Positions 1 through 64,000 of a stretch of 64,000 nucleotides of DNA are shown here, in pieces. The position numbers were made by a program, and so were the translations under genes. The DNA comes from an uncultured bacterium (GTDB taxonomy: Bacteria; Patescibacteriota; Minisyncoccia; UBA6257; 2-01-FULL-56-20): contig CAWJQC010000004.1 in the NCBI GenBank assembly GCA_963844965.1, positions 64,001 to 128,000 on the forward strand. The letters are read 5' to 3'. Below the pieces are notes generated by a model. It was given only the letters and a program-made list of their open reading frames with translations, made no database searches and had not been told where the DNA came from. Numbering within the stretch: position 1 is the stretch's first letter; the number at the start of each line of letters is the position of its first letter.

Positions 1-1172
1 ATATTCAGGACCTGGACGCCGGTAAAGCGCTGGATGACGAGCGGCAAAACCGCGATCAAACCCAGAAACGCTGCGCCGAAAAACGTGATGCGGTTAACGA
101 TACCGGAAAAGAATTGGGTGGTCGCCTCGCCGGGCCGGATACCCGGAACGAATCCGCCACCCTTCTGGAGATTTTTGGCGACCTCTTCCGGATTGAACGT
201 AATGGCGGTGTAGAAATATGTGAAAATGAAAACCAGGGCGAAGTAGAAAATTCCGTAAAAAATCTGATTGTTCAAAAACGCCGTCACGAAGCCGTTTATT
301 TTAAGCGCGAGACTCGGAGAAAAAATGGTCGCGGCCTGAGCGATGAACTGCGGGAACAGAAGGACCGAGATCGCGAATATCAAGGGAATCATTCCGGCCT
401 GGTTCACCTTGAGCGGTAGATAGCTTTGCGCGCCGCCATACATTTTCATGCCGCGAACCCGCCGCGCGTAGGCGACGGGAATTTTCCGTTCTCCCTCGTT
501 CAGATAAACCACGCCGGCGATAAGCAAGACGGCCACTACAACGAAACCGATATACGTCGGCAAAAGCGCCGGCTGATACGAAAGAAGCGCGAGTCCGAAA
601 GACGAAGGCAGACGGCTCACGATACCCGCTAAAATTATGAGCGATATGCCGTTCCCCACCTTCTCTTCGCTTATAAGTTCTCCGAGCCACAAGGCGAGCA
701 TGGAACCCGTAACGATTACCACGACGTTCCTTATCATACTGAAAGGATCCGGCCTGTCTATGACGTTCTGGGATATGAGGAGCGTCAAAAATCCGTAAGC
801 CGAAACGACGGCCAGCGGCACGGTTATGAAACGCGAGTAGCGGTTGAACTTCGCCTGGCCGCGGGCTCCTTCCTCGTAATACATCTGCTTAAACTTCGGG
901 AAAATAATCGTGAGAAGCTGCATGATGATCGTAGCCGTGATATATGGTCCAACGCCAAGCATGACAACGGACATGTTCACAAGTCCGCCGCCCGAGAAGA
1001 AATTCAAAAATCCTAAGAGCTGATTGGAGTTGAAATAATTCTGAAGTCTAAGCGCGTCCACCCCCGGAATAGGTATCGCGGCCAGGAGCCGGTAAGCGAT
1101 CAAAAACAGTGCGACCTTCAAAATTTTGTTGCGAAGGTCCTTGATTTTAAAAATTTGGAGGAATCTGTTCAT
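1..1172 (-). CDS. secY: Preprotein translocase SecY (5' portion; gene continues past the window start)
   Basis: Minus-strand translation from the ATG (rc of CAT 1170-1172) reads MNRFLQIFKIKDLRNKILKVALFLIAYRLLAAIPIPGVD...GPYITATIIMQLLT...: the typical SecY N-terminus and TM helices. It runs off the window edge, so it is absent from the ORF track. It sits downstream of rplO as in the canonical spc operon. Confidence 0.85.
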   Translation of the reverse strand, partial: MNRFLQIFKIKDLRNKILKVALFLIAYRLLAAIPIPGVDALRLQNYFNSNQLLGFLNFFSGGGLVNMSVVMLGVGPYITATIIMQLLTIIFPKFKQMYYEEGARGQAKFNRYSRFITVPLAVVSAYGFLTLLISQNVIDRPDPFSMIRNVVVIVTGSMLALWLGELISEEKVGNGISLIILAGIVSRLPSSFGLALLSYQPALLPTYIGFVVVAVLLIAGVVYLNEGERKIPVAYARRVRGMKMYGGAQSYLPLKVNQAGMIPLIFAISVLLFPQFIAQAATIFSPSLALKINGFVTAFLNNQIFYGIFYFALVFIFTYFYTAITFNPEEVAKNLQKGGGFVPGIRPGEATTQFFSGIVNRITFFGAAFLGLIAVLPLVIQRFTGVQVLN

Positions 1173-1264
1173 CTCAATAGTAAACCGCAGAATGCGACGT
1201 ATTTAATGGTTGCTTGATCGCGGTTGTGTCAAATCCGATCATTTTACATGTCGCGTTGTCCATT

Positions 1265-1705
1265 CTACTTTATTGTGCCGCCGGCTTTTTCAATCTTCTC
1301 CTTGGCGCTTTTTGATACCCCGATGCCTTCCACCGCAACCGGCACGGTAATTTCCCCGTCACCTAAGATTTTAACATCTCCCGGGTAATTCGCCTTCAAA
1401 AGTCCGCTTTGCGCCAAAAAATCCTTGTCCAGCAAAATTTGCTTCCCGCCGCTTCCGGCGACCTTCAGAACAAGCGACAAATCGTCAAGATTGAATATCG
1501 TAGGCTTGGAACTCTTCGGTTTGTTCCTAAAACCCCGGCGTTTGGGAATGCGCAAAATCAAGTCGCGCTCCGCTGGGCGAATCCTGTGGCCAGCCCTGGA
1601 TTTTTGACCCTTCTGTCCGCGTCCGGAAGTCGTGCCGCGCTTGCCGCCGCGGCCAATGCGCTGCGCCTTCTTGTGGCTTTTAACTTGTAGTTGATGCAGT
1701 TGCAT
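1265..1705 (-). CDS. rplO: 50S ribosomal protein L15
   Basis: 146 aa, Gly/Arg/Lys-rich N-terminus (GRGGKRGTTSGRGQKGQKSRAG), L15 family; position directly after rpsE. Confidence 0.85.
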   Translation of the reverse strand: MQLHQLQVKSHKKAQRIGRGGKRGTTSGRGQKGQKSRAGHRIRPAERDLILRIPKRRGFRNKPKSSKPTIFNLDDLSLVLKVAGSGGKQILLDKDFLAQSGLLKANYPGDVKILGDGEITVPVAVEGIGVSKSAKEKIEKAGGTIK

Positions 1706-2170
1706 TTAGGCTTTAAGTTTCTTCAACGCTTCTATGGTCGCCAGGGCATTAGTCAGTTTATTTGGCGTTCTGCCGAGACATTTTGCCGTCGCGTCCTTTA
1801 CGCCGGCCAAAGACAGCACAAATCTTACCGCCCCGCCCGCCCTAAGACCGTGCCCGGCCACGGCCGGTTTGAGCAATACCTCAGCCGCGCTGAACTTCGC
1901 CGTTACTTCGTGGGCTATCGTGCGGCCGTCCTTCAGATTCACTTTCAAAATATTTTTCTTCGCCGCCGACTTTGATTTGGCGATTGCCTGCTGGACATCC
2001 GCGCCCTTGGCAACCCCTATCCCGACTCTGCCCTTCTCGTCACCAATGACCAAAGTCGCCCGGAAACGGAATCTTTTGCCTCCGGCGACAACGCGCGTCA
2101 CGCGGCGAAGGTCCAGAACCTTCTCCTTGAATTCCTCCCTTTTTGCGATTGTTTCTCTACGCTTGAACAT
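1706..2170 (-). CDS. rpsE: 30S ribosomal protein S5
   Basis: 154 aa; S5 motifs VTRVVAGGKRFRFRATLVIGDEKGRVGIGVAKG. It is followed directly by rplO with no rpmD (L30) between them. Confidence 0.9.
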   Translation of the reverse strand: MFKRRETIAKREEFKEKVLDLRRVTRVVAGGKRFRFRATLVIGDEKGRVGIGVAKGADVQQAIAKSKSAAKKNILKVNLKDGRTIAHEVTAKFSAAEVLLKPAVAGHGLRAGGAVRFVLSLAGVKDATAKCLGRTPNKLTNALATIEALKKLKA

Positions 2171-2315
2171 GTTGGCGTTAAATTTCTAATATCTAATTTC
2201 TAATTTCTAAACAATATTTGAAATTCCAATGACAAAAACTTAAAATGGTCTGTTTTCAATTTGGGACTTAGAAATTGGGGTTTGTTTAGGATTTAGAAAT
2301 TAGGAATTAGGGCTT

Positions 2316-2678
2316 TTATATCCTAAGTCCGCCCTTTCTGGCTCCTTCGGCCAGCGCTTTGACGCGACCATGGTACTTATACGCGCGGCGGTCCAACACC
2401 GCCTCCTTGACGCCCAACTCCACCGCTCTTTTCGCGATGAGTTCGCCGACCATCAGAGCTTCTTCGCTTTTGGATTTCTTCGCAGCCTTAATTTCGCGCG
2501 ACGACGCCTGGGCAAGAGTGTGCGATTTGCCATCATCGATCAGCTGAGCGTAAATGGAACGACTGCTCCGCGAAACCGCAAGACGCGGCTTCGTGGCCGT
2601 GCCAAAAATCCTGGCTCTGTTACGCGCCGTCCGCCGCACCCTTTTTTCGTTTAACAGTTTTTTCGGATTCATATCCAA
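2316..2678 (-). CDS. rplR: 50S ribosomal protein L18
   Basis: 120 aa; [29 protein letters not shown], typical L18. Confidence 0.9.
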
Positions 2679-2682
2679 AGCA

Positions 2683-3246
2683 TTATGCCGGGGCCGTTGT
2701 CGCCGCTCCGGCTTTTTTGCCGACTTTTCGCTTTATTACCTCGCCGCGATAGTGTATCCCCTTTCCCTTATATGGTTCGGGCTTCTTCAGCGCCCTGATA
2801 TTCGCGGCCACCTTGCCGACCAGATCTTTATCAATGCCGGAAATCTTTATCGCGTTCTTCTCTACCACTACGGCAATGCCTTCCGGAATTTTCAGGCGAA
2901 CCGGTTGCGCGTACCCCAAGAAAAGAACAAGCTCGTTCTTTTCGGTTTGAGCGCGATAGCCAACGCCCTCAATTTCCAGATTCTTCTCAAAGCCATTTGT
3001 GACTCCCTCAACGGAATTTTTAACCAGAGACCAAGCCGTGCCAGCAAGCGCCCGAGCGCGTCCCTCGTTGTCAGTTCCTTCGATCCGGATATCCTCACCC
3101 TCTACCTTAACACGAATTCCCGGATTGACGGCAATCTTTATTTCCCCGCGAGGTCCCTTAAAGATCAAAAAGGAACCCTCGTTTTTCACGGTAACGCCCG
3201 GCGGTAATTTGACTGGTTTTTTGATTAAACGGCTCATTGATAACAA
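2683..3246 (-). CDS. rplF: 50S ribosomal protein L6
   Basis: 187 aa; two-domain L6 pattern ([12 protein letters not shown] ... [14 protein letters not shown]). Confidence 0.9.
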
Positions 3247-3344
3247 ATGGAAAATGTAAATATCAAAATGTAAAATGACAACCCAAAATGCAAAAATTTT
3301 TAATTCTGAATTGTAATTTTGATTTTTGCATTTTAAATTTTACG

Positions 3345-3725
3345 TTACCATATTTGAAATAAATATTCCCCGCCGACTTTGTTTTTCCTGGCGGTTTTGT
3401 TACTCATTATGCCTTTAGGCGTGGAAATAATACCGACGCCGTAGCCGTGTTTTACCGGCTTCAGGCTTCTGTAATCCGCATAGATGCGCCGGCTCGGCTT
3501 GCTTAATATTTTGAAATCGTTTATGGCCGGTTTTTTACCGCCACCGGCAAGTTTAATTTCTATCGCGCCGCGCACACCGGCACTTTTCTTTTCAACGGCT
3601 TTCACGTAGCCCTCTTCGGCCAAAACTTTGGCGACGGCAAAATCAAACTTTGAGAGGGGGGTGGTGATTTTTTCTTTCCCCGAACGCTCGGCGTTTTTTA
3701 TTTTTACCAGCAGATCGTAGTACAT
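3345..3725 (-). CDS. rpsH: 30S ribosomal protein S8 (start trimmed to the internal Met MYYDLLVKIKNAERSGKEK)
   Basis: ORF track 3345..3851 overreaches into rpsZ. S8 consensus begins at MYYD.. (CAT at 3723-3725). The C-terminus GYGVGIISTPKGIMSNKTARKNKVGGEYLFQIW is S8-like. Confidence 0.85.
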   Translation of the reverse strand: MYYDLLVKIKNAERSGKEKITTPLSKFDFAVAKVLAEEGYVKAVEKKSAGVRGAIEIKLAGGGKKPAINDFKILSKPSRRIYADYRSLKPVKHGYGVGIISTPKGIMSNKTARKNKVGGEYLFQIW

Positions 3726-3733
3726 AAATTTTA

Positions 3734-3919
3734 TTACCAAGACGCCTTTTTGACCCCGGGTATTTCCTGCTGCGTTGCCATTTCCCTGAAGCAAATCCTG
3801 CAAAGATTGAATTTCCTTATGTAGCCGCGTTTTCTGCCGCAACGAAAACACCGCCGCACAATTCGCGTGGAATATTTTGGCGTTTTTTTGCTTCTTGCGA
3901 TGACAGATTCTTTGGCCAT
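3734..3919 (-). CDS. rpsZ: 30S ribosomal protein S14 type Z (zinc-binding)
   Basis: 61 aa; [20 protein letters not shown] Cys4 motif, canonical S14-Z. Confidence 0.9.
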
Positions 3920-4000
3920 GATTATAAATAAATTTTCAATTTTTAATTTTCAATTTTAAAATGTTTGGAAATTGTAAAATTGAGAATTATAAAATTGTTT

Positions 4001-4519
4001 TCATTTCTTCTTTAGCGGCAATCCTAACTCCCTAAATTTCTCTATCGCCCATTGCCGATCTTTCTTGCGCGGAACGATGCTCACTCCCAACGAAAAAGAG
4101 AGTGGCGATTCTTCCGGCTTCACTTCAGGAAAAACAAATTGTTCTTTAAAGCCGACGTTCAGAACGCCTCCGCGATCAACCGCGCCAAGATCTACCCCCC
4201 TGAAATCTCGGACCCTTGGCCATACTATCTTAACCAAGCGCTCAAAAAAATCAACCATTTTTCCGCGCCTTAATGTAGCTTTCAAGCCGACGATCTGGCC
4301 TTCGCGCACCTTGAAGCCGGATATCGATTTTTTGGCGCGCCTTACCTGAGGCTTCTGGCCCGCAATGAGCGCGATGTCGCGCGATACCTGCGGCAGCCCC
4401 CTTTCCTCAAAGTTGGGGTTTTGAGCTGCGCGACCCACGCCGGCGTCAATGACGATCTTCTCTAAAAACTGTGTTACACGCCGACTGTTCTCGGATTGTT
4501 TTGGCTGTTCGTATTTCAT
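4001..4519 (-). CDS. rplE: 50S ribosomal protein L5 (start at MKYEQPKQSE)
   Basis: L5 motifs KIVIDAGVGRA ... VGFKEQFVFPE. The ORF-track upstream extension overlaps rplX and is unlikely to be real. Confidence 0.85.
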   Translation of the reverse strand: MKYEQPKQSENSRRVTQFLEKIVIDAGVGRAAQNPNFEERGLPQVSRDIALIAGQKPQVRRAKKSISGFKVREGQIVGLKATLRRGKMVDFFERLVKIVWPRVRDFRGVDLGAVDRGGVLNVGFKEQFVFPEVKPEESPLSFSLGVSIVPRKKDRQWAIEKFRELGLPLKKK

Positions 4520-4520
4520 T

Positions 4521-4826
4521 TTATGTTGTGGCATTACATTTCTTGCAATATCGGACTTTTCGCCCAGATTCAAAACGGTAACCAACGCGCGTCGCTTTCT
4601 TGCAACCTGAACATACCAGCATCACCTTGGATGCCGGCATCGGACGCGGAACCATGACCGTTTCGCCTTTCTGCCCCTGTCTCTTCGGACGCACGCGCTT
4701 CTTATAGAGATTTAGTCCTTCAACGGTAGCGCGTCCATCGTCTGGAAAAACATTCAAAACGGTGCCGCTTTTGCCGCGATCTTTGCCGGATAATATTTTA
4801 ACTTGGTCGCCTTTCTTTATGTGCAT
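4521..4826 (-). CDS. rplX: 50S ribosomal protein L24 (with Cys4 motif)
   Basis: 101 aa; KOW-type N-terminus GDQVKILSGKDRGKSGTV; C-terminus VCSGCKK...RYCKKC. Confidence 0.85.
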   Translation of the reverse strand: MHIKKGDQVKILSGKDRGKSGTVLNVFPDDGRATVEGLNLYKKRVRPKRQGQKGETVMVPRPMPASKVMLVCSGCKKATRVGYRFESGRKVRYCKKCNATT

Positions 4827-4837
4827 GATTGAAGTTC

Positions 4838-5207
4838 TTATACAATTTCTTCGGCCATCGTCATTAATTTTTCAAAACCTTTTTCCTTGAGCTCGCGCGG
4901 TAAAGGACCGAAGATCCTGGTCGCTATCGGTTCCTTCTTGGCGTCAATCAGCACAACCGCGTTCTCGTCAAAACGCACGTAAGAACCATCCAAACGCCTT
5001 ATGGGACTCTTTCGTGCGCACGATGAGCACCCGGACGATGTCCTTTTTCTTCACGGTTTTTCTGGGCTCGGCGACCTGAACGGAGGTCACGATAACGTCA
5101 CCCACACCTCCATATCTCCTGCGCGTTGCTCCCAAAATTCTAAAGCAACGGACGATTTTCGCGCCGGAATTATCAGCAACCTTTAAAATACTCCTTTCTT
5201 GTATCAT
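4838..5207 (-). CDS. rplN: 50S ribosomal protein L14, interrupted by a 1-nt frameshift near 5010-5012
   Basis: N-terminus [28 protein letters not shown] is in the ORF-track frame. The C-terminus [56 protein letters not shown] lies in another frame ending at TAA (4838-4840). The junction is at an A3/T3 run. Confidence 0.8.
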
Positions 5208-5276
5208 TGCTTTGTAAAATGTTTACTGCGACATGTGAAATGTTTTATTTATATGATCTTTCCATGTCGCTTGTCG

Positions 5277-5537
5277 CTATTCTACTTTTGCCACGATTCT
5301 CCATCTTTTCTCTTTTGATGTCGGCCTTGTTTCCTCTATGACAACCTTATCGCCAACGCGATATTCGTTTTTCTCGTCATGCACTTTAAACCGCGCGGTG
5401 ACCCTATAGTACTTTTGGTACTTGGGATGCTTTTTAAACCTTTCTATTTCAATTACCCTCGTCTTCTGCATCTTGTCGCTTACCACCACGCCCTCAAGCT
5501 TCCTATGATTTAATTTTGCGTTGGATTTTTCCGCCAT
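5277..5537 (-). CDS. rpsQ: 30S ribosomal protein S17
   Basis: 86 aa; GVVVSDKMQKTRVIEIERFKKHPKYQKY, S17. Confidence 0.9.
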   Translation of the reverse strand: MAEKSNAKLNHRKLEGVVVSDKMQKTRVIEIERFKKHPKYQKYYRVTARFKVHDEKNEYRVGDKVVIEETRPTSKEKRWRIVAKVE

Positions 5538-5542
5538 GATAA

Positions 5543-5752
5543 TTATTTGTTGCCGTTATTTTCGGCCTCGCGCATGAAGGTAAGCACCCTCGCGATATCT
5601 CTGCGCAGTTTTCTTAATTCTTCCACGTTCTTGACCTTGCCGGCTGCCAAATCAAACTTCAAAACTCTTAGGCGCTCTCTCCACTCCTTGAGGAGTTTCG
5701 CAAGTTCCGGCATCGGCTTGGTTTTTAATTCTTGGATCTCTTTACGTTTCAT
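5543..5752 (-). CDS. rpmC: 50S ribosomal protein L29
   Basis: 69 aa helical; ELKTKPMPELAKLLKEWRERLRVLKF pattern of L29. Confidence 0.85.
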   Translation of the reverse strand: MKRKEIQELKTKPMPELAKLLKEWRERLRVLKFDLAAGKVKNVEELRKLRRDIARVLTFMREAENNGNK

Positions 5753-5756
5753 ATCG

Positions 5757-6168
5757 TTATTTACTAATGACCTTGCTTTTGAACGGCAGTTTATATCCGG
5801 CGAGGCGCAGGGCTTCCTTTGCCATATCCCCGTCCACGCCGTCTATTTCAAATATAACCCGACCGGGCTTCACGGGGAATACGTAGTGGTCAACGCTTCC
5901 TTTCCCGCCGCCCATGGTGGTTTCCGGCGGCCGCATGGTGACCGGCTTATCCGGGAAAACGCGTATCCAGAGCCGGCCGCTGCGCTTCAAGTGATTCGTA
6001 ATGGTTTTCCTCGCAGCTTCAATCTGCTTGGAATTCAACCACGACGGCTCAAGCGCCTTCAGACCGTACTCGCCGTAATTCAACCCCAAACCGCGCGTTT
6101 CCACCGGCGCGCTTGCGCGACCTGCCCTTTTGCCACTTCCTATGTTTTACTTTTTTGGGAATCAACAT
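5757..6168 (-). CDS. rplP: 50S ribosomal protein L16, interrupted by a frameshift near 6100-6125
   Basis: The canonical N-terminus [22 protein letters not shown] is encoded from ATG (rc of 6166-6168) in a different frame from the ORF-track body (V)[18 protein letters not shown]...[22 protein letters not shown]. Confidence 0.8.
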
Positions 6169-6253
6169 GGTTTTATAAATTCGAAACTTAAAAATCAAAA
6201 GGCAAAAGTGGGATTAAAAAGTTTTAAATTTTGACCTTTGATTTTGTTATTTG

Positions 6254-6937
6254 CTACTTTTTGTTTTCTGTTTTGTCTTTTTGGAATATCTCTCCTTTAT
6301 ATATCCAAACCTTGACTCCCACCGTTCCATACGTGGTGTAGGCGACGGCGTGGCCGTAATCTATATTGGCGCGGAGGGTGTGGAGCGGCAAAGAACCGCC
6401 CTGCGCCGCAAGCCACTCGCGCCTCGCAATCTCGTTGCCGTCAAGCCGGCCGGAAAGAAGCACTTTTGCGCCTTTCACTTCCTTGTTTTGTTTGACGCCT
6501 TCAAGATATTTTTTCATCGTCCTGCGGTAAGGCATGCGTTTTTCCAGATCCCAGGCGATCTGCTGCGCAACGTATTGTGCAGAAATTTCGGACCTTTTCA
6601 GTTCCTCAACGTTCACACTCAAGTTCCCGGTCAATTTCTTGACTCCCTTGAGCTTCCTTACTGCCGCCTCAATCGCCTTGTTCAGTTCTTCTATGCCTTT
6701 GCCGCCCCTGCCGATTATGAAACCCGGCCTTGCGGCTTTTATCCAAATCTTGATATTTCCGCCGGTGCGTTCTATCTCCACGGCAGCGATGCCCGCCTGC
6801 CCGATTTTATCCGTAATCACCCTTCTAACTGCTTCATCCTCTTCCAGAAATTTTGCGTAATTCTTGGAAAACCAGCGCACTGGCCAATTCTTGGTAACAC
6901 CAAGCCGATATGATAACGGATTTATTTTTTGTCCCAT
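6254..6937 (-). CDS. rpsC: 30S ribosomal protein S3
   Basis: 227 aa; MGQKINPLSYRLGVTKNW... KH domain GIAAVEIERTGG, S3. Confidence 0.9.
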   Translation of the reverse strand: MGQKINPLSYRLGVTKNWPVRWFSKNYAKFLEEDEAVRRVITDKIGQAGIAAVEIERTGGNIKIWIKAARPGFIIGRGGKGIEELNKAIEAAVRKLKGVKKLTGNLSVNVEELKRSEISAQYVAQQIAWDLEKRMPYRRTMKKYLEGVKQNKEVKGAKVLLSGRLDGNEIARREWLAAQGGSLPLHTLRANIDYGHAVAYTTYGTVGVKVWIYKGEIFQKDKTENKK

Positions 6938-6945
6938 GATTTTAT

Positions 6946-7461
6946 TTATTTGGCGAATCCAGCCTTTCTGCTGAAAATTCTCCTGAAGAAACCGGGTCTT
7001 TTCTTCGGCTCGGCGACTTCTTTTTTGGCCTTTTCAACTCTTTTCTTTTTCGCCGGTTTTTCCTCTCCCGGCGGCAACTTAACTTTTTTAGGAACAACTA
7101 TCTTGAACCGCGGCGAAGCCAGATCCGGTTTCTCCGCTAAAATCATAGTAACGTGGCTCATTTTTCTCTGTATCGGCGTGGCTGTGCCGCGCGCGCGGGG
7201 CAGATATCTTTTGAGCATGGGGCCCTGGTCAACGCGCACACTCTCAACGAGAAATCTTTCTTCGGCTAAGCGCTTATTGTTCTTGATATCGGCGACGGCG
7301 GAACGCAAAAGCTTCAAAAGCGGTACGGCGGCTCGGCGCCTTATGGACATAAGCTGCGCTTCCGCTTCGTGGATAGGCAGTCCTTTAAGCAGATCGGCAA
7401 TGGCGCGCACCTTGCGCGGAGTCATTCTAAGATAATTCAGTTTTACTGTTTGCTTATTCAT
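6946..7461 (-). CDS. rplV: 50S ribosomal protein L22 with Lys-rich C-terminal extension
   Basis: L22 core (RMTPRKVRAIADLLKG...RARGTATPIQRKMSHVTMIL) plus a ~50-aa KKVKLPPGEEKPAKKKRVEKAKK tail. Confidence 0.85.
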   Translation of the reverse strand: MNKQTVKLNYLRMTPRKVRAIADLLKGLPIHEAEAQLMSIRRRAAVPLLKLLRSAVADIKNNKRLAEERFLVESVRVDQGPMLKRYLPRARGTATPIQRKMSHVTMILAEKPDLASPRFKIVVPKKVKLPPGEEKPAKKKRVEKAKKEVAEPKKRPGFFRRIFSRKAGFAK

Positions 7462-7473
7462 GCGTAATTTTTA

Positions 7474-7806
7474 TTATTTCTTGACCTCCTTTGCCGGCGC
7501 GGCAGCCGGTGCTCCAGCGACAGCGGCGCTCGCCTCCAACTCACGCTGCATCTTGCCGCCGTGCCGCGTGAACTTCCTCGTCGGCGCGAATTCTCCCAAG
7601 CGATGGCCGACCATTTCTTCGCTCACTTTAACCTCAATGAAGATCTTGCCGTTGTGAACGCCGAAAGTGAATCCCACCATTTCCGGTGAAATCTCCGAAG
7701 CCCGCGACCATGTCTTAACAACCACCTTGTCGTCGGGCCTGAGTTTGGAAACCTTCTTAAGAAGTTTCGGGTCAACATAAGGACCTTTCTTTAGCGAGCG
7801 GCTCAT
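7474..7806 (-). CDS. rpsS: 30S ribosomal protein S19 with Ala-rich C-terminal tail
   Basis: [19 protein letters not shown]...[19 protein letters not shown]19. Confidence 0.9.
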
Positions 7807-7882
7807 AATGATAAATTTTCAATTTCCAATTTTCCAATTTCCAAACGTTTGGAAATTCTGAACTTGGAATTATTTTCTCCGT

Positions 7883-8695
7883 TTAATTATAAGTTTTGCT
7901 CGACCATTTTTTCTTATTGCGGGTCTTGTGCCCGCCGGTAACCTTACCCCACAACGTTTTTGGTTTTCTCGTGCCGCGCGGCTGTCTGCCCTCGCCGCCG
8001 CCGTAGGGATGATCAACCGGATTCATGGCTGTGCCGCGGACGGTCGGCCTCACGCCAAGCCAGCGCGAGCGGCCGGCTTTTCCTATTGTAACCAAATTAT
8101 GCTCGGGATTGGAAAGTTGTCCGATGGAAGCGAAGGAGTTCCAGGAAACCCTTCGTATCTCGCCGGAGGACAACTTCAGGTCCGTATAGCCATCGGCGTT
8201 CGCGAGGACCTCCACGTAAGAACCGGCGGAACGGGCCAGCTTCCCGCCCACGCCCGGCTTCAATTCTATATTATGTACTTGGTAGCCAACTGGAATATTC
8301 TTCAATCTTAACCTATTTCCGATTTTAAGAGGCGCGGTATCGGACGTCACGATGGTATCCCCGACCGCGAGCCCCTGAGCCGCGAGAACGTAGCGGCGCT
8401 CGCCATTGGCGTATAAAACCCTGGCGATGAATGTGGTTCTGTAAGGATCATATTCCAAAGTTTCAACCTTGGCCGGCATATCCGGGAATTCGCTCTGCAC
8501 GAAATCTACCATCCTGTACAGCTTTTTGTGACCGCCGCCCTGATGGCGCACCGTGATTCTTCCCTGCGAGTTCCTGCCCGCGTGGTCCTGAAGGCGCCTA
8601 AGCAGCGGCTTATACGGTTCTGTTTTTGTAAGCGCACCATAATCGGGTACCGTCATCTGCCTGCGTCCCGGAGTTGTTGGCTTGTAAGCTTTCAT
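7883..8695 (-). CDS. rplB: 50S ribosomal protein L2
   Basis: 270 aa; GRNSQGRITVRHQGGGHKKLYR ... MNPVDHPYGGGEGR, unmistakable L2. Confidence 0.95.
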   Translation of the reverse strand: MKAYKPTTPGRRQMTVPDYGALTKTEPYKPLLRRLQDHAGRNSQGRITVRHQGGGHKKLYRMVDFVQSEFPDMPAKVETLEYDPYRTTFIARVLYANGERRYVLAAQGLAVGDTIVTSDTAPLKIGNRLRLKNIPVGYQVHNIELKPGVGGKLARSAGSYVEVLANADGYTDLKLSSGEIRRVSWNSFASIGQLSNPEHNLVTIGKAGRSRWLGVRPTVRGTAMNPVDHPYGGGEGRQPRGTRKPKTLWGKVTGGHKTRNKKKWSSKTYN

Positions 8696-8702
8696 CGGAA
8701 AA

Positions 8703-8978
8703 TTATTGTATGTCTATTTTTTGTCCGGCCTTAAGCGTCACAATCGCTTTTTTGTATCCAGATTGTTTGCCGCGCAGGGCGCCGACGCGCTTATGCTTGG
8801 CCGGGCGATTGACGATATTGACTGCGACCGCATCGGCTTTGTAAATTTCTTTCACCGCTTTTTTGATCTCCGGCTTGGTGGCGTCATTCCTCACGAGAAA
8901 AACGTATTTGCCGAACTTGGACAAGTCGGTCGCTCTCTCTGTCACCCACGGTTTTTTTATCAAAAATACGCTGCTCAT
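8703..8978 (-). CDS. rplW: 50S ribosomal protein L23
   Basis: 91 aa; position between rplD and rplB; KYVFLVRNDATKPEIKKAVKEIY. Confidence 0.85.
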   Translation of the reverse strand: MSSVFLIKKPWVTERATDLSKFGKYVFLVRNDATKPEIKKAVKEIYKADAVAVNIVNRPAKHKRVGALRGKQSGYKKAIVTLKAGQKIDIQ

Positions 8979-9619
8979 GATTTGTAACGTTTACCCATAA
9001 TTTCAACGGCTTTTCTGTCCATGAAAATATTCTTATAGTTCAAAATGTCGTAGAGATTCAGCGACTCCGGAGGAACAGTTTTTGTCTTGACCAAATTCCG
9101 CGAGGCGCGCGCCAAATTTTTGTTTTCTTTGTTCGCGACAAGAAGTAGATCAAATTTTTTATCCTTCTTTTTCAAGTTCAAAACCGGCGCGAGCGCCGCG
9201 GCAAGAACCTTGGTTTTCGGCCGCTCCACGTTCAAATCTTCAAAAATCCTCACGTCATTGTCTTTGAGTTTGCGCGAGAGCGCGCTCACGAGAGCCAGAC
9301 GCTTCATTTTCTTGTTTATCTTCTGCGAATAATCGCGCAACTTGGAAGGTCCGTGCGCCTTGCCGCCGCCAACCCACAACGGCGAGCGGATAGAGCCATG
9401 CCTCGCGCGCCCCGTTCCCTTCTGCCGCCACGGCTTTCTGCCGCCGCCTCGGACTTCGGCGCGGGTCTTTGCGTGCGCCCACGGGCGTCTGGCGTTCGCA
9501 AGCTGGGCAACCAAAACCTGTTGCACAAGCTCCGGATTCCACTTCACGCCAAAAATCTTGTCGGGTAGTTCAATCTCGCCGACCACCTCGTTTTTTAAAT
9601 TATAAACCGCGGCTTTCAT
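8975..9619 (-). CDS. rplD: 50S ribosomal protein L4
   Basis: 214 aa; RRPWAHAKTRAEVRGGGRKPWRQKGTGRARHGSIRSPLWVGGG, L4. Confidence 0.9.
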   Translation of the reverse strand: MKAAVYNLKNEVVGEIELPDKIFGVKWNPELVQQVLVAQLANARRPWAHAKTRAEVRGGGRKPWRQKGTGRARHGSIRSPLWVGGGKAHGPSKLRDYSQKINKKMKRLALVSALSRKLKDNDVRIFEDLNVERPKTKVLAAALAPVLNLKKKDKKFDLLLVANKENKNLARASRNLVKTKTVPPESLNLYDILNYKNIFMDRKAVEIMGKRYKS

Positions 9620-9620
9620 T

Positions 9621-10172
9621 CTATTTTCTATTTTCTATTTTCTGTACTTCCAAAATCCCTCCCCTCGCTCCGGGAACCGCTCCCTTTATAAAAAGCAATC
9701 CGTTCTCTTTATCAACGCCGGCGACCTTCAAATTTTTTACCGTCACGCGCTCGTCGCCCATGTGGCCGGCCATGCGGTGGCCCGGCGTAACCCGCTGGGG
9801 CGCGGTGCTGCCGATGGAACCGCCGGCGCGGAAACGGTTTTTCTGTCCGTGTGTTTTCGGTCCGCCGGCGAAACCATGGCGCTTGACGACACCAGCAAAG
9901 CCACGTCCCTTCATCGTGCCCGACACGCGCACCACATCACCTTCCTTGAAAGCATCAACCTCTATTGCGTCACCAACTTTAAATTTCTCGCTTTCGGTTC
10001 TGAATTCCCGCTTTTGCTTTCCGAGAGCGAGCTGAACGGCTTCATATCCGTCCCGTTCGTTAGTGCGAACAAAAGTTACCTTATTCGGCTGCGCGCGAAG
10101 CACCGTCACGGGCACGACGGTTTTGTCCTTCCAAATCTGGGTCATCTTCAATTTTTTCGCCAGGATAAACAT
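9621..10172 (-). CDS. rplC: 50S ribosomal protein L3
   Basis: 183 aa; GTMKGRGFAGVVKRHGFAGGPKTHGQKNRFRAGGSIG, L3. Confidence 0.9.
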   Translation of the reverse strand: MFILAKKLKMTQIWKDKTVVPVTVLRAQPNKVTFVRTNERDGYEAVQLALGKQKREFRTESEKFKVGDAIEVDAFKEGDVVRVSGTMKGRGFAGVVKRHGFAGGPKTHGQKNRFRAGGSIGSTAPQRVTPGHRMAGHMGDERVTVKNLKVAGVDKENGLLFIKGAVPGARGGILEVQKIENRK

Positions 10173-10407
10173 AACTTAATAAAAATCCGCCCAAGCACAC
10201 CCGGGCGGTCCGGCTGTCCTTGTGAAAACGTTCTTAATTATTGTCCAGAACGTCCATTAAAGAGACAAGCTAATACTACGCCGGAATGCCTGGAACGTCA
10301 ATAGCACCCCCTCCACAAGCAAAATCGGCCTGATTTTGCCGCCTTGCCTTCTAAAATGTCGGTAAAATAAAAAGCCGGGCCGTTAGAACTTCAGCCCGGC
10401 AACTTGC

Positions 10408-11511
10408 TCACCGAAGAATGAAACGTCCCGGTTTGCTTGAGTAATCAGAGAAGAAATTCGCATACGGGAAACGCAGAACACCATAGCCGTGCGTCACGCT
10501 TTTTGAGACGAACGCGGGCCTTTCTCGTTTCCATCGCTCATACTCTTCTTCCTTGAACAGCACGACGCGTAGCGGATTGCGCGATTCATCAATAACGGCA
10601 GGAAGAGCAAACTCCCAAAACGCCATGTCGTCCTGTTCGTCGCGCGTGAAGAGCGAACGAACGTCGGCGATATCGCCTTCGGCCCAGAACGCGAATCCGC
10701 CGCAGGAAGTCAAATATATTCTCTCCAACTCTTTCGGCCGAATACCCTCCAACTTCAACAAATCAAATCTGTTACAAACAGCCAAAGGCTTTAACCGAGA
10801 ATAGTAAAAAAGTTGTCGCGCTTCCTTTCTTACACATTTGGCAAATATGTCCTCGATGTAGGCGGCGAGGAACGGGAGCTCGTGACTAATGTCGGCATCA
10901 AAACAGTTGACCGAATGTTCAACCGGCAGGGCGTATTTCCAAATGCTCGGAATCGTTTCTTGGAGAATGGCAAGTGTGTCCGGCACCGACCCGCCGATAG
11001 TACTGAGAGAATTGAGGCCGGGAACCGTTTCGCCGTGTATGAAGTGCCGGTGGCAAACCGACACATACCGGAGATATATACCCATGCCGTCGCTGTGCAT
11101 GAATTCCAGAAGACGCAGGGTTTTTTCCGGCGCGAACATAACGAGCACGCATTTCTTCGTTTTCTCAATCGGCACCGTTTCGCCGGGCAGTACGTGCCCT
11201 TTATCCCCGAGCGCGCGGAGAAGTTCTTCGGCGGCTTCATCGCAACCGTCACGCCGGAGCTGGGCATAAAAATCGGCGAGAACGCGCGCATCGCTGAAAA
11301 GTCCGTTAAGTTCGTTCAAAAACGCGGTTGGGGTGTCGGCTTTATCGGCGATATTTGCCAACGTTTCCGTCATAAATCCGAGTTTGCCGCGCCTTCGCCC
11401 AAACACTTTATGGCCGGCGAGTTTCTGAAATAACCGGTCAAATTGCTGTCCACGAAGAACCGTCTTTCCTTCAGGCACCTGTTTCATGGGAACCTCCTTG
11501 TTCCGAAACAC
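10408..11511 (-). CDS. Hypothetical protein (367 aa), no recognisable family
   Basis: Long ORF with many overlapping spurious ORFs on both strands. It sits inside the ribosomal superoperon between rplC and rpsJ. Confidence 0.5.
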   Translation of the reverse strand: MFRNKEVPMKQVPEGKTVLRGQQFDRLFQKLAGHKVFGRRRGKLGFMTETLANIADKADTPTAFLNELNGLFSDARVLADFYAQLRRDGCDEAAEELLRALGDKGHVLPGETVPIEKTKKCVLVMFAPEKTLRLLEFMHSDGMGIYLRYVSVCHRHFIHGETVPGLNSLSTIGGSVPDTLAILQETIPSIWKYALPVEHSVNCFDADISHELPFLAAYIEDIFAKCVRKEARQLFYYSRLKPLAVCNRFDLLKLEGIRPKELERIYLTSCGGFAFWAEGDIADVRSLFTRDEQDDMAFWEFALPAVIDESRNPLRVVLFKEEEYERWKRERPAFVSKSVTHGYGVLRFPYANFFSDYSSKPGRFILR

Positions 11512-11690
11512 ATCTGAAGCAACACTTCCTGGGAAATGCCTATTCGTCTGCCTTTCAGCAGACCGTCTCCTGGGAAACGTGGATTAGCGCATTTTCAAAG
11601 AACATGCACCGAACAAATCATAAGCAATGCGGACTTCTAAGTCAAGCGCATCGTAGATGCGGCCGACACCGAAAATCTTCCGTTCCCAAT

Positions 11691-12608
11691 TTACTGTGCC
11701 ACCATAAGCGTCCTCCTTATTGAGTCAAACTGATTAAGCAATGCCGTGCGGTCAAATTCATGGACAACGCCAGGCGGATAGTTATAAATATCCGTGGAGT
11801 GTATGAGATAGCGCACCGCGAGGCAGGGATTTGTGCCGGGAACGGCCCAGACTTGTTCTTCGTAAAAATTGCCCGCCGCCCCTTCGGTCGTCGTAGCAAC
11901 GGAATACTCCGCGCCGCCGTCGGTCACATTCTCTGCGACCAGATTTTGCCGGTCAAGAAAAGGAAGCGCGCTGCAATCCTTTATGTTCGGAGTTTCTTCA
12001 ACCGACACGCCCGTGTCGTAGTGTGAAAGATTGGTACCGGTCGCCATCGCGGCGGGAATAACAAATTTGACGCCGCTGATATCCTTGCCCGGGCCGAGTT
12101 CCTGATACTTATACGAAGCGTCAACGGAGTAGCCCACGGGATAACGTATGGAAAAACCCGCCGTTCCGCTTGCGTAAGTTTGCGGCAAACCGCCCGAGTC
12201 TGGCGCAAGCACAATACAGCCAACGTAATTTTTCTCTTCGTTATTCTCAAAAACGAGCGCGCCGTTGCCCTTGCCCCAGAAAACGAACGACTCGTCACTG
12301 TTGGCGTAACGTATTCCGTCCGCCGATATTGTTTGCGGCAAAGTGAATCTGCGCCCGTCGCTTAAAACCAAGGCAACGCTCCCACCGGGAACCGGCGGCT
12401 CGCCGGGCTTTACGGGCGGCGGAGTTCCCTTGTAAAAACTTGCGTCAATCGTCTTTCCGCCATTGCACAGATAGGTAACTTCATTGATAGGCGCGGGCGC
12501 CGCGGACTTTTCCGGCGCGCCGCGGCGGGCGTACCAAAACCACACGCCAAAAAACACCAAGATGACCGCGAGCACCGCAAACAATATTTTAATATTCCTA
12601 AATTCCAT
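11691..12608 (-). CDS. Membrane-anchored secreted protein with MliC-like (lysozyme-inhibitor-type) domain
   Basis: Likely start MEFRNIKILFAVLAVILVFFGVWFW (signal anchor). Segment YLCNGGKTIDASFYKG...VALVLSDGRRFTLPQTISADGIRYANSDESFVFWGKGNGALV resembles MliC/DUF306 beta-barrel domains. Confidence 0.45.
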   Translation of the reverse strand: MEFRNIKILFAVLAVILVFFGVWFWYARRGAPEKSAAPAPINEVTYLCNGGKTIDASFYKGTPPPVKPGEPPVPGGSVALVLSDGRRFTLPQTISADGIRYANSDESFVFWGKGNGALVFENNEEKNYVGCIVLAPDSGGLPQTYASGTAGFSIRYPVGYSVDASYKYQELGPGKDISGVKFVIPAAMATGTNLSHYDTGVSVEETPNIKDCSALPFLDRQNLVAENVTDGGAEYSVATTTEGAAGNFYEEQVWAVPGTNPCLAVRYLIHSTDIYNYPPGVVHEFDRTALLNQFDSIRRTLMVAQ

Positions 12609-12706
12609 GATTTTAGTTTTTAGAAACGCCCGATCCGATAAGCACAGGTGGCACTCTGTGGAGATAGCGAGAGGCACCAGTTGCAACTTCGCCAAACCAA
12701 CCGCCG

Positions 12707-13018
12707 TCAGCTGTAAGCCAAAATGATAAACACAATCGCGACGATTACGACGAGGAACGTAATGGTTGCCGCAACAAGATTTATCGCTTCCCTTTTTTTG
12801 CCGTTAAAGTACCAAAGAATCGGCCGGCCGAAGATAACAATGCCCATTACAGCCGCGGAAATCACAAAAACAAGAAGAAACGCCGAGACGACCAGCACCC
12901 CGCCCCCGGGACCGAAAACGTGGTTCGCGTTTGAAATCAAAAGAGCGACGAGCCCCACGTAGGCCGCGGCGGCAAGCGCGTTAAGCAAGCCGTAGCCGAT
13001 TATTCGTTTTGTTTTCAT
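12707..13018 (-). CDS. Small integral membrane protein (3 TM), function unknown
   Basis: 103 aa, highly hydrophobic. Confidence 0.5.
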   Translation of the reverse strand: MKTKRIIGYGLLNALAAAAYVGLVALLISNANHVFGPGGGVLVVSAFLLVFVISAAVMGIVIFGRPILWYFNGKKREAINLVAATITFLVVIVAIVFIILAYS

Positions 13019-13030
13019 TGTATAGAAATA

Positions 13031-14422
13031 TTACTGCTGGCATGCCTGGCCCGTCAGCCACGGTCCACTCGTGGCGTTGGGATCGTATGGCACGAGCGGC
13101 ACTACGCACGACCAGGAAAGGCCAGTGGATTTGAGCACGATTTTGCTATCGCTTCGGTCCGTTATTACGCTACGCAGTCCGATGGTAATTGTCGGGTCAA
13201 CGCCGGAAATGCCCATGCGGTGCACCCCCAATATTTCAATCGGGAGCATTCTCTGGGTGGTTGGTCCTAATGGGAAGGAAAACGGAACGTTAATGTTCTC
13301 TCCGCTGTGCGTGAAGGGAATAGATGGGTCAGCCGCCAGATTTTCCAGGTGATAATCGGTTGACGGATCATCAGCTACGCGCAAAACCAGCGGCGAATCG
13401 GCGACATTCAAAGCCGTGTAAGAAATATCAACGTTTAGTCCGGTAATCGTAATCTGGTTGGAATCTATATTGTTGAAAACAAGACCACCATTGTCCGTAC
13501 TTTCCTGAAGCACGGTGCTCATGGCCGACGGCGAAGTGACGATCAGTTGGCCGGGGTCGGTCGTAAAGGAAAAATTTTTGGACTGAACCCGCTGGTCGTT
13601 TCCGGAAGTCTGAGCCAAACCGATGGCACAAGCGTATGAAGTTCTCACATCGAACATCGGATTTTGGTCGGTATCGTCGGAAGACGGGATATTCGGCGGC
13701 GGATTGCAGGAGAACGAAACGAAAAAACGCGGCACCGAACCGCTGCCGCCGATGGAAGTTTCGTCCAAACCCCATATTACACTGCTTTTTGTGCCTGCGA
13801 ACGTGGTAAATTTTGCTTCGTATGGGCCGTCAAACCGTTCGTTCAAAGAAAGCGTGGTGGCGTCCAAAAACGTCCGCGCCGTAATTACCGCCGGGACGGA
13901 AGCGGCGGCTGTTGTCGGGGTCGTAGCGGATTTTGCCTGCGCTCCGGCCTTTTTACTTGTAGTTTTCCCACCGGACTGGGTGGTCGCGGCGGCCGTCGTG
14001 GCGGTCGTTGTGGAAAACGGCACATCCACGCTTGGCAATAGTCCCGCCACAATCTCCGTCTGTGCATCCAAACTCGCGACGCTTGAGGTGGCAACGCTTG
14101 AAGTAGCCGTGGAAGTTGAGAACGCAATAACACTTTGCATCATGGCAATCTCTTTCGGGACGCCTACTGCCATGCCCAGGCGTGCCTGCATGCCCATAAC
14201 TTCAATCGTCTGTTTATAGGAAACAATTTCCGTCAAAGTTTTCGCCGCGAAAACTCCTCCGAAGAGGATTGCCGCGAGCCCGACAAGAAAAGGAACTCTC
14301 GTGCTGAACAACTTCAAGATTTTTCCGGAGATATTTCCGCCGCCCAAAAAAATGGCCTTGAAGCCGCCGGGTCTGGCGGGCTTTTCACGGCGCACAATAT
14401 CTTGTACGCGCCTGTTATTCAT
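13031..14422 (-). CDS. Membrane-anchored extracellular protein with Ser/Thr-rich linker
   Basis: 463 aa; N-terminal TM (VPFLVGLAAILFGGVFAA), long low-complexity T/S/A linker, then a C-terminal globular domain. Confidence 0.5.
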   Translation of the reverse strand: MNNRRVQDIVRREKPARPGGFKAIFLGGGNISGKILKLFSTRVPFLVGLAAILFGGVFAAKTLTEIVSYKQTIEVMGMQARLGMAVGVPKEIAMMQSVIAFSTSTATSSVATSSVASLDAQTEIVAGLLPSVDVPFSTTTATTAAATTQSGGKTTSKKAGAQAKSATTPTTAAASVPAVITARTFLDATTLSLNERFDGPYEAKFTTFAGTKSSVIWGLDETSIGGSGSVPRFFVSFSCNPPPNIPSSDDTDQNPMFDVRTSYACAIGLAQTSGNDQRVQSKNFSFTTDPGQLIVTSPSAMSTVLQESTDNGGLVFNNIDSNQITITGLNVDISYTALNVADSPLVLRVADDPSTDYHLENLAADPSIPFTHSGENINVPFSFPLGPTTQRMLPIEILGVHRMGISGVDPTITIGLRSVITDRSDSKIVLKSTGLSWSCVVPLVPYDPNATSGPWLTGQACQQ

Positions 14423-14649
14423 TTGACGTATTGTTATATATTACCTCAGGACGCGTGGGGATTCAAACGTAGGCAAAATCGCAGTTTTGTTGCGGCAGGG
14501 CAAATCACCCGGAGCGCTGAAGGATTAAAAAACAAAGCCGCAACCACGACTGTTCACTTTTTATGAACAATCATTTTATCGCTTGTTAAAAATTGAAACT
14601 GCCGACCGTGGATACAAAAATCTTTCAAAAGCCCGAAAAGAAAACACCC

Positions 14650-14700
14650 CGAAAACGAATTGGCTTTCGGGGCGACTTGTTAGAAAAAAACAGGAGTCAG
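14650..14700 (-). terminator. Rho-independent terminator (CCCCGAAA...TTTCGGGG followed by a T-rich run on the minus strand)
   Basis: Perfect 8-bp stem plus T-tract immediately downstream of the minus-strand ORF ending at 14718. Confidence 0.5.
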
Positions 14701-14717
14701 GATTCTATTCTCTGGTT

Positions 14718-15162
14718 TCAATTGAGGCCCGTTGCGGCAAGAAGTGTGCGGCGAATCACCGAATCGTGTCCCATCTCATTGTATGTGGCCGCCTCTATAC
14801 GCCTCTCCAAAACAGCAGGAAGCCCAAGTATTTCTTTCTTGACCTCCCGTTCGGCAGAGCTCGCCACACCTTCCGTAATCATCGCGTATACCGCAGTCAA
14901 CGGATAGTAGTCATTTTCCGCGGTGATGATGACACCGAGCGGCGTCAGCTTCCATCGGTGGGGTCTTTGCGCAGATACTCAAGAATACGCTGTAGTCGTA
15001 GATATCGCGCCCCAACAGTGCGCCGAAGAACAGCAACAAAACACCCTGAATTCCTACGACCACGTGATGACCTTGTATTTGATCTTTTGAAAAAAGAGCG
15101 AAAGCGGTGCATATTCCACCAAACACCAGCAGCACGACAAGCGATGGCTTAGCGCCCTTCAT
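14718..15162 (-). CDS. Hypothetical membrane protein, probably frameshifted (two ORF-track pieces 14911..15162 and 14718..14900)
   Basis: Two adjacent same-strand ORFs: a TM-rich N-terminal piece and a soluble C-terminal piece. Merging them is speculative. Confidence 0.25.
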
Positions 15163-15434
15163 ATACCCCCCCTTCCTCTTTTTTATCTTTGGCCTATCCA
15201 GCTGGCCTCAACCTAACACAGCGAAAGTTATTAGTCAAATGCGGCGGCTTTTTATAACTTGCGCGCTGATCACGGCAAAAATCTGCCGCCGGCCGGGAAT
15301 GCGGGGGTTTAAACGAGGTCCAGCTGGTCCTCGGCCACAGGGTTTTAGAAAACCAATTCAAAACTGCCCTTTCCTGCGCTTCGCCGAAGGCTTCGGCAAG
15401 GCGAGCGGGCGGTGGTGAAAAAAATTACCTAGTT

Positions 15435-15782
15435 CTATTTGCCGTCGGCGCTGCTGGCCGGAAACTCGGAAGACGCGTCTCCGTCGTTCATCCATTGCCA
15501 AATTTCGGCTCGGCGCTTTTCGGCGCCGGGAAACACGTCATCGGGTATGGCAATACGCCGCAATTCTTCTTCGGTCAAGCTGCTGAGGTTAACCGACGAG
15601 GGGTCTTTGCCTAAAAGAGATTTGAGCGTTTTAAGGCTCGCTTTTATCCGTTTCGGGGCGAGAGCGTCCTTATTCCACAACTCTGAATCTTTTCTAATTG
15701 CGTCCAAATTTTCGTGCGCCAGGGCGATCCTGTCGTTCCTGGAGAGTTCGTTCCCGCCAATCTTATCTGCAGGTTCTGGCAT
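15435..15782 (-). CDS. Hypothetical protein (115 aa)
   Basis: ORF only. Confidence 0.4.
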   Translation of the reverse strand: MPEPADKIGGNELSRNDRIALAHENLDAIRKDSELWNKDALAPKRIKASLKTLKSLLGKDPSSVNLSSLTEEELRRIAIPDDVFPGAEKRRAEIWQWMNDGDASSEFPASSADGK

Positions 15783-15896
15783 AAATTTATATTACAACAA
15801 TTTAATTTCTAAGTCCAAGCCCTGAATTAACAGAGAAATTCAAAACCGCCTTTTCGGGCGGCTTTGTTTCTGCGTAATTCCGCGTAGTTCCGCGCT

Positions 15897-16226
15897 TAGA
15901 CCATTTTGATTTCCACATCTACGCCAGCCGGTAAATTCAGATTGCTCAGCGATTCCACGATTTTCTGACTGGGATTCAGTATTTCCACGAGGCGCTTGTG
16001 GACGCGGAGCTCAAACTGCTCGCGCGAGTCCTTGTGGACGAATGTTGAACGATTTACGGTGTAGCGCTTAATCTCGGTCGGCAGCGGAATCGGCCCTACG
16101 ATGCGCGCGTCCTGCCTCTCGGCGGCTTCAATAATTTGCCGCGCCGAATTATCAATCAGCTTGTGATCTGTATGACTTGATTCTCAGCCTGATTTTTTGC
16201 GGAAGGTCCGCTACTTTTTTGGCCAT
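15897..16226 (-). CDS. rpsJ: 30S ribosomal protein S10, interrupted by a 1-nt frameshift near 16165-16172
   Basis: Not in the ORF track. Minus-strand reading gives [19 protein letters not shown], then a frame change, then [90 protein letters not shown]. Textbook S10. Confidence 0.85.
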
Positions 16227-16537
16227 TATTTTTTCCTATTGAGGGAATTCATCCGGATGTTCGTCCTCGTATTTTTCAAGAAGTCCGTTGTACAGATTTA
16301 TATCCCTTTCGAGTTTGGAGCAGGATTCAAGCTCCCAGTGCCCGATATCCCCTTGACGGGACGCCGCTGGCTCGCCACTTCCGCAAATTGGCTCTCTAAT
16401 CGCTTAACCAGGGCTTTCAGTTTTTCGTAGTCCTCGTGATTTTGAGGCGGATTTTTCAACCAGCTCCTGTTGTCAAAGTTAGTTTCTTTTTCCTCACCAA
16501 GCTAATTTTGGATTCACTGCGATTTTTTTCACCCATA

Positions 16538-17740
16538 TTATTTCAGTATCTTAGTCACCGCTCCTGCGCCGACCGTCTTGCCGCCTTCGCGGATGGCAAA
16601 ACGCTGTTTTTCTTCAAGCGCGACCGGGAAATGAGTTTCACGGTGAGTTTAACGGTGTCGCCCGGCATGACCATTTCCATGCCTGCCGGCAAGGGTCACT
16701 TCGCCCGTAACATCGGTCGTCCTGATATAGAACTGCGGCTTGTAGCCGTTGAAGAACGGCGAGTGGCGGCCGCCTTCCTCTTTTGAAAGCACGTAAACCT
16801 CGCGCTCGAATTCCGTGTGCGGCGTGACGCTGCCCGGCTTCGCGACAACCTGCCCGCGCTCCACGTCTTCTTTCTTCAGGCCGCGGAGCAGAACGCCGAC
16901 GTTGTCGCCCGCCATGCCTTCGTCCAAGAGTCTTATTGAACATTTCAATGCCCGTGACGACGGTCTTCTGCCGTCGGCCTGCAGGCCGACGATCTCCACT
17001 TCTTCGTTCACTTTCACCTTGCCGCGCTCCACGCGGCCGGTCACGACCGTGCCGCGTCCTTCAATCGAGAAGATGTCTTCGATCGGCATAAGGAACGGCT
17101 TGTCGAAGTCGCGGACCGGATCGGGAATGAATGTCATCCACCGCTTTGATAAGGTCCAAGATCGGTTTCGCGTCCGGGTCGTCGGCGATTTCGCGGCCAA
17201 CGCTTTCAAAGCCGAACCGCGGATGATCGGAGTCGTGTCGCCCGGGAATTCGTATTTCTTCAAAAGCTCGCGGACTTCGGACTCAACGAGATCAATGAGT
17301 TCCGGATCGTCCACCTGATCGCACTTATTAAGAAACACGACGATGGTCGGCACGCCGACCTGGCGGGCAAGCAAAATGTGCTCGCGCGTCTGCGGCATCG
17401 GGCCGTCGGTCGCGGCGACGACCAAAATCGCGCCGTCCATCTGCGCGGCGCCCGTGATCATGTTCTTGATATAGTCGGCGTGTCCCGGCGCGTCAATGTG
17501 CGCGTAGTGGCGCTTCTCGGATTCGTACTCCGAATGGTGCAGGGCGATCGTGATGCCGCGCGCCTTTTCCTCCGGAGCGTTGTCAATTTGGTCCACTCTC
17601 TCTTCTTTCTTCGTCAGACCCTTCAAATGCAAAACGTGCATAATCGCGGCGGTCAGGGTCGTCTTGCCGTGGTCAACGTGGCCGATCGTGCCGATGTTCA
17701 TGTGCGGCTTGGCCCGGTAGAATTTTTCTTTTTCAGCCAT
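16538..17740 (-). CDS. tuf: Elongation factor Tu, carrying about four single-base frameshifts
   Basis: N-terminus [26 protein letters not shown] all intact. The stretch [23 protein letters not shown] reads in another frame as [23 protein letters not shown]. The C-terminus ...[23 protein letters not shown] / [29 protein letters not shown] is recovered in alternate frames. Confidence 0.85.
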
Positions 17741-18049
17741 GGTTTTATTATTTTATTTTTATTTATTTTTTTAGTGAGAACCTGGCCTGATGGATATCGC
17801 GTATGAAAAGCCCCAAACCAATCGACCGGGGCCGCGAACACATCATCGGACCTTATAATGCTAGATTATATACCATTCCCCCAACTGCTGTCAATTGCCA
17901 TTGTGGAATGATTGTGGACGGCGAAAGGGGGCAGGATTTGGACAAATCATAGATAGATAGCATGAATTAATTTATTACTTATTAACGGATTAACGAATTG
18001 CGAATTGAATCCGATGCGTTAATACGTTAATTCGTTAATTTTAATAGAA

Positions 18050-18095
18050 TAAAAAACCCGCCGACGCTTACACCTAACGCGCGGCGGGCTCGTTC
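18050..18095 (-). terminator. Rho-independent terminator downstream of the 18101..18904 gene
   Basis: Minus-strand CCCGCCGCGCG-loop-CGGCGGG followed by TTTTTT. Confidence 0.6.
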
Positions 18096-18100
18096 AAGAC

Positions 18101-18904
18101 TCATTTCCCTAGAGCGGAAAACGCCTCGTTGCCGGGATACTTTCTATGAAGGTAATCGTGGATATTAGCTTTGTCATCTGCGGTATATTGGCAGGCGTTT
18201 TTCTTGTCCGTGATTATCTTCAAAATCACGAACCAAACGTCGTCGGCGTACATACCGCCGTCCAGAGCCACCGATTCGAATATTAATTCCCGGCCGCGAT
18301 AGTCGTTGTTCGGAATGCCGAACAGTGTTGTCACCACGGGATGCGACGACGCCCTATAGTTCGTAAGGCCGAGAAGGAATTTCGCGCCACGGTACTTTGA
18401 GGCGGAAGCGACGGCAACGGCGGACTGCAAGGTGTTTTTTGCCGCCCACCACGAGCCGCAGCCATACAACAGAACTGCCTTGGTATATAGAAGATTCGCC
18501 TCTACATACTGATAAAAATCAATCTGCTTGCCGTTTCCTATTTTCTTATCAGCCTTGTTGATGCCCACATCAAGCAGCTTGAAAAAATCCGCGCGCGGGC
18601 CGTCCTCCAATTTAGGCGCGTCCTTTTTTTGTTCGTGCCGAAGCCGGAAAAGCCAGCTCAAAGATAGCCGCAGTTCACCGACGGGATCGTCCGGCTCCAT
18701 TTCCGCGTATTTTCTGAACTTGGCGTCGGCGCAGTTATAATCGCTGTTGTAAAAACAATTCAGGCCCGCCTCAAGCACAGCACGGCTCTCGGGCCTCATC
18801 TCACGGTCCGAGATAGAATCCGCAGAAAAAACCGGGGCAGCCGAACCCGAGAAGAGACACACCGACATAAAAAAGATGAGCATCCTCGTTCTCTTCGCGC
18901 CCAT
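18101..18904 (-). CDS. Secreted hypothetical protein (signal peptide MLIFFMSVCLFSGSAAPVFSA)
   Basis: 267 aa ORF with a Sec-type signal. Confidence 0.5.
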   Translation of the reverse strand: MGAKRTRMLIFFMSVCLFSGSAAPVFSADSISDREMRPESRAVLEAGLNCFYNSDYNCADAKFRKYAEMEPDDPVGELRLSLSWLFRLRHEQKKDAPKLEDGPRADFFKLLDVGINKADKKIGNGKQIDFYQYVEANLLYTKAVLLYGCGSWWAAKNTLQSAVAVASASKYRGAKFLLGLTNYRASSHPVVTTLFGIPNNDYRGRELIFESVALDGGMYADDVWFVILKIITDKKNACQYTADDKANIHDYLHRKYPGNEAFSALGK

Positions 18905-19044
18905 TTTTCTCCTTTCAACGGCAAAATTTCAACGCAAGCCCATCAGCTACGAAGCATTATACGGAAATACTTCATAAAAGTCAAACAAATTGCCAAATTG
19001 CCCCGAGGGCGCAAGAGAACGCGACCAGGATCTCCGGCAAAAAA

Positions 19045-21149
19045 TTACCGTTTTTTGCCTTCGATAATCAACTGCGCAATGTTCTGCGGCACTGGCTCAT
19101 AATGGTCAAATTCCATCGTGAACGCTCCCCTGCCTTGCGTCATGGAACGCAACTCGGTCGCGTAGCCGAACATTTCCGCGAGCGGAACTTTGGCGTCAAT
19201 CACTTTCACGTTGGGCCGGTCGGAAATTTCCTCAATCCTGCCGCGCTTGGAGTTCAAGTTGCCGCTCACCTCGCCCAAAAATTCTATCGGGATGATAACC
19301 TGAAGCTTCATTATCGGCTCCAATATGACCGGCTTCGCGCGCTTCGCCGCTTCCTGCAGGGCGATGGAGCCAGCAATTTTGAAAGCCGCCTCCGACGAGT
19401 CAACTTCATGGAAAGAGCCGTCATAGAGCGAAACTTCAAGGTCGGTCATCGGGTAGTGGGCAACGACCCCCTTACTCAATGCTTCCACCACACCTTTTTC
19501 CACCGCCGGGATGAATTCGTTCGGAATGATCCCTCCCTGATATCGTCTATGAAAACAAATCCCTTGCCGCGCTCCAAGGACTTCACGCGCAGCCAGACAT
19601 GTCCGTATTGTCCGCGGCCGCCGGATTGCCTGATATATTTGCCTTCCGCCTCCGCTTCGCCCATAATCGTTTCTTTATAGGCAACCTGCGGCCGCCCCAC
19701 CGAACCCTCAACACCGAACTCCCGCTTCATCCTGTCAACAATAATTTCCAGGTGCAACTCGCCCATGCCAGAAATAATCGTCTCGCCAGTTTCCAGGTCG
19801 CCCGCCACGCGGAAAGTCGGGTCTTCTTCCGCCAAGCGGTGCAGGGCAATGCTCATTTTTTCCTGGTCGGCTTTCGTCTTCGGCTCAATGCGAATGCCGA
19901 TCACCGGCTCGGGGAATATGATCTTCTCAAGCACTATCGGCGCGTCGGGACTGCAAAGCGTGTCGCCGGTCGTCGTATTCTTCAAACCGACGATCGCCGC
20001 GATATCTCCGGCATGCACTTCCTCCATTTCTTCGCGGTGGTTGGCGTGCATCCGCACCACGCGGCCGACACGTTCCTGCTGGTCCTTCTTGGAATTCAAA
20101 ACGTACGTGCCGCGCTTCAAAACGCCGGAATAATTCCGGAAATAGGTTAAAGTGCCGACGTACGGGTCTGTCGCAACCTTGAAAGCCAGCGCCGAGAACG
20201 GCTCTTCGTCCTTGGGGTGCCGCACGATATCGGCGCCGCTCTTCGGGTCAATGCCCTTAACCGGAGGAAGGTCCGTCGGCGCGGGCAAATATTCCACAAC
20301 CGAGTCAAGCATAAATTGCACGCCTTTGTTTTTCAGGGCCGAACCGCAAAGCACCGGCACAATTTTGTTGGCAATAACGGCTTTGCGCAAAACGCGGCGC
20401 AAATCTTCAATGTCAAGCTCAGTACCATCCAAATACTTGGTCATCAAGGCATCGTCATTGTCCACAATGCGTTCCACAAGTTCATGCCGCGCCTTCTTCA
20501 CGTGCACTTTCATATTTTCCGGCATCGGAATTTCTGTAATCTTTTCGCCATGTTCACCCTCCGAGCCGTACGCCTTTTCGGTTAAGAGGTCTATCATTCC
20601 CACGAATTCACCCTCAAGGCCGATGTTCAACTGCAAAGGCAGTGCGTTCGGCGTGAGCCGTTCTTTGATTGACTGCAAACTTTTTTCAAAGCTCGCACCC
20701 AAGCGGTCAAGTTTGTTAATAAAGCAAATCCGCGGCACGTGGTACTCATCGGCATAGCGCCAGTTCGTTTCCGACTGCGGCTCAACACCTGCGACGCCAT
20801 CAAAGACGACAACCGCGCCGTCCAAAACGCGGAGCGAACGCTTCACCTCCACCGTAAAGTCAATGTGCCCCGGCGTGTCAATCAAATTTATCATATGCTC
20901 AAATTTTTTGTCGCCCTTGCGGTAAGTCGGAATCCAGAACGCCGTCGTTGCGGCGGAAGTAATCGTAATTCCCCTCTCACGTTCCTGCTCCATCCAATCC
21001 ATCACCGTGTCGCCCGTGTGCACCTCGCCGATTTTGTGACTGACGCCCGTATAAAAAAGCACCCGTTCGCTCACGGTGGTTTTGCCGGCATCTATATGGG
21101 CGATGATGCCGATGTTACGGACCTTCTCGACAGGATACATTCTAGGCAT
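19045..21149 (-). CDS. fusA: Elongation factor G, split by a 1-nt deletion in a G-run near 19531-19540
   Basis: ORF-track pieces 19476..21149 (AHIDAGKTT...[10 protein letters not shown]) and 19045..19503 ([18 protein letters not shown]...) are contiguous EF-G. The correct join is ...[20 protein letters not shown]... Confidence 0.9.
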
Positions 21150-21303
21150 TGAATTTGAATAAACTTATTTTAATTCTCGCGCATATTGATGCGGGAAAGG
21201 GGTCGGGAAAACGGGAGTTTTCCCGTATAGGAAAAAGGCCGGAGGCCGAGTTAAAAACCGAGAGGTTTTTAAGGAGCGGGTTGCTGTATAGCGACTCGCG
21301 ACC

Positions 21304-21363
21304 GTCTATATGCGCGATTATTCCTATATTTCTTACTTTTTCTACTGGATATTGTCGCGGCAT
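21304..21363 (-). pseudogene. Displaced duplicate of the fusA 5' end (codons 1-20, [20 protein letters not shown]), codon-divergent from the functional copy
   Basis: ORF 21142..21363 begins with a 20-aa peptide identical (1 substitution) to the fusA N-terminus but with different synonymous codons. It then reads through a 150-bp hairpin-containing insert. Confidence 0.6.
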
Positions 21364-21371
21364 AAAATAAA

Positions 21372-21758
21372 TTATTTATCTTCTTCAACTTCCGGCAAAC
21401 CTGTTCCGCCTCTCACCCCTTGGCCGCCGCTCTCCACGTAAGACATGGTGACATCGAATGCGTTCCGGAGATAAGGAATTTTGGCGGGACTGCTGTTGCC
21501 TTCCTCTATCTCCGACCAGCTAATTTTGCCTTTTTCCAAAAGAGCGCTCAGAACTTCTATTTTTGATTTGGTGCCGAAATCCAAAACCGTTTCCGGTGGT
21601 GCATAAGCGATGTTTTTACCCTGCCGAAGCGCTTCCAATTCGTGGCGTTTCGCTCGTTCCTTATATTCTTCCAATTTTAATCGCAATTGCTTTACGCGCC
21701 GTCCGTCAGTAGGCAAAACTATCTCTAAACCACTTTTTTCGGCTTCCGGACCTTTCAT
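21372..21758 (-). CDS. Hypothetical protein (128 aa) between rpsG and fusA
   Basis: ORF only; charged and helical. Confidence 0.4.
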   Translation of the reverse strand: MKGPEAEKSGLEIVLPTDGRRVKQLRLKLEEYKERAKRHELEALRQGKNIAYAPPETVLDFGTKSKIEVLSALLEKGKISWSEIEEGNSSPAKIPYLRNAFDVTMSYVESGGQGVRGGTGLPEVEEDK

Positions 21759-21886
21759 CGTGGCAAATAATTACCGGGCGAAGTGCGCGAATGCCCTGTT
21801 CGCTTCCGCCCCCGCACCAAAGCTACGCTTGGTACGGGACTCCGCCTCTTCTAAATATCTTAAATTAAGGTGGCTACGCATTCTGT

Positions 21887-22354
21887 TTATCTGGCAAAGT
21901 GTGCAAAGGCACGATTAGCCTCAGCCATCCGGTGCATATCTAACTTCTTTTTGATTGCCGCGCCTTCATTCTTGGAAGCGGCAATGATTTCTTCCGCCAA
22001 TTTGTCGGCCATGGGCTTGCCTTTGCGGCTGCGCGCAGTGCCGATTATCCAGCGGATTGCCAAAATAAACCTGCGTTCGGGGCGCACTTCAATCGGCACT
22101 TGATAGTTCGCGCCGCCGACCCGCCGCGATTTCACCTCCAATAAAGGCGAGGCGTTTTCAACGGCTTTCTCAAAAACCTTCAGGGAATCTTCTTTCGTGA
22201 TTTCTTTCACTTTATCAAACGCGTCATAGACAATTTTTTCGGCAATTGATTTCTTGCCGTCGCGCATCACGTAATTAATAAAACGCTCCACGTCTATGCG
22301 CTCATGCTTTATGTCCGGCTTGTGATATTTTTTGTAAACTCGTTTTTTGCGCAT
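21887..22354 (-). CDS. rpsG: 30S ribosomal protein S7
   Basis: 155 aa; [22 protein letters not shown] ... [18 protein letters not shown]7. Confidence 0.9.
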
Positions 22355-22437
22355 TGTTACATATGGTTGTCATTCCGAGCTTTGCGAGGAATCTCATGAG
22401 ATCCTTCACTTCGCTCAGGATGATGCTCTGCGGAGCG

Positions 22438-22848
22438 TCATTTCGGCCGCTTTACACCGTATTTACTGCGCTGCTGTTTCCTGTTATCCACTCCGGTCGT
22501 GTCCAAAATTCCGCGGATAACGTGGTAGCGCACGCCCGGCAAGTCCTTCACGCGGCCGCCGCGCACGAGAACGATGGAGTGCTCCTGCAGGGTGTGGCCT
22601 TCGCCGGGAATATAAGCCGTGATTTCCATGCCGTTCGTGAGACGGACGCGCGCGACTTTGCGCAGAGCCGAGTTCGGTTTCTTCGGCGTTGTCGTGAAAA
22701 CCTTGAGGCAAACGCCGCGCTTGAACGGTGAGCCGGAATCCACCGGCCGATTCTTCAGCGTGTTGAAATAATAAGACAGCGCCGGCGCCTTGGTCTTTGC
22801 TTTAAGCGGCTTCCTTCCTTTTTTAATTAGTTGACGGATTGTCGGCAT
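22438..22848 (-). CDS. rpsL: 30S ribosomal protein S12
   Basis: [12 protein letters not shown]...[31 protein letters not shown]12. Confidence 0.95.
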
Positions 22849-23018
22849 CCTTAGATAATCTCCAATTTACAATACCCAATTTCCAACTAAATTTCCAGAT
22901 TAACAAAATTAGCAGCCAGCCACAGCCGCTACATTAGGAAAGTGTACAGTAAACGGCGGCCAGTGTCAAACCCACCACGCTTACCCACCGCGCCTAAGAG
23001 AGATAAAAAAAAGCCGCT

Positions 23019-23729
23019 TCAAAATCCGAAAGACTGCCCCGTGATGAGCGTGAAAAGAAACTGAATGATGGGCGCTATGAGCTGAAATCCGAAGAATACG
23101 AAAATGAGAACGAGAATCATGCCGTAGCGCTCCAGGAAATATGCCGCGCGGTAGCTCGCTTCGGTTTTCGGCAAAACGGCGAATAAAACCTTGGAGCCGT
23201 CAAGCGGCGGAATGGGAACAAGGTTGAATACGGCGAGCAGAATGTTAATAAGAGTTATCACAAAAAAAGCATATAAAATCATAGCAACTGGCGAAGTTAG
23301 TAAAGTTAAAACTAGGTCCGTTCTGCCAGAAAGCACGGCTATAGCCATATTATTTCGCAACATTTCGGATACTGGCAAAAACCGACTAGCAATTCCAAAA
23401 AAAATTGCTATTAACAAGTTTGAAGCTGGCCCAGCAACGGCGATTTTTCCAGCTCCAGAAAGAGGATCGCGCAGATTATTCGGGTTGTATGGCACGGGCT
23501 TCGCCCAACCGAAGACCATGCTGCCTCCGGTCAAAAAATAAAGAGAAACCGGCAGCAGAAACGAGCCGAAGAAATCCAGATGTTTTATGGGATTCAAAGT
23601 CAGCCGCCCGGCGAGCCGCGCCGTGGGGTCGCCCAAGTGCTCGGCGACGACGCCGTGCGAAACCTCGTGGATTACGGCGGACATTATGAGTATCGCGAGC
23701 CAAAATAAAAAAGCGATTGTGGATGTCAT
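23019..23729 (-). CDS. Site-2 protease family (peptidase M50) membrane metalloprotease
   Basis: HEVSHG zinc motif in a TM helix, a further hydrophobic core, LDGSKV motif. Start trimmed to MTSTIAFLFWLAIL. Confidence 0.7.
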   Translation of the reverse strand: MTSTIAFLFWLAILIMSAVIHEVSHGVVAEHLGDPTARLAGRLTLNPIKHLDFFGSFLLPVSLYFLTGGSMVFGWAKPVPYNPNNLRDPLSGAGKIAVAGPASNLLIAIFFGIASRFLPVSEMLRNNMAIAVLSGRTDLVLTLLTSPVAMILYAFFVITLINILLAVFNLVPIPPLDGSKVLFAVLPKTEASYRAAYFLERYGMILVLIFVFFGFQLIAPIIQFLFTLITGQSFGF

Positions 23730-23829
23730 ATCAACAATAATATCCGAAAACCGCGGTCTTTGCCAATTAAGAAAAAACAAATTAAAATGAGCATGTCGCC
23801 CTCGTGGTGAAACTTGCCCTCCCACCTTT

Positions 23830-23902
23830 GTCCCTGTAGCTCAACGGATAGAGCGTGTGGCTTCGAACCACAAGGTTGCAGGTTCAAATCCTGCCAGGGA
23901 CG
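23830..23902 (+). tRNA. tRNA-Arg (anticodon TCG)
   Basis: Hand-folded cloverleaf: acceptor GTCCCTG/CAGGGAC, D-arm GCTC-AACGGATA-GAGC, anticodon arm TGTGG-CTTCGAA-CCACA, T-arm GCAGG-TTCAAAT-CCTGC, discriminator G, no encoded CCA. It is flanked by the inverted repeat CCCACCTTTG / CAAAGGTGGG. Confidence 0.85.
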
Positions 23903-23924
23903 CAAAGGTGGGAGGGTGAAGATA

Positions 23925-23990
23925 TCATATGTGGCTTCGAACCACAGGTTCCAGGTTCGAGTCCTGGCGAGGGCACACACAACATTTCGT
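23925..23990 (+). other. Partial tRNA-Arg(TCG)-like fragment (anticodon arm plus T-arm, no 5' acceptor or D-arm)
   Basis: GTGGC-TTCGAAC-CACAG plus CCAGG-TTCGAGT-CCTGG plus CGAGGGCAC, with no complementary 5' acceptor strand upstream. Confidence 0.5.
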
Positions 23991-24072
23991 ATCGCGGCAT
24001 CGTGGGGGCCGACGCTCTAGCGCGACCCCGAGAGGCCTACCGATACGGAATATCGTCCTCCTTATTTCTCTA

Positions 24073-24324
24073 TTAAGAGCCGGCAAAAATACTTTTGATA
24101 AGGCTTGTAATGCCGCCTGCTATCAGCACGATCACAAAACCGACTGCCGCATACGTAAGGGTCTTCTTCCCTTTCGAAAATTTTTCAGGATCGCCAGCCG
24201 CCGTCATCATTTGAAACCCGCCGACAAGCACCATTATACTTGTGAGCGGCGCTGCAATATCGTAAAAAAGAAATCCCGCCACACTATTCGCGACGGACAC
24301 CAAGCTGCCCCCCCATTCGTACAA
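24073..24324 (-). CDS. Small two-TM membrane protein, TrbC/VirB2 pilin-like (tentative)
   Basis: 83 aa with two hydrophobic helices and a short charged loop; next to the serine recombinase. Confidence 0.3.
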   Translation of the reverse strand: MYEWGGSLVSVANSVAGFLFYDIAAPLTSIMVLVGGFQMMTAAGDPEKFSKGKKTLTYAAVGFVIVLIAGGITSLIKSIFAGS

Positions 24325-24491
24325 TTTGGATCGAACGGATTAAAAAGTTGGTTGGGAGGGCACGCGGCAAAAGCTAACTTCGCGACGGTTAAGGCGCTGA
24401 CTGTTATTAAAATCTTTGTTGTGCGGCGGATAATATGCATATGGATTATTATAGCATACGAGATAGCGTGGCAGAAGCCCATTTTGTTTAG

Positions 24492-25886
24492 CTATTTCTG
24501 CAAGCTCAGAATTTTATTCCTGAACGTCAACTTACTCTTGAAGCAAGATAGCAATTCGCGTTTCTCGACCGTGCTGCCCTTTTTGAGAAGATATTTTGCG
24601 TACGTTTTAAGGTCAATTTCTTTAGTGGCCGCTTTCGATCCTTCTCCCAAGACATCGTTCGCGAATTTGCGATATCGTTCCATCTCGTCTTCGAATTTCT
24701 TCTGCATCCCAATCTCACTGATATCCATCTCGTCAATGATAGCGAGAAGTTGAGCGATCAATTCCTCTTCGCGAATGTATCCGCACTTGCAATCCTTATC
24801 TTTCGAGCGTGAGCATCCATAGTACACGTACCGCGCCGTCGTTCCATCCTTGTGCGCCTTATATTTCTCGCACGCACTGATGCCCGATCCGCATAGGCCG
24901 CACGAGATCAGTTTCGTAAACGAAAATTCCTTTATCTCCGACCTGATGACAAAATCTCGGTGCAGCTGCTCCTGTACTTTATCGAACAGCTCCCGCGAAA
25001 TGATTGCTTCGTGCTTGCCGCTGTACCAGTTACCGCTCTTCAGTGGATACTCAAAGATGCCGCAGTAAAATGGATTTTTGAGGATGATATAAATATTGGA
25101 TAACGAAAGCACTTTCCCATTCTTTGTTCTGAATTTGATTTCCGACTTCAGCCAATGATAAAGCTTCCGGCCCGACCATTGTTCGTCGGCGACTTTCTGG
25201 AGCATTTGCTTGATGACGGGCGCTCGCAGGGGATCAATGATAACTTCACAAGGACGGTCGGTGCTCTTCTCGTTAAGATACCCTGTCGGTGCGATAGACG
25301 GACGCAAACCTTGTTCGCACCGCATCCGTAATCCGCGCTTCACGTTTTCCGATTTGTTATCATTCTCAAGTTTCGCTTGGCTGCACAAAATCATCAACAT
25401 GAATTTCTCGCTCGGCGAGTTCGTGAATTTCTGGCTGAAGGTTCTGATCTCGATAAGTAATTTTTGATCCATCAAGTCCACCAAGCCGCCAAGGTCGCCC
25501 GCGTTGCGGCTCAAGCGATCCGGCGCCCATGTAAGGATACCGTTGAATTCGCCGGAACGAATATCAATAAGCAACTCGTTAAAAATTTTTCGCTGGCCGA
25601 CAGCTTTTGCGGAATGGCTTTCCTTTCTAACTTCGGCGATCTCAAGGTTATCGCGCTCGGCGATTTTCAGCATCTCCTTTATCTGACTATCAATGGAAAG
25701 CACTTGCTGTTCCTCGCTCTCCGTACTTTTCCTCGCATAGAGGCAGTATTTTATTTTTATCGCTTCGGCCTTTGTCGCAGAAACGCCCGACTGATCCCAG
25801 CCCTTTGGTATATTTGTTATTTTCTCCATACCTAAGGGATGCCGCAACGGCGGAAGGAGTCCAGAGCATCCTTGTCGGTAACTCAA
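24492..25886 (-). mobile_element. Large serine recombinase (resolvase catalytic domain, recombinase domain, zinc ribbon)
   Basis: YCLYARKSTESEEQQVLSIDSQ catalytic-Ser motif, large-recombinase middle domain, C-terminal Cys cluster CGLCGSG...YGCSRSKDKDCKCGY. About 590 bp from tRNA-Arg. Confidence 0.8.
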
Positions 25887-26951
25887 AACTCGATATCAGG
25901 CGACGAAGGGGCAAAGAAGGCAAGCAGAGTGATTTCCCCAGCCACCCTCTTTAAGACCATTTATAAACGAGCTATAATAATTCTAATGTTCAGTACCAAT
26001 GCGCGACGGGTAATGTGTGTCGTTGCAGGTTTGATTTTGACTTCGCTCGCTTGGATCGGATGCGCGAATTATTTCAACTGGTACGCCGACACAATCGGTC
26101 CCGTGGCCTGGTTTGGCACCCTGTTCCTATTTGCCGCAGCAGGAGTCGGCGCCGGTCTGCTCTTCGAAAAATCGACCAGGGCTCATTATCAGTCTGCAAT
26201 GACGGCAAATCCCCAACTTAAGGAACGAATGGAAACTACTCTCGGAAGGCGCCTCAAGTTTGGCTACGTGCTTGCCGGGCTTTATGTCGCCTATAGGCTT
26301 TTCGGATATTATCTGTTTTTTGTTCTCGGCTTCTCTTTATCTCCAGCGGCCCATCTTCAACTGATTCTTTCGGCGGTCGTTGAGGCGGTTGTCGCCTTAG
26401 TGTGTTTGTTGCTTTATTGGGAGCGCGGAGAAGATGCCAGTACGGCGAATATAAAAAAGCATTTGCTTGTCTATGTTATTTTCTTCTTCGTTCTCGCAGT
26501 GGTTGACGGTGTCGCACTGCTTGTCTTGAAGCCCGCTTCGGCGGTAGTTCAAACACCCGCAACTCTCGAATCCGCGCTCGAAGCATTTTCCGCCGAGGAA
26601 TTTTCCGGGGCAGCAGCAAAAGGGGCGCAAGCGCTACAAGTAAAAGATATGGTCGGGATAGCTTCGGCGCTCCAGAAGATCAATGCTCATTTTAACCAAT
26701 CATTAACCAGCGCGGATCTTTATGACATGCGGTACACCATTAATTGGGGCTTGAATGAAGCAATTGCATATTACCAATTCGAGGCCGACGATCAATCCAT
26801 TTACGCTCTTCAGCTTACCGAAAATCTTGCGACCAGCAATATTGCCGAGAGTTATTATTCGTTTCCGGCAGGTAGCACCTCCGCTCTAACCGGACAGAGG
26901 TATCTCTTCGTGGCAAACGGATTCAAACGCGGCCGAAACTTTGTTCCTTGA
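25839..26951 (+). CDS. Polytopic membrane protein, hypothetical (likely true start near 25989 MFSTNARRV...)
   Basis: Multiple TM helices; it may continue by frameshift into 27131..27526. Confidence 0.4.
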   Translation: MPQRRKESRASLSVTQNSISGDEGAKKASRVISPATLFKTIYKRAIIILMFSTNARRVMCVVAGLILTSLAWIGCANYFNWYADTIGPVAWFGTLFLFAAAGVGAGLLFEKSTRAHYQSAMTANPQLKERMETTLGRRLKFGYVLAGLYVAYRLFGYYLFFVLGFSLSPAAHLQLILSAVVEAVVALVCLLLYWERGEDASTANIKKHLLVYVIFFFVLAVVDGVALLVLKPASAVVQTPATLESALEAFSAEEFSGAAAKGAQALQVKDMVGIASALQKINAHFNQSLTSADLYDMRYTINWGLNEAIAYYQFEADDQSIYALQLTENLATSNIAESYYSFPAGSTSALTGQRYLFVANGFKRGRNFVP

Positions 26952-27130
26952 TACTGCAGGTGCTTATCTCAACCTACCTATGCAATCTCCGATTATGAAC
27001 GAAGACCTTTATTATCCTTTAACGGCATCTGCTCCTTCGTGGACAGTGTCCGTCCTCTTTACGAGCACTACGGAGGAGGGACAACAGCAAGTTCACGCTC
27101 TATAATACCTTTGACGCGAATACCGAGCGG

Positions 27131-27526
27131 GTGACGACGAGTACTTACGTTCCCTCCGGAAACTATTTGCCCTTGTCACCACAATCGCCATCCGTGTCGA
27201 TGAACGTTGCTCCGCCTCCCTCAAATTCCTCCCTGAAAATAATTTCTCCTGCCAACGGACAGAAATTGAAGCAGGGGTCAACATACACGATTAGCTGGCA
27301 GTCGTCTGGTGATTTCAATTTTGTCGTCGGGAATATCGTCGCTCCCGTTCCGGGCGAAGGGGGTGTAGGAATATTCCAAGCCCCCGCGACTTCAAGCCGC
27401 TATAGCTGGACCGTGCCGACCGGCTTCCCACCTGGGATGTATAAACTGGGGCTTGCGGGCAGCGATCAAGATTTTGTGAATCATAATTTTGCCTCGTCCA
27501 GTGTTTCAATCTACATCATTCCGTAG
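27131..27526 (+). CDS. Hypothetical extracellular beta-rich domain protein (possibly the C-terminal part of the preceding gene)
   Basis: 131 aa, Ig-like-looking composition (ISPANGQKLKQGSTYTISWQSSGDFNFVV). Confidence 0.3.
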   Translation: MTTSTYVPSGNYLPLSPQSPSVSMNVAPPPSNSSLKIISPANGQKLKQGSTYTISWQSSGDFNFVVGNIVAPVPGEGGVGIFQAPATSSRYSWTVPTGFPPGMYKLGLAGSDQDFVNHNFASSSVSIYIIP

Positions 27527-27599
27527 TAAAACTTATTTAAGATGAGACGCGGCCTTGGGACACCCTTTTAGTGCCTCATTTGTCTCATTTGCATAAAAA

Positions 27600-28140
27600 A
27601 GCCTTATTTTATGGGCATCGATTTTTCGGAATGAGACACTGCTTTGTATAAATCGGACACGTCCAGAATGGCATTTCTGTGTCCGATTTGTCCGATTTGC
27701 CTCCAAAATGTTACACACCACAAAGTGCAAAAGTTGTGTAACATTTGTAACATTTTGAGGAAAAGCGGGGGGTTGGAACATGGGAATGGGACACGAAAAA
27801 TCGACCTCTTGTGTCCCATTTGTTCCATTTTGTAGAAATGAGCCCTGCTGCGTTACGTTTGCCGCGTTACATTCCGAACGCTCAGAAATCTTTGATTTAT
27901 CTACCTAACAGGACAGCTCCCCAAAAAAGTGCCGCCCTCTCAACTTTTCACATCGCGTTACATTTGTTACATGTTACATTTGATCCCTCCGAAAACCGCG
28001 ACCGTGAGCCTTCCAAGGGAAATTTGGGGTCGTCCTCAAAAACCCTTATACTGATTGCACAGGGAAAGTCCGCATCCGCGAGGGGGCACAACAAAACTAT
28101 ATCTTTTTAGTTACCGCACGGTTGTCGTCGAGACGCGTGA
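27600..28140. repeat. AT-rich non-coding region with iteron-like direct repeats (GT[A/T]ACATTTG) and hairpins
   Basis: Motifs tgtaacatttgtaacatttt, gtgtccgatttgtccgatttg, gtcccatttgttccattttg, cgttacatttgttacatgttacatttg; palindrome TGTTACACACC...GTTGTGTAACA. Confidence 0.5.
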
Positions 28141-28141
28141 A

Positions 28142-28178
28142 AAACAAAAAAGGAGCTTGCAGAGCTCCTCTATCTAAC
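28142..28178 (-). terminator. Rho-independent terminator (GGAGCTCTGCAAGCTCC plus T-run on the minus strand)
   Basis: Perfect hairpin followed by TTTTTTGTTTTT just downstream of the gene ending at 28189. Confidence 0.6.
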
Positions 28179-28188
28179 TCAACCTAAC

Positions 28189-28908
28189 TCAACGGGATGC
28201 GGCGGAAACATGGGACAGCACGTCCGCAATGGCGTTCACGAGAACTCTTAATCCGTCTCTCCGGTAGAAAATTTCCTCACCGTCTGCCGGTCCGAAGCGA
28301 TCAATGTGGCGGTGAGATTTTTTCCTTATGAAACGACTGTTCGAAAGAGCGTGTAAGTTTACCCTTATGTTCTCAATCATTTTCTCGTGATAAGGGTTCT
28401 CCCTGCCATGCCATTGCTCACAAAGGGCAATCTCGCCTTCGGCGGTCGTAAAAAACAACGACCGAAGGAAGTAATTAAAGTGACGCTCAACGGCAGTCTC
28501 AACCAATCTTTGCAACTCCGGCCCGCTTTTCGCGCTTCCCAAGACCGGTATCGCCGAGATATCGTTACCATACTTCTTTTTGGCCAAGTGGTCCCAGGCA
28601 TAACCAAGAGCGATGAGCCAACGTTTGCCGTGGACGGTGGCAAGGAACACGTCGCCGTACTTCATATATAACCTTTCCGAATTATTGCCGTTGACGGCAT
28701 GGTCGTCAACGATCGCGTAGACAGATGACGGAATGGGCAACTCGATTTTCCTACGGGGACGCAATCTATAATCATCCCAAAGTCCGTGAAATACCCCGTA
28801 GGTAAGTTCCTCAGGCGTAATCAACCGCCTGAACGGATGGACAATAGAACGAAGAGCACCGTGCTTTCCTTCCAGCACTTCCTTCAGGCGTTTTCTAAAA
28901 ATTTTCAT
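28189..28908 (-). CDS. Hypothetical protein (start trimmed to MKIFRKRLKE)
   Basis: ORF 28189..29013 with many antisense ORFs; no recognisable motif. Confidence 0.4.
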   Translation of the reverse strand: MKIFRKRLKEVLEGKHGALRSIVHPFRRLITPEELTYGVFHGLWDDYRLRPRRKIELPIPSSVYAIVDDHAVNGNNSERLYMKYGDVFLATVHGKRWLIALGYAWDHLAKKKYGNDISAIPVLGSAKSGPELQRLVETAVERHFNYFLRSLFFTTAEGEIALCEQWHGRENPYHEKMIENIRVNLHALSNSRFIRKKSHRHIDRFGPADGEEIFYRRDGLRVLVNAIADVLSHVSAASR

Positions 28909-29236
28909 CCGACCCCCAATCAAAAGATTTTCACTCAAACAACTGCAAGCAGTATAACGAAATTTTTTGAATTTGGCAAATTTGATATTTTTCGCCGCAG
29001 AAGCCAACGCCACTTCTCGGCCATAAAAATATCCGCAAACGGCAACCGTTTGCGGATTTCAACTTATCGCGACGCACTCTCAACGCACCTCACGCACAAA
29101 ACACGCACCTGCCGCCAAGGAATCTCGCCCTCAGCGGCGAGAAGAAAATCTCCGGCCAATATAAAGCCCATGGATTCAAGAATTCGCGCGCGGCATTTGC
29201 AACAATTCACTTTCACGCCGACCTTCCTTAGAATTT

Positions 29237-30256
29237 TCAATCGCGCCTCTTCAAAACAGGCGGCTGCTCCTCGCCCTTATTACCTTTATTCTCGCCGCCC
29301 TGCTGTGTCTGGTCGGTCGGCTCGCGCTTCTTAAGCGTCGGCTTTCCTTCGGTTACTTTCCTTCTGCTCGTCACAATTTGCAGCCGATCTTTCACGTCAT
29401 CAAACTCGGATGTAGACACGAGATACTGGTCCTTTTTCGGAAGAATTTCCTTAATCTCCTTCTCTATTTTTATAATCCTGTCACCAGTTGGCGGATGGTC
29501 GGCAAAAACGTTTGGCACGCTTCCGGGTATTCGCCTTTCTTCTTCAATAACCTTGGAAAACATACCTACGTAGGACTCCGGGTCGTAGCCCGCCTTATAC
29601 ATGTACTGCAATCCCAGATAGTCCGCCTCGGCCTCGTCGTTGCGGCTGAATTTTAAAAACGCAATAGGTATGCCAAAGTTCATGGCCTCCATAGTCGCAA
29701 TGTAAACAGGATAAGACATGGGTACGAAGATAAGAGGAATTGTGGCGTATTGGAGGAGCGTGGCTTTTGTCATCTGCGACGCCCAATGCCGGCACGCAAC
29801 GTGCGCAATCTCGTGCGCCATCACTCCGGCAACCTGACTTTCTCCATCGGCAACAAGAAGCAGGCCAGAATTAATATACAAGAACCCGCCAGGGAGAGCG
29901 AAGGCGTTGATTCCGGGCGCATCTATAACTTTCACCGTAAGAGGAACTTTCAGGTCCGAATTCCGCGCAATGTTCTGAGCGACGCGGTTGACATACTCGC
30001 CCACCACAGGGTCGGTCAAAAGTTTCGCCGATTTCTCAACTTCGGTGGAGTATTGTTTCCCGATGGCAATCTCTTTTTCAATGGAAATTATTGACTTGTG
30101 CGCGACCTTGCGGTTGCCGATTTCTTCGGGGTTGTCTTTGCTCTTCTGTCCGTCCGCCGAAGCGCCATAAGCCCTGGGAGGGCACGCCATAATGGCCAAA
30201 AGGATAGCAAGAATAATTACAAGAATCAGGTATCGTTTCTTGACCGTACCGCTCAT
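29237..30256 (-). CDS. Secreted peptidase M48 family (Zn metalloprotease, BepA/YfgC-like)
   Basis: Signal peptide; MAHEIAHVACRH HExxH motif; EAEADYLGLQYM downstream glutamate motif. Confidence 0.7.
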   Translation of the reverse strand: MSGTVKKRYLILVIILAILLAIMACPPRAYGASADGQKSKDNPEEIGNRKVAHKSIISIEKEIAIGKQYSTEVEKSAKLLTDPVVGEYVNRVAQNIARNSDLKVPLTVKVIDAPGINAFALPGGFLYINSGLLLVADGESQVAGVMAHEIAHVACRHWASQMTKATLLQYATIPLIFVPMSYPVYIATMEAMNFGIPIAFLKFSRNDEAEADYLGLQYMYKAGYDPESYVGMFSKVIEEERRIPGSVPNVFADHPPTGDRIIKIEKEIKEILPKKDQYLVSTSEFDDVKDRLQIVTSRRKVTEGKPTLKKREPTDQTQQGGENKGNKGEEQPPVLKRRD

Positions 30257-30488
30257 AAGCCACCTCCTTTTCCAGATTCAACCAACTGCTTCCACTCTAC
30301 CAAAAAGCGGGAAAAAATCCAGAACCTGTCCAAGTCGTTGCGGAAAGACGTTTTTGGATATAAAATAATAAAACCGGCCGCGAAGCCCGACATAATCAGC
30401 GCCATTCGGCTTAATAAAAATCCGCCCATAGCTCCCACCTTCGCCGAGGCTTCGGCGGGCAAGCAACTGGCCCCGCACCAAAATTTAT

Positions 30489-30561
30489 CCGCGCGTAGCT
30501 CAACTGGCAGAGCAGCTCCCTCTTAAGGAGACGGTTGCAGGTTCGACTCCTGCCGCGCGGA
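30489..30561 (+). tRNA. tRNA-Lys (anticodon CTT)
   Basis: Acceptor CCGCGCG/CGCGCGG, D-arm GCTC-AACTGGC-AGAGC, anticodon loop CTCTTAA (stem with one G.A mismatch), T-arm GCAGG-TTCGACT-CCTGC, discriminator A. Confidence 0.75.
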
Positions 30562-31231
30562 CTGGAAAAATTAAGGATAAATTTGGTGCGGGTTAGACGC
30601 CGCAGCTCTCCTCTTACAACCGCGTAGCGAGGCGAGGATAAAAATCGCCAATTTTTATTTTCGCCGAGCGAGCGGGTGGCGAAACAGGTTTTCGCAGGAA
30701 AAGGTTCCAGGTTCAAGTCCCTGCTTGCCAGCAGGCAGGCAGGTGGGCGGACACAGAATCGAGGATCTCCGGCAGCTCACCTCTTTTTTATTGACAACAC
30801 ACACGTTATTTTTTAATCTAAACAGTAGCGTCTGTTAAAAATTAAAAATCGGGAGCGGCAATGTATAGTCTGTTTGGAAGATTCGAGCGGATAGGCGAAG
30901 CGAAATATTCCGCCGAGGAAATCTGTCTTTTCCGGTTAATCGACCTTCTATTACATCGCGGATGGAGATTCCTGGGATGCCTGTGGAACGGCAAAAAATA
31001 TAAGATAAAAATAAAAAATCTCCGCACCGGCAAAAAACGCTCTTTCAAATCAGGACGCCCATATTGGCTCTCAAGCGATGCCGACGGAAATTTATTCTAA
31101 CCCCACCGAATGAACAGGTGGGTTTTTGTTTTGGGGTAAATTTGGTATAATATGTGCGCGATGTGCTTGGCTCATATTGGGAAAACGTGGCGCCGGACAC
31201 CGAACAAATTCCGTTCTATGTATAAATCATT

Positions 31232-33913
31232 ATGAGTGGGATAAAAATAAATCTTTCTCTCAGCGAAATCCCAGGCATCGGCCCGCGTTTTCTGGAACGG
31301 CTGGGAAAACTCGGCATAAAAACCGTCCGTGATCTCATTTATCATTTTCCGGCCCGCTACGAGGATTTCTCCCAGATATACAAAATTTCCGACGTTGAGC
31401 CGGGGGAACAGGTAACAATACGTGGCGTTGTTGAAGACACCAAACTGCGGCGGACTTGGAGAAAACACATGACAATCGCCGAAGCCCTGATCCGCGACGA
31501 TTCCGGAACGATACGCGCCATCTGGTTCAACCAACCATATGTTTTGAACACTCTGCGGGTCGGGCGCACGGCGAATTTCGCAGGCAAAATATCCATATCG
31601 GACGAGGACGAAATTTATTTGAGCCACCCGGCTTATGAAATCGTCGGCAGTCGGGAGTCGGGAACGGAGAAGCAAGAAACAAAACATACAGCGCGGCTCG
31701 TCCCCATTTATCCCGAAACGCGCGGCCTCACATCCAAGGGGTTGAGATATCTGATCCAGCCAATTCTGAAAAACAGCGAACAGCTGGAGGAATGGCTGCC
31801 GCCGGAAGTTCTGCGCGAAAATAATTTTCCCGAAATAAACCTTGCGCTCAGATCCATACACTTCCCCGAAAAAACCGAGGATGCTCTTGTCGCGAAAAAA
31901 CGCTTCACTTTTGAAAACCTGTTCCTGCTGCAACTCGCCAATCTTGAACAAAAATTGAAACTCGCGCGCGAAAAAGCGCCAGTGATCAAAACCGACATAG
32001 AACACCTGAAAAAAATGATCTCGGAACTGCCATACGAACTCACGTTTTCGCAAAAGAAATCATTGTGGGAAATCATCCAGGACCTCGCCAAAAAACAGCC
32101 GATGAACCGCCTGCTCCAGGGCGACGTGGGCTCCGGCAAGACGGTTGTCGCGGCGCTCGCCGCGGTAATTACCGCGGAAAACGGGCTGCAGACCGCGTTT
32201 ATGGCGCCAACCGAGGTTCTCGCGAGACAGCATTTTGAAACATTGAAAAAATTATTCGCCGGAATTCCCTCGATCCATCAACCCGTAGTTGGGCTTCTCA
32301 CGTCAAGCGAAGCAAAAATCCTCTACGCGACAGACCTTGAATCAAAAATCAAAAAACCGGAGTTGCAGGAAAAAATAAAAAACGGCGAGGTAAAAATAGC
32401 CATCGGCACGCACGCTTTGATACAAAAAGACGTGGCGTTCGGCAATCTTGCCTTTATCATCATTGACGAACAGCATAGATTCGGCGTCTCACAACGAGCT
32501 GCGCTCGTTCGCGGACAGACGCAGAATGATAATACGCGGACAGACGCTGAACAACTACTATACGAAAAAACGACGTTTGAGATAAGAAAAAGTCTGTTTG
32601 AGGTGAGAAAACAACTGGGCCTTGGTCATAAAGAAGTGGTGTATCAGAAAGCATTGGAGGAGGAGTTCAAGAAATCCGGTGTAATATTTGAGAAAGAAAA
32701 GAAAATTCCTGTCGTTTATAACAAGAAAAAGATTGGCGTTTATCAACCGGATTTTGTCATAGATAATGAAGTAATTTTGGAACTTAAGGCTCTTCCCTTT
32801 ATCGGCGGCATCGAAAAAAAACAGCTGTGGAATTATTTGAGGGGTTCGGATTACAAACTCGCGCTTATGGCAAACTTTGGACCGGAAAGATTATCCATAG
32901 AGCGGGTAGTATACGATATTGCGCGGAGTCGGCGGCTGTCAGCGTCCGGTCAGCAACTGTCCGCGCCTATCCCCCACCTCCTCTCAATGTCCGCCACGCC
33001 AATCCCACGCACGCTCATGCTCACCGTCTTCGGCGATTTGGATATATCGCTCATCACCGAACTTCCCGCCGGCAGAAAAAATATCGTAACAAAAATAATC
33101 CCCCCACGGGGCAGGAGCGAAGCCTATGAATTCATCCGCGGCGAAGTGAGGGCCAGCCGGCAGGTTTTTGTCATCTGCCCCCGCATTGACAAACCGCAGA
33201 CAGGCGCAGACCACACGCAGACAAACGCAGACAAGACACAGACAGACGCAGACAATTTTCAGCGGCTGTCTGCGTCAAGTCAGCGACTGTCCGCGTTAAG
33301 TCCACGTAAGTCCGCGTTAGTGTGGGAAGTAAGATCCGTGAAAGAAGAATTTGAAAAATTATCCAAGAAAATTTTTCCGGATTTGCGCGTCGCCATGCTC
33401 CACGGCCAGCTCAAGCCAAAAGAAAAAGCGGGTATCATGAAGGACTTCCGCAACTACAAAATAGATATTCTCGTTTCAACTTCCGTCGTGGAAGTTGGCG
33501 TGGACGTGCCGAACGCAACAATAATGATGATTGAAGGCGCCGATCGCTTCGGGCTGGCTCAGATCTACCAATTCCGCGGACGCGTGGGGCGCGGCGAACA
33601 CCAATCCTATTGCTTCCTGTTCACGGATTCGTCCGCCAAAACTACGCGCGAGCGGCTGCAGGCCGTCCTTGAAGCCAAGAACGGCTTTGAGCTCGCCGAG
33701 AAGGACCTGAAGATCCGCGGTCCCGGCGAATTCCTCGGCACGGCGCAGACCGGCTTTCCCGACACGGCGATGAGCGGCCTCATGAACCCGGAGCTCGTGA
33801 AAGCAAGCCGCGAAGCGGCGGCAAAAATCGTCCAAAAAGATCCGCTTTTCAAAAATTATCCGCTCCTGAAAACCAAATTAAACGAGTTCCGGAAGGAAAT
33901 CCACTTGGAGTAG
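31232..33913 (+). CDS. recG: ATP-dependent DNA helicase RecG carrying an inserted GxxExxY/PD-(D/E)XK nuclease-like domain (about 32500-32990) and a second short repeat-encoded insert (33180-33310)
   Basis: Wedge/OB N-terminus; helicase motifs GDVGSGKT, DEQHRFG, QxxGRxGR (YQFRGRVGRGEHQSY). Internal segment GHKEVVYQKALEEEF...YQPDFVIDNEVILELKA matches GxxExxY plus D-x(n)-ExK. Confidence 0.85.
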   Translation: MSGIKINLSLSEIPGIGPRFLERLGKLGIKTVRDLIYHFPARYEDFSQIYKISDVEPGEQVTIRGVVEDTKLRRTWRKHMTIAEALIRDDSGTIRAIWFNQPYVLNTLRVGRTANFAGKISISDEDEIYLSHPAYEIVGSRESGTEKQETKHTARLVPIYPETRGLTSKGLRYLIQPILKNSEQLEEWLPPEVLRENNFPEINLALRSIHFPEKTEDALVAKKRFTFENLFLLQLANLEQKLKLAREKAPVIKTDIEHLKKMISELPYELTFSQKKSLWEIIQDLAKKQPMNRLLQGDVGSGKTVVAALAAVITAENGLQTAFMAPTEVLARQHFETLKKLFAGIPSIHQPVVGLLTSSEAKILYATDLESKIKKPELQEKIKNGEVKIAIGTHALIQKDVAFGNLAFIIIDEQHRFGVSQRAALVRGQTQNDNTRTDAEQLLYEKTTFEIRKSLFEVRKQLGLGHKEVVYQKALEEEFKKSGVIFEKEKKIPVVYNKKKIGVYQPDFVIDNEVILELKALPFIGGIEKKQLWNYLRGSDYKLALMANFGPERLSIERVVYDIARSRRLSASGQQLSAPIPHLLSMSATPIPRTLMLTVFGDLDISLITELPAGRKNIVTKIIPPRGRSEAYEFIRGEVRASRQVFVICPRIDKPQTGADHTQTNADKTQTDADNFQRLSASSQRLSALSPRKSALVWEVRSVKEEFEKLSKKIFPDLRVAMLHGQLKPKEKAGIMKDFRNYKIDILVSTSVVEVGVDVPNATIMMIEGADRFGLAQIYQFRGRVGRGEHQSYCFLFTDSSAKTTRERLQAVLEAKNGFELAEKDLKIRGPGEFLGTAQTGFPDTAMSGLMNPELVKASREAAAKIVQKDPLFKNYPLLKTKLNEFRKEIHLE

Positions 33914-34179
33914 TGCCTTCGGTAAAAATGCTTTTCGGTAAAACTCGTTTTCAAACGACCGTCCGCTCATTCCGACAATCAATAGGCGGTAGCAGTGCCG
34001 CAAACGCCGTTCAGATAATTTTGAAGCGTTGCTTCCCAAGCATAATCGTTGCCAGCGGCGCAGAAGTGGGACAAGTGGCTCCACTTGTTACCTATTTCAC
34101 ATAAGCCTGCGTTTCCTTCCGATGCTCTGCCGGATTCTTTTGATCGGCTCTCGCTATTTTCGTGGAACTTGTTATGTCA

Positions 34180-36625
34180 CTACTGCTCCATATGACCGAC
34201 AAGGGTGCATGTATAAAAGTTACCAGTGCATTGGGATGAATTAGTAACATCCCAACAAGTTGAATAAGTCTCCAGCGCGCCACTACAAGGAGTGGTATTA
34301 GCGCATGAACTGTTGTAGTAACGAATATAAGTCATATACTGCGGGCAGAAGTAAATCGGCGTCCCGCCTGTAACTTTAAGAGTGCCGGGAATGATGACGT
34401 TGCCGTTTGCTAGAACCTGTATAGCTGCTCCGGTTGTAGTAGCTGTACCAGTATTCGGCATACTGCCGCCAATACCGACGTTGCCGGCATAGTTGATGAC
34501 TAATTTATTTGATTCTGCCGCACTAGGATAATTTCCCACCATAAGCATGGCGCCCTGATTAACATCGCCCACATCGAGCAGCACCGCATCCGCATTGGTC
34601 GTAGCCGCGGTGCCGTAGAACGTGCCGGTATTGGTATCCCTGTTCTGCTCGAACTGGGTGCCGTAATCACCGGTGTTATACAAGAACGAATAGGTGGGAT
34701 TACTAAAATCGCTGTACATCTCAAGGCCGGGGCCGGTACCGGCAGTATTTGAATATGCATAAAATTGATAGTTGGCGGGCGCCGCCGCTCCCACCCCGAT
34801 TCCGGAGGTGAATAAACCTCCTCCAGTTACCGTCAGTTTCTGGGTCGGCGCCGTATTCCCGATGCCGACGTTGCCGGAGGAATTCCAAATACCGGTGCCA
34901 GGCATCGTAACGTTGCCAGTAAAGGTCGGGCTCGCTAAAAGCGCCGCTCCGGTAACCTGCGCTACCCCGTAGTCACCAGATGCCGCCACCACGGCTCCGG
35001 TTCCGCCAAATACCGAGGTGACGCCGCCGCTCGGCCAAGCCGTGATGCAATTCGCCCCGGAGATGCAATATTGAGTGGCGTTTGCGGTAACCGTTGACGT
35101 ACAGAGCGTACCCTCCGCCTGAGTTTGTGAAATACCCACCGTAGCCGCCGGAGTTGGTGGCTAATCCATAAACTCCTACGCCGTTACCTGCCGCTGACTG
35201 TCCGGCAACCCCTACCCAGTAAGAAGCGCCGACCTGTCCGCCGAGAATCCCATTCGTTGTGGCGTTGCTATTATTTCCCGTTACCGAGCCGACCCATGAT
35301 GAATTGACGGCGCTCGTGAAACTGCCTACGCCAGCAACAACCAACGGATATGCCGGCGTCGTCGTCCCGATGCCGACGTTGCCGTTCGTGATGGAGAAAT
35401 ATGGACCACCCCCCATCCCAGTGCCAAGCGCCAAATTGAGGCCATAAGATTGTGACGTCAAATCAGCGTATGTAAATGCTCCGTTGCTGGTGGTGAACTT
35501 TATCCAATCTACGTTTGACCCGTTTGTATTGTCTAGCCGTAAGGTAGACGTACTTCCACTCTGAATATCAAGTTTTGCGACCGGCGCCGTGTTCCCGATG
35601 CCGACGTTGCCGTTGTTATTTATAAACAAGGCGGGTGACGCGCCGGATGAGTCAGAACCCTGAGTCAAAAAGGCCATTGGAGAACCGTTACTGCCGATCC
35701 GGGCCCAGTTCGCAACTGCTGCCGGTCCAAGCTGTAGCAAGGCATCGGTACCGTTAGATGTCAAGTCAAACTTGGCGAATTTTGACCCGTTCACGACATG
35801 CAACGTCGTTGCCGGCGACGCCGTCCCGATGCCGACGTTGCCGCCATATGCAAGCGTCATTATTTGGGAGTACCAACTGCTGGGGTTCTGATACCCAATC
35901 GTCAAGACCGAATTATCTGACGCTGGTGCAAAAACATACCCATTATTACTGCCAGCCATATCGCGGAGCTTGAAGGCTCCAAAGACATCAAGTGTATTTT
36001 GTGGTGACGGCGTCCCGATGCCGACCGAGCCCGAGAAATACCCGCCGCCGTAGACGGAGAGGGCCTGCGGCAAGTTGCTGGCGGAGGATGTGGTAACGCC
36101 CAGAGCGGAAGAAACAAACACACTGTGGGGGAACCCGTAGGGAACGCCGGAATCGGCCTCTAGAGAATTGAACACCGCGGGCGTGACATAGCCGGCGTTG
36201 ACGGTCCCGTTAAAATTGCCGTGGATCGTGCCGTTCACGTCAAGCTGGTAGCCAGGCGACGCCGTCCCGATGCCGACAGAACCGTCATTGCGCACGACAA
36301 GTATGGGCGACGAATTCGGATAAAGGATCTTCAATGTGTAATTCGCGGCATCAGCGGACGAAGAAGCAACGATGAGGAGTTTGGTTTCCGGCAGAGGCGT
36401 GGGCGTACCAACGCCCAGATTCCCAGCCGCATTAGTGCTTACCGCTCCCGAACCGAAACCGGGGGTGGGAGGAGGAGAGGCAAACGCGTAGTAGGTAGTA
36501 GGTAGTAGGTAGTAGGTAGTAGCGAGAATGACGAAAAACAAAACGTGCGGCGCAAAACTCGGACGCACACCGTAAAACTTGCGGCGGAGCTTTTGCTGTT
36601 TTTGGAACAAATCTGCGTCCATCAT
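34180..36625 (-). CDS. Giant Sec-secreted fibre-like surface protein 1 (about 815 aa; frameshift near 35100-35160 joins ORF-track pieces 34973..36625 and 34180..35139)
   Basis: Signal peptide MMDADLFQKQQKLRRKFYG...VLFFVILATTYYLLPTTYYAFA; dozens of GNVGIGT(A/T)xP repeats; Cys-rich C-terminal domain; N-terminus and a ~150-aa internal block identical to the 40555..43680 paralog. Confidence 0.7.
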
Positions 36626-36859
36626 AATAATTTACTACCTACTACCTACTACCTACCGCTTTTAATTGTTTCGGGGCGACAATCTCATAGCTTTATTATA
36701 TAAGAACAGGGAAAGATATGTAGAAAGGGGTGTGCATAGGCGCGAAAACTGCCCGAGCGGCGGCCGCAAATTTCCCGGCCATCCGGGATATAAAAAAGGC
36801 TCTCGCGAGGAATTGCGAATTGCGAATCCTCACGAGAGCCAAACATACCGGAGGGGAAT

Positions 36860-37567
36860 CTAGTGGCCGACGATGGGTGGAAGACCGGCCTGGTAGCGGC
36901 GGTAATTCCCCATGTACCGGTCCGCCACCTGAATATTCCGCACGCCGTACCAAACGTGAACCGTGCTAAGGTAACCGGCAAAGCCGATGCTTGCGAGACG
37001 CTCGGCCCTCACCATTCTCCTGCCCCACTTATGTCCCCCCCATTTATGCTCTGTCCAGCGAGGGATAGCCGAAGAAAAGTAGGAAAAAACGACATCGAAC
37101 GCCGAGGCGCTCCCTAACACCCCAGCAATATTGCGATTGCCAAATTGGGTATATAGGGAGTCCGTCTCACGGGGGCCCTGCTGGCTAGCATAACGCAAAC
37201 CGTTGCTAGCGACGTACTCTGGAATAAAGGGTGGCGTAGAGAGGGAACGGAACGTGGTTATGTTGTCAAACGCAAATGGCCCGCGCTCAACACCCCACAT
37301 CCAAGCCTGTGTCCTCTCAAGCTTGCTCTGGTCCCGGTTTAACTTGCCGCCAGGCCAAGCCATAACCCTAAACACCTTATCAAAGGTTGATGGCTCAACC
37401 GGTGCCGCCGAACGCAAGGGCGAGATAGCGGGTGCGAGTGCCGGTGCAGACGCGGCGGATGCCGCCACGGGCGTTGACGCTAAGGGCAGTTCGGTAAGAC
37501 CGTCTGCCGGAAACGCGCGAACCGAAATGATTGTCAAGATTGTCAACAAAAGCACCAGTCGCTTCAT
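36860..37567 (-). CDS. Secreted hypothetical protein (start at MKRLVLLLTILTIISVRAFPA)
   Basis: Signal peptide plus Ala/Pro-rich linker; the ORF-track upstream extension overlaps a palindrome. Confidence 0.45.
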   Translation of the reverse strand: MKRLVLLLTILTIISVRAFPADGLTELPLASTPVAASAASAPALAPAISPLRSAAPVEPSTFDKVFRVMAWPGGKLNRDQSKLERTQAWMWGVERGPFAFDNITTFRSLSTPPFIPEYVASNGLRYASQQGPRETDSLYTQFGNRNIAGVLGSASAFDVVFSYFSSAIPRWTEHKWGGHKWGRRMVRAERLASIGFAGYLSTVHVWYGVRNIQVADRYMGNYRRYQAGLPPIVGH

Positions 37568-38045
37568 AACGACCTCCTCAAAAAGATTTAATTTAATTGC
37601 GCAAAGCAATTTGGCTACTCCCAAGAATAACCAAATCGCTTTGCGCAAGCAATATATTCATTTTTCAAGATACTTGCCTATCTATGCTAATTATAGCACA
37701 AATAAACAACCTGTCAACCCCCACCTTTTTCCGAAAAGGTGGGGGTCAAGTGGCCGCGGCGGCTGACCCGCTGAAGCGACGATACCCTACAACTCATAAA
37801 TCTCATCTCGCTTGCCTATTTTGAGTATATAAATTGCGCCATTTCTAACGTCAAATACCAACCTATAATCGCCCACGCGAAATCTGAACTCCCCGCCGCG
37901 GTTGTCAGCCAAACGCTTGGCAAACCTCAACGGATTATCCTCTGACGCATAAATGCGCATCTTCTTTGCTTTGCGATGCGCACTTGAACTTCTCTCGGCA
38001 GGGATTCCAACTGCTTAGCCGCCCGCTTGGCATAGAAAATCTTCG

Positions 38046-38222
38046 TTACAATCCCAACTTCTTAAACAGCTTATCCTGCGATATAGTTTTTTTTGCCTTG
38101 ATTTCTTTTCTCGCTTCGCGGACATCCAAAATATGCGCGAGGTAGCCAAGCAGGGCGCCGAAGCGAGCATCCGTTTTCCTCAAACGCTCGTATTCTTGTT
38201 TTGGTATAGTAACCGTGGTCAT
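38046..38222 (-). CDS. Antitoxin-like small protein (58 aa, MTTVTIPKQEYERLRKTDARFGALLGYLAHILDVREARKEIKAKK...), copy 1; its partner toxin is decayed
   Basis: Identical to the antitoxin at 40066..40242. The downstream RelE-like ORF in this copy has lost its ATG (CGT) and carries a 5-nt insertion. Confidence 0.5.
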   Translation of the reverse strand: MTTVTIPKQEYERLRKTDARFGALLGYLAHILDVREARKEIKAKKTISQDKLFKKLGL

Positions 38223-38345
38223 ATAAGTGCATTATAGTAAACCGGCGGCGGATATCAACCCCCACACCAAACGAGGACTTTCCGGGTCCCGCGCCGAAGG
38301 CGCATGTCCTCGTTAGGATTCTCGATAGGAATTGCCGGTGCGACA

Positions 38346-38564
38346 TTACAACAGAGAAACAAACTGCTCCGGTGCAAGTTCGGCATCACGTAGTATTTTG
38401 CGAAGCAGAGAAACATCCACTGCCTTATAGTTCGGCACCGTTACGGATTTCTTGCCGGGACAGGACAAACGAATATGGCTGCCGCGCTGGCGAACTTCGC
38501 GATAACCGAACTTTGCCAAAGCAGAAATAATCTTGCGGCCGGAGATAACAGGCAGTTTAGACAT
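38346..38564 (-). CDS. hicA: HicA-family toxin (mRNA interferase)
   Basis: 72 aa; REVRQRGSHIRLSCPGKKSVTVPNY, the HicA GSH motif. Confidence 0.65.
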   Translation of the reverse strand: MSKLPVISGRKIISALAKFGYREVRQRGSHIRLSCPGKKSVTVPNYKAVDVSLLRKILRDAELAPEQFVSLL

Positions 38565-38570
38565 GACGAG

Positions 38571-38840
38571 CTATACGGCAATTGTATGTAAGCTGATTTC
38601 CTGCGGCTTGTAATCCTGCAAAATTTGCCTGGACTGCTTTTCTTCCAAAATAAGCATTATAACCTCTCGGATATTGCGGAGCGCCTCGTCAATCGTCTTG
38701 CCCTGCGCATAACATCCTTCAAAAACAGGGCATTCAACAACATAAAACCCGCTCTCTCCTTTTTCGGCGAGGAGCGGCAATTGCCGGCCGCGGCCTATAA
38801 ATTTTGCTCTTGTTCTTGCCATAGTGAAATAATACCACAA
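38571..38840 (-). CDS. hicB: HicB-family antitoxin (UPF0150)
   Basis: GFYVVECPVFEGCYAQGKTIDEALRNIREVIMLILEE, HicB N-terminal RNase-H-like fold signature. Confidence 0.6.
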   Translation of the reverse strand: MWYYFTMARTRAKFIGRGRQLPLLAEKGESGFYVVECPVFEGCYAQGKTIDEALRNIREVIMLILEEKQSRQILQDYKPQEISLHTIAV

Positions 38841-39101
38841 CCCTTTAGGCGGTCAAGTGAAATTGGTAGCCAAAATCGCCCTGCCACACTAAAACCCCTT
38901 TAAATTCTTCCAGCAAGCAAACTGCCCGCGCTTTTCCGCGCGGGCTTTTTTTAAATCCCCGCTGAATACCCAGCCGAGACGTGGCGGAGACGAAACAGTG
39001 AGATATCTTTCTTTCCTCGCTTCGCAAGAAATCTTGCCGTTCCTCCGCGAGCCAATATCTACGGCCCCCGGCTGGAGGGATGAAATGAAATGGACGCTCA
39101 A

Positions 39102-39296
39102 CTATTTCTGTTTAATCTCTCTAATACCGAGGTCCCGGCAGATTTTCTTTGCCAAAAATTCATTGATTTCGCTATGGCGGGGCACCGTAGACGAACGTCT
39201 GACTTTGGGGTTAAAAAAGACGCTGTGCTTGGCGCCTTCCCGAACAAAAACACACCCCTCATGCTCAATGTGGCAAATTAAAACAACTCGCTTCAT
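39102..39296 (-). CDS. HicA-like toxin, second copy (divergent)
   Basis: 64 aa; ...STVPRHSEINEFLAKKICRDLGI resembles the HicA C-terminus; paired with the upstream HicB-like gene. Confidence 0.45.
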   Translation of the reverse strand: MKRVVLICHIEHEGCVFVREGAKHSVFFNPKVRRSSTVPRHSEINEFLAKKICRDLGIREIKQK

Positions 39297-39299
39297 TCA

Positions 39300-39545
39300 T
39301 CAAACTGTAAGCAGCTGCCGCGTCAACTTCTGTTTGCCGGCCTCGGCATCAGCCAGCGCCCGGTTGGTTTCCAAAATTAGCCGAAGCGCTTCTTTAAGAT
39401 TTTCTTTTACTTCCTTCACGCTTTTCCCTTGAGTATTTACCCCGGGCACTTCCTCTATCCAGCCGACATACCATTTACCGCTTTTTTTAAACACGGCTGT
39501 AAATTTGTATTTCATGACTGCCATACATTTAAGATAATCCCAAAG
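39300..39545 (-). CDS. HicB-like antitoxin, second copy (start MAVMKYKFTAVFKKSGKWYVGWIEEVPGVNTQGKSVKEVKENLKEALRLILE)
   Basis: UPF0150/HicB signature; trimmed from ORF 39300..39626. Confidence 0.55.
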   Translation of the reverse strand, partial: LWDYLKCMAVMKYKFTAVFKKSGKWYVGWIEEVPGVNTQGKSVKEVKENLKEALRLILETNRALADAEAGKQKLTRQLLTV

Positions 39546-39811
39546 CATGTAGCTGTCAACTCCTCTCAACTCCCGAGAAAACCCAGATGGCGAGCTTCTC
39601 CCTGCCTCGATAGGGTAGAAAAACAACTCAAACAGCCCAACGAAATTCGTTGGGCTGGATTTTTTTAACCAATGGCGTCACCCGCCGTTGAATTCCTTAA
39701 TATCTTTTGGCGAACACCGTTTAAACTACCTGTCAACCCCCACCTTTTTTCCGAAAAGGCGGGGGTCAAGCGGCCGCGGCGGCTGACCCGCTGAGCTGAA
39801 GCGACGATACC

Positions 39812-40066
39812 CTACAACTCATAAATCTCATCTCGCTTGCCTATTTTGAGTATATAAATTGCGCCATTTCTAACGTCAAATACCAACCTATAATCGCCCA
39901 CGCGAAATCTGAACTCCCCGCCGCGGTTATCAGCCAAACGCTTGGCAAACCTCAACGGATTATCCTCTGACGCATAAAAGCGCATCTTCTTCGCGATGCG
40001 CATTTGAACTTCTCTCGGCAGGGATTCCAACCGCTTAGCCGCCCGCTTGGCATAGAAAATCTTCAT
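39812..40066 (-). CDS. RelE/ParE-family toxin
   Basis: 84 aa; FYAKRAAKRLESLPREVQMRIAKKM...EFRFRVGDYRLVFDVRNGAIYILKIGKRDEIY, typical RelE/ParE. Confidence 0.7.
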   Translation of the reverse strand: MKIFYAKRAAKRLESLPREVQMRIAKKMRFYASEDNPLRFAKRLADNRGGEFRFRVGDYRLVFDVRNGAIYILKIGKRDEIYEL

Positions 40067-40242
40067 TACAATCCCAACTTCTTAAACAGCTTATCCTGCG
40101 ATATAGTTTTTTTTGCCTTGATTTCTTTTCTCGCTTCGCGGACATCCAAAATATGCGCGAGGTAGCCAAGCAGGGCGCCGAAGCGAGCATCCGTTTTCCT
40201 CAAACGCTCGTATTCTTGTTTTGGTATAGTAACCGTGGTCAT
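40066..40242 (-). CDS. Antitoxin partner of the RelE/ParE toxin (58 aa; stop overlaps the toxin ATG as TAATG)
   Basis: Not in the ORF track (under 60 aa). MTTVTIPKQEYERLRKTDARF...; translationally coupled to the toxin. Confidence 0.55.
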   Translation of the reverse strand: MTTVTIPKQEYERLRKTDARFGALLGYLAHILDVREARKEIKAKKTISQDKLFKKLGL

Positions 40243-40554
40243 ATTAAGTGCATTATAGCAAACCGGCGGCGGATGTCAACCCCCACACCAAACGAGGACG
40301 CGCGCCTTCGGCGCAGGACCCGGAAAGTCCTCGTTTGGTGTGGGGGTAAATTATGCCGAAAAAGCCGGAAGGAAAGATGCGATCTATGTTTCTCCCGCAA
40401 GAATACCCCCGCCGCAGGCGGGGGATGAATTGCGGTTCGAGAAACATAAACCCCGCCGATGGCGGGGTGAACTACCACCTAACATGCTGCATGTGCTAAG
40501 TATTTCGTGCGCAGCACGGCAGTTGAGATACCACCGCTGTGAGGCGGTGGTAGT

Positions 40555-43500
40555 TCATTTCAGAAGAGCGTCAACTTTTTCTTGGAGCGCGGCGTTCTGC
40601 GCCTGAAGAGCGCTGATCTCTTGTTGCTGCTCCTTGATGGATTCTATCATCGGCGCGATAAGCCCAGTATAATCCAGACCAAGGGTTCCGCTCGCGTCAG
40701 TTTCCACCAACTGCGGGAAAACCGTCTGTACATTCTGCGCGGTTAAACCGAGCTGCTCTCCACTGCCCATCAGTTTTGTATCTTTCCATTCAAAGGAAAC
40801 CGGCGTCAGTAACTCAAGCTCCGCAAGCGAACCCGACAGTGGAACTATATTCTTCTTCAAACGCTCGTCGGAGCTATTTATCCACTGCCCAGCATTGTTT
40901 GTATACTCGCCGTGGGCTCCCTGAAAGTCATACGTACTGCCGGAACCATAGACGCCGATTGCAGCAGTTGAAAACACCCCATACCCTGCGGGATTACCGA
41001 AGTATCCAGCGGAACCGTTCGCGCCCGCGGTATCCGAATATCCTTCCACCCCAACCCCAGTACCAGCGTTGTAGCCATAGACGGCGGGAAGACCATTACC
41101 AGTACCGTAGCCATAGACCCCATACCCAGTCGCACCAGCAGTGCCATAGACACCATACATAGAGCCGGTGCCATAAATCCCTGCCCCAGCTTGCCCGGCG
41201 CCACCGACGCTTAATGTTGACGCCGGTGCCGTCGTCCCGATGCCGACGTTGCCGTTCGTGATGGAGAAATATGGACCACCCCCCATCCCAGTGCCAAGCG
41301 CCAAATTGAGGCCATAAGATTGTGACGTCAAATCAGCGTATGTAAATGCTCCGTTGCTGGTGGTGAACTTTATCCAATCTACGTTTGACCCGTTTGTTTT
41401 GTCTAGCCGTAAGGTAGACGTACTTCCACTCTGAATATCAAGTTTTGCGACCGGCGCCGTGTTCCCGATGCCGACGTTGCCGTTCGTGATGGAGAAATAT
41501 GGACCACCCCCCATCCCAGTGCCAAGCGCCAAATTGAGGCCATAAGATTGTGACGTCAAATCAGCGTATGTAAATGCTCCGTTGCTGGTGGTGAACTTTA
41601 TCCAATCTACGTTTGACCCGTTTGTATTGTCTAGCCGTAAGGTAGACGTACTTCCACTCTGAATATCAAGTTTTGCGACCGGCGCCGTGTTCCCGATGCC
41701 GACGTTGCCGTTGTTATTTATAAACAAGGCGGGTGACGCGCCGGATGAGTCAGAACCCTGAGTCAAAAAGGCCATTGGAGAACCGTTACTGCCGATCCGG
41801 GCCCAGTTCGCAACTGCTGCCGGTCCAAGCTGTAGCAAGGCATCGGTACCGTTAGATGTCAAGTCAAACTTGGCGAATTTTGACCCGTTCACGACATGCA
41901 ACGTCGTTGCCGGCGACGCCGTCCCGATGCCGACGTTGCCGGAACCTAAAATTGTCACGAGATCCGTTTTCGAAGAAGCGCCCGTTTTTTCACTAAACTG
42001 GAAAGCGGTGGTGGGATTGTTATAAACATTATAAAAATCAACTTCTGCATTTCCTCCCGTATAATTCCAACCGACGGCCAGACCACCAAGGCCATCACTC
42101 ACCGGTAAAGATTGCGTGTTATATGAAGTTTTCAGGAACCCACCCTCAACATCGAGCTTGTAACCTGGTGCCGCCGTCCCGATGCCGACCGAGCCCGTGA
42201 AATATCCGCCGCCGTAGACGGAAAGCGCCTGCGGACCTACGGCACTGCCCGAAGTGGCAACCGCCAACGAAGAGGAAACGACGACGCTGGCCGGGAAAAG
42301 ATAATTGCCCGTGCTGACAACGTTTGAACCGAAATACCCGGCCGCCACGTTGCTGGCGTTCACGGTGCCACCCGAAGAAGCGCAGTCGGAACCGGTGCCA
42401 GAAACAACGCCCGCAGCGCTTACGTGCAAACACTGGATAGAACCGCTGATTCCAGAAACAGTAAGGGTGTTGGCACTTGCGCCACTGCTGAAAGTTTGAA
42501 GCGCGGTCCAGGTGTTCGCATGTCCAAGATTCAATGCGGCGGACACGGCGCCCGCGGTTGGAGATATCGTTAGAGTTCCGACGCCGCTGTCGCTGACCGA
42601 GGTTACGCTGCCGCCTGCCGCAGACCAAGAAAGCGTGCCAGCGCCGTTGTTCGTGAGCACAGTACTTGCACCGCCTTGCGCGGCCGGCCAGGAATAAGTG
42701 ATACTGTTGATTTTCGCGATGTTGCCGTTATTGTCAACCTGGAATTGACTGCTCGCGCCGACGCTAAAAAGCGACGCTGGCCCCGTCGTCCCGATGCCGA
42801 CGTTGCCGCCCGCAGTTATCCTCATTCTCTCAGCAGCTCCAGCTGAAGTGTCAACCCTAAATATAAGACCATTCGTCGCAGCGCTCGCCTTGACATCTAT
42901 AAACCCTCCCCCAGAAGAATCACTACTGAAAAGTCTCATGCCGTTAACACCGACGCTCGTATCACCTCCAAAGAATAGGTTGCCGTTGACGTTGCCTGCT
43001 GCCATAGGCAAAAGCATATTTGACGTAAGCTGAAGCTGTTGAGTTGGGTTCGCCGTCCCGATGCCGACGTTGCCGCTGAAATACCCGCCGCCGTAGACGG
43101 AGAGGGCCTGCGGCAGATTGCTCGCGGTTGTCGTTGTGATTCCAAGACCGGAAGTGATAAACACGCTGTGGGGAAACCCGTAGGGAACGCCGGAATCGAG
43201 TTGGAGAGAGTTAAACACCCCGGGCGAGATGTTGCCGGCGCTTACGAGACCGCTCACGCTGCCATAAATGGACATGCCGCTGGCGAGATTCACACTGCCG
43301 GCATTAGTAAGATTTGAAGTGCCGATACCGACGGTGCCATCGTTGCGCACGACGAGAAGCGGAACAGCAGAGCCGGGCTGGACAACCTGCAGAGCGAAAT
43401 TTGAGCTGTCGGTTGACGAAGCCACAATCAGAAGCCTCACGTTGGCGGAGGGTGTTGACGTTCCAATGCCCAGATTGCCCGCGGCGTTAACGCTTATCGC

Positions 43501-43680
43501 TCCCGAACCGTAACCGGGAGTGGGAGGAGGAGAAGCAAACGCATAGTAGGTAGTAGGTAGTAGGTAGTAGGTAGTAGCGAGAATGACGAAAAACAAAACG
43601 CGCGGCGCAAAACTCGGACACGCACCGTAAAACTTGCGGCGGAGCTTTTGCTGTTTTTGGAACAAACCTGCGTCCATCAT
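40555..43680 (-). CDS. Giant Sec-secreted fibre-like surface protein 2 (1041 aa) with peptidase-S74-type C-terminal intramolecular chaperone domain
   Basis: Same signal peptide as protein 1; GNVGIGT repeats; in-frame tandem 237-bp (79-aa) duplication at about 41237-41710; C-terminus NSSDERLKKNIVPLSG...GLDYTGLIAPMIESIKEQQQEISALQAQNAALQEKV, the S74 autoproteolysis motif SDxRLK plus a coiled coil. Confidence 0.75.
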   Translation of the reverse strand: MMDAGLFQKQQKLRRKFYGACPSFAPRVLFFVILATTYYLLPTTYYAFASPPPTPGYGSGAISVNAAGNLGIGTSTPSANVRLLIVASSTDSSNFALQVVQPGSAVPLLVVRNDGTVGIGTSNLTNAGSVNLASGMSIYGSVSGLVSAGNISPGVFNSLQLDSGVPYGFPHSVFITSGLGITTTTASNLPQALSVYGGGYFSGNVGIGTANPTQQLQLTSNMLLPMAAGNVNGNLFFGGDTSVGVNGMRLFSSDSSGGGFIDVKASAATNGLIFRVDTSAGAAERMRITAGGNVGIGTTGPASLFSVGASSQFQVDNNGNIAKINSITYSWPAAQGGASTVLTNNGAGTLSWSAAGGSVTSVSDSGVGTLTISPTAGAVSAALNLGHANTWTALQTFSSGASANTLTVSGISGSIQCLHVSAAGVVSGTGSDCASSGGTVNASNVAAGYFGSNVVSTGNYLFPASVVVSSSLAVATSGSAVGPQALSVYGGGYFTGSVGIGTAAPGYKLDVEGGFLKTSYNTQSLPVSDGLGGLAVGWNYTGGNAEVDFYNVYNNPTTAFQFSEKTGASSKTDLVTILGSGNVGIGTASPATTLHVVNGSKFAKFDLTSNGTDALLQLGPAAVANWARIGSNGSPMAFLTQGSDSSGASPALFINNNGNVGIGNTAPVAKLDIQSGSTSTLRLDNTNGSNVDWIKFTTSNGAFTYADLTSQSYGLNLALGTGMGGGPYFSITNGNVGIGNTAPVAKLDIQSGSTSTLRLDKTNGSNVDWIKFTTSNGAFTYADLTSQSYGLNLALGTGMGGGPYFSITNGNVGIGTTAPASTLSVGGAGQAGAGIYGTGSMYGVYGTAGATGYGVYGYGTGNGLPAVYGYNAGTGVGVEGYSDTAGANGSAGYFGNPAGYGVFSTAAIGVYGSGSTYDFQGAHGEYTNNAGQWINSSDERLKKNIVPLSGSLAELELLTPVSFEWKDTKLMGSGEQLGLTAQNVQTVFPQLVETDASGTLGLDYTGLIAPMIESIKEQQQEISALQAQNAALQEKVDALLK

Positions 43681-43735
43681 AATAATTTACTATCTACTAC
43701 TTACTACCTACCACCTACTACCTACTACCTACTAC

Positions 43736-44200
43736 TTACTGCTTCGCAGGCGGTCCCTGGATGGTGCCGCTTGCCACTTGCGAAGGAAGCTGCTGCGAAG
43801 GAAGTTGCTGTCCCGATGACTGAAGCGAAGAAGGGTTGGCGAATGCCTGCACAAGCTGACTGTCGTTGCGCAGGCTCGTCCAGAAAATCACCTGCTTGGC
43901 GTTCAAATGGACCTCGTCAACCGGGCCCCAGAAAGCGTTCTTGAGGGCGGAGAGTCCGAGCTGTGCCTGATTCTGCTGATTGACGCTCCTCTGCAGGAAC
44001 CAGACGTTTGTCAGACGCAGGGACGGGAACCAGCTCAGTTTGCCGAAATAGATATCACCGGTCGTAAGATAGACCGCCGAATACTCGGAAGGGCCAGCCG
44101 GATTTTTGGGAGACATGAGTTTCAAGCCGAGCCACAGGCCGAAAATCAGGACGACGAGCACAATGAGAACCAGGACAGCGATTAATTTTTTGGGCAACAT
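43736..44200 (-). CDS. Membrane-anchored hypothetical protein with Gln-rich C-terminus
   Basis: N-terminal TM LIAVLVLIVLVVLIFGLWLGL; SSGQQLPSQQLPSQ tail. Confidence 0.45.
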   Translation of the reverse strand: MLPKKLIAVLVLIVLVVLIFGLWLGLKLMSPKNPAGPSEYSAVYLTTGDIYFGKLSWFPSLRLTNVWFLQRSVNQQNQAQLGLSALKNAFWGPVDEVHLNAKQVIFWTSLRNDSQLVQAFANPSSLQSSGQQLPSQQLPSQVASGTIQGPPAKQ

Positions 44201-44319
44201 GAACTATGATACTAATATACAAATTGTACTAATGATACGAATGAATACAAATTCGTATCATTTGTATCATTAGCATGATTAGTATATTGGTATCGCAATT
44301 ACTTGTGTTTACGACTTTT

Positions 44320-44853
44320 TTATTGTTTTGGGGCGACAACGAGGTAACCGATGGGACCTTTTTCCGGACCGCCGCAGGAAGCGCAGTAAAAGGTAAACTT
44401 GCCTTCAAGATAGGCCTGGAACTGGAACGTTTTGCTTGTCCCCTTTGGGGCAGAGAGATTCAGACCGTAATCGGGCTGGGTAAGGTCATAATTTCCGTCA
44501 ACCGCGTTCACGGTCAGGTTTATGACATCAAACTTGCGGACGATGATGGTGTCCGGTGTAAAGGCGTTGGCTTCAATCTTTATGGAAAAGTCGCGGTTGC
44601 TCGCGCTTGAGACCTGGCTCGCGGGGCTCACGGTCTGCGGAATGGCAACACCCTGCGGGACATTCTGGGAGTTCTGGTTGGGCACGACGATGTTCTGAGG
44701 CGCCACTTCGCGGGTCGCGGTAGCGTTGGGCTTGGCGTTGCCGCCGGCCTGAATGGCCGAGGTTCCGGGCTGGCGTTCTACGAGAAGGAAGATGCCCACA
44801 AAGACCACGACCACGACAACCGCCACAATGGCAATTATTTTGTTTTTGCTCAT
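44320..44853 (-). CDS. Membrane-anchored cupredoxin-like domain protein (start MSKNKIIAIVAVVVVVV)
   Basis: TM anchor, Pro/Gln-rich linker, C-terminal ~90-aa beta domain (FTPDTIIVRKFDVINLTVNAVDG...KFTFYCASCGG) that reads as cupredoxin-like; tentative. Confidence 0.35.
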   Translation of the reverse strand: MSKNKIIAIVAVVVVVVFVGIFLLVERQPGTSAIQAGGNAKPNATATREVAPQNIVVPNQNSQNVPQGVAIPQTVSPASQVSSASNRDFSIKIEANAFTPDTIIVRKFDVINLTVNAVDGNYDLTQPDYGLNLSAPKGTSKTFQFQAYLEGKFTFYCASCGGPEKGPIGYLVVAPKQ

Positions 44854-44933
44854 AGCTTTATTATATAAGAACAGGGAAAGACATGTAAAAGGGGGGTGTG
44901 CATAAGTGCGGAAACCGCGGCGGGGGCTACTGC

Positions 44934-45797
44934 TTAGGTACAAGAAACGCTTGAAGTCGCAATCATGCCGCTGCCCGTAATATAAAGCCGATAGCAGGAA
45001 GCACCATTCTTCAGGATTATGCCGGACGCGCTATTGCTTATATATATATCTCCCCCGGCGACCTGAAGCGCCTGCGTCGGCTGCGAACCCATGTTCACGC
45101 CGGCGTAGCCGGTAAAATAAACATTATTTGAGCCGGGTAAGCCGAAATTGAGCACGCCGTTGACGTTACTCCAGTATTGCGTGGCAGTTCCAAGCGGCAG
45201 GCCGGTGGTTGACGATGGAAACACACCGGTATCAAAAGTCGCCGCATTCACGCGCGCAATCGCCGTCTGCAGTGCCTCCGAAAATTGCTGTGTCGCGTTC
45301 TGCGTATTGTTGGCCACAACGAATGAAACGCTCACGGAGTCGTGCCCCGGCGCGTTGGAACGCTTTATAAAAGTGAGGGAAGTAACGTTCACCCTCGGAG
45401 TTGTAAGCGGCTGCGGCGTGCCGGTAGCGGTCTGTTGCAAATATACCGTGCCAGGCGTACCGGAAGACAGATAAATGTAGGTCGGGTCCAACGAACTGGC
45501 TGCCATCCGCAACTTTAGGGTGCTCGTAGCGATATCCTGGTTTAACTCAACAAGACTTGAGCGTTCTATGTAATATTGGATCTGCTGCAACAGGAACTGG
45601 CTTTCTTGGTTCACCTCGGCGGCAGCCGACTGGCGGGATTGGATACGTATGACGGCGACCATCATCGTTATAAACGCAACCATGACTATTGCGAAGATCG
45701 CCGAAAAAGCAAGAAGTTCAATGATGGTGAAACCCTTCTTTGAACGGTAGGTGTAGTAAGTGGTAGGTGGTAAGTGGTAGGTGGTAAATTTCTTCAT
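44934..45797 (-). CDS. Type IV pilin-like / pseudopilin protein with extended heptamer-encoded leader
   Basis: KKGFTIIELLAFSAIFAIVMVAF is the class III signal (G-F-T-x-x-E) plus hydrophobic helix. It is preceded by TTYHLPPTTYYTYRS encoded by a (GGTAGTA)-type heptamer tract. Confidence 0.7.
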   Translation of the reverse strand: MKKFTTYHLPPTTYYTYRSKKGFTIIELLAFSAIFAIVMVAFITMMVAVIRIQSRQSAAAEVNQESQFLLQQIQYYIERSSLVELNQDIATSTLKLRMAASSLDPTYIYLSSGTPGTVYLQQTATGTPQPLTTPRVNVTSLTFIKRSNAPGHDSVSVSFVVANNTQNATQQFSEALQTAIARVNAATFDTGVFPSSTTGLPLGTATQYWSNVNGVLNFGLPGSNNVYFTGYAGVNMGSQPTQALQVAGGDIYISNSASGIILKNGASCYRLYITGSGMIATSSVSCT

Positions 45798-45806
45798 ATT
45801 AACTAA

Positions 45807-46187
45807 TTATAACACTTGGGCGCCTAATGCGCTTATTGCCTTATTTATCATCCACATGATTTCATCTAAATCTTCGGCCAATTTCCTGTATGTTTCGGGG
45901 TTCAAATATTTTAATTCATAGACAATCTCTAACTGAGTTTCCAGCTCTGCGCCGGAACTATATGCGTTTCTCAAAAATTGTAATTTTTCTTTTTTGGAAC
46001 TTCTCCGAAAACCCTCGGCAATATTAGACGGCATAGAAATCGCCGCTCGCCGCATTTGACTTGTTAGACCATATAGTTCCGACGGTGGAAATTTTTCGGT
46101 AACTCCGTATATCAGAACCGCATACGATTTTGTGCGTTTCCAAATGTTCAAATCTCTGTAAGATTTAATGGCTGAATTTTCCGCCAT
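45807..46187 (-). CDS. Four-helix-bundle protein (TIGR02436-like)
   Basis: 126 aa; ...YGLTSQMRRAAISMPSNIAEGFRRSSKKEKLQFLRNAYSSGAELETQLEI..., characteristic of that family. Confidence 0.6.
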   Translation of the reverse strand: MAENSAIKSYRDLNIWKRTKSYAVLIYGVTEKFPPSELYGLTSQMRRAAISMPSNIAEGFRRSSKKEKLQFLRNAYSSGAELETQLEIVYELKYLNPETYRKLAEDLDEIMWMINKAISALGAQVL

Positions 46188-46331
46188 GTCTAAATTCTAC
46201 TATATCATACTACCTACCACCTACTACATACTACTTACCGTGTCCGACCACCTCTCGCGTTTTCGGCGTTACCCAAAAGCGTCGCTCGCCTACGCTCGCT
46301 CCCTCACAACCTCTCGGTTTTGAGTAATTTC

Positions 46332-48005
46332 CTACACGGGAAAACTCCCGTTTTCCCGACCCCTTTCCCTGATTTTGGGCGTCACCCAAAATCCCAACCG
46401 CCATTTCCCTCCCAACATCAATCTGGTCTGCGCTTCAAGACCTGGCAACGCGCCAAAGATTATGAGCGTCAGCGGTATAAAAATCCACTGAAGAAAATAA
46501 ATGAGGTAGTGCCGCGCGCGGAACCAGCGCGGGCGCGGAGGCAAGAGCAGAATACCTAAAATCGCCGAACTTGCGATGCCTATCATGGAAAGCGAGACGA
46601 TGAAACGCGCGACTTGCGGCAGACTGTAAGAAAGGAGCGTGTAGTTGAAACGCCTGCCGCCGATGAACACCGGCAGCCACCCCAACGCGAAGATCATGAG
46701 GGAATTCGTCGCCCAAGAATGGAAACCTTCAAGGATATTGAAGGACCAATACCATTTTTTTCTTTTCGGAATTTCCGGGTCGCGCCGGAAGCCGTCCAGA
46801 AGATACGGAATATTTTCCGCGCCCCATCCCCAGCGCCGCTGTTGCCTGTAGATATTTTTCATCGTGGCCCAGAAAGTCGGCGCCGCGGGCGCGTCCATGG
46901 AAACCGGGTAAAGAAGGGGCTCAACGCGAAAATCGCCGTGATAGTGGAGATAGCACTGCCAAAAAATCCTTGAGTCCTCGGAGACAACGTCCTTATGCCA
47001 AAAACCGACGTCAATCAGCGTTTTCAGGGGAATTGACTGCGAAGAAAAAGAGGTCAGACGTTCCGGGCGCGACTGCTGCATCATCTGCCAGAAGGTTGAC
47101 GAAAAAGAAACGACGCGCGCCAAAGCCGGCGTCTCGTAAACGTTGTTCATGAAAAGCGGCACCGGCTGGTAAATCGCACGCTCGCGATCCTCCGAAGACA
47201 AAAAAACGTAGGCAAGCCGCCCGAAATATTCCGGGAAAACCTGCGTGTCAATGTCAAAAACCGACACTAAGATATTTTCATATCTTAACGCGGACTTACG
47301 CGGACTTAACGCGGAACTACGCGGAAAAACTTCTGCATTAGTCTGCACTTGCCCGCCTAAATTTCCTTCGGAAACTTTGGCGGGTAAATCTGCGTTAGTC
47401 TGCGCATTGACCAATGGGTCAATTATTAATTCTTTGGCGTGTGCCGCCGCCCACGCCTCATTGGAACCTTTGCCGGGAATTTCACCGGCTAAATTCCGCG
47501 GATGGACAGTGACAAGAAACCTGAAAAATTTATCGGCGAATTCTTTTTTTATTTTTTCGGCGACCGCTCTGGCGTCTTCCCCACCCGCTTCCTCCGTCGC
47601 CAGCACGACCAAAAGCTTATCCAGCGGATAATTCACGCGAACCAAGCTCTCAAAACTTCCGCGAACCACTTCATAGGGCTCTTTGTACATCGGAAGAATA
47701 ATAAGGTGATACACTTCCGACCATGACAATGACTTATGACGATGACCGCTCAAATTATTGTTATCGTTATTGTCATTTGTCATAGTCCGCAATTTTTCCA
47801 GCCAATCCACTCTCAGGTTTTTCCTCATCGCCGAAAAAGTTGAGCGCAAGTGCAGAGAGAGATAAATCGTTTTCAGGAGCCAGTAGATGTCAAAGAGTAT
47901 GATAAAAACCGCGACGGCGGCGGGCAGCTTCCACGACAGAAAGACCATCAAAAATAAAGTGAGCCAGGCAAGACCTCCGGGAAGAATTTCAAAAAAACGG
48001 TGCAT
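46332..48005 (-). CDS. Membrane glycosyltransferase family 2 (processive-type, QxxRW motif) with an in-frame repeat-element insert at about 47270-47420
   Basis: N-terminal TMs; LVVLATEEAGGED, FDIDTQ (DxD-like), QQRRWGWG, C-terminal TMs. The insert encodes QTNADLPAKVSEGNLGGQVQTNAEVFPRSSALSPRKSAL. Confidence 0.65.
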   Translation of the reverse strand: MHRFFEILPGGLAWLTLFLMVFLSWKLPAAVAVFIILFDIYWLLKTIYLSLHLRSTFSAMRKNLRVDWLEKLRTMTNDNNDNNNLSGHRHKSLSWSEVYHLIILPMYKEPYEVVRGSFESLVRVNYPLDKLLVVLATEEAGGEDARAVAEKIKKEFADKFFRFLVTVHPRNLAGEIPGKGSNEAWAAAHAKELIIDPLVNAQTNADLPAKVSEGNLGGQVQTNAEVFPRSSALSPRKSALRYENILVSVFDIDTQVFPEYFGRLAYVFLSSEDRERAIYQPVPLFMNNVYETPALARVVSFSSTFWQMMQQSRPERLTSFSSQSIPLKTLIDVGFWHKDVVSEDSRIFWQCYLHYHGDFRVEPLLYPVSMDAPAAPTFWATMKNIYRQQRRWGWGAENIPYLLDGFRRDPEIPKRKKWYWSFNILEGFHSWATNSLMIFALGWLPVFIGGRRFNYTLLSYSLPQVARFIVSLSMIGIASSAILGILLLPPRPRWFRARHYLIYFLQWIFIPLTLIIFGALPGLEAQTRLMLGGKWRLGFWVTPKIRERGRENGSFPV

Positions 48006-48101
48006 GCAAAAGTCAATTAAAAAAATTTTAGTGTTACCTATCTATTATACACCTGCAACCGCTTTTGACTTTTAGGGTTTAGTTTTTTATCTTACTTATA
48101 A

Positions 48102-48176
48102 GGCCCTGTCGTCTAGTCTGGCCTAGGACACAGGCTTTTCAAGCCTGGTACACGGGTTCGAATCCCGTCGGGGCTG
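48102..48176 (+). tRNA. tRNA-Glu (anticodon TTC)
   Basis: Near-collinear with E. coli tRNA-Glu: TCGTCTAG-TCTGGCCTAGGAC D-arm, CAGGC-TTTTCAA-GCCTG anticodon arm, ACGGG-TTCGAAT-CCCGT T-arm. The acceptor has two G.U pairs (a possible indel). Confidence 0.75.
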
Positions 48177-48265
48177 CCGTGAAATAAAAACTCCGGGCGT
48201 TGTAGCGCGCCGCGGAGTTTCGGTTCCGCCCGAAAATCGGCCCGGCTCTGCCGTGATGCATGAGA

Positions 48266-48712
48266 TCAATTGACTCTGTCTTTATGTCCTTCTCGCTGTA
48301 GTTCCCCATACGACAGTTCTCCCTCGCCCTCAAAGTCCGGTGACGCTTCGCAACCCGCGCGCGAATAGGCCTCGTAAGCCATCACAAGCTGGCGCGCCCG
48401 CAAAAATACATCCCACAATCTCGCGCCGCTTACTGCACGCGCCTCAATAATCCCCCTCAAAACATTGTTCTGACAATCTTCGGGTAGTCGCCTGAATGCC
48501 AAACATAGGTCTCTCATCTCATCCAGCGTCACGATAAGTTCGGCACCGCAGAATTGACGTACGCTCTCCGTGTAAACATTCATGGTTGCCAGACTGACGA
48601 GGTATTCGCTTTCCACCTCGCGCTCTTGTCTGCGTCGGCGTCTTTGCCGCCGCAAGAATCTTTTCCAATCGCCATGACGGTTTTCAACCGCCACCTTATC
48701 TTCTTTTCTCAT
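48266..48712 (-). CDS. Hypothetical protein (148 aa), Arg-rich N-terminus
   Basis: ORF only. Confidence 0.35.
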   Translation of the reverse strand: MRKEDKVAVENRHGDWKRFLRRQRRRRRQEREVESEYLVSLATMNVYTESVRQFCGAELIVTLDEMRDLCLAFRRLPEDCQNNVLRGIIEARAVSGARLWDVFLRARQLVMAYEAYSRAGCEASPDFEGEGELSYGELQREGHKDRVN

Positions 48713-48862
48713 CCTTCACCAACCCGTTCCTTGACAAAAATTTCTATTAGAATCATATAACACAACATTGCCTCCCACAACCGGAGGCAACGGCTCCATA
48801 AACTACGAGGTGAGACAAGAATAAAAAATCCCGCTTGCCAATCAGGCAACGGGATGAACAAC

Positions 48863-50158
48863 TCAGGCAGGCCGGATCAACACCCGCGCGTAATTTTTCG
48901 TGAAATATTTGTTGGCAACATCGCGCAATCTTTTCAATTTCAGACCTTTCATGCGCTTCTCAAAGTCGTGCAACCGCACAAGCTCTTCGTCGCCGTTCGA
49001 GGCGGCCATAACAATCGTATCGGCCAGACAATCGGGCAATCTGTGGAACATTTCATAGTACTCATCGAGCATTCTTTCCCTTGTGTCCGCAAATTGTCGT
49101 TCGTCCACCAGATCCGTTTTCAGTTTCCCAATCTCTTCAAGTGTGGCCCTTTCACCGTACGCAGCGAAGTCGCTACTTGCCGTGGCAAAACCCACGTAAA
49201 TCATGCCGTTAACAAAAGTCCGCGGTGTCTCAACGGAAACCCTGTACACGCCGCCATTGAAGTCGGTATTCTCATTCCGTAGGCGGCGATAGAGCCGCCG
49301 CTCTAGAATCCTTGCCAATACGTCAATCGTTTCAGCATCCGGACTAAGATAGGACTCCGTCGGAAAACCAATGCCGCAATAAAACAACTTGATGTCCCGG
49401 ACGATCTCCAGCGGCCTTATTTCATTGAGAACCGGCAAGTCGTCTAAATGGTCATAGTCCAGCTCGGGCGGTTCCGTGGCGCAATTCCAATCGCCGAAAT
49501 ATCTCTCGGCAATTTCCTTAACTCCCTGAAATGGCGGGCCGAGAATAATCAGAAACACGTTCTTCGGCACATAGTACCGATTCACGAATTTTCTCATAGC
49601 GTACGGAGTAATCTTGCGCAGAAGTTCCGGCTCGCAATCAATGCGGTAGCGGACAGGATTCTTCTCGTACATAAGCGCGTATACGGAATCTCGGAGAAGT
49701 TCTTTCATATCTTCAACGCCATACTCAAGATATTCCTTATACGCCGCCGCCATTTCAGACAGAGAAATCTTTCCCTGGTCAATAAGGCGATGGTCCTGAT
49801 GGACAAAGCTCGTCAGAATATCAAAAACTTCTTTCATGTATCTTTCCCGCCGGATGCTCGCGTGTCCGTAAAATGTGCACGTTCTCGTGGTGAATATGTT
49901 CCAGTCGCCGCTGTAATCGCCCAGATATCTCCAAAACTTGGACTCAACATCGTCGGCGCTATATTTGCGCGACTTGGTACAAATGACGTGTTCGGTGAAA
50001 TGCGCCATGCCGCCGTTCATGTGTATCGCTCCAACCTTCACGCCGACCCCGGAAAGCCAGGTCGTATGGGACGAATCATACTGCCCATAATAACGCATCC
50101 CGTTGCCGAGGACGTCGGTCTTGACCTTCAGTGATTCTCTCATCGGCGATTTCTCCAT
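48863..50158 (-). CDS. Peptidase M16 (insulinase/pitrilysin) family protein
   Basis: Inverted zinc motif HFTEH (HxxEH) near the N-terminus; length and composition fit M16. Confidence 0.6.
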   Translation of the reverse strand: MEKSPMRESLKVKTDVLGNGMRYYGQYDSSHTTWLSGVGVKVGAIHMNGGMAHFTEHVICTKSRKYSADDVESKFWRYLGDYSGDWNIFTTRTCTFYGHASIRRERYMKEVFDILTSFVHQDHRLIDQGKISLSEMAAAYKEYLEYGVEDMKELLRDSVYALMYEKNPVRYRIDCEPELLRKITPYAMRKFVNRYYVPKNVFLIILGPPFQGVKEIAERYFGDWNCATEPPELDYDHLDDLPVLNEIRPLEIVRDIKLFYCGIGFPTESYLSPDAETIDVLARILERRLYRRLRNENTDFNGGVYRVSVETPRTFVNGMIYVGFATASSDFAAYGERATLEEIGKLKTDLVDERQFADTRERMLDEYYEMFHRLPDCLADTIVMAASNGDEELVRLHDFEKRMKGLKLKRLRDVANKYFTKNYARVLIRPA

Positions 50159-50278
50159 CGTGATGTAAAAAACTAAAAGTATCCTAAGTCAAATATGTAA
50201 AAAGTCAAATAATTCGGCGGGGATATTTCTCGCGATTTTTTCAGAACAAAACGGAGCGGCCAAGCCGCTCCGACACAC

Positions 50279-51970
50279 CTAATTTCCCGCCTTTTCTCGC
50301 AACGCAAGTTCTTTCTTCATCAAGCTGACTGGAATTGAGCCGAAGGAAAGGATCAGATCGTGGAACTCTTTAAGAGTCATGCCCTTCGCCAGACATTCCT
50401 CGCGCCATTTCAGTATCTCGCGCCTGCCCAGGAGATAACACATCGGATAGCCGGGTATCTCAGTATACATGCAAATTTCCCGCTTGGCGCGTTGCGGACT
50501 CCAACCAAGTTCGTCTATATAAATCTTCTGAGCTTCCTCGGGACTAATCTTCTTTGTGTGCAAACCGATGTCTATAATTACCCGGTATGACCTCCAGAGC
50601 TGGTCAACAAGATTCTGCATCTTAAGATACGGGTCGGTTATCAAGCCGACTTCTTCGGCGAGCTGTTCCACGTAAAACCCCCACCCCTCAATAAAGATGG
50701 TGAACGCGTTCAGCCGGCGTACGATACTCGGGTGTTTATGTGCAAGTGTCATCTGCAAATGGTGACCAGGATACGTTTCGTGGCAAGCGACCGGCACTAG
50801 TCCGAAGTGATCCTTGTATTGTTCCTGCTTCCGACGTTCGTCCGAATATCTGTCACCGGCAGGGTCCGAAACAAGGAAAAACGCCCATTTTTCTCTCTCA
50901 AAAGGTCCGCAAGGCCAATAGGCAGCTGTCGGTATAAGCGTCCGCCAAAAGCACGGGGTTGGCACAACGTCAACGCCTTCTTCTATCTTCGGCACCACCG
51001 AACCACGGTTGAAAAATCTTTCAACCTGAGCCGCGGCTTCCTTGTACAGTCGCATAAGATTTGACTCGTCAAAGCCGTGCGATTCAATCCGCCGCAGATA
51101 CAGTTCTCGCCATGTCTTGGATGGATCTATGCTCTTCGCAAGCTCTCCCAGTTTCGCCTTAGTTTCTCCAACGGCCTGCCAAGCAATTTCTTCAAGCTCC
51201 TCAAGGGAATACGGCAGGAAATGCCATTCGCGGACGATCTCCTGAAGCACTTCCCTGCCGGCGGCAAAATCTCCATTGGCGAGCGGTTTTATTTTGGCGA
51301 GCCACACTTCGTACACGTCAAGCGCGCGGCGCGCCTTCCGAATCGCTTCCCTGAAACAGTTACGCAGCCTCGGATAAAGAGCCGAAAATTTTCCCTCAAA
51401 CTCGTCAAAGAAACGCCGCGCGTTCTGAACTTCGTCTTCGGCCATTTCAACCCAAATGAGCGGCGGGTTAGCGATGGTCCGGCGGGCGCTTCGCAACACG
51501 GCGGGGATATGTCTCACGCGCCAGAGTATGCACCGCGCAACCAATTTTTGCGTACGGCGGGTCATAGTCACGAGCGGCACGTAGGTTGCGAAAACTGACC
51601 ACTCCAGGGGTATCACTGGATCCTTATCGTGAAACTTCTTGTCAACCAGCCAGCGATACAAGTTCAAGCAATGTTTCTGTTCCGCGACGGCAATTTCATA
51701 ATCCACCGTGCCCGTCGGAGAGAAAGCGGCCGGGGGAAGATATTCCCCAACAAGCTCCAAAAACCTGAGGCGGGCTTTATATGCCTTTAACCAAAACTTG
51801 TTTGACCCAACGGATTGTTGGGAGAGCATGTGGTCGTAATCGTGTATGCCGTAGCACGTTGCCAATTCGGGCTCCAGCGGCAGATCATGTAAAAACCAGG
51901 AATAATAGTGCCGATAAAATTCATCCTCAAACCGAGACGCCGACTCCGGAATTCTGACCATCCACTTCAT
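50279..51970 (-). CDS. DUF885-type putative metallopeptidase
   Basis: 563 aa; CHETYPGHHLQ motif (HExxPGHH), as in DUF885 family proteins. Confidence 0.5.
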   Translation of the reverse strand: MKWMVRIPESASRFEDEFYRHYYSWFLHDLPLEPELATCYGIHDYDHMLSQQSVGSNKFWLKAYKARLRFLELVGEYLPPAAFSPTGTVDYEIAVAEQKHCLNLYRWLVDKKFHDKDPVIPLEWSVFATYVPLVTMTRRTQKLVARCILWRVRHIPAVLRSARRTIANPPLIWVEMAEDEVQNARRFFDEFEGKFSALYPRLRNCFREAIRKARRALDVYEVWLAKIKPLANGDFAAGREVLQEIVREWHFLPYSLEELEEIAWQAVGETKAKLGELAKSIDPSKTWRELYLRRIESHGFDESNLMRLYKEAAAQVERFFNRGSVVPKIEEGVDVVPTPCFWRTLIPTAAYWPCGPFEREKWAFFLVSDPAGDRYSDERRKQEQYKDHFGLVPVACHETYPGHHLQMTLAHKHPSIVRRLNAFTIFIEGWGFYVEQLAEEVGLITDPYLKMQNLVDQLWRSYRVIIDIGLHTKKISPEEAQKIYIDELGWSPQRAKREICMYTEIPGYPMCYLLGRREILKWREECLAKGMTLKEFHDLILSFGSIPVSLMKKELALREKAGN

Positions 51971-52317
51971 CTGTTCTCGCCTCCTCTTTTCAAATAACCA
52001 CTGGATTAGAGTTTACACAAAAAAGAGAATTTGGCAATAGAAAAGGATTTTAGAAGATTCCGCAAAAATGAGCCGCCCATCAGCGGCGATTTACAACCGC
52101 GTCGTATTTTCCTATCATAAGCACCATGATTATCCTGGGAATTGAAACGAGCTGCGAGGGCTACGATTTTCCTTTTCGAGGGACGGCTCGCTTCGCTCCA
52201 GCGGCGAAGCGGCGCTGTATCTCAATGCAGCGGTCGCCTTCGGCGAACCAAGCCCGCCGCATTTCCGATAACCCCTCAAAAAAGAAAATCTCCGCTTAAG
52301 AAAAATTAACTAATTCA

Positions 52318-53361
52318 ATGAAGATATTAGCTATAGAAACCAGCTGTGATGAAACCGGGCTTGCCATTGTTGAGGCAAGCGGTGGTTTGCGCTCACCGCG
52401 GTTCAAGGTTTTGAAAAACCTGGTTGCTTCGCAAATCAAAATCCATCGTCCTTTTGGCGGCGTCGTTCCCAATCTCGCCAAGCGAGAACATCTGAAAAAT
52501 CTGCCGATCCTTTACAAGAAAATTGAAAATTCTAAGTTGAAAATTGAAAATTGTGACCTGGTCGTGGTAACTGTCGGTCCCGGACTGGAACCAGCCCTTT
52601 GGACCGGGATAGAATTTGCGAAAAACTTACCTGCCACCTGCCACCCACCACCCACCAAACTTGTCGGCACCAGTCACTTGGAGGGACATCTCTACAGTTT
52701 TTTGCTGCCCACGAAATCCACGAGCGGCTACGCTTCGGCACTCCTGCCGAAAGCCGTTTTTCCAGCTATAGCACTCATCGTCTCGGGCGGACACACTATA
52801 CTCTTATACATGGAATCGTTCTCCAAGTGGAAGCGGCTCGGCGAAACGCGCGATGACGCCGCGGGCGAGGCGTTTGACAAGGTCGCGCGCCTTCTTGAGC
52901 TTCCTTACCCCGGCGGGCCGGAGATAGAAAAGCTCGCAGCGAGAGGAAATCCATTCGCCATCACGTTCCCGCGCCCGATGCTTGACCAGAAAAATTACGA
53001 CTTCAGTTTCTCGGGGCTCAAAACTTCCGTCCTATACTACCTGAGAGACAATCCTCGCGCGAACAAAGCCGACGTTGCCGCGGGATTTGAGCAGGCGGTC
53101 GTTGATGTTCTCGTCGCGAAAGCCAAACGTGCCGCGCAGGAATACGGCGCCGAATCCATACTCCTCTCCGGCGGCGTCGCAGCGAACAAGCACTTGCGCA
53201 GGGCGCTCGCGCGCGCGGCTGAACTCATCGGCGCCAATTTCTTCGTTCCCGATTTCAAATACAACGCGGACAACGCCGTGATGATTGCGGCCGCCGGATA
53301 TATGGCGTATTTACGTAAGAAAAAATATAAACTTGAAGCACGGGGAAATTTAGAGATATAA
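52318..53361 (+). CDS. tsaD: tRNA N6-adenosine threonylcarbamoyltransferase TsaD (Kae1/Gcp family) with a short repeat-encoded insert
   Basis: MKILAIETSCDETGLAIVE... HLEGHLYS ... VSGGHTIL ... GGVAANKHLR. Insert LPATCHPPPT is encoded by ACCTGCC/ACCCACC heptamer-like repeats at 52621-52650. Confidence 0.8.
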   Translation: MKILAIETSCDETGLAIVEASGGLRSPRFKVLKNLVASQIKIHRPFGGVVPNLAKREHLKNLPILYKKIENSKLKIENCDLVVVTVGPGLEPALWTGIEFAKNLPATCHPPPTKLVGTSHLEGHLYSFLLPTKSTSGYASALLPKAVFPAIALIVSGGHTILLYMESFSKWKRLGETRDDAAGEAFDKVARLLELPYPGGPEIEKLAARGNPFAITFPRPMLDQKNYDFSFSGLKTSVLYYLRDNPRANKADVAAGFEQAVVDVLVAKAKRAAQEYGAESILLSGGVAANKHLRRALARAAELIGANFFVPDFKYNADNAVMIAAAGYMAYLRKKKYKLEARGNLEI

Positions 53362-53375
53362 ATAAAGAACCCAAA

Positions 53376-53648
53376 TTAATGGGTTCGGTTTTGCGTAGCT
53401 CCAAGCTTCAAAAGATAGGTGTCCTGCATTGAAGGATAGAACTTGCAACGTTCACAGTAAGAACTGAATCCCGCTGGGCGGACCACAACTTGGAGTGGTT
53501 CATCGCATTCCGCGCAATACAATATCGATTCCACGTTCGTTATGTTGCTTCTTTTACACTCTGGGCAGTATATTCCTCTGCCATTTGTCATCTGTAAAAG
53601 TTGGCAGCATTTAGCGCAGTACAACATGTACAACCGTCCTTTGGTCAC
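53376..53648 (-). CDS. Cys-rich zinc-ribbon small protein
   Basis: 90 aa with CAKCC, CPEC, CAEC, CERC pairs. Confidence 0.4.
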   Translation of the reverse strand: MTKGRLYMLYCAKCCQLLQMTNGRGIYCPECKRSNITNVESILYCAECDEPLQVVVRPAGFSSYCERCKFYPSMQDTYLLKLGATQNRTH

Positions 53649-53755
53649 ATAAACCAGGATCCATGTTCCCCCCCTCCTAAAAAACTGATTTGATTGTATG
53701 AAAAGAACTTAATTTAGTCAAACAATAGCTGGAGGCGCAAGGAGTATCTAAGAAT

Positions 53756-54220
53756 TTAAATAAAAAAACAATTGGGTTGGAGCGCGCGCTCCAACCCATT
53801 AGAAATAACCACGACAATGTCGGGATGCAAACTTTCACGGTCCGCTCCCTTGAAAAAGCCGCCGTTGATGAGCACGTATCGGAAAATATCGCCGTCGTTT
53901 GGGTCGCAAAATGTGGCTACGTGCTCTTCTTCCCCGGTCCAACCGACGGCAAACGTCTTGCCGTCGCGCACAAGGTTTGTTTGTATTCCTAAACTGCAAA
54001 CAAACCTGCCGCTCTTCGGGTTCCAACGGAAAGAACCGAAGTGCCAATTACCGTCGTTCACGTTCTCCCACTCGCTAGAATTCACTTCGGCAAGCACCAT
54101 GCCGCCCCTCATCAACCTTAACGTGACCGGCGTCCTAACAATATTGAAAAACCAATCATTGATCTTCCGATAAAGCTTCCTCAGCATAAACATAAGCTCC
54201 TCCCAAATCATACTTAACAA
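53756..54220 (-). CDS. Hypothetical protein (154 aa)
   Basis: ORF only. Confidence 0.35.
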   Translation of the reverse strand: MLSMIWEELMFMLRKLYRKINDWFFNIVRTPVTLRLMRGGMVLAEVNSSEWENVNDGNWHFGSFRWNPKSGRFVCSLGIQTNLVRDGKTFAVGWTGEEEHVATFCDPNDGDIFRYVLINGGFFKGADRESLHPDIVVVISNGLERALQPNCFFI

Positions 54221-54306
54221 ATAAAAACTAACTAAATCTTACTCGGCCGGGATATTGATGTCAAGTTTTTGTGGAAAAAATTCGGAAAATGGCATAGAAT
54301 AACTTC

Positions 54307-57104
54307 ATGCCCGAAGAATTTCCTACGCGCTACGACATAAAGGAAGTTGAAACGAAAATCTACGACCTATGGGAAAAGTCTGGGTTTTTCAATCCCGATG
54401 TTTGCGTTGAAAAAGGCGCGACGAAACCGGACGCCGAACCTTTTTCCATCGTCCTGCCGCCGCCGAACGTAACCGGCACCTTGCACATCGGCCACGCCTT
54501 TGAGGACGCGATCCAAGACACCGTTGTCCGCTACGAGCGCATGCGCGGCAAGCGGACGCTCTGGGTTCCCGGGACCGACCACGCCGCCATCGCCACGCAG
54601 GCGAAAGTGGAGGAACTTCTGCGCAAGGAAGGGAAAACGAAATACGACCTCGGCCGGGAGGAATTCCTGCGGCGCGTGAACGAGTTCGCCAAAAATTCTC
54701 ATGACATCATAATCCGCCAGATAAAACGGCTCGGCGCTTCGCTTGATTGGGGCCGCGAGGCATATACGCTTGATGAAAAACGAAATCTCGCCGTCCGCAC
54801 CGCCTTTAAAAAAATGTACGACCTCGGCCTCATTTACCGCGGCGATCGTATCGTGAACTGGGACCCGAAGCTACAGACCACCGTCTCCGACGACGAGGTG
54901 GAATGGATAGACGAAACGACGCCTTTCTACTATCTGAAATATGGGCCGTTCGTCATCGGCACGGCAAGACCGGAAACGAAGTTTGGCGACAAATACGTCG
55001 TCATGCATCCGGACGACGAACGCTATAAAAAATATAAACACGGCGAAAAGATAGAACTTGAATGGATAAACGGGTCGGTCACGGCAACAATTATCAAGGA
55101 TAAGGTCATTGACGTGAATTTCGGCACGGGCGTGATGACAATCACACCATGGCACGACATGACGGACTTTGACATCGCGGAAAGGCATCGCCTGGATAGG
55201 GAGCAGATAATCGACCTGCGCGGCAAACTGCTGCCCATCGCCGGCGAATTCGCCGGAACGCCTATCGCCAAGGCCCGGCCGCTCATTATTGAAAAACTAA
55301 GAACAAAGGGTCTCGTGGAAAAGATTGACGAACATTACGCCCATCGCGTCGCCACGAACAGCCGCGGCGGCGGCCTCATCGAACCGCAGATCCTCAAACA
55401 ATGGTTCGTCAAGGTAAACTCCAAGTTCCAAATCCCAATTTCCAACCTAAAAGGGATAAAAAGCGGCCAAGAGGTGACGCTCAAGGAACTTATGAAAAAA
55501 GTCGTGGAGTCGGGGCAAATAAAAATCATACCCGGACAGTTTGAAAAAATTTACTATCATTGGATAGACAACCTGCGCGACTGGTGCATCTCGCGCCAGC
55601 TTTGGTTCGGGCACAGAATTCCGGTGTGGTATTGCCTCGCCTGCGGCGAGCCGCAAGTTGAACCGAAAATAAAATCGCGATGGTTCCTGGTGCGGCACGG
55701 AGAAACAGACTGGATCAAAGAGGGGCGGCACATGGGACATAAAGAGGTTCCCATGAATGAAACCGGCAAGCAGCAAGCGATGGTAGCCGGCGAACGGCTC
55801 GCAAACGAAAAAATTGATCTGATAATTTCTTCCACCACCATGCGCTGCAAAGAAACCGCCGAAATTATCGCGAAAAAACTGGGTGTCAAAATTATTTTTG
55901 ACGAACGTCTGCGCGAGCGCGGCAGTGGCGAATGGGAAGGACTGCTGCATGCGGAAATCAGGGAAAAATACAAACCTCTGGAGCAAAAATATGGACCGAG
56001 GAGTGGAACAAGCGCGCGCGCTATGAATTCAAACCGCCGGGAGGAGAAAATTGGCTGGAACTTGAAAAGCGCGTAATTCAATCGTTCAAAGAGCACAAAC
56101 TTCGATACGCCGACAAAAATATCGCGATTGTCACCCACGCCGGTCCGATCAGGATCCTGGAAAAAAATCTTAAAAACAAATCATTTGAAGAAGTGGTGGG
56201 ATTAATACCCGAGAATGCCGAGATTGCTAAGCTTTCAATCGCAACTGCTTCCTGTAAAAAATGTGGCAGTGATACTTACGAGCAGGATCCCGATACTCTG
56301 GATACCTGGTTCTCCTCCGCTATGTGGACGTTCTCAACTCTCGGCTGGCCTGAAAAAACCTCCGACCTCAGAACCTACCATCCAACCTCTTTGATGGCGC
56401 CGGGGTATGAAATCCTTTTCTTCTGGGTGGCGCGGATGATACTCATGAGCGGCTGTCTTTTGGGAGAAATCCCCTTCCGCACGGTTTATCTCCACGGCAT
56501 TGTGCGCGACAAGCAGGGCAAGAAATTCAGCAAATCCAGCGGTCACGCGCTTGACCCCCTGGAACTAGCCGACAAATACGGAGCGGACGCCCTGCGCATG
56601 GCTTTAATTGCCGGAGCGGCGCCGGGAAACGACGTGCAATTTGACGAGAATAGGGTCAAGGGCTACAGGAATTTTTCAACCAAGATATGGAACGTAGCGC
56701 GGTTTGTTTTACTAAACAAACCGCCGCAGACAGACGCTGACAAGACGCGGACAGCCGCGGACATTGCTGGCCGACCAGAGATAAAGGAGTTTGAGGCAAT
56801 TAAATCGGAAATAACGAAACATCTTGATGAATACGAACTGCATCTCGCAAGCGAAAAGATTTACCACTACTTCTGGCACACTTTCGCCGACAAAATAATT
56901 GAACAGGAAAAAGCCAACCTGCGGACAGCCGCCGACAAGACGCAGACAGACGCAGACATTGCGAGACGGGCAGAATCCTATGCCCTACTGGGATACATTC
57001 TCGTCGGTTCGCTTAAACTACTCCACCCTTTCATGCCGTTCGTAACAGAAGAGATTTATCAAAAATTTGAACTAAATAAGCTTCTCTTGACCGAAAAATG
57101 GTAA
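54307..57104 (+). CDS. valS: Valyl-tRNA synthetase with an inserted histidine-phosphatase (PGAM-like) domain; 1-nt deletion in an A6 run near 55987-55993 splits it into two ORF-track pieces
   Basis: PPPNVTGTLHIGHA (HIGH), GKKFSKSSGH (KMSKS), VLDTWFSS. Between WYCLACGE and CKKCGSD lies a ~190-aa block: FLVRHGETDW...SSTTMRCKETA...GSGEWEG...AIVTHAGPIRIL, the RHG histidine-phosphatase signature. Frame repair CAAAAATATGG to CAAAAAATATGG restores ...KPLEQKIWTEEW... Confidence 0.85.
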
Positions 57105-57167
57105 ACGTTGACAAATTATGAATAGTGTGCTAGCATTGCATTAGCTTGCCACAAGGAGGGCTTTGCA

Positions 57168-57509
57168 ATGCAAATCTGGAAATGGAACAAAGAAGGGACG
57201 GGGTTGGTGAAATCGCGGTTCATGGCTTTCCCGCCGAGGAGAACTACTCTTCAAGAATTACTTCTCGGTCACCTCAAGAAAAATGATGGCAGGGGACAAT
57301 ATTGGATTGTATTCACAGAAAAAGAGGAGGGTGCAATCCGCAAGATGATATCTCCGTTTTTCCCCAAAACAATCCCGACCAGCGAAATACTTAACGCGCT
57401 TCTGTCTCCCGTGAGGAAAATATGGGCTGGCCCGCTTACCGCAACATATATTACCAAGAGTGGTATATTGGACGGCACACCTACTTTCCTAGCGATCATG
57501 ATTGACTAG
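57168..57509 (+). CDS. Hypothetical protein (113 aa)
   Basis: ORF only. Confidence 0.35.
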   Translation: MQIWKWNKEGTGLVKSRFMAFPPRRTTLQELLLGHLKKNDGRGQYWIVFTEKEEGAIRKMISPFFPKTIPTSEILNALLSPVRKIWAGPLTATYITKSGILDGTPTFLAIMID

Positions 57510-57619
57510 CACATCATGCATTCTGCTGTGTAATACACAGACGGCACAGGGCCCGAGCGCGTTCTCACTCTTGGGCCCTTTTACTTTAAAAATCTTCCAA
57601 TTATATATAAAATGATTAT

Positions 57620-58297
57620 GTGAGTATTCTGACACTCATCCTCGCTCTTCTTCCCGGCTTCGCCTGGCTTCTTTTTTATCTGGAAGAAGACCTTCATCCG
57701 GAGCCGAAGCGGCTCATCGCCTACACATTTGTGATAGGAATGGCCTCGGCTTTTTTCGCGCTCGCCATAGAAATATTTTTCAAGTCTATTTTCAATAACG
57801 CGGGCGTCGCGGAACTTTCCCTGCTCCCGCTGCTCGTCTTCGCCTTTGTGGAAGAGATCATCAAATTCGGGGCAGCTTACCTGGCCGTTCACAAAAATCC
57901 TGCTTTTGACGAACCGGTGGACGCCATGATCTACTGCGTGGTCGCGGCCCTTGGATTCGCCACCGTGGAAAACATCGGTGCCTTGACCGGCGGTTATTCA
58001 GCGCAAACGGCGCTTTTAAGCCAGGTCTTCGCCGCGACCTCAACCCGATTCGTAGGCGCCACGCTTCTACATTCTCTCGCCTCGGCACTGGTCGGCTATT
58101 ATTGGGCGGTCGGCATCAGGGATATGCGGGTCAAAAAATATGTTCTATGGGGATTGCTCATCGCCACCGTCTTGCACGCCATTTTCAACTATCTTATAAT
58201 TATCTATGGAAACGTGGCCTACGTAGCTGTGTTTCTTTTAGTAATAGGTTTCTTTGTTCTCAGCGATTTTGAGAAATTAAAAAGAAGGTCGATATAA
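57620..58297 (+). CDS. PrsW-family intramembrane metalloprotease
   Basis: Conserved EExxK (VEEIIKFG), FATVEN and HAIFN motifs in TM helices. Confidence 0.65.
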   Translation: MSILTLILALLPGFAWLLFYLEEDLHPEPKRLIAYTFVIGMASAFFALAIEIFFKSIFNNAGVAELSLLPLLVFAFVEEIIKFGAAYLAVHKNPAFDEPVDAMIYCVVAALGFATVENIGALTGGYSAQTALLSQVFAATSTRFVGATLLHSLASALVGYYWAVGIRDMRVKKYVLWGLLIATVLHAIFNYLIIIYGNVAYVAVFLLVIGFFVLSDFEKLKRRSI

Positions 58298-58398
58298 TAA
58301 AAAATTAAAAATTTAAAAATCAAAAATAAAAATGACTGAGTTCGCGAAGCGAACATCTGCATTTTACATTTTGATGTTTACATTTTAAATTTCCTATC

Positions 58399-58884
58399 AT
58401 GGACGACGAAAAGTTTTTTGAAGAATTAGCCAGCGGAAAATCCGCGGCCGACGAAGAATACAAGGTTGAACTCGCAAAGGCCGAATCCGTTCCCGCAAAA
58501 AAAATGCAAAAAGAACTAAAAGAGTCAAAGAACGAGGTGCCGGACAGCGAATCCGAGGGACAGCTCACAATTGACGTCTATCAAACACCGTCGGACATAG
58601 TGGTGGAGTCGGCGATAGCCGGAGTCAATCCCGACGACATAGACATAGACGTAACCAACGATTCCATCACCATAAAGGGCTCGCGTCATAGGGATAAAGA
58701 AGTTAAGGATGAAGATTATTTCTACCAAGAATGTTACTGGGGAAGATTTTCCCGCTCTGTGATACTGCCACAGGAGGTTGACCCTGAAAGCGCGGACGTA
58801 AAATTCAAAAACGGGATTCTCACGGTGCGCCTGCCGAAGCTGATCAAACAGAAATCCAAGAAACTAAAGGTCAAGGTGGAATAG
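58399..58884 (+). CDS. Small heat-shock protein (Hsp20/alpha-crystallin family)
   Basis: alpha-crystallin domain: LTIDVYQTPSDIVVESAIAGVNPDDIDIDVTNDSITIKGSR...GILTVRLPK. Confidence 0.75.
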   Translation: MDDEKFFEELASGKSAADEEYKVELAKAESVPAKKMQKELKESKNEVPDSESEGQLTIDVYQTPSDIVVESAIAGVNPDDIDIDVTNDSITIKGSRHRDKEVKDEDYFYQECYWGRFSRSVILPQEVDPESADVKFKNGILTVRLPKLIKQKSKKLKVKVE

Positions 58885-58980
58885 GAACGGCCGCCGGGTA
58901 TTGCAAATTTCGGCGAACGATGCTAATATACGCGTTGTTAGCGGGAGTTTAATGTTACCTGCCGGCAGGCAGATTCACAA

Positions 58981-59178
58981 ATGTTTCCCATGAGACAATG
59001 CTCCATTTGCGGCAAGGGTTCGCAAATCGGAGGAAAAAGGATCCTTCTCCGCGGACACTACAATCCGACCAACAAATCCAGAAAATATCCCAATCTTCAG
59101 TGGGCGCGTGTTGAGGGCGTCCGGAAACTTATCTGCACGAATTGCCTGAAGACATTGCATAAAAATATCTCAAAATAA
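58981..59178 (+). CDS. rpmB: 50S ribosomal protein L28
   Basis: 65 aa; CSICGKGSQIGGKRILLRGHYNPTNKSRKYPNLQWARV...CTNCLK, L28 Zn-ribbon form. Confidence 0.8.
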   Translation: MFPMRQCSICGKGSQIGGKRILLRGHYNPTNKSRKYPNLQWARVEGVRKLICTNCLKTLHKNISK

Positions 59179-60014
59179 TGGCCTACCGCCCAGAACTTGT
59201 AAAATTGGTTTCGGAACGGGAAACCGAGGAGAAAGTGAAAAAACTCAGAAAGTTCATAGAAAACGCCGCAGCCGCGGATCGAAAAGAGGGTGTCCCAGTC
59301 GACACGGAGGGGCGGGTTGACATGCGGGCATTTCGCGGCCTGTATGCCGACGTTGAAAAAGACCGGGCAAACGTGCAAATGTGGTTTAAAGAAGAATTCT
59401 CCAAGAAACAGCCCGGTCAATCAGAAGGCCAATTTACGCGCGACGGAGAAAAATTGGAGCTGCTTATCCACGCCATTCTGTATAAAAATCTCCGCTCGGA
59501 ATACATCGTCGCGCGTTCAGCGCTTTTTGACGATATACATGGGGGTATAGATAACGGTCTTTTTGATAAAGAAACCGGCAGTCCGATTTGCGTGTTTGAC
59601 GATGTTGGCGATACTAACGATGAAAGATACAGGGACAAACAAAGTGGCGTTAAGAAACTCAACCTTGAAAAAGGGGGTGCCGACCTGAAATATGGGCTGA
59701 GGATGGAGAACGTGGGTGGTAAGAAAAAAATCGTGCCAAGCGCCGTTAGCAATATTCCTATTTTCTACATTGCCCTCCCCAAGGTTATGATCGATAGGGG
59801 CTTGAAGGAATTTGCTCCGTCACCAACAGAACAATCGGAATTTGAGAAAAAATTATTTGAATATATCTTGAAAGCTATGATGATTCAAATCAAAGATCTT
59901 GAAGTGTATATGCACAGCGGACGTCTCAATCAAAATCTGAGCGACAGGATCGCCGCCTTCAAAAAGACAATCATATCTCTCCAGGCCGCGAAAAGTTATC
60001 AGGCCGCGGCATAA
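59178..60014 (+). CDS. Hypothetical protein (278 aa)
   Basis: ORF only; start overlaps the rpmB stop. Confidence 0.4.
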   Translation: MAYRPELVKLVSERETEEKVKKLRKFIENAAAADRKEGVPVDTEGRVDMRAFRGLYADVEKDRANVQMWFKEEFSKKQPGQSEGQFTRDGEKLELLIHAILYKNLRSEYIVARSALFDDIHGGIDNGLFDKETGSPICVFDDVGDTNDERYRDKQSGVKKLNLEKGGADLKYGLRMENVGGKKKIVPSAVSNIPIFYIALPKVMIDRGLKEFAPSPTEQSEFEKKLFEYILKAMMIQIKDLEVYMHSGRLNQNLSDRIAAFKKTIISLQAAKSYQAAA

Positions 60015-60085
60015 CGGCGGTCAAAAACGGAGTATCGTATAATGGTAGTGCCTGCCGGCAGGCAGGCACATGCATGGCCCAGCAC

Positions 60086-60154
60086 TAAAATTTTCGGGCT
60101 GTAGTATAGCGGCAGTACGCACCCTTGGGGTGGGTGTAGACCGGGTTCGACTCC
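60086..60154 (+). tRNA. tRNA-Pro (anticodon GGG)
   Basis: Acceptor GGGCTGT/GCAGCCC, anticodon arm CACCC-TTGGGGT-GGGTG, T-arm CCGGG-TTCGACT-CCCGG (one nucleotide short, possibly an indel), discriminator G. Its last two nucleotides overlap the start of a 159-bp inverted repeat. Confidence 0.7.
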
Positions 60155-60311
60155 CGGCAGCCCGACATAACGGAACTTGCATCAACTTTTTCAAAATCAA
60201 CGCGCTCGCTTCGCTCGCTGTCTTTATGCACGAGGGGCAAATGGAGAAGCAAATCCGTAACTACTTTCCATTCGTCTTTCCAATCCCAAAAAATTTCCCT
60301 GTCCCGCAGGC

Positions 60312-61686
60312 GGCGGTTCGTTCCGATTTTCCCCGCAAAGGATTTTATGGCGTCGAATTCTTCGGACGAAGCCAGTTTTGCCGCGTGAAACGCGGATATA
60401 ATCCATTCCCGCAATGGTTCGATCCAATAGTTTCCCCTCCGCCCGCAATCATCATTCTGCTTGGACAAGGAAACTTTAGTTTTGATAAGCTCGTCCTTTT
60501 TGGCAAGATAGATTTCTTTTTCAATTGAGCCGTCCAAAAAGGCGTTCACGAGCTTGTCTAATTTCTGCTCGGTTTCCTTGAGTTGGGTTTCGAGATTGCG
60601 GGCGGAATTCTCCGAAGATTGGATGCCTTCTTTTTCCCACGCTTCCACTTGAACCAGCATTTTCTCTTTCCAATCTTCGGGGATGGCGACCTCCGAGATT
60701 TTCTCTTTGAGCTGTTGCACGAGTAAATCTTCGCGCAGATAGCTTTGTGAACACGGGCCAAGCCGTTTCGTACAGCGATAATACTTGTAGAGGCCGCCGT
60801 TCCCTTTCGCGTATTGGGCGGTGATGGCCGCGCCGCACTCGCCGCAGGTGAGCAATCCGGTGAACGGGAAATAATGACGCTTCTTGGAGTGGCGCGGCTT
60901 GGCTTTGTTCCTCAAAACCTCCTGCACTTTCTTGAAGGTCGCCTCGGGAACTATCGGCAGGAAATTGCCGACATAGCTCTCGCCGTTGTGTTTTATCACT
61001 CCGAGATAGGCGGAGTTCGTGAGCATCCGTTGGAGCGTGGCCTTCGGCATGGGATTTCCCGTACCGCTCACGATGCCGAAAAACTGGAAGCGGGCGGCGA
61101 GCGTCTTTAGGGTGTGCCTCCCTTCGGCGTATTCCTCAAAAACTTTTCTGATGATTCTCGCCCGCACGGGGTCGGGTTCGATGTTCCGCGTCTTGGGATT
61201 GTTGAGGTAACCGAAGGGGGCTTTGGTCGGCCACTCGCCGCGCCGCAATTTCTGCCGGATGCCGCGCTTCACGTTCTCGGAAAGGTTATCGCTGTAATAC
61301 TTGGACTGGCCGAAGGCGACCTGCAACATGAAAAGTCCCTGCGGGGTCGGCTCAAACCAGAACGTCGGGAACTTCAGCGAGGCAATCTTCTGGGTATCGA
61401 TGAGGTAGATGATTTGGCCGCCGTCTATGGAGTTGCGAGCCAATCGGTCGGGATGCCACGCCAATATGCCGACGGGTTCTTTGCTCTCGTGAATTTTCTT
61501 GATAAGGTCGCCGAACACTTCCCTGCCCGGACTTTTCGCGCTCTTGCTCTCGATGAAGGTCTCGATAATCTTTATATGTTCCCGTTTAGCGAACTCGGCA
61601 AGCTCCGCGAGTTGGGCTTCAATGCTCATCACCTGCCGTTCCTCGTCCTCGGTGGACTTGCGGGCATAGAGGAAATATGGGGTCAT
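60312..61686 (-). CDS. Large serine recombinase (body; the C-terminus continues into the left IR, and the annotated tail beyond 60153 is read-through antisense to tRNA-Pro)
   Basis: YARKSTEDEERQVMSIEAQ catalytic motif, recombinase domain, zinc ribbon CGECGAAITAQY...YYRCTKR, coiled-coil C-terminus. Confidence 0.8.
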
Positions 61687-61759
61687 ATCAATATTATAGC
61701 GTCATCACGCCATATAGCGCAATAGTGCCCTGCCTGATACGATATTCATAAGAATACTC

Positions 61760-61963
61760 ATGGATATAGCGGCTAAATTCGGACAGAAGATAAAGAGGTT
61801 GCGATTGAGCGGAAAGATGTCTCAAGGTGGCCTCGCCAAGAAGCTCGGCGTTGGTGCTTCCTATGTCAGCAAGATAGAGCGTGGCATACAAAACGTATCT
61901 CTTAAGGGCGTGGAGAAATTAGCCGATGCGTTGGGCGTACCACCCGACCGCCTCTTGAAATAA
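61760..61963 (+). CDS. XRE-family helix-turn-helix transcriptional regulator
   Basis: 67 aa; IKRLRLSGKMSQGGLAKKLGVGASYVSKIERGIQNVSLKGVEKLADALGV, a classic HTH_3 domain. Confidence 0.7.
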   Translation: MDIAAKFGQKIKRLRLSGKMSQGGLAKKLGVGASYVSKIERGIQNVSLKGVEKLADALGVPPDRLLK

Positions 61964-62719
61964 CTGGCCTCGTCCGAAAGTTTCGGATAGATAAAATCCG
62001 CAAGGGAAAAATCGGGACAAAGATTCTTTCTTGTCGCAATTCACTTGCGACGAACCGCCGCCTGCGGGACAGGGAAATTTTTTGGGATTGGAAAGACGAA
62101 TGGAAAGTAGTTACGGATTTGCTTCTCCATTTGCCCCTCGTGCATAAAGACAGCGAGCGAAGCGAGCGCGTTGATTTTGAAAAAGTTGATGCAAGTTCCG
62201 TTATGTCGCAGTTGCTGAACGCTGTACGAACCTATTTTATCGAAAATCCGAGGGATTAGCCACCGGATTTACCCCTTCATTCACCCCTTCATTCGGGTAT
62301 GCTCGGAATGAAGGGGTAGCAAGTCCTGATTGCCCTGAAAACGCTGGGCTTTTTGACTCTCGCCGGACAAAACCAGAAGTCCTACTTCACTCCGGTTTGC
62401 CTAGTCAATCACCCCGTCAATCACGATTGACTACCCTGACGGCCATTCCGCCCTTACGAGACCTCGCTTTTCTCAAAAATCCTGACCCCCGACAATACCC
62501 CTAAACGGGTCTGTGCTCAGCCCCTCAGCCGCTCACTGTTGTTCGGGCTTCGGGGCTTCGCGTATGGCGCGCCCAAATTCCTCCCCCAACCCCTCCTTTG
62601 GGGCGCGCCGAGGGCGGTTGCGGCAACCCTTGGAACAGGGTATGGTTGAGATATCCACGCATAGGCGATGAAGCTCGCCGCAACCGCCCTTAGGGGCTGA
62701 TAGCTTCTATCTCAAAAAG

Positions 62720-62923
62720 ATGGAAGTTTTTTATTTATTGCTCATCATAGGATTAATCTTCGGCTCGCTCGGTGCGCTCATGGCCTACCTCATCACCTAC
62801 AAGGAATGGATGCATCATTACACATCGCCGAAGATTCCCCGACGTATAGCTCTTGAGACGGCGGTGTTCACACTCGTCTTTTTCATTGTGGTCGCCATGC
62901 TCGTCGGGGCATTCGTCAAATAG
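62720..62923 (+). CDS. Small two-TM membrane protein
   Basis: 67 aa, hydrophobic. Confidence 0.35.
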   Translation: MEVFYLLLIIGLIFGSLGALMAYLITYKEWMHHYTSPKIPRRIALETAVFTLVFFIVVAMLVGAFVK

Positions 62924-62959
62924 CGGTTTCTTGCCTCCAGCCCCCCGATACGCTACGAC

Positions 62960-63919
62960 TTACAATATCGCGTTGAATAGATAGCCCGTAAAGACAATCC
63001 CTAACGCTACGATGCCAGCGAAAATGAGTATGAGTTTCGGCTTCATCACCTTTTTCAAAATCATGAACTCCGGCAGGGATAGCGCGGTAACGGACATCAT
63101 AAAAGCAAGTGTGGTGCCCATCGCCACGCCTTTTTCGGTTAATGCGCTCACGAGCGGAATAACGCCTGCGGCGTTGGAATAAAGCGGAATACCGATAAGG
63201 ACGGCGAGCGGCACGGCATACCACGTTCCGCCTCCTGCGTAGCGGGCGATGAGTGAGGCGGGGACGTATCCGTGAATCCACGCACCCACGCCGATGCCGA
63301 CAACGACGTACAACCAGACCCTTTTCAAAATATTCAGAACGTAATCCTTGGCGTAGACGACCCGCTCCTTCCTCGTCATGTGGGGCGAATCAAAGTTCCC
63401 ATTCGCGGCATTTTGATAGATAAACGGCTCGACCAGATTCTCCATTTTCATTTTGCCAATGATTGCTCCCGAAAGCATGGCGATGACAAGACCGCTCGTT
63501 ATATAGATTGCCGCTATCTTCCAACCGAAAAGACCAAGGAGCATCACGAGCGCAACCTCGTTAATCATCGGCGAGGCGACGAGGAAAGAGAAAGTTGTTC
63601 CTAAGGGCACGCCCGCCTGCACGAATCCCAAAAACAACGGGATGGCCGAGCAGGAGCAGAACGGCGTGACGATGCCGAGGAGCGAAGCAAGCACGTTTCC
63701 GACGTACTGTTTTTTATGCGCCAAGACCGCACGCACTTTCTCCGGCGGCAAATAGGAACGGACGATGGACACGGCGAAGATGATGACCGCAAGGAGTAGA
63801 AATATCTTCGTCGTATCAAGGATAAAGAAATCTACCGCGCTTCCAAGGAGTGTGTTCGGCGCGATGCGGAACAGGCCATAAGTCATCCAGTCGGCCAATA
63901 ACTGGAGGGGGTAAAACAT
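62960..63919 (-). CDS. Predicted permease (DUF318/ArsP-like family, CSCS motif)
   Basis: 319 aa, about 8 TM; TPFCSCSAIP motif typical of the UPF0718/ArsP permease family. Confidence 0.55.
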   Translation of the reverse strand: MFYPLQLLADWMTYGLFRIAPNTLLGSAVDFFILDTTKIFLLLAVIIFAVSIVRSYLPPEKVRAVLAHKKQYVGNVLASLLGIVTPFCSCSAIPLFLGFVQAGVPLGTTFSFLVASPMINEVALVMLLGLFGWKIAAIYITSGLVIAMLSGAIIGKMKMENLVEPFIYQNAANGNFDSPHMTRKERVVYAKDYVLNILKRVWLYVVVGIGVGAWIHGYVPASLIARYAGGGTWYAVPLAVLIGIPLYSNAAGVIPLVSALTEKGVAMGTTLAFMMSVTALSLPEFMILKKVMKPKLILIFAGIVALGIVFTGYLFNAIL

Positions 63920-64000
63920 CGTTATTTTATATTTTGGGAGATTATCTGCCTTATCTTGTCTTTGTCGGGAACCGACCCGACCAATACCGCCTTGCCATCC

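What the first reader, a model, noticed from the sequence alone, without database searches (positions are those of the whole stretch)
34180..43680. Two paralogous giant secreted fibre proteins with identical cassettes, one with a phage-tail-fibre S74 chaperone domain
Both genes start with the same Sec signal peptide and consist of dozens of GNVGIGT(A/T)xP / xKLxV-type beta-helical repeats. Gene 2 ends in NSSDERLKKNI...coiled coil, the self-cleaving intramolecular chaperone (peptidase S74) of phage tail spikes and endosialidases. Gene 1 instead ends in a Cys-rich lectin-like domain. About 500 bp (35330-35830 vs 41470-41960) and the first about 200 bp of each gene are identical at DNA level. Gene 2 contains a perfect in-frame 237-bp tandem duplication (about 41237-41473 and 41474-41710). 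This looks like a cassette-exchange, gene-conversion system for surface-fibre variation, plausibly used for host-cell attachment by an episymbiont.
Basis: partly seen in the sequence, partly recalled or inferred. Interest (0 to 1): 0.8.

Follow-up and report, generated by a model that had tools for sequence, protein, structure and literature searches.

The report
Two mosaic surface-fibre genes swapping modules
A tiny symbiotic-type bacterium (Patescibacteria/CPR) carries two related genes for long, phage-tail-fibre-like surface fibres. They have recently exchanged and duplicated a block of fibre modules by recombination at a short DNA word found at module boundaries. This is a new example of a known adhesin family, not a new kind of system.

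Summary
Two paralogous minus-strand genes (40555-43680, 1041 aa; 34180-36625, about 815 aa) encode fibre proteins with a signal-peptide-like leader.

- **Tips:** gene 2 ends in a Peptidase_S74 intramolecular chaperone (Pfam E=2e-14, S937-D-x-x-x-K942). Gene 1 ends in a small 6-Cys tip; "lectin-like" could not be tested.
- **Shared block:** 479 bp (two modules) are 100% identical between the genes, although their N-terminal domains are only 51-64% identical in DNA.
- **Corrections:** the tandem duplication is 228 bp (not 237) and not perfect. The leaders are about 93% identical, not identical. There are 9 and 8 GNVGIG-type motifs, not dozens. Gene 1 carries a frameshift that is probably an assembly error.
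- **Family:** the fibre body matches Bdellovibrio MAT (mosaic adhesive trimer) fibres (PDB 8OND, E=1e-10).
- **Context:** gene 2 sits in a five-gene operon (GT-like, pilin-like, cupredoxin-like, small membrane protein, fibre) conserved in Liptonbacteria-like genomes. Gene 1 is an extra copy.
- **Mechanism:** both rearrangements end in one 18-nt word, GGCAACGTCGGCATCGGG, which is conserved across genomes and phage contigs.
- **Not found:** silent cassettes, a reverse transcriptase, or an adjacent recombinase.

Verdict: recent gene conversion and unequal crossover in MAT-type adhesins. It is not shown to be a dedicated cassette system.

The parts
40555..43680 (-). Fibre gene 2: intact 1041-aa MAT-type fibre of the S74 subgroup. 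It is the positional orthologue of the single fibre gene in related genomes.
   Evidence: ORF. Pfam S74. PDB 8OND Bd2133 E=1.1e-10 and 8OML E=2.7e-4. PHROG tail-fibre families. Synteny with L009, L010 and L011.
34180..36625 (-). Fibre gene 2's paralogue, fibre gene 1: about 815-aa MAT-type fibre of the non-S74 subgroup. In the assembly it is split by a frameshift at about 35084-35098 into ORFs 34973-36625 and 34180-35139.
   Evidence: P0062 and P0002 read through the junction. Other essential genes in the window are also frameshifted.
43534..43680 (-). Gene 2 leader (aa 1-49): basic n-region, hydrophobic core, then AFA|SPPP. Taken as a Sec-type signal peptide by inspection. It contains a perfect (TACTACC)x5 array at 43544-43577.
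   Evidence: No signal-peptide predictor was available.
36479..36625 (-). Gene 1 leader (aa 1-49), 45/49 residues identical to the gene 2 leader. It contains a perfect (TACTACC)x5 array at 36488-36522.
43075..43533 (-). Conserved N-terminal domain of gene 2 (aa 50-202). The counterpart in gene 1 is 36032-36478. The two copies are only 51-77% identical in DNA.
   Evidence: Found directly after the leader in 41 of the 122 proteins held at that point (the 120 listed hits plus two window ORFs), whatever their length or C-terminus. The AF2 model is beta-rich but of low confidence.
41941..43074 (-). Variable middle of gene 2 (aa 203-580). It includes a module (aa about 300-444, ...NLGHANTWTALQTF...) shared at 45-76% identity with fibres of many phyla and with IMG/VR phage contigs.
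41463..41941 (-). The 479-bp block in gene 2 that is 100% identical to gene 1 35365-35843. It covers module X (aa 581-657) plus module Y1 (aa 658-733).
   Evidence: Ungapped comparison gives 0 mismatches, and both edges fall inside the 18-nt GNVGIG word.
35365..35843 (-). The matching 479-bp block in gene 1 (modules X and Y, aa 262-420).
41223..41712 (-). In-frame tandem duplication of module Y in gene 2. The period is 228 bp (76 aa) with 2.1 copies. Y1 is identical to Y of gene 1. Y2 has one substitution (Asn to Lys).
   Evidence: TRF result; blastn and base-by-base comparison. The 18-nt word at 41236, 41464 and 41692 is spaced exactly 228 nt apart.
40873..41253 (-). Gly/Tyr-rich distal stretch of gene 2 (aa 810-936, GxYG repeats). 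It is predicted to become the tip of the mature fibre once the chaperone is cut off.
   Evidence: Sequence. Analogy with Bd3182 in PMC10769870. Inference.
40558..40872 (-). Peptidase_S74 intramolecular chaperone of gene 2 (aa 937-1041), with catalytic S937 and K942 and a C-terminal heptad-like helix.
   Evidence: (6F45).
34183..34368 (-). Cys-rich C-terminal tip of gene 1 (GGTPIYFCP...CTLVGHMEQ, 6 Cys). It is almost an orphan domain.
   Evidence: The only relative among 1.84 billion representatives is P0124 (E=3.7e-5, 5 Cys aligned). No word-index homologue. No PDB match. AF2 failed.
43688..43743 (-). (GGTAGTA)n array, about 7.6 units, directly upstream of the gene 2 ATG. It is complementary to the in-CDS array at 43544-43577 and could form a stem of about 34 bp around the start codon.
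   Evidence: Fold dG -101 kcal/mol, z -8.9.
36633..36660 (-). (GGTAGTA)n array upstream of the gene 1 ATG. It is complementary to 36488-36522 and could form a stem of about 27 bp.
   Evidence: Fold dG -68 kcal/mol, z -4.9.
36684..36749 (-). Promoter-like region of gene 1 (TCTACA-18-TATAAT at 36724-36695). It is 90% identical to 44849-44915, the promoter-like region in front of the cupredoxin-like gene of the fibre operon.
37703..40299 (-). Toxin-antitoxin cluster between the two fibre genes. A RelE/ParE-like pair is present twice (37703-38278 and 39722-40299, 96% identical), and there are two HicA/HicB-like pairs (38346-38840, 39102-39626).
   Evidence: Family names for the small ORFs other than the UPF0150 hit come from reading the translations.
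36860..37648 (-). A 262-aa ORF of unknown function with a hydrophobic N-terminal segment, upstream of gene 1. No homologue was found in the related loci.
43736..48005 (-). Conserved operon partners upstream of gene 2: a 557-aa weak GT2-like protein (46332-48005), a pilin-like N_methyl protein (44934-45797), a cupredoxin-like protein (44320-44943) and a 154-aa membrane protein (43736-44200). A four-helix-bundle ORF (45807-46187) is inserted among them.
   Evidence: Pfam and NCBIfam. The same order occurs at 44-67% identity in L009, L010, L011 and L012.

Best explanation
The region encodes two paralogous surface fibres of the MAT (mosaic adhesive trimer) / 'tail fiber domain-containing protein' kind, in a Patescibacteria genome related to Candidatus Liptonbacteria.

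**Architecture.** Each protein has four parts:
- a cleavable leader;
- a conserved N-terminal domain of about 150 aa, presumably the cell-proximal anchor;
- a string of modules of about 76-89 aa, each opening with GNVGIG(T/N)xxP. By homology with Bd2133 these are units of an intertwined trimeric beta-helix;
- a variable tip.

**The two genes.** Fibre 2 is the last gene of a conserved operon (GT-like, pilin-like, cupredoxin-like, small membrane protein, fibre). It ends in an S74 intramolecular chaperone. That domain should drive trimer folding and then cut itself off at Ser937, exposing a Gly/Tyr-rich tip. Fibre 1 is a lineage-specific extra copy with its own copy of the operon promoter. It carries a different, disulphide-rich tip.

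**The rearrangements.** The paralogues are old, yet they have recently exchanged a two-module block of 479 bp that is now 100% identical. One module has also been duplicated in tandem in gene 2 (228 bp). Both events begin and end in the same 18-nt word, GGCAACGTCGGCATCGGG (extended to about 25 nt), which encodes GNVGIG at 10 of the 17 module boundaries in the two genes. The likely mechanism is ordinary homology-driven recombination between these boundary words: gene conversion, and unequal crossover or slippage.

**Consequences.** This changes fibre length and composition. The shared block lies in direct orientation in both genes, so it also offers a crossover site that could fuse the gene 2 body to the gene 1 tip.

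**Shown versus inferred.** Shown: gene structure, domain identities, identity pattern, breakpoint positions, conserved synteny. Inferred: trimerisation, self-cleavage, surface display, a role in attachment to a host cell, and that the 18-nt word is kept because it serves recombination.
For: **Gene models and domains**
- Gene models and motif spacing.
- S74 domain and SDxxxK motif.
- Sequence homology of modules aa 528-721 to the Bd2133 crystal structure 8OND (E=1.1e-10) and to 8OML. The MAT family definition, with its S74 and non-S74 subgroups, is in PMC10769870.
- Matches to PHROG tail-fibre families.
- More than 1000 homologues, many named 'tail fiber domain-containing protein' from Liptonbacteria, Pacebacteria and Patescibacteria.
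- The same N-terminal domain occurs in 41 of the 122 proteins held (120 listed hits plus two window ORFs). These range from 550 to 1805 aa, with or without S74.

**Context**
- The five-gene synteny is conserved in four related loci, each with one fibre gene after the small membrane-protein gene.
- No phage structural genes were found among the ORFs scanned; the neighbours are housekeeping genes.

**Mosaic identity pattern**
- Leader 96%, N-domain 51-64% with 25 of 38 identical residues encoded by different codons, then a 479-bp block at 100%.

**Breakpoints and the 18-nt word**
- Breakpoints and duplication ends lie in the 18-nt word.
- The word is used at 10 of 11 GNVGIG sites here, 6 of 10 in L009 and 7 of 10 in L010. 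Codon usage predicts 0.1-0.4% per site.
- It is used at 19 of 56 sites in loci that were not selected for it.
- It occurs in at least 120 phage contigs, with up to at least 19 copies in one 7-kb contig (L207).
- Near-identical intragenic repeats also occur in the fibre genes of L003, L004 and L009.
Against: - No read data are available, so an assembly artefact in the repeats cannot be formally excluded.
- Gene 1 is frameshifted in the assembly and could be a true pseudogene.
- Homology of the N-terminal domain to the Bdellovibrio MAT N-domain was not tested. The AF2 model reached only pLDDT 55, and the AFDB library was unavailable.
- Trimerisation, cleavage, surface location and host binding are all untested.
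- The closest homologue of gene 2 outside this genome is only 36% identical over 34% of the query.
- The conserved 18-nt word could be a by-product of repeated conversion or of translational constraints. It need not be an adaptation for recombination. Sites within one gene are not independent, which inflates the binomial P values.
Confidence: 0.72

Rival explanations
1. A dedicated, programmed variation system: cassettes are moved between an expression site and donor copies to vary the surface fibre, as in pilE/pilS or vlsE, or by a diversity-generating retroelement or shufflon.
For: - A sharp-edged, 100% identical block sits in otherwise diverged genes.
- A conserved DNA word lies at 10 of the 17 module boundaries and could act as a recombination signal.
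- There are perfect 7-nt repeat tracts in both leaders.
- Two large serine recombinases lie elsewhere in the window.
Against: - There are only two copies. Both are full-length with start codons and leaders. Gene 1 has its own promoter-like site, and gene 2 follows the operon's promoter-like site.
- No further fibre fragments occur anywhere in the 64 kb.
- No reverse transcriptase or template/variable repeat pair with adenine-specific changes was found.
- The recombinases are 8 kb or more away and are of the integrase type.
- No inverted repeats lie inside the coding modules.
Confidence: 0.1
2. Assembly artefact: the identical block, the tandem copy, or even the second gene arise from mis-joining or collapse of repeats or co-assembled strains.
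For: - The source is a single metagenome-assembled contig seen once.
- The window contains at least five frameshift errors.
- Repeats of 228-583 bp are hard to assemble from short reads.
Against: - The two genes differ far beyond strain level outside the block: 51-64% DNA identity in the N-domain, different tips and different flanks.
- 5.6 kb of unique toxin-antitoxin and other genes lie between the blocks.
- The homopolymer-type indels suggest a long-read assembly, which spans such repeats.
- The duplicated copies carry a distinguishing substitution.
- Relatives show similar intragenic repeats.
Confidence: 0.08
3. The genes are tail fibres of a prophage, tailocin or contractile injection system, not cellular adhesins.
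For: S74 chaperone, PHROG tail-fibre matches, and modules shared with IMG/VR phage contigs.
Against: - Both proteins have long hydrophobic leaders of the signal-peptide type.
- No capsid, tail, baseplate or sheath genes were found among the neighbouring ORFs scanned. The flanks are recG, EF-G/EF-Tu, tsaD and an aminoacyl-tRNA synthetase.
- The fibre gene keeps the same cellular operon partners in four other genomes.
Confidence: 0.05
4. Gene 1 is a decaying pseudogene, left over from a partial duplication. The identical block then reflects the last conversion from the functional gene 2 into a dead copy, with no functional meaning.
For: - The frameshift at 35084-35098 needs a 1-nt removal. It is not the 1-nt homopolymer deletion type seen in EF-G and the synthetase.
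- Relatives manage with one fibre gene.
Against: - Apart from that one site, both parts remain open for 550 and 319 codons.
- The Cys pattern of the tip is conserved in the remote homologue P0124.
- The module after the frameshift is about 90% identical to P0062.
- It has its own promoter-like site and an intact leader.
- The assembly demonstrably contains indel errors in essential genes.
Confidence: 0.15

Closest known systems
Bdellovibrio bacteriovorus MAT (mosaic adhesive trimer) fibre superfamily (Caulton et al. 2024, PMC10769870; structures 8OND Bd2133, 8OML)
   Same: - Signal peptide, then a conserved N-terminal domain, a long fibre of repeated units with GN(V/L)GIGT-type motifs, and a swappable C-terminal tip.
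- Two subgroups, S74-terminated and non-S74.
- Paralogues with similar N-termini and exchanged C-termini (Bd2133/Bd1334).
- Direct sequence homology of the fibre body (E=1e-10).
- Found in an organism that lives on other bacteria.
   Different: - The host is a Patescibacteria (CPR) genome rather than a Gram-negative predator.
- There are two copies in this window rather than 21 in a genome.
- Homology of the N-terminal domain to the Bdellovibrio one is untested.
- The gene is embedded in a conserved operon with a pilin-like and a cupredoxin-like protein.
- The Cys-rich tip has no counterpart among the solved MAT tips.
- Here the exchange is caught as a 100% identical DNA block with mapped breakpoints.
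Peptidase S74 / C-terminal intramolecular chaperone domain of phage K1F endosialidase and the phage T5 L-shaped tail fibre (Pfam PF13884; PDB 3GW6 and 4UW8 as cited in PMC10769870)
   Same: The Pfam match is above threshold. The Ser-Asp-x-x-x-Lys motif is present. The domain sits at the extreme C-terminus and is followed by a helical, heptad-like tail.
   Different: It is encoded in a cellular operon on a protein with a signal-peptide-type leader, not in a virion protein. Autoproteolysis was not tested.
T-even phage distal tail-fibre adhesins (gp37/gp38): recombination between short conserved motifs swaps or duplicates adhesin segments (Tetart et al. 1996 and 1998, J Mol Biol; recalled from my own knowledge, not re-read here)
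   Same: Short conserved sequence motifs that flank variable segments serve as crossover points. Small domains are duplicated, which changes the fibre.
   Different: Here the motif is an 18-nt word at module boundaries of a bacterial fibre. The exchange is between two chromosomal paralogues, not between co-infecting phages. No change in host range has been shown.
Antigenic variation by gene conversion from silent cassettes (Neisseria pilE/pilS, Borrelia vlsE; my own knowledge)
   Same: Non-reciprocal transfer of an internal segment between related surface-protein genes.
   Different: There are no promoterless silent cassettes and no known initiating element. There are only two complete genes. 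Nothing shows that the exchange is frequent or programmed.
Simple-sequence contingency loci (phase variation by slipped-strand mispairing in Haemophilus and Neisseria; my own knowledge)
   Same: Perfect tandem repeats of a unit that is not a multiple of three (7 nt x 5) lie in the 5' coding region of surface-protein genes.
   Different: - The tract is paired with a complementary array upstream and could form a long stem around the start codon.
- No copy-number variation has been observed.
- Similar arrays flank four-helix-bundle ORFs in an unrelated genome, which suggests a selfish-element origin.

Membership tests
MAT (mosaic adhesive trimer) fibre superfamily | N-terminal signal peptide | tested here: met
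   By inspection only. The n-region is basic (KQQKLRRK), the core is hydrophobic (VLFFVILATTYYLLPTTYY), and AFA|SPPP follows. Orthologues have classical short signal peptides. No predictor was run.
MAT (mosaic adhesive trimer) fibre superfamily | Conserved beta-rich domain of about 130 aa directly after the signal peptide | tested here: inconclusive
   A conserved domain of about 155 aa follows the leader in 41 of the 122 proteins held, and the AF2 model shows six strands. Confidence is low (pLDDT 55). Homology to the Bdellovibrio N-domain could not be tested: there is no solved structure, and afdb50 was unavailable.
MAT (mosaic adhesive trimer) fibre superfamily | Fibre body homologous to the trimeric beta-helix units of solved MAT proteins | tested here: met
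   phmmer: gene 2 aa 528-721 against 8OND (Bd2133), E=1.1e-10. 8OML scored E=2.7e-4. Shared motifs are ERMRI..GNVGIGT and GNVGIG.TAP.AKL.
MAT (mosaic adhesive trimer) fibre superfamily | C-terminus is either an S74 chaperone (SDxxxK) or an alternative independent tip domain | tested here: met
   Gene 2 has PF13884 with S937-DERL-K942. Gene 1 has a 6-Cys tip conserved in P0124.
MAT (mosaic adhesive trimer) fibre superfamily | Homotrimeric fibre displayed on the cell surface | not testable with these tools
   This needs multimer modelling, electron microscopy or immunolabelling.
Peptidase S74 intramolecular chaperone | Match to PF13884 above the gathering score, at the C-terminus | tested here: met
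   53.8 bits against a cutoff of 22, covering profile positions 1-57 of 58 at aa 937-992 of 1041. PDB 6F45 long tail fibre scored E=0.01. Several PHROG tail-fibre C-termini also match.
Peptidase S74 intramolecular chaperone | Catalytic Ser/Lys in an S-D-x-x-x-K motif | tested here: met
   The sequence reads WINS-S937-D-E-R-L-K942-KNI.
Peptidase S74 intramolecular chaperone | Autoproteolytic release after trimer folding | not testable with these tools
   This needs expression of the wild type and an S937A mutant.
Prophage / tailocin tail fibre | Linked genes for tail, baseplate or capsid | tested here: not met
   Pfam on the flanking ORFs shows recG, EF-Tu/EF-G, proteases, tsaD, an aminoacyl-tRNA synthetase, and pilin-like and cupredoxin-like proteins. 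The cellular synteny is conserved.
Silent-cassette gene-conversion system (pilE/pilS type) | Promoterless donor cassettes in addition to the expressed gene | tested here: not met
   tblastn and blastn of the fibres against the whole window find only the two complete genes. The rest of the genome was not available.
Diversity-generating retroelement target | Reverse transcriptase plus a template/variable repeat pair with adenine-specific differences | tested here: not met
   No RT was found among the ORFs scanned. The repeat differences are not adenine-specific. The four-helix-bundle ORF matches the Avd model only weakly, at 33 bits against a cutoff of 80.
Slipped-strand phase-variable (contingency) gene | Perfect tandem tract of a non-triplet unit within the 5' coding region | tested here: met
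   (TACTACC)x5 with 100% matches at 36488-36522 and 43544-43577.
Slipped-strand phase-variable (contingency) gene | Repeat-number variation between cells or strains that switches the frame | not testable with these tools
   There are no reads. A scan of metagenome contigs for the leader found no other copy of this population.

The most novel reading that the evidence does not exclude
The conserved operon (pilin-like, cupredoxin-like, small membrane protein, MAT fibre) is the host-recognition apparatus of this group of Patescibacteria. Its fibre would be built to be re-tooled in place. A DNA word kept identical at module boundaries, across genomes and in phages, would serve as a universal splice point for shuffling, duplicating and importing modules and tips. 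The 7-nt repeat tracts and start-codon hairpins in the leaders would add on/off switching of each fibre.
Probability: 0.2. Interest if true: 0.75.

Novelty: new member of a known kind. Interest (0 to 1): 0.45.

Why it matters
How ultrasmall Patescibacteria recognise and hold on to their host cells is largely unknown beyond type IV pili. MAT-type fibres are the prey-recognition adhesins of Bdellovibrio. Finding them in a conserved operon next to a pilin-like gene in a CPR lineage gives concrete candidates for host-specificity determinants.

This locus also captures module exchange and duplication at base-pair resolution, with both breakpoints in a conserved 18-nt word. That offers a simple, testable mechanism for how such fibres, and related phage tail fibres, diversify. 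None of it is a new principle: it extends a family described in 2024 and a recombination logic known from phage tail fibres.

Tried and rejected
**Structure and homology attempts that failed**
- Structure prediction of the gene 1 tip from a single sequence failed (pLDDT 32). 'Lectin-like' could therefore not be tested.
- Prediction of the N-terminal domain with a 24-sequence alignment gave pLDDT 55. The afdb50 fold library was not available, so no comparison with Bdellovibrio MAT N-domains was possible.
- The word-index homologue search with the tip found only the source protein itself.
- The full HMMER search found one credible relative.
- A search with the 62-aa leader returned nothing at all.

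**Searches for the source population**
- An exact look-up of the gene 2 product on assembled contigs found no record.
- The source genome is not among the GTDB representatives.
- A metagenome scan for the 28-nt leader word found no other copy of this population. Population-level variation in repeat number or module number could therefore not be examined.

**Uninformative scans**
- A metagenome scan for (GGTAGTA)4 hit 120 mostly unrelated contigs and was not specific. Only 4 had both orientations close together.
- Rfam found no known RNA at the leader hairpins. There was only a chance sub-threshold let-7 match.

**Readings considered and rejected**
- Prophage origin: no phage genes found, and conserved cellular synteny.
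- Diversity-generating retroelement: no RT found, and no adenine-specific differences.
- Silent-cassette array: no extra copies in the window.
- Co-assembled strain variants: the divergence is far too high outside the block.

Full report
**1. What is in the sequence**

Both genes lie on the minus strand. Gene 2 (40555-43680) is an intact ORF of 1041 aa.

Gene 1 occupies 34180-36625 but is split into ORFs of 550 aa (34973-36625) and 319 aa (34180-35139). They overlap in different frames, and the shift lies at about 35084-35098.

Two homologues, P0062 and P0002, read straight through the equivalent point...LEVVGNVSSSALCLGGTCN(S/T)TWPSGGVTSVF.... The downstream ORF continues the fibre with more modules.

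The same 64-kb window has other frame breaks. EF-Tu has two, at 16619-16693. EF-G has one, in a G run at 19525-19541. A class I aminoacyl-tRNA synthetase has one, in an A run at 55981-55997.

Essential genes broken at homopolymers point to an indel-prone (probably long-read) assembly. I therefore treat the gene 1 frameshift as a probable artefact and gene 1 as a protein of about 815 aa. A true pseudogene is not excluded.

**2.

A self-comparison and a base-by-base check give the following.

- 35365-35843 equals 41463-41941 with no mismatch over 479 bp. Identity collapses to random on both sides.
- The tandem duplication in gene 2 has a period of 228 bp (76 codons), not 237. It spans 41223-41712.
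- The upstream copy is identical to the single copy in gene 1. The downstream copy has one internal change (Asn to Lys) plus three changes in the junction motif.
- The 5' ends are similar but not identical: 254 bp at 92.5%, with 13 mismatches in the first 200 coding bases.
- The GxVGIG(T/N) motif occurs 9 times in gene 2 and 8 times in gene 1, mostly 76-89 aa apart. It marks module boundaries and is not a coil repeat.

**3. What the proteins are**

Gene 2 ends in Peptidase_S74: PF13884, 53.8 bits, E=2.3e-14, aa 937-992. It has the catalytic pattern S937-D-E-R-L-K942 and a heptad-like C-terminal helix.

Against solved structures, gene 2 aa 528-721 match Bdellovibrio Bd2133 (8OND, E=1.1e-10). 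A second Bdellovibrio fibre matches as well (8OML), and the C-terminus matches a phage long tail fibre (6F45).

Those Bdellovibrio proteins define the MAT (mosaic adhesive trimer) superfamily. Its features are:
- a signal peptide;
- a conserved N-terminal domain;
- an intertwined trimeric beta-helix fibre;
- either an S74 chaperone or another tip domain;
- surface display and prey-glycan binding;
- paralogues with similar N-termini and exchanged tips (PMC10769870).

The present pair fits this description, with one S74 member and one non-S74 member.

More than 1000 homologues exist. The best is only 36% identical over 34% of the query, and many are named 'tail fiber domain-containing protein' from Liptonbacteria, Pacebacteria and other Patescibacteria. 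Of the 122 proteins held at that point (the 120 listed hits plus two window ORFs), 41 carry the same domain of about 155 aa right after the leader. Their total length ranges from 550 to 1805 aa, with or without S74.

PHROG tail-fibre families match both genes. A central module (aa about 300-444) is shared with phage contigs and with fibres from distant phyla.

The tip of gene 1 (last 60 aa or so, 6 Cys) is nearly an orphan. Among 1.84 billion representatives, only one credible relative was found: a 171-aa protein with a signal-peptide-like N-terminus and five aligned cysteines. No fold could be assigned, so 'lectin-like' remains untested.

**4. Context**

Contigs encoding three homologues show the same gene order. 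These are L009 (Candidatus Liptonbacteria, GCA_016204335.1), L010, and L011 with L012. The order is:
- a protein of about 550 aa (weak GT2 match);
- a pilin-like protein with an N-terminal methylation motif;
- a cupredoxin-like protein;
- a membrane protein of about 150 aa;
- the fibre.

In L009 and L010, recG lies beyond, on the opposite strand. The accessory proteins are 44-67% identical to those of the window. The first 210 residues of the fibre, which include the N-domain, are only about 40-44% identical.

Gene 2 occupies the orthologous position, and relatives have one fibre gene there. Gene 1 is an additional copy. It is separated from gene 2 by a cluster of toxin-antitoxin pairs, one of them duplicated at 96%, and by a 262-aa ORF.

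Gene 1 has its own promoter-like site at 36724-36695. It sits inside a 67-bp stretch that is 90% identical to the promoter-like region in front of the cupredoxin-like gene.

No phage structural genes, no reverse transcriptase and no further fibre fragments were detected in the window. Not every ORF was scanned against Pfam. Two large serine recombinases lie 8 kb or more away.

**5. How the shared block arose**

Codon-by-codon comparison of the alignable N-terminal parts shows three zones:
- 96% DNA identity over codons 1-60 (the leader);
- 51-64% over codons 61-150, where 25 of 38 identical residues use different codons;
- 76-77% over codons 152-211.

After that the genes cannot be aligned until the block at 100% identity. 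Old paralogues with a perfectly identical internal segment are the signature of recent non-reciprocal transfer (gene conversion).

The block starts and ends inside the DNA word GGCAACGTCGGCATCGGG, which encodes GNVGIG. The three copies of this word at 41236, 41464 and 41692 are exactly 228 nt apart and delimit the tandem duplication.

The word is over-represented.
- It is used at 10 of 11 GNVGIG sites in the two genes, 6 of 10 in L009 and 7 of 10 in L010.
- Gene-wide codon usage predicts 0.1-0.4% per site. The third glycine uses GGG, a minority Gly codon in these genes and the rarest in L009.
- In loci fetched without reference to the motif, it accounts for 19 of 56 sites.
- At least 120 IMG/VR contigs carry it, one of them at least 19 times in 7 kb.

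Sites within a gene are not independent, so the P values overstate the case. Still, the same word recurs across genomes whose fibres are otherwise saturated at synonymous sites.

I infer that module boundaries carry about 18-25 nt of identical DNA. These stretches act as crossover or slippage points and explain both events here. Near-identical intragenic repeats also occur in the fibre genes of L003, L004 and L009.

It is not established whether the word is maintained for this purpose or as a by-product of repeated conversion or translational constraints.

Because the shared block is in direct orientation in both genes, a single crossover would delete the 5.6 kb between the two copies. That would fuse the body of gene 2 to the tip of gene 1. 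This is a prediction, not an observation.

**6. The leaders**

Both genes have a perfect (TACTACC)x5 tract inside the leader-peptide coding region, giving the peptide TTYYLLPTTYY. A complementary (GGTAGTA)n array lies just upstream of the ATG.

As RNA, these could form stems of about 34 and 27 bp that enclose the ribosome-binding region, the start codon and about 35 codons. The fold energies are dG -101 kcal/mol (z = -8.9) and dG -68 kcal/mol (z = -4.9).

A third pair in the window encloses a four-helix-bundle (23S rRNA IVS-protein-like) ORF. Its 3' arm lies in the leader peptide of the pilin-like gene.

In an unrelated metagenome contig (L033), the same arrays flank four-helix-bundle ORFs. 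The orthologous loci L009 and L011 lack them, and L010 has unrelated inverted repeats near the same gene starts.

A 7-nt unit changes the reading frame when one unit is gained or lost, so the tracts are candidates for on/off switching. Alternatively, they are remnants of a small selfish element, or RNase III-type stems. Nothing here distinguishes these readings, and no known RNA family matches.

**7. Verdict**

The S74 call and the gene-conversion inference stand. The 'cassette-exchange system' is an over-reading.

The pair is a new member of the MAT / tail-fibre-like adhesin kind, in a Patescibacteria lineage. The searched literature held no paper linking MAT fibres to Patescibacteria.

A role in attachment to a host cell is plausible by analogy but untested. 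The points of added interest are the conserved operon with a pilin-like gene, the base-pair-resolved module exchange at a conserved DNA word, and the repeat-bearing leaders.

Noticed in passing
window 36488-36522 / 36633-36660; 43544-43577 / 43688-43743; 46208-46238 paired with about 45745-45790: Inverted arrays of the heptamer GGTAGTA/TACTACC bracket the start of both fibre genes. A third pair brackets a whole four-helix-bundle ORF, with its 3' arm in the leader peptide of the pilin-like gene. In each case the coding-side arm lies in a leader (or presumed leader) peptide. The predicted RNA stems are 27-34 bp (z -4.9 and -8.9). The tracts are candidates for slipped-strand phase variation, for RNase III stems, or for ends of a small selfish element.
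   Followed up: partly
L033 2357-3216 (metagenome contig Ga0209986_10013986): In an unrelated genome, the same GGTAGTA arrays flank a 120-aa four-helix-bundle ORF and a partial second copy. This suggests the arrays travel with this gene family.
   Followed up: partly
window, all GNVGIG sites (34858, 35366, 35594, 35825, 41236, 41464, 41692, 41923, 42790, 43057); L009, L010, L004, L001; L142-L261: The 18-nt word GGCAACGTCGGCATCGGG, including a minority GGG glycine codon, encodes GNVGIG far more often than codon usage predicts. This holds across different CPR genomes and in at least 120 IMG/VR phage contigs; L207 has at least 19 copies in 7 kb.
   Followed up: partly
window 43736-48005; L009 5538-14125; L010 4204-13696; L011 6217-12784: A conserved five-gene operon (GT2-like protein of about 550 aa, pilin-like N_methyl protein, cupredoxin-like protein, membrane protein of about 150 aa, MAT fibre) occurs in Liptonbacteria-like genomes, and sits next to recG in the window, L009 and L010. 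It suggests a dedicated export, anchoring or display apparatus for the fibre.
   Followed up: partly
window 31232-33913 (+): RecG carries an in-frame PD-(D/E)XK_3 (GxxExxY-type) domain inserted at aa 447-558 between the helicase lobes, flanked by low-complexity linkers. The L010 RecG has the same insertion. The L009 RecG lacks it, but L009 has a free-standing PDDEXK_3 gene inside the fibre operon.
   Followed up: partly
window 54307-57104 (+): A class I aminoacyl-tRNA synthetase has a histidine-phosphatase (His_Phos_1) domain inserted in its catalytic domain. The gene is split by a frameshift in an A5 run at 55981-55997, inside that insertion.
   Followed up: partly
window 16619-16693, 19525-19541: EF-Tu (two shifts) and EF-G (one shift, in a G run) are frameshifted. 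This indicates an indel-prone assembly, so every apparent pseudogene in this window should be read with caution.
   Followed up: yes
window 37703-38278 and 39722-40299; 38346-38840; 39102-39626: Four toxin-antitoxin pairs lie between the fibre genes. A RelE/ParE-like pair is duplicated at 96%, and the toxin ORF in one copy is shortened (57 vs 84 aa). Two HicA/HicB-like pairs are also present. Part of the duplicated segment also occurs in inverted orientation (38258-38317 vs 40347-40288).
   Followed up: no
window 24492-25886 (-) and 60085-61686 (-): Two large serine recombinases (Resolvase + Recombinase + Zn ribbon) are present. No link to the fibre locus was found.
   Followed up: no
window 36684-36749 vs 44849-44915: A 67-bp stretch with a promoter-like site is duplicated (90% identity) in front of gene 1 and in front of the cupredoxin-like gene. 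Both fibres may therefore be driven by the same type of promoter.
   Followed up: partly
L010 13851-14996: A block of tandem or dispersed repeats of about 145 bp (91-98% identical) lies immediately downstream of the fibre gene in a related genome. It was not analysed.
   Followed up: no
L011 12880-13707 (-): A second, short (275-aa) ORF with a weak S74 match lies convergent to the fibre gene in a related genome.
   Followed up: no

What the first reader, a model, noticed from the sequence alone, without database searches (positions are those of the whole stretch)
36485..36660. Heptanucleotide (CTACTAC)n tracts inside and just upstream of the signal-peptide codons, in inverted orientation (potential phase-variation switch)
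Plus strand 36488-36522 is (GTAGTAG)5, encoding TTYYLLPTTYY of the signal peptide on the minus strand. Another (CTACTAC)-type tract at 36634-36656 lies 9 nt upstream of the start codon (ATG 36625) in the opposite orientation. The same pair recurs at giant gene 2 (43544-43577 in-gene; 43689-43740 upstream). Single tracts occur in the pilin leader (45743-45784, encoding FTTYHLPPTTYYTYRS in-frame) and upstream of the four-helix-bundle gene (46208-46240). A 7-nt unit is not a multiple of three, so each slippage event toggles the reading frame: a classic contingency-locus design. The inverted pair around the start codon could alternatively pair in the mRNA to occlude the RBS, or act as an inversion site.
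Basis: seen in the sequence. Interest (0 to 1): 0.75.

Follow-up and report, generated by a model that had tools for sequence, protein, structure and literature searches.

The report
Inverted heptamer-repeat arms bracketing start codons
The (GTAGTAG)n/(CTACTAC)n tracts are real, but they are the two arms of a widespread heptamer-repeat element at gene boundaries that can fold the mRNA around start codons, and where relatives could be compared they behave as fixed, conserved sequence rather than as an on/off slippage switch.

Summary
In detail: 22 matches to two units against 0.03 expected. The window has three inverted pairs, not two pairs plus two singles. The third pair brackets the four-helix-bundle (PF05635) gene, and its 3' arm lies in the pilin leader.

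On the coding strand each pair reads 5'-(GTAGTAG)n...(CTACTAC)n-3'. The G arm has stops in all three frames, follows the upstream gene's stop and ends 7-20 nt before a start codon. The C arm is open in all frames and is translated inside a cleavable leader. Predicted mRNA stems are 24-34 bp.

The same heptamer occurs in at least 120 genomes from many phyla, mostly intergenic, always in G-then-C order.

Syntenic loci in six related Patescibacteria lineages keep both pilin-locus arms. The in-frame pilin arm is ~30 nt in five lineages (+9 nt here), with 80% synonymous codon identity against 40-52% elsewhere.

The giant-gene arm is 35 nt (5 units) in three lineages and decays as ordinary codons in the other two. 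±1-unit slippage does occur in longer arrays elsewhere.

Verdict: a conserved cis element, most likely gating translation initiation. Phase variation of the two giant genes is possible but unsupported.

The parts
36633..36656 (-). Gene 1 5' arm: (GGTAGTA)n, 3.4 perfect units, in the 5' UTR. It ends 7 nt before the ATG and has TAG stops in all three frames.
36523..36632 (-). Gene 1 loop of about 110 nt. It holds the start codon (ATG 36625-36623) and the codons for the n- and h-regions of the signal peptide (MMDADLFQKQQKLRRKFYGVRPSFAPHVLFFVILA).
   Evidence: The N-terminus is homologous to P0124.
36488..36522 (-). Gene 1 3' arm: (CTACTAC)5, perfect, translated in frame as TTYYLLPTTYY just before the AFA|S signal-peptidase site.
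36695..36724 (-). Promoter-like site (TCTACA, 18 nt spacer, TATAAT) upstream of the 5' arm, so both arms would be on the gene 1 transcript. It is a copy of the promoter and first bases of the cupredoxin-like gene at 44849-44918.
   Evidence: (repeats D12 and D14)
43688..43740 (-). Gene 2 5' arm: 7.6 imperfect units. It starts at the TAA stop (43738-43736) of the upstream 154-aa ORF and ends 7 nt before the ATG at 43680.
43544..43577 (-). Gene 2 3' arm: 5 units (the last is CTACTAT), in frame in the signal peptide.
46208..46240 (-). 5' arm of the third pair: about 5 imperfect G-type units between the stop of the GT2 gene and the start of the four-helix-bundle gene (ATG 46187). It is conserved at this position in six lineages.
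45807..46187 (-). Four-helix-bundle gene (PF05635 23S_rRNA_IVP, TIGR02436) lying between the arms of the third pair.
45806..45814 (-). Extended -10 box (TGtTATAAT) overlapping the stop codon of the four-helix-bundle gene, 8 nt before the pilin ATG (45797). A TATAAT box lies 6-18 nt before the pilin ATG in all six lineages. This suggests a leaderless or near-leaderless pilin transcript that lacks the 5' arm.
   Evidence: read directly
45743..45787 (-). 3' arm of the third pair: degenerate C-type array translated in frame in the prepilin leader (MKKF-TTYHLPPTTYYTY-RSKKGFT).

Best explanation
The tracts are the two arms of an inverted heptamer-repeat element, (GGTAGTA)n ... (TACTACC)n. It belongs to the known class of heptameric tandem arrays that sit at bacterial gene boundaries.

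Shown:
- The G arm carries stop codons in all three frames. It starts at or near the upstream gene's stop, and in several relatives it supplies that stop. It ends 6-20 nt before the next start codon, in an organism where only 5 of 42 genes have a Shine-Dalgarno-like motif.
- The C arm has almost no G and is open in all frames. It has been taken into the cleavable N-terminal leader of exported proteins (pilin, giant fibre-like proteins), where extra residues are tolerated.
- Both pilin-locus arms are conserved in related genomes. The coding arm is held at the nucleotide level.

Inferred:
- On one transcript the arms pair into a 24-34 bp stem. One end of that stem lies within the ribosome footprint of a start codon: 7 nt upstream for genes 1 and 2, 20 nt upstream for the four-helix-bundle gene, 12 nt downstream for pilin.
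- The stem therefore gates translation initiation.
- It could be opened by ribosomes finishing the upstream ORF at the edge of the G arm (translational coupling).
- For pilin it could be avoided altogether by transcripts from the pilin gene's own promoter, which lack the G arm (fold-back inhibition of read-through transcripts).
- Slippage in the perfect 5-unit coding arm would switch genes 1 and 2 off. I regard that as a side effect, not the selected function.
For: - Three inverted pairs, all 5'-G...C-3' on the coding strand.
- Arm-to-arm duplexes of -42 to -66 kcal/mol. Whole 5' regions fold far better than shuffles: z -4.95 and -8.2.
- The same split stem around the start codon is predicted in a distant homologue, L153 (33 pairs, z -4.17), although its arms have diverged.
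- The gene 1 promoter-like site lies upstream of the 5' arm.
- Six syntenic lineages keep the G arm at the GT2 stop / four-helix-bundle start and the C arm in the pilin leader.
- In that leader, synonymous codon identity is 99/124 (80%), against 52% in the four-helix-bundle gene and 40% in the rest of pilin. G content is 0-5% against 25%.
- Polarity in 118 tracts from other genomes: an ORF stop lies within 15 nt before a G-type array in 20 cases, against 3 for C-type. An ORF start lies within 15 nt after a C-type array in 12 cases, against 4 for G-type. All 31 pairs are in G...C order.
- Low Shine-Dalgarno use.
- Published parallel: TAACTGA heptamer arrays with stops in all frames sit immediately upstream of start codons. 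The reverse orientation is tolerated only at protein ends (PMC4679880).
Against: - No transcript, processing or translation data exist, so the stem is only predicted.
- There is no covariation signal. Cognate G/C arm pairs fold no better than non-cognate pairs (-45.9 versus -44.6 kcal/mol). The wobble-compatible changes in L153 are too few to count.
- Either arm can persist without the other. L138 has a degenerate G arm but no C arm. L152 has a C arm but only a remnant of the G arm.
- In the pilin case an internal promoter would often separate the arms.
- About two thirds of family members in other genomes are single arrays with no clear partner.
- The polarity counts carry a built-in bias, because G arrays end any frame and C arrays extend any frame.
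Confidence: 0.4

Rival explanations
1. Phase variation. Slipped-strand mispairing in the perfect (CTACTAC)5 tract of genes 1 and 2 toggles the reading frame and gives heritable on/off switching of two surface fibre proteins.
For: - Only 2, 5 or 8 units are in frame, and the off frames stop within 13-18 codons.
- The tracts are 100% and 97% perfect although the paralogues' loops differ at 4 positions. In relatives the same tract has decayed. Perfection suggests ongoing homogenisation, which slippage would give.
- Single-unit polymorphism of this repeat family is seen between otherwise identical or 3%-divergent contigs and between copies within one genome.
- The targets are secreted fibre-like proteins with a Peptidase_S74 domain, next to a pilin gene.
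Against: - Both paralogues carry 5 units, and homologues in two other lineages also carry 35 nt.
- Those tracts decay as ordinary codons, so mutability has not been maintained.
- The sister tract in the pilin leader is fixed in frame in six lineages. It is invariant in six SNP-bearing strains and six clonal contigs.
- The observed polymorphisms are in arrays of 6-14 units, not 4-5.
- The heptamer is a general, mostly non-coding element.
- No population data exist for this organism.
Confidence: 0.2
2. A repeat with no function for the host. Heptamer arrays arise and spread by polymerase slippage and template switching. They persist where they do no harm: intergenic spacers and cleaved leaders. 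The hairpin potential is a by-product of inverted duplication.
For: - Heptameric repeats are over-represented in many bacteria, possibly for replication-mechanical reasons (PMC4692102).
- This genome is rich in them: 25 of 82 Tandem Repeats Finder rows have period 7. It has a second heptamer hairpin family.
- C-type tracts are inserted in frame inside unrelated enzymes in other genomes (L071, L100, L080).
- Tracts decay in L152 and L153.
- Arms occur singly.
- There is no covariation.
Against: - Both arms are kept at the same positions in six lineages whose four-helix-bundle proteins are only 70-89% identical to the window's.
- Synonymous sites in the coding arm are conserved at twice the background rate, and G is excluded.
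- Orientation and position relative to stops and starts are fixed.
Confidence: 0.25
3. The arms act separately, without pairing. The G array is a translation initiation or re-initiation region or a protein-binding site. Its AGGU cores resemble a Shine-Dalgarno sequence, as was proposed for TAACTGA arrays. The C array is a G-free, unstructured 5' coding stretch that favours initiation on leaderless mRNAs.
For: - Either arm persists alone in L138 and L152.
- The pilin C arm occupies about +13 to +57 (about +10 to +40 in relatives) of a probably leaderless mRNA and has 0-5% G.
- G arrays abut start codons in all lineages.
- Shine-Dalgarno use is low.
- Published proposal: PMC4679880.
Against: - In the giant genes the C arm lies at +104 to +138, outside the zone where structure affects initiation.
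- This does not explain why the two arms are exact complements, or why pairs are always in G...C order.
Confidence: 0.12
4. DNA inversion switch. The inverted arms are recombination sites, and flipping the roughly 110-bp segment removes the start codon.
For: - Inverted repeats of 24-35 bp flank 111-116 bp that contain the ATG.
- In the flipped orientation the segment gives only a 15-codon ORF (read).
- A large serine recombinase gene lies 10.6 kb away at 24492-25886.
Against: - Only the 'on' orientation is seen in gene 1, gene 2 and L153.
- Most family members have loops of 0-30 nt, where inversion would mean nothing.
- No recombinase was found among the 19 ORFs scanned from 28189 to 53361 (RecG), and none is called in the syntenic loci of relatives.
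- The recombinase present sits beside a tRNA gene, as an integrase would.
Confidence: 0.03

Closest known systems
Intergenic TAACTGA heptamer direct-repeat arrays of Beggiatoaceae, Cyanobacteria and Bacteroidetes (MacGregor 2015, PMC4679880)
   Same: - Tandem heptamers.
- The 'forward' orientation has stops in all three frames, overlaps or follows the upstream gene's stop, and lies a few nucleotides before the next start codon where a Shine-Dalgarno sequence is absent.
- The reverse orientation is open in all frames and occurs only at the edges of proteins.
- Patchy distribution across distant phyla.
- A role in translation was proposed but not tested.
   Different: - A different heptamer (GGTAGTA).
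- Here the arrays come as inverted pairs that can form long stems, whereas only one indirect repeat was reported for TAACTGA.
- The reverse arm is conserved inside cleavable leaders.
- The host is a Patescibacteria lineage.
Cyanobacterial STRR heptamers and GGGNATC-type heptamer repeats of Xanthomonas and Nostoc (Rehm 2015, PMC4692102; STRR from my own knowledge of Mazel et al. 1990)
   Same: - Heptameric tandem arrays, mostly intergenic.
- Length variation between close strains.
- Some occur in inverted arrangement.
   Different: - Those repeats are G-rich and form quadruplexes, or are used only as fingerprinting markers.
- No coding-arm incorporation or start-codon bracketing has been described for them.
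Simple-sequence-repeat contingency loci, for example the 7-bp repeats at hmw1A/hmw2A of Haemophilus influenzae (PMC8262952, listed but not read; details from my own knowledge)
   Same: A tandem repeat whose unit is not a multiple of three, placed in the 5' coding region of surface-protein genes.
   Different: No copy-number polymorphism was shown at this locus. Related tracts are fixed or decaying. The copy number is low (5). The repeat is one half of an inverted pair that is also common outside genes.
23S rRNA intervening sequences that encode PF05635 or PF13366 proteins (family annotation; general knowledge)
   Same: - A PF05635 four-helix-bundle ORF lies between inverted arms that can form a long stem.
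- In the same window a PF13366 domain lies between inverted 10-nt-repeat arms inside recG.
   Different: - The element is in an mRNA operon, not in rRNA.
- The four-helix-bundle gene is a conserved syntenic resident here, not a recent insertion.
- RNase III excision is untested.
Fold-back inhibition of IS10/IS50 transposase mRNA and structure-gated translational coupling (textbook knowledge)
   Same: A sequence upstream of the gene's own promoter, or at the end of the upstream ORF, pairs with the initiation region. Only some transcripts or coupled ribosomes can then start translation.
   Different: Those stems are short and unique in sequence. Here they are 24-34 bp of tandem heptamers, and the complementary arm is translated.

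Membership tests
SSR contingency (phase-variation) locus | Tandem repeat within the ORF or promoter, with a unit length that is not a multiple of 3 | tested here: met
   Five 7-nt units lie in the 5' coding region of genes 1 and 2.
SSR contingency (phase-variation) locus | A change of one unit switches the product off | tested here: met
   Only 2, 5 or 8 units give the full ORF. Other numbers stop 13-18 codons after the tract.
SSR contingency (phase-variation) locus | Unit-number polymorphism at the locus within a population or among close strains | not testable with these tools
   No reads or sibling assemblies of this organism were found. For the sister tract in the pilin leader the feature is not met: six SNP-bearing contigs and six clonal contigs are identical.
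SSR contingency (phase-variation) locus | Relatives carry the tract with varying numbers, including out-of-frame alleles, and the repeat stays pure | tested here: not met
   The tract is 35 nt in the window, L153 and L152. It has decayed by substitution in the latter two and is absent in L138 and L146.
Heptamer gene-boundary arrays (TAACTGA/STRR class) | Tandem heptamer arrays, mostly intergenic, in several distant phyla | tested here: met
   At least 120 genome loci in Bacteroidota, Cyanobacteria, Patescibacteria, Elusimicrobia, Chloroflexi and others.
Heptamer gene-boundary arrays (TAACTGA/STRR class) | One orientation has stops in all frames and lies between the upstream stop and the next start codon | tested here: met
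   Window. Orthologues. Survey: 20 versus 3 of 118 tracts (with a bias caveat).
Heptamer gene-boundary arrays (TAACTGA/STRR class) | The reverse orientation is tolerated only at permissive protein sites | tested here: met
   Leaders of pilin and the giant proteins. A C-terminal loop of P0126. L071, L100 and L080.
Heptamer gene-boundary arrays (TAACTGA/STRR class) | Same repeat sequence as a described family | tested here: not met
   No paper in the library contains either 14-mer. The described families use other heptamers.
23S rRNA IVS-type element | PF05635 or PF13366 ORF between stem-forming inverted repeats | tested here: met
   PF05635 at E 1.8e-36 between arms 46208-46240 and 45743-45787.
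23S rRNA IVS-type element | Inserted in a 23S rRNA helix and excised by RNase III | tested here: not met
   The element lies between protein-coding genes, and no rRNA is present in the window. Excision cannot be tested here.
Invertible DNA switch | Inverted repeats flank a segment that carries a promoter or start codon | tested here: met
   inverted repeats I4 and I10.
Invertible DNA switch | Both orientations are observed, and a dedicated recombinase lies adjacent | tested here: not met
   One orientation in 3 of 3 loci. Neighbouring ORFs show no recombinase. The nearest is a large serine recombinase 10.6 kb away, beside a tRNA gene.

The most novel reading that the evidence does not exclude
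The heptamer stems and the four-helix-bundle ('23S rRNA IVS') protein could form one module: an IVS-like RNA-processing or translation-gating unit embedded in an mRNA operon. In this reading the PF05635 protein recognises the stem that brackets its own gene, or directs its cleavage. That would give the large, uncharacterised PF05635 and PF13366 families a function, and would explain why the same heptamer hairpins recur with fixed polarity at gene boundaries across many phyla.
Probability: 0.1. Interest if true: 0.8.

Novelty: new variant of a known kind. Interest (0 to 1): 0.5.

Why it matters
Heptameric repeat arrays at gene boundaries have been noted for decades (STRR, TAACTGA) without a demonstrated function.

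This locus offers a well-defined test case:
- The two orientations of one heptamer bracket start codons.
- They are conserved in position across a Patescibacteria clade.
- The coding arm shows nucleotide-level constraint.

If the stem gates translation, it would be a simple post-transcriptional control device in organisms that mostly lack Shine-Dalgarno sequences.

It also warns against calling any non-triplet repeat in a surface gene a contingency locus. Here the comparative data contradict that reading for one tract and fail to support it for the other two.

Tried and rejected
- **Exact-protein look-ups of window genes.** The 154-aa ORF, the four-helix-bundle protein and P0002 are not on record. 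No population data for the organism itself could be obtained.
- **Codon-degenerate pattern of the loop.** A scan of metagenomes found 0 hits.
- **Arm + 100-130 nt + arm pattern.** The metagenome scan gave 15 loci. None resembles this cassette and none has a long ORF starting in the loop. It did yield the copy-number polymorphisms.
- **Is the hairpin a mobile cargo element carrying the four-helix-bundle gene?** Rejected. Only 2 of 120 genome loci have such a gene next to an array. Wide-gap 'pairs' enclose ordinary genes. In relatives the gene is a fixed syntenic resident. A viral-contig search found nothing.
- **Partner-arm detection by duplex energy around every tract.** Too noisy: 50 versus 34 tracts pass on the expected versus the control side.
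- **Co-evolution of cognate arms.** No signal.
- **Rfam.** No known RNA family overlaps the tracts.
- **Literature.** No paper contains the 14-mer. Searches combining heptamer, IVS protein and Candidate Phyla Radiation terms found nothing specific.
- **First protein search with the N-terminus.** It found a single hit, P0001. The exhaustive search was needed to find tract-bearing homologues.
Full report
**1. Observation**

Tandem Repeats Finder reports six period-7 arrays of one family:

| Coordinates (+ strand) | Copies | Matches |
|---|---|---|
| 36488-36522 | 5.0 | 100% |
| 36633-36656 | 3.4 | 100% |
| 43544-43577 | 4.9 | 100% |
| 43688-43740 | 7.6 | 86% |
| 45746-45786 | 5.6 | 77% |
| 46208-46238 | 4.4 | 83% |

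- A two-unit pattern with up to 2 mismatches hits 22 times, against 0.03 expected. All hits lie in these six tracts.
- A periodic-match scan shows that they form exactly three inverted pairs.
They flank the gene 45807-46187, which is a PF05635 / TIGR02436 four-helix-bundle protein.
- All the genes concerned are on the minus strand. On that strand each pair reads 5'-(GTAGTAG)n ... (CTACTAC)n-3'.
- The G orientation has TAG in all three frames. The C orientation is open in all three frames and always encodes LLPTTYY.

**2. Anatomy in the window**

*Genes 1 and 2* (34973-36625 and 40555-43680; the latter has a Peptidase_S74 domain):
- They share a 262-nt 5' module that is 92% identical (repeat D5).
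- The G arm ends 7 nt before ATGATG.
- A loop of 111-116 nt follows. It encodes the n- and h-regions of a signal peptide.
- Then comes the C arm (TTYYLLPTTYY), then AFA|SPPPTPG.

*Upstream of each gene:*
- For gene 2, the upstream 154-aa ORF stops (TAA) exactly where the G arm begins.
- For gene 1, a promoter-like site (TCTACA, 18-nt spacer, TATAAT) lies upstream of the G arm. It is a duplicate of the promoter and first bases of the cupredoxin-like gene (repeats D12 and D14). Both arms should therefore be on the gene 1 mRNA.

*The third pair:*
- The G arm lies between the GT2 gene and the start of the four-helix-bundle gene.
- A TGnTATAAT box overlaps the stop of the four-helix-bundle gene, 8 nt before the pilin ATG.
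- The C arm is codons 5-17 of the prepilin leader (MKKF-TTYHLPPTTYYTY-RSKKGFT; PF07963).

*Folding:*
- Arm-to-arm duplexes are -42 to -66 kcal/mol on either strand.
- The gene 1 and gene 2 5' regions fold at -70 and -101 kcal/mol, with z -4.95 and -8.2.

*Ribosome-binding signals:* only 5 of 42 long ORFs have a Shine-Dalgarno-like motif. Several have a TATAAT box 6-9 nt before the ATG.

**3. Frame logic**

Rebuilding genes 1 and 2 with 2 to 9 units shows that only 2, 5 and 8 units give the full protein. Other numbers stop 13-18 codons after the tract.

**4. The heptamer is a widespread element**

They come from Bacteroidota, Cyanobacteria, Patescibacteria, Elusimicrobia, Omnitrophota, Chloroflexi, Planctomycetota, Proteobacteria, Acidobacteriota and others, and include cultured isolates.

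- Arrays range from 21 to 166 nt.
- Where both orientations lie within 1.5 kb, the order is always G then C (31 of 31). Gaps range from 0 to 1,310 nt.
- Short-gap pairs are plain hairpins.
- Polarity relative to genes:

| Feature within 15 nt | G-type arrays | C-type arrays |
|---|---|---|
| Long ORF ends just before the array | 20 of 118 | 3 of 118 |
| Long ORF starts just after the array | 4 of 118 | 12 of 118 |

- The counts are biased, because G arrays end any frame and C arrays extend any frame. Even so, many N-termini just after C arrays look genuine to my reading (YebC-, AckA-, DnaG- and Lpd-like).
- C-type tracts also lie in frame inside unrelated enzymes (L071, L100, L080).
- No Rfam family covers the tracts.
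- No paper in the library contains the 14-mer.

**5. The arrays do slip**

- L125 and L129 come from two metagenomes. They have 0 mismatches over 1 kb and differ by exactly one unit, 13 versus 14.
- L124 differs from L127 and L131 by 3% and by one unit in the G array.
- Paralogous copies within one genome differ in unit number (L029/L086 and L050/L109).
- These are consensus assemblies, so assembly error in long arrays cannot be excluded.

**6. Orthologous loci**

The four-helix-bundle protein has 3,032 homologues at E ≤ 1e-10. The nearest named ones are from Candidatus Liptonbacteria, in the Patescibacteria.

Contigs for five of them show the same gene order: GT2, four-helix-bundle gene, pilin, cupredoxin-like gene, small ORF, giant gene. 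The four-helix-bundle gene is therefore a resident of this locus, not a recent cargo.

In all six lineages:
- A G-type array sits at the GT2 stop. In L139, L145 and L146 its own TAG is the stop codon.
- That array ends 10-20 nt before the four-helix-bundle ATG. Unit number varies from 5 to 7.
- A TATAAT box lies 6-18 nt before the pilin ATG.
- A C-type array lies in frame in the pilin leader. It is ~30 nt in five lineages. The window has 9 nt more, a multiple of three.

Further measurements:
- Six contigs of one lineage differ by up to 19 SNPs in 5.3 kb but have no indels. Six contigs of another lineage are identical.
- Among identical amino acids, codons are identical in 99 of 124 comparisons (80%) in the leader array. 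The figures are 661 of 1,270 (52%) in the four-helix-bundle gene and 890 of 2,199 (40%) in the rest of pilin.
- G content is 0-5% in the array against 25% elsewhere.

The pilin tract is therefore a constrained nucleotide element, not a switch.

**7. The giant-gene tract in relatives**

- L138 is the nearest relative that carries the giant gene. It has a degenerate G array running into the ATG but an ordinary signal peptide.
- L146-149 have neither arm. Instead a 16-nt inverted repeat with a 113-nt loop ends 2 nt before the ATG.
- An exhaustive protein search found homologues that do carry the tract:
  - P0124 has FTTAYYLLFTIYHA.
  - P0146 has LLLTTYYLLPTN.
  - Weaker traces appear in P0165, P0131 and P0125.
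- Their DNA shows 35 nt, 5 units, in both. The units have decayed by substitution.
- L153 has the full architecture: the upstream ORF's stop is the array's TAG, the G array has about 5.5 units, 6 nt separate it from the ATG, and the loop is about 110 nt. Its predicted G:C stem has 33 pairs (z -4.17).
- In L152 the G arm is only a remnant.
- The split stem is therefore older than this genome, and the 5-unit length is conserved. The tract evolves like ordinary codons in other lineages. The perfect repeats in both window paralogues are the exception.

**8. Weighing the explanations**

*Class.* With high confidence, this is a heptamer gene-boundary array of the kind described for TAACTGA (PMC4679880) and noted as over-represented in bacteria (PMC4692102). 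It differs in having a new heptamer and an inverted, split arrangement.

*Mechanism (inferred).*
- One end of every stem lies within a ribosome footprint of a start codon.
- The G arm begins where the upstream ORF ends.
- The pilin gene has its own promoter downstream of the G arm.
- Together these fit a stem that gates initiation. It could be relieved by upstream translation, or avoided by transcripts from the internal promoter.

*Against the stem model.*
- There is no covariation.
- Either arm can persist alone.
- No expression data exist.

*Rivals that remain open.*
- Phase variation of genes 1 and 2 is mechanically possible. The purity of the tracts is a point in its favour. But it has no comparative support and is contradicted for the sister tract.
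- A functionless repeat is hard to square with the synonymous-site conservation.
- Inversion has no support.

**9. Context noticed**

The same window has a PF13366 (GxxExxY) domain inserted in frame in recG, between inverted 10-nt-repeat arms. A cargo-less hairpin of the same repeat lies nearby. PF05635 and PF13366 are the two families known from 23S rRNA intervening sequences. That parallel prompts the speculative reading that these proteins act on the stems that bracket them.

Noticed in passing
window 32510-32965 and 33188-33321 (recG, 31232-33913 +): RecG carries an in-frame PF13366 (PDDEXK_3 / GxxExxY) domain at residues 447-558, between its DEAD and Helicase_C domains. Inverted arms made of ~10-nt repeats (GACAGACGCA type) flank the domain. 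A second hairpin of the same repeat, without cargo, is also translated in frame.
   Followed up: partly
window 47284-47325, 56725-56763, 56924-56958: Further 10-nt tandem repeats of the same type (ACGCGGACTT / CGCGGACAGA) lie inside other ORFs. One is in the GT2 gene 46332-48005, where it encodes QTNAD...SALSPRKSAL.
   Followed up: no
window 2181-2311, 3245-3341, 3931-3998, 7814-7875, 58296-58392 (also 22857, 52518, 55416): A second family of heptamer hairpins, (AATTTYC)n...(RGAAATT)n, fills intergenic spacers and ends about 7-10 nt before start codons. 25 of 82 Tandem Repeats Finder rows in the window have period 7.
   Followed up: partly
window 34180-35139 and 34973-36625: Gene 1 is split. 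The 550-aa ORF runs out of frame near 35100, and a 319-aa ORF continues in another frame. No homopolymer lies at the junction. This could be a pseudogene, a frameshift or an assembly error.
   Followed up: partly
window 35353-35652 vs 41451-41750; 41223-41712: A 300-nt stretch is 99% identical between genes 1 and 2, whereas neighbouring parts are 78% identical. Gene 2 also has a 228-nt tandem duplication at 98% identity. This points to recent gene conversion or duplication in the fibre genes.
   Followed up: no
window 37718-38278 vs 39738-40299: Two direct copies of about 560 nt, 91-98% identical across segments and 2,020 nt apart, with a 60-nt inverted repeat. They lie between genes 1 and 2 near a UPF0150/HicB-like ORF at 39300-39626. 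Their nature is unknown.
   Followed up: no
window 36660-36690; L138 2880-2990: The motif ATGAGATTGTCG(C/G)CCCC lies between the copied promoter and the gene 1 G arm. It recurs inside a palindromic insertion of about 190 nt (ends CCCAGTAGT...ACTACTGGG) that sits at the start codon of the four-helix-bundle gene in L138. It may be a small mobile element.
   Followed up: no
window 24492-25886 (-) and 23830-23903: A large serine recombinase (Resolvase + Recombinase + Zn_ribbon_recom domains) lies next to tRNA-Arg. This may mark the end of an integrated element.
   Followed up: no
L146-L149, about 160 nt before the giant-gene ATG: In this related lineage the giant gene has no heptamer arms. Instead a 16-nt inverted repeat (CATGCCCCGTAGGAAA / TTTCCTACGGGGCATG) with a 113-nt loop ends 2 nt before the ATG. 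It is a different stem at the same place.
   Followed up: no
P0126 (giant protein of L138), C-terminal region: A variable loop before the conserved SYRLSAPRFD motif holds the heptamer-coded STTYHLPPTTYE. Homologues have other periodic inserts at that site (TTNYQLPATSY, LNPKSYILNPE). This looks like a second permissive site for heptamer arrays.
   Followed up: no
window 62655-62716 (+): Fluoride riboswitch (RF01734, 47.8 bits).
   Followed up: no
L050 6782-6987 and L109 4755-4967: In one MAG a palindromic element of about 150 nt (ends TATAGTGCTTAAGAAAAAGATTTTGGGG / CCCCAAAATATTTATCTTAAGAGCTATA) is inserted within G-type heptamer arrays at two loci. The arrays may be insertion targets for miniature elements.
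   Followed up: no

What the first reader, a model, noticed from the sequence alone, without database searches (positions are those of the whole stretch)
37720..40275. Toxin-antitoxin island between the fibre genes, bounded by a duplicated ~530-bp cassette with strong hairpins
37721-38260 and 39731-40270 are about 97% identical direct repeats. Each starts with the hairpin ACCCCCACCTTTTT-CCG-AAAAAGGTGGGGGT and ends with TCAACCCCCACACCAAACGAGGAC...GTCCTCGTTTGGTGTGGGGG (a 20-bp stem in copy 2). Copy 2 encodes an intact 58-aa antitoxin plus a RelE/ParE toxin (TAATG overlap). Copy 1 keeps the antitoxin but the toxin start is mutated (CGT) and it has a 5-nt insertion, giving a decayed toxin and an orphan antitoxin. 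Between the copies lie two tandem HicB-HicA pairs. TA clusters flanked by repeats between variable surface genes are typical of defence or addiction islands and may stabilise the fibre-gene locus.
Basis: seen in the sequence. Interest (0 to 1): 0.65.

Follow-up and report, generated by a model that had tools for sequence, protein, structure and literature searches.

The report
Duplicated toxin-antitoxin cassette between mobile hairpins
A small toxin-antitoxin gene pair in an ultra-small (CPR) bacterium has been duplicated, with one toxin copy decayed. The strong hairpins at its ends are not part of the cassette: they are copies of a short palindromic element scattered through many CPR genomes.

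Summary
**Observation: confirmed.** Window 37703-38278 and 39722-40299 are direct repeats (10 mismatches, 5 gaps). All genes lie on the minus strand.

- **Copy 2:** an intact 58-aa antitoxin and an 84-aa RelE-type toxin.
- **Copy 1:** an identical antitoxin, but a dead toxin (ATG to ACG, plus a 5-nt frameshift).
- **Between the copies:** two HicB-HicA pairs.
- **Setting:** a Patescibacteria chromosome, not a phage. The flanking genes are tail-fibre-like surface proteins.

**Interpretation: partly supported.** The toxin-antitoxin calls hold. The idea of a hairpin-bounded mobile cassette does not.

- Both hairpins belong to a palindromic family, ACCCCCAC(AC)C...G(GT)GTGGGGGT. It was found in at least 117 genome stretches, mostly Patescibacteria, and at least 120 metagenome contigs.
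- In those genomes the family sits beside housekeeping genes, with no toxin-antitoxin enrichment.
- Homologous toxin-antitoxin pairs elsewhere lack these hairpins.
- In flanks the search did not constrain, the pattern is T-xy-[element]-xy-A. The dinucleotide is repeated in 74 of 122 cases, against 21 expected. That looks like a 2-bp target-site duplication, so the family behaves like a MITE (a small non-coding transposable element).
- In the window, elements sit inside the TTGACA -35 boxes of two consecutive promoters and rebuild them.

The duplication ends at or inside these elements but carries no transposition signature. I read it as recombination, followed by toxin decay. The cassette is ordinary. 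The element family is the more interesting part, and I found no description of it.

The parts
39812..40066 (-). Intact RelE-type toxin gene, copy 2 (84 aa)
   Evidence: Matches Pfam ParE_toxin PF05016, E 1.4e-8. The closest solved relatives are RelE-family toxins: 2khe, 9g12, 3g5o, 3bpq. All 28 columns that are invariant among 12 homologues are present.
40066..40242 (-). Antitoxin gene, copy 2 (58 aa, no named family)
   Evidence: Overlaps the toxin start at TAATG. Homologous 57-64-aa ORFs, 42-62% identical, sit directly upstream of homologous toxins in other Patescibacteria. No match in Pfam, NCBIfam, PHROGs or PADLOC.
38046..38222 (-). Antitoxin gene, copy 1 (orphan). Its nucleotide sequence is identical to copy 2.
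   Evidence: No differences in 177 nt. The adjoining 255-nt toxin sequence has 6 substitutions and one 5-nt insertion.
37787..38046 (-). Toxin pseudogene, copy 1
   Evidence: The start codon is ATG to ACG (38045). A 5-nt insertion at 37970-37974 shifts the frame. The invariant F30 is replaced by I. Only a 57-aa C-terminal ORF (37787-37960) stays open.
38571..38840 (-). HicB-like antitoxin 1 (probable start at ATG 38822)
   Evidence: Matches Pfam HicB_lk_antitox, E 5.6e-7. It has its own promoter-like site, TTGACC-16-TATTAT, at 38856-38829.
38346..38564 (-). HicA toxin 1 (72 aa)
   Evidence: Matches Pfam HicA_toxin, E 6.4e-15.
39300..39515 (-). HicB/UPF0150-like antitoxin 2
   Evidence: Matches Pfam UPF0150, E 7.3e-6, just under the gathering score. 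Promoter-like site TTGACA-17-TATCTT at 39559-39531.
39102..39296 (-). HicA toxin 2 (64 aa)
   Evidence: Matches Pfam HicA_toxin, E 1.7e-8.
37714..37749 (.). Palindromic element A, copy 1: T-CA | ACCCCCACC..GGTGGGGGT | CA-A
   Evidence: 13-bp stem, z -5.7. The CA dinucleotide is repeated on both sides, as in the wider family. On the minus strand its last T completes TTGACA-16-TATAAT (12 of 12 matches, 37717-37690), the promoter of the next gene.
39733..39769 (.). Palindromic element A, copy 2
   Evidence: Part of the duplicated segment. No -10 box follows it, so the promoter context was left behind.
40276..40347 (.). Palindromic element B, copy 2 (long form, 21-bp stem)
   Evidence: On the minus strand it completes TTGACA-16-TATAAT (12 of 12 matches, 40279-40252), 9 nt upstream of the antitoxin ATG. 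Near-identical inner stems (CCAAACGAGGA..TCCTCGTT) occur in other Patescibacteria genomes, for example L020, L025, L072 and L102.
38255..38317 (.). Palindromic element B, copy 1: interior inverted, distal arm truncated
   Evidence: (repeat I1). Its -35 box is weakened to TTGATA (11 of 12 matches, 38258-38231).
38924..38945 (.). Bidirectional terminator-like hairpin after hicA2
39633..39657 (.). Bidirectional terminator-like hairpin between element A2 and hicB2
36860..37567 (-). Downstream gene: a secreted protein of unknown function, driven by the promoter that element A1 sits in
   Evidence: ORF. The ATG at 37567 is preceded by GAGGAGG. No family match.
40555..43680 (-). Upstream tail-fibre-like surface protein B (1041 aa)
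   Evidence: C-terminal Peptidase_S74 domain. PHROG tail-fibre families down to E 4e-25.
34973..36625 (-). Downstream tail-fibre-like surface protein A, a paralogue of B
   Evidence: The two share an N-terminus and a 491-bp block that is 99.4% identical.

Best explanation
The locus is a chromosomal toxin-antitoxin cluster in a Patescibacteria (CPR) bacterium, lying between two paralogous tail-fibre-like surface-protein genes.

**The duplication.** A RelE-type toxin-antitoxin operon, running from its own promoter to the promoter of the next gene, was duplicated by recombination rather than transposition. In the copy next to the 262-aa gene the toxin then decayed. The antitoxin stayed identical and still has a near-consensus promoter, so it is now an orphan antitoxin.

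**The hairpins.** They are not cassette-specific recombination sites. They are two members, a short 'A' form and a long 'B' form, of a Patescibacteria-wide MITE-like family:
- terminal inverted repeats ACCCCCAC(AC)C...G(GT)GTGGGGGT;
- a variable interior of a few to about 90 nt;
- a 2-bp target-site duplication at TNNA targets.

Here each element sits in the T|TG|ACA of a -35 hexamer. Because the element ends in T, TTGACA is rebuilt, so the antitoxin promoter and the next gene's promoter stay intact. The stable hairpin just upstream probably also ends or insulates transcription coming from upstream.

**How the two connect.** The duplication end points fall at element A and inside element B, and B's interior is flipped in one copy. 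This suggests the repeated palindromes served as the substrates for recombination.

**Shown versus inferred.**
- Shown: the repeat, the gene families, the lesions in copy 1, the family's distribution, its neighbours and its flank pattern.
- Inferred: transposition as the origin of the family, the recombination route, and terminator or insulator activity.
For: **Repeat and lesions:**. An independent contig spans both inner junctions.

**Toxin and antitoxin.**
- The toxin is RelE-like.
- The antitoxin family is conserved upstream of homologous toxins.
- There are no differences in the 177-nt antitoxin, against 7 events in the 255-nt toxin. By my own arithmetic, (255/432)^7 is about 0.025.

**Family distribution.**
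- At least 117 stretches in species-representative genomes against about 27 expected by my estimate, most of them labelled Patescibacteria.
- At least 120 metagenome contigs carrying 84-114-nt members, against about 2 expected by my estimate.
- No hits in viral contigs.

**Family context.**
- The 125 neighbouring ORFs are housekeeping genes, with no toxin-antitoxin family among the top hits.
- Copies within one genome share an identical interior but have different flanks: L025/L093 on one contig, L006/L067, L020/L054. L002/L073 and L078a/b are flipped relative to each other.

**Flank pattern, where the search did not constrain the flanks.**
- Base -3 is T in 116 of 122 elements; base +3 is A in 111 of 122.
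- The dinucleotide at -2,-1 equals the one at +1,+2 in 74 of 122 (shuffle mean 21, maximum 30). Eight different dinucleotides are involved.
- Elements are mostly intergenic: 31% lie inside long open frames, against 79% of random segments.

**Insertion into -35 boxes (TTGA-target subset).**
- 45 of 79 read TTGACA.
- 51 of 79 have a -10 box 16-18 nt downstream, against 5.8% at random positions.
- The two 12-of-12 promoters in the window region start inside elements A1 and B2.
Against: - No empty (uninserted) site and no autonomous element or transposase was found. Transposition is therefore inferred from flanks alone.
- Element B2 in the window lacks a matching dinucleotide (T-CA ... AA-A).
- The same position upstream of orthologous genes recurs in different classes (L031/L049, L037/L105, L047/L070). 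This could mean a conserved regulatory role rather than repeated insertion.
- My genome pattern forced TCA on one flank, so the promoter association is partly a sampling effect.
Copy number in this genome is therefore unknown beyond the 64-kb window, which holds 4 canonical copies, all at this locus.
- The identical antitoxin copies could reflect gene conversion or chance rather than selection.
- No toxicity, neutralisation, transcript-end or promoter data exist.
Confidence: 0.6

Rival explanations
1. Composite, MITE-flanked transposon. The two palindromic elements act together as the ends of a unit that carried the toxin-antitoxin operon to a second site, which is the first reader's 'MITE-like mobility'.
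For: The cassette is bracketed by two family members. The family shows a target-duplication signature.
Against: - The outer flanks of copy 2 are T-CA and AA-A, with no matching dinucleotide.
- Both copies share CCTG beyond the T-CA on the A side, which a new target site would not.
- Copy 1's outer arm of B is truncated and its interior inverted.
- No closer relative of the cassette than a 73%-identical toxin exists among 5.8 billion proteins.
- Homologous pairs elsewhere lack the elements.
Confidence: 0.1
2. Integron-like gene cassettes, with the hairpins acting as attC-type recombination sites read by an integrase.
For: The hairpins have a conserved base and a variable tip, and toxin-antitoxin cassettes are common in chromosomal integrons (the latter from established knowledge). 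TGTCAAC and GTTGACA faintly resemble RYYYAAC and GTTRRRY.
Against: - Both core heptamers deviate from the attC consensus at two positions. The stem is perfect, with no unpaired central spacer.
- The HicBA pairs are not bounded by such sites.
- No integron integrase was seen. The only recombinases found in the window are two large serine recombinases next to tRNA genes.
- Family members elsewhere sit between housekeeping genes and carry a 2-bp direct repeat.
Confidence: 0.03
3. The palindromes are dedicated regulatory modules, inherited vertically, and not mobile DNA. They would act as a transcription-unit boundary: a terminator or insulator hairpin fused to a -35 box, or the operator of a conserved Patescibacteria DNA-binding protein.
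For: - 65% of TTGA-type members have a properly spaced -10 box, and 45 of 79 read exactly TTGACA.
- The upstream gene usually ends within about 40 nt of the element, and neighbouring genes run in the same direction.
- Pairs of elements bracket one- or two-gene units.
- Placement upstream of orthologous genes recurs across classes.
- Short forms share a roughly 30-bp perfect palindrome, ACCCCCACACCTATGCATAGGTGTGGGGGT, across classes.
Against: - The T-xy..xy-A direct repeat involves 8 different dinucleotides, and most long members sit at TTTA/TAAA sites with no -35 context.
- Copies in one genome share an identical interior but have unrelated flanks.
- No U-tract follows the stem.
- The spacing between the arms varies from a few to about 90 nt, which does not fit a dimeric operator.
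- The two readings are not exclusive: inserted elements could later be co-opted.
Confidence: 0.2
4. Assembly artefact: two strain variants of a single cassette were wrongly joined in tandem.
For: The copies differ by only 2-4%, and the sequence comes from a metagenome assembly.
Against: An independent Logan contig (L001) is 100% identical to 38013-39824. It runs from the 3' end of the copy 2 toxin, through both HicBA pairs, into the copy 1 antitoxin, and includes the copy-specific variants and the inverted loop. Unique sequence flanks both copies in the window.
Confidence: 0.03

Closest known systems
RelBE / ParDE-superfamily type II toxin-antitoxin modules (toxin Pfam PF05016)
   Same: An 84-aa toxin matches PF05016 over its full length, and its closest solved relatives are RelE toxins. 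A small antitoxin gene lies upstream with a 1-nt TAATG overlap, and the pair has its own promoter.
   Different: The 58-aa antitoxin belongs to no named family. It matches nothing in Pfam, NCBIfam, PHROGs or PADLOC, and the word-indexed search found only two relatives. It does recur upstream of homologous toxins. Activity is untested.
HicAB type II toxin-antitoxin modules
   Same: There are two pairs, each with a HicA_toxin domain and a HicB/UPF0150 partner. Each pair has its own promoter-like site and terminator-like hairpin.
   Different: The antitoxin gene comes first here. In the E. coli hicAB prototype the toxin gene comes first (from memory, not tested). The second HicB scores just below Pfam's gathering threshold.
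Orphan antitoxins left after toxin decay ('anti-addiction' copies)
   Same: Copy 1 keeps an identical antitoxin behind an 11-of-12 promoter, while the toxin carries three kinds of lesion.
   Different: Here the intact cognate pair lies only 2 kb away on the same chromosome. The extra antitoxin may simply change dosage, and no competing plasmid or phage copy is known.
MITEs that carry promoter or terminator function, such as Neisseria Correia elements, and IS630/Tc1-type 2-bp duplications (recalled from the literature, not tested here)
   Same: - Short and non-coding, with terminal inverted repeats and several copies per genome.
- Mostly intergenic.
- A 2-bp direct repeat sits inside a 4-bp target with conserved outer bases, here T-NN-A. 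This is analogous to N-TA-N for IS630.
- The element ends help form promoter hexamers.
   Different: - The duplicated dinucleotide is variable rather than TA.
- Members can be as short as 31 nt, essentially two joined terminal repeats.
- The termini are identical across many Patescibacteria lineages and some Omnitrophota.
- No parent insertion sequence or transposase has been identified.
- Some members enclose a tRNA gene.
REP/BIME extragenic palindromes mobilised by RAYT transposases
   Same: They are extragenic palindromes placed just after stop codons, occur in either orientation, and are potential mRNA 3'-end hairpins.
   Different: The elements here have a direct-repeat flank signature, no GTAG/GGAG tetranucleotide, and an apparently much lower copy number (roughly one extra copy per 50 kb around known copies). 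No RAYT gene was examined.
Integron attC sites
   Same: They are hairpins with a conserved base and a variable tip that flank small cassettes, toxin-antitoxin genes included.
   Different: There are no R/L box consensus, no unpaired spacer and no integrase. The elements flank housekeeping genes and carry a 2-bp duplication.

Membership tests
Type II toxin-antitoxin, RelE/ParE superfamily | Small toxin with the RelE/ParE fold or sequence family | tested here: met
   PF05016 matches at E 1.4e-8 across residues 3-82 of 84. Solved RelE toxins are the best PDB sequence matches.
Type II toxin-antitoxin, RelE/ParE superfamily | Adjacent small antitoxin gene in the same operon, conserved as a pair | tested here: met
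   The genes overlap at TAATG. A homologous 57-64-aa ORF lies upstream of homologous toxins in loci L119-L136.
Type II toxin-antitoxin, RelE/ParE superfamily | Conserved basic and aromatic residues of RelE-type mRNA interferases | tested here: inconclusive
   R53, R55, R60, R78 and Y82 are invariant among 12 homologues, and the GDYRL and KRDxxY stretches align to RelE chains. I did not map catalytic equivalence residue by residue.
Type II toxin-antitoxin, RelE/ParE superfamily | Toxicity, and neutralisation by the antitoxin protein | not testable with these tools
   Needs expression experiments.
HicAB | HicA domain toxin next to a HicB (RNase H-like/UPF0150) antitoxin | tested here: met
   HicA_toxin matches at E 6.4e-15 and 1.7e-8. 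HicB_lk_antitox matches at 5.6e-7. UPF0150 matches at 7.3e-6, 1 bit below the gathering score.
Integron gene cassette / attC | attC with R''(RYYYAAC)...R'(GTTRRRY) boxes, an unpaired central spacer and extrahelical bases | tested here: not met
   The sequences are TGTCAAC and GTTGACA, each with two deviations. The stem is a perfect 13-21 bp with no spacer.
Integron gene cassette / attC | Integron integrase with attI next to the array | tested here: not met
   None was seen among the window ORFs scanned. Only two large serine recombinases were found, both at tRNA genes. One search lists 25 of 34 families, so the check is not exhaustive.
MITE (the hairpin elements) | Terminal inverted repeats, small size, no coding capacity | tested here: met
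   The ends are ACCCCCACACC and GGTGTGGGGGT, and members are 31-114 nt long.
MITE (the hairpin elements) | Several dispersed copies per genome with unrelated flanks | tested here: met
   Identical interiors occur at different loci of one genome: L025/L093, L006/L067, L020/L054 and L002/L073.
MITE (the hairpin elements) | Target-site duplication | tested here: met
   The flanking dinucleotide is repeated in 74 of 122 elements (shuffle mean 21, maximum 30), with T at -3 in 95% and A at +3 in 91%. Window element A fits this pattern; window element B2 does not.
MITE (the hairpin elements) | Empty sites or presence/absence polymorphism, and a related autonomous element encoding a transposase | tested here: inconclusive
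   No pair of ends 0.3-5 kb apart was found in 1.6 Mb of held loci.
REP/BIME | Conserved GTAG/GGAG next to the palindrome, hundreds of copies, a cognate RAYT gene | tested here: not met
   There is no such tetranucleotide in the flank consensus. Local density is low. RAYT was not examined.
Intrinsic (Rho-independent) terminator | G+C-rich stem followed directly by a U-tract | tested here: inconclusive
   The stems are strong. On the transcribed strand the stem is followed by UGACA..., not a U-run. The consensus scan lists element A1 only because of T-rich sequence further downstream.
Rfam RNA families | A match at gathering score | tested here: not met
   No family matches the hairpins in the window or in 18 other loci.

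The most novel reading that the evidence does not exclude
The 'strong hairpins' may belong to an undescribed MITE family found across Patescibacteria.

- Its termini are invariant: ACCCCCACACC...GGTGTGGGGGT.
- It makes a 2-bp duplication at TNNA targets.
- It can insert into the TTGACA -35 hexamer and rebuild it.
- It sometimes encloses a tRNA gene.
- It serves as a substrate for local rearrangements such as this duplication.

If so, a still-unidentified transposase is, or recently was, active across very different ultra-small, streamlined genomes and some Omnitrophota.
Probability: 0.4. Interest if true: 0.6.

Novelty: new member of a known kind. Interest (0 to 1): 0.4.

Why it matters
**The cassette.** It is a textbook case of toxin decay with antitoxin retention and adds little.

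**The hairpins.** They are more useful. Patescibacteria genomes are small and generally thought to be poor in mobile DNA. A short palindromic element with identical ends in many of their lineages would give several things:
- a marker for genome rearrangement;
- a source of assembly breaks;
- a possible handle on promoter and terminator architecture in organisms with almost no transcript mapping;
- a lead towards an unknown transposase.

**A practical warning.** Hairpins next to small cassettes in these genomes should not be read as integron-type sites.

Tried and rejected
**Exact-protein look-up of the toxin.** Nothing on record. The antitoxin look-up returned only L001.

**Integron reading.** Rejected on the core sequences, the lack of an integrase, and the housekeeping neighbours.

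**DNA-uptake-sequence reading.** Conserved inverted repeats at gene ends occur in Neisseria. Rejected here because density is far too low: 4 copies in 64 kb, all at one locus.

**Structured-RNA reading.**
- Rfam shows nothing at gathering score or at E up to 5.
- Short forms are perfect palindromes through their centre, and interiors flip relative to the flanks. Both point to a DNA-level element.
- Some long forms do have UUCG/GAAG-capped inner hairpins, which I did not explain.

**Phage origin.** No hits in viral contigs.

**Literature.** The sequence strings and combinations of Patescibacteria, palindromic, MITE and related terms found nothing relevant.

**Autonomous element.** No terminal repeats 0.3-5 kb apart.

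**Third, decayed cassette between the HicBA pairs.** Only a 17-of-18 match at 39008-39025. tblastn gives nothing significant.

**Naming the organism.** Cluster look-up returned no names. Patescibacteria is inferred from the toxin homologues.

**A correction to my own earlier reading.** I first took the promoter association as the element's function. The unconstrained metagenome flanks then showed that my pattern had selected insertions at TTGA targets.

Full report
**1.

Reading 37400-40700 and aligning the two stretches shows a direct repeat: 37703-38278 against 39722-40299. The alignment has 583 columns, 10 mismatches and 5 gaps.

- Hairpin A is 37717-37746 in copy 1 (13-bp stem, -33.2 kcal/mol, z -5.7) and 39736-39766 in copy 2.
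- Hairpin B in copy 2 is 40279-40347, a perfect 21-bp stem with a 27-nt loop (-56.3 kcal/mol, z -7.1).
The distal arm also stops matching after about 12 nt (repeat I1).
- TCAACCCCCAC occurs four times in the 64-kb window, only at these cassette ends.
- An independently assembled contig (L001, Logan ERR10755942) is 100% identical to 38013-39824. It covers both inner junctions, so the arrangement is not an assembly artefact.

**2. The genes.**

Everything is on the minus strand.

- 39812-40066 matches ParE_toxin PF05016 over its whole length. Its nearest solved relatives are RelE toxins.
- 40066-40242 is a 58-aa ORF that overlaps the toxin at TAATG. It matches no curated family.
- Homologous 57-64-aa ORFs, 42-62% identical and sharing the C-terminal QEKLFKKLGL, sit directly upstream of homologous toxins in other Patescibacteria. 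It is therefore the cognate antitoxin family.
- Pfam confirms both HicB-HicA pairs.
- Each of the four operons has its own sigma-70-like promoter. The ATG lies 6-15 nt after the -10 box, so I infer the transcripts are leaderless or nearly so. Terminator-like hairpins lie at 38924-38945 and 39633-39657, on either side of the second HicBA pair.

**3. Copy 1 has decayed in the toxin only.**

| Region | Differences between the copies |
|---|---|
| Antitoxin gene, 177 nt | none |
| Toxin gene, 255 nt | 6 substitutions and a 5-nt frameshifting insertion |

- The toxin changes include ATG to ACG at the start and F30I at a family-invariant position.
- The -35 box changes from TTGACA to TTGATA.
- If the changes fell at random over the two genes, all seven landing in the toxin has a probability of about 0.025 (my arithmetic).
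- This fits relaxed selection on a dead toxin with a retained antitoxin. Gene conversion could also explain it.

**4. Setting.**

- The window opens with the ribosomal-protein/EF-G/EF-Tu cluster. It also holds RecG, aminoacyl-tRNA synthetases, four scattered tRNAs and a fluoride riboswitch. This is a bacterial chromosome.
- All toxin homologues with names come from Patescibacteria.
- The flanking 1041-aa and 550-aa proteins are paralogues with PHROG tail-fibre hits. The 1041-aa protein also has a Peptidase_S74 C-terminus. Their N-termini look hydrophobic, like signal sequences, so they are fibre-like surface proteins rather than prophage genes.
- The paralogues share blocks that are 92-99% identical, so the whole neighbourhood recombines.

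**5. What the hairpins are.**

A pattern covering both hairpin types found at least 117 stretches in the species-representative genome collection. I estimate about 27 would occur by chance. The large majority are MAGs labelled Saccharibacteria, Paceibacterota/Parcubacteria lineages and other Patescibacteria, plus several Omnitrophota.

- They share ACCCCCACACC...GGTGTGGGGGT ends. Interiors range from a few nt (31-37-nt forms) to about 55 nt (63-79-nt forms).
- Several long forms have the same inner stem as window hairpin B (CCAAACGAGGA..TCCTCGTT).
- The 125 neighbouring ORFs are ordinary housekeeping genes: NusA, RuvB, GroES, L10, DnaK, DnaA, GyrB, LigA, synthetases and sigma-70. No toxin-antitoxin family appears among the top matches.
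- Conversely, loci encoding the closest toxin homologues have no such hairpins. One of these is a long, co-oriented toxin-antitoxin island in a Nomurabacteria genome.
- Rfam has no matching family. Viral contigs have no copy. I found no description in the literature library.

**6. The elements look like MITEs.**

- Copies within one genome share an identical interior but have unrelated flanks (L025/L093 on one contig; L006/L067; L020/L054). Some are flipped relative to each other (L002/L073; L078a/b).
- A second scan, with unconstrained flanks and an interior of 62-92 nt, returned at least 120 metagenome contigs. I estimate about 2 would occur by chance.
- In those contigs, base -3 is T in 116 of 122 and base +3 is A in 111 of 122.
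- The dinucleotide just left of the element equals the one just right of it in 74 of 122. Shuffled pairings give a mean of 21 and a maximum of 30. Eight different dinucleotides are involved.
- T-xy-[element]-xy-A is what a 2-bp target-site duplication at TNNA sites would leave.
- The elements are depleted from long open frames: 31% lie inside one, against 79% of random segments.
- No autonomous partner or empty site was found. Transposition therefore remains an inference.

**7. Link to promoters, and a correction.**

My first pattern required TCA on one flank, so it sampled only insertions at TCAA/TTGA targets.

- Among those, 45 of 79 read TTGACA across the junction.
- 51 of 79 have a -10 box 16-18 nt further on, against 5.8% at random positions.
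- I first read this as the element's function. After, the simpler reading is insertion into the T|TG|ACA of existing -35 hexamers. Because the element ends in T, the hexamer is rebuilt.
- In the window, the two 12-of-12 promoters of the region begin inside elements B2 (40279-40252, driving the antitoxin) and A1 (37717-37690, driving the next gene).
- The cassette looks 'bounded by hairpins' because two elements sit in two consecutive promoters.
- A co-opted role as a boundary or insulator hairpin is possible. The upstream stop codon usually lies within about 40 nt, and placement upstream of orthologous genes recurs in different classes. This is not shown.

**8. How the duplication arose.**

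- On the A side, homology ends 4 nt beyond the T-CA flank, and both copies share CCTG there.
- On the B side, it ends inside the distal arm, with the interior inverted.
- The outer flanks of copy 2 (T-CA ... AA-A) do not match each other.
- Element A2 has lost the -10 box that follows A1.

None of this fits transposition of a composite unit. It does fit recombination that used the repeated palindromes, for example with a B-type copy in the opposite orientation. The route is inferred.

**9. Verdict.**

- The 'mobile hairpin-bounded cassette' and 'defence island' readings are not supported. None of the genes matched PADLOC.
- The cassette is an ordinary member of known toxin-antitoxin families that has undergone duplication and decay.
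- The hairpins are the more interesting part: a widespread, apparently undescribed, MITE-like palindromic element of Patescibacteria.

**Limits.**

- The source genome beyond the window was not available.
- Nothing here has been tested experimentally.

Noticed in passing
window 36491-36514 / 36633-36656 and 43544-43576 / 43702-43734: Both fibre-like surface genes have a long inverted repeat that brackets the start codon and the first ~37 codons: 24 nt at 100% for one gene, 33 nt at 97% for the other. One arm is the (GTAGTAG)n stretch that encodes TTYYLLPTTYY; the other lies in the 5' UTR. This could be an invertible on/off switch, or a 5'UTR-to-coding-region RNA hairpin that hides the start codon.
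   Followed up: no
window 23817-23916 (tRNA-Arg 23830-23903): The tRNA-Arg(TCG) gene lies inside a 14-16-bp palindrome, CCCTCCCACCTTTG..CAAAGGTGGGAGGG. Its arms resemble element A, and its flanks follow the family rule T-TG|..|TG-A. A metagenome member (L161) also encloses a tRNA.
   Followed up: partly
window 23915-23967 and 24492-25886; 60085-61686 with tRNA-Pro 60095-60166: A partial second tRNA copy follows tRNA-Arg, and a large serine recombinase gene lies next to it. A second large serine recombinase overlaps tRNA-Pro. These are probably integrated elements at tRNA genes.
   Followed up: no
window 30470-30595 (tRNA-Lys 30489-30562): tRNA-Lys is enclosed by a stem extended by about 20 bp, CCCCGCACCAAAATTTATCC..GGATAAATTTGGTGCGGG. 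Its outer part resembles the arms of element B. The other two tRNAs in the window, and tRNAs in other loci, lack such stems.
   Followed up: partly
window 40350-40555: The spacer between the stop codon of surface gene B and element B2 is a stack of nested palindromes. It includes two C/G-run hairpins, ACCCCGCC..GGCGGGGT and CCCCCGCC..GGCGGGGG. Folds score z about -5. The only Rfam matches are weak and sub-threshold.
   Followed up: partly
window 34180-35139 and 34973-36625: Surface gene A appears split into two overlapping, out-of-frame ORFs of 550 aa and 319 aa. This could be a frameshift, a pseudogene or a sequencing error.
   Followed up: no
window 35353-35843 = 41451-41941; 41223-41678: The two surface genes share a 491-bp block at 99.4% identity, which suggests recent gene conversion. 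Gene B also contains a 228-bp tandem duplication.
   Followed up: no
window 39008-39025: An 18-mer matches the antitoxin gene at 17 of 18 positions, in the spacer between the two HicBA pairs. It may be a relic of a third cassette, but there is no significant protein-level match.
   Followed up: yes
L119-L124 (Nomurabacteria and related metagenome contigs): The homologous toxin-antitoxin pair sits in a long array of toxin-antitoxin modules that all point the same way: DUF6922-AbiEii three times, a ParE-like pair, RelB-YafQ, and Gp49-HTH. Such islands recur in Patescibacteria without the palindromic elements.
   Followed up: partly
window 31232-33913 and 54307-56076: RecG carries an inserted PD-(D/E)XK nuclease domain. 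A class I aminoacyl-tRNA synthetase ORF is fused to a histidine-phosphatase domain.
   Followed up: no
L020, L044, L054, L079, L025/L093 and window 40300-40326: Long-form interiors from different genomes contain one or two small inner hairpins capped by GAAG on one strand and UUCG on the other. This conserved architecture is not explained by the MITE reading alone.
   Followed up: no
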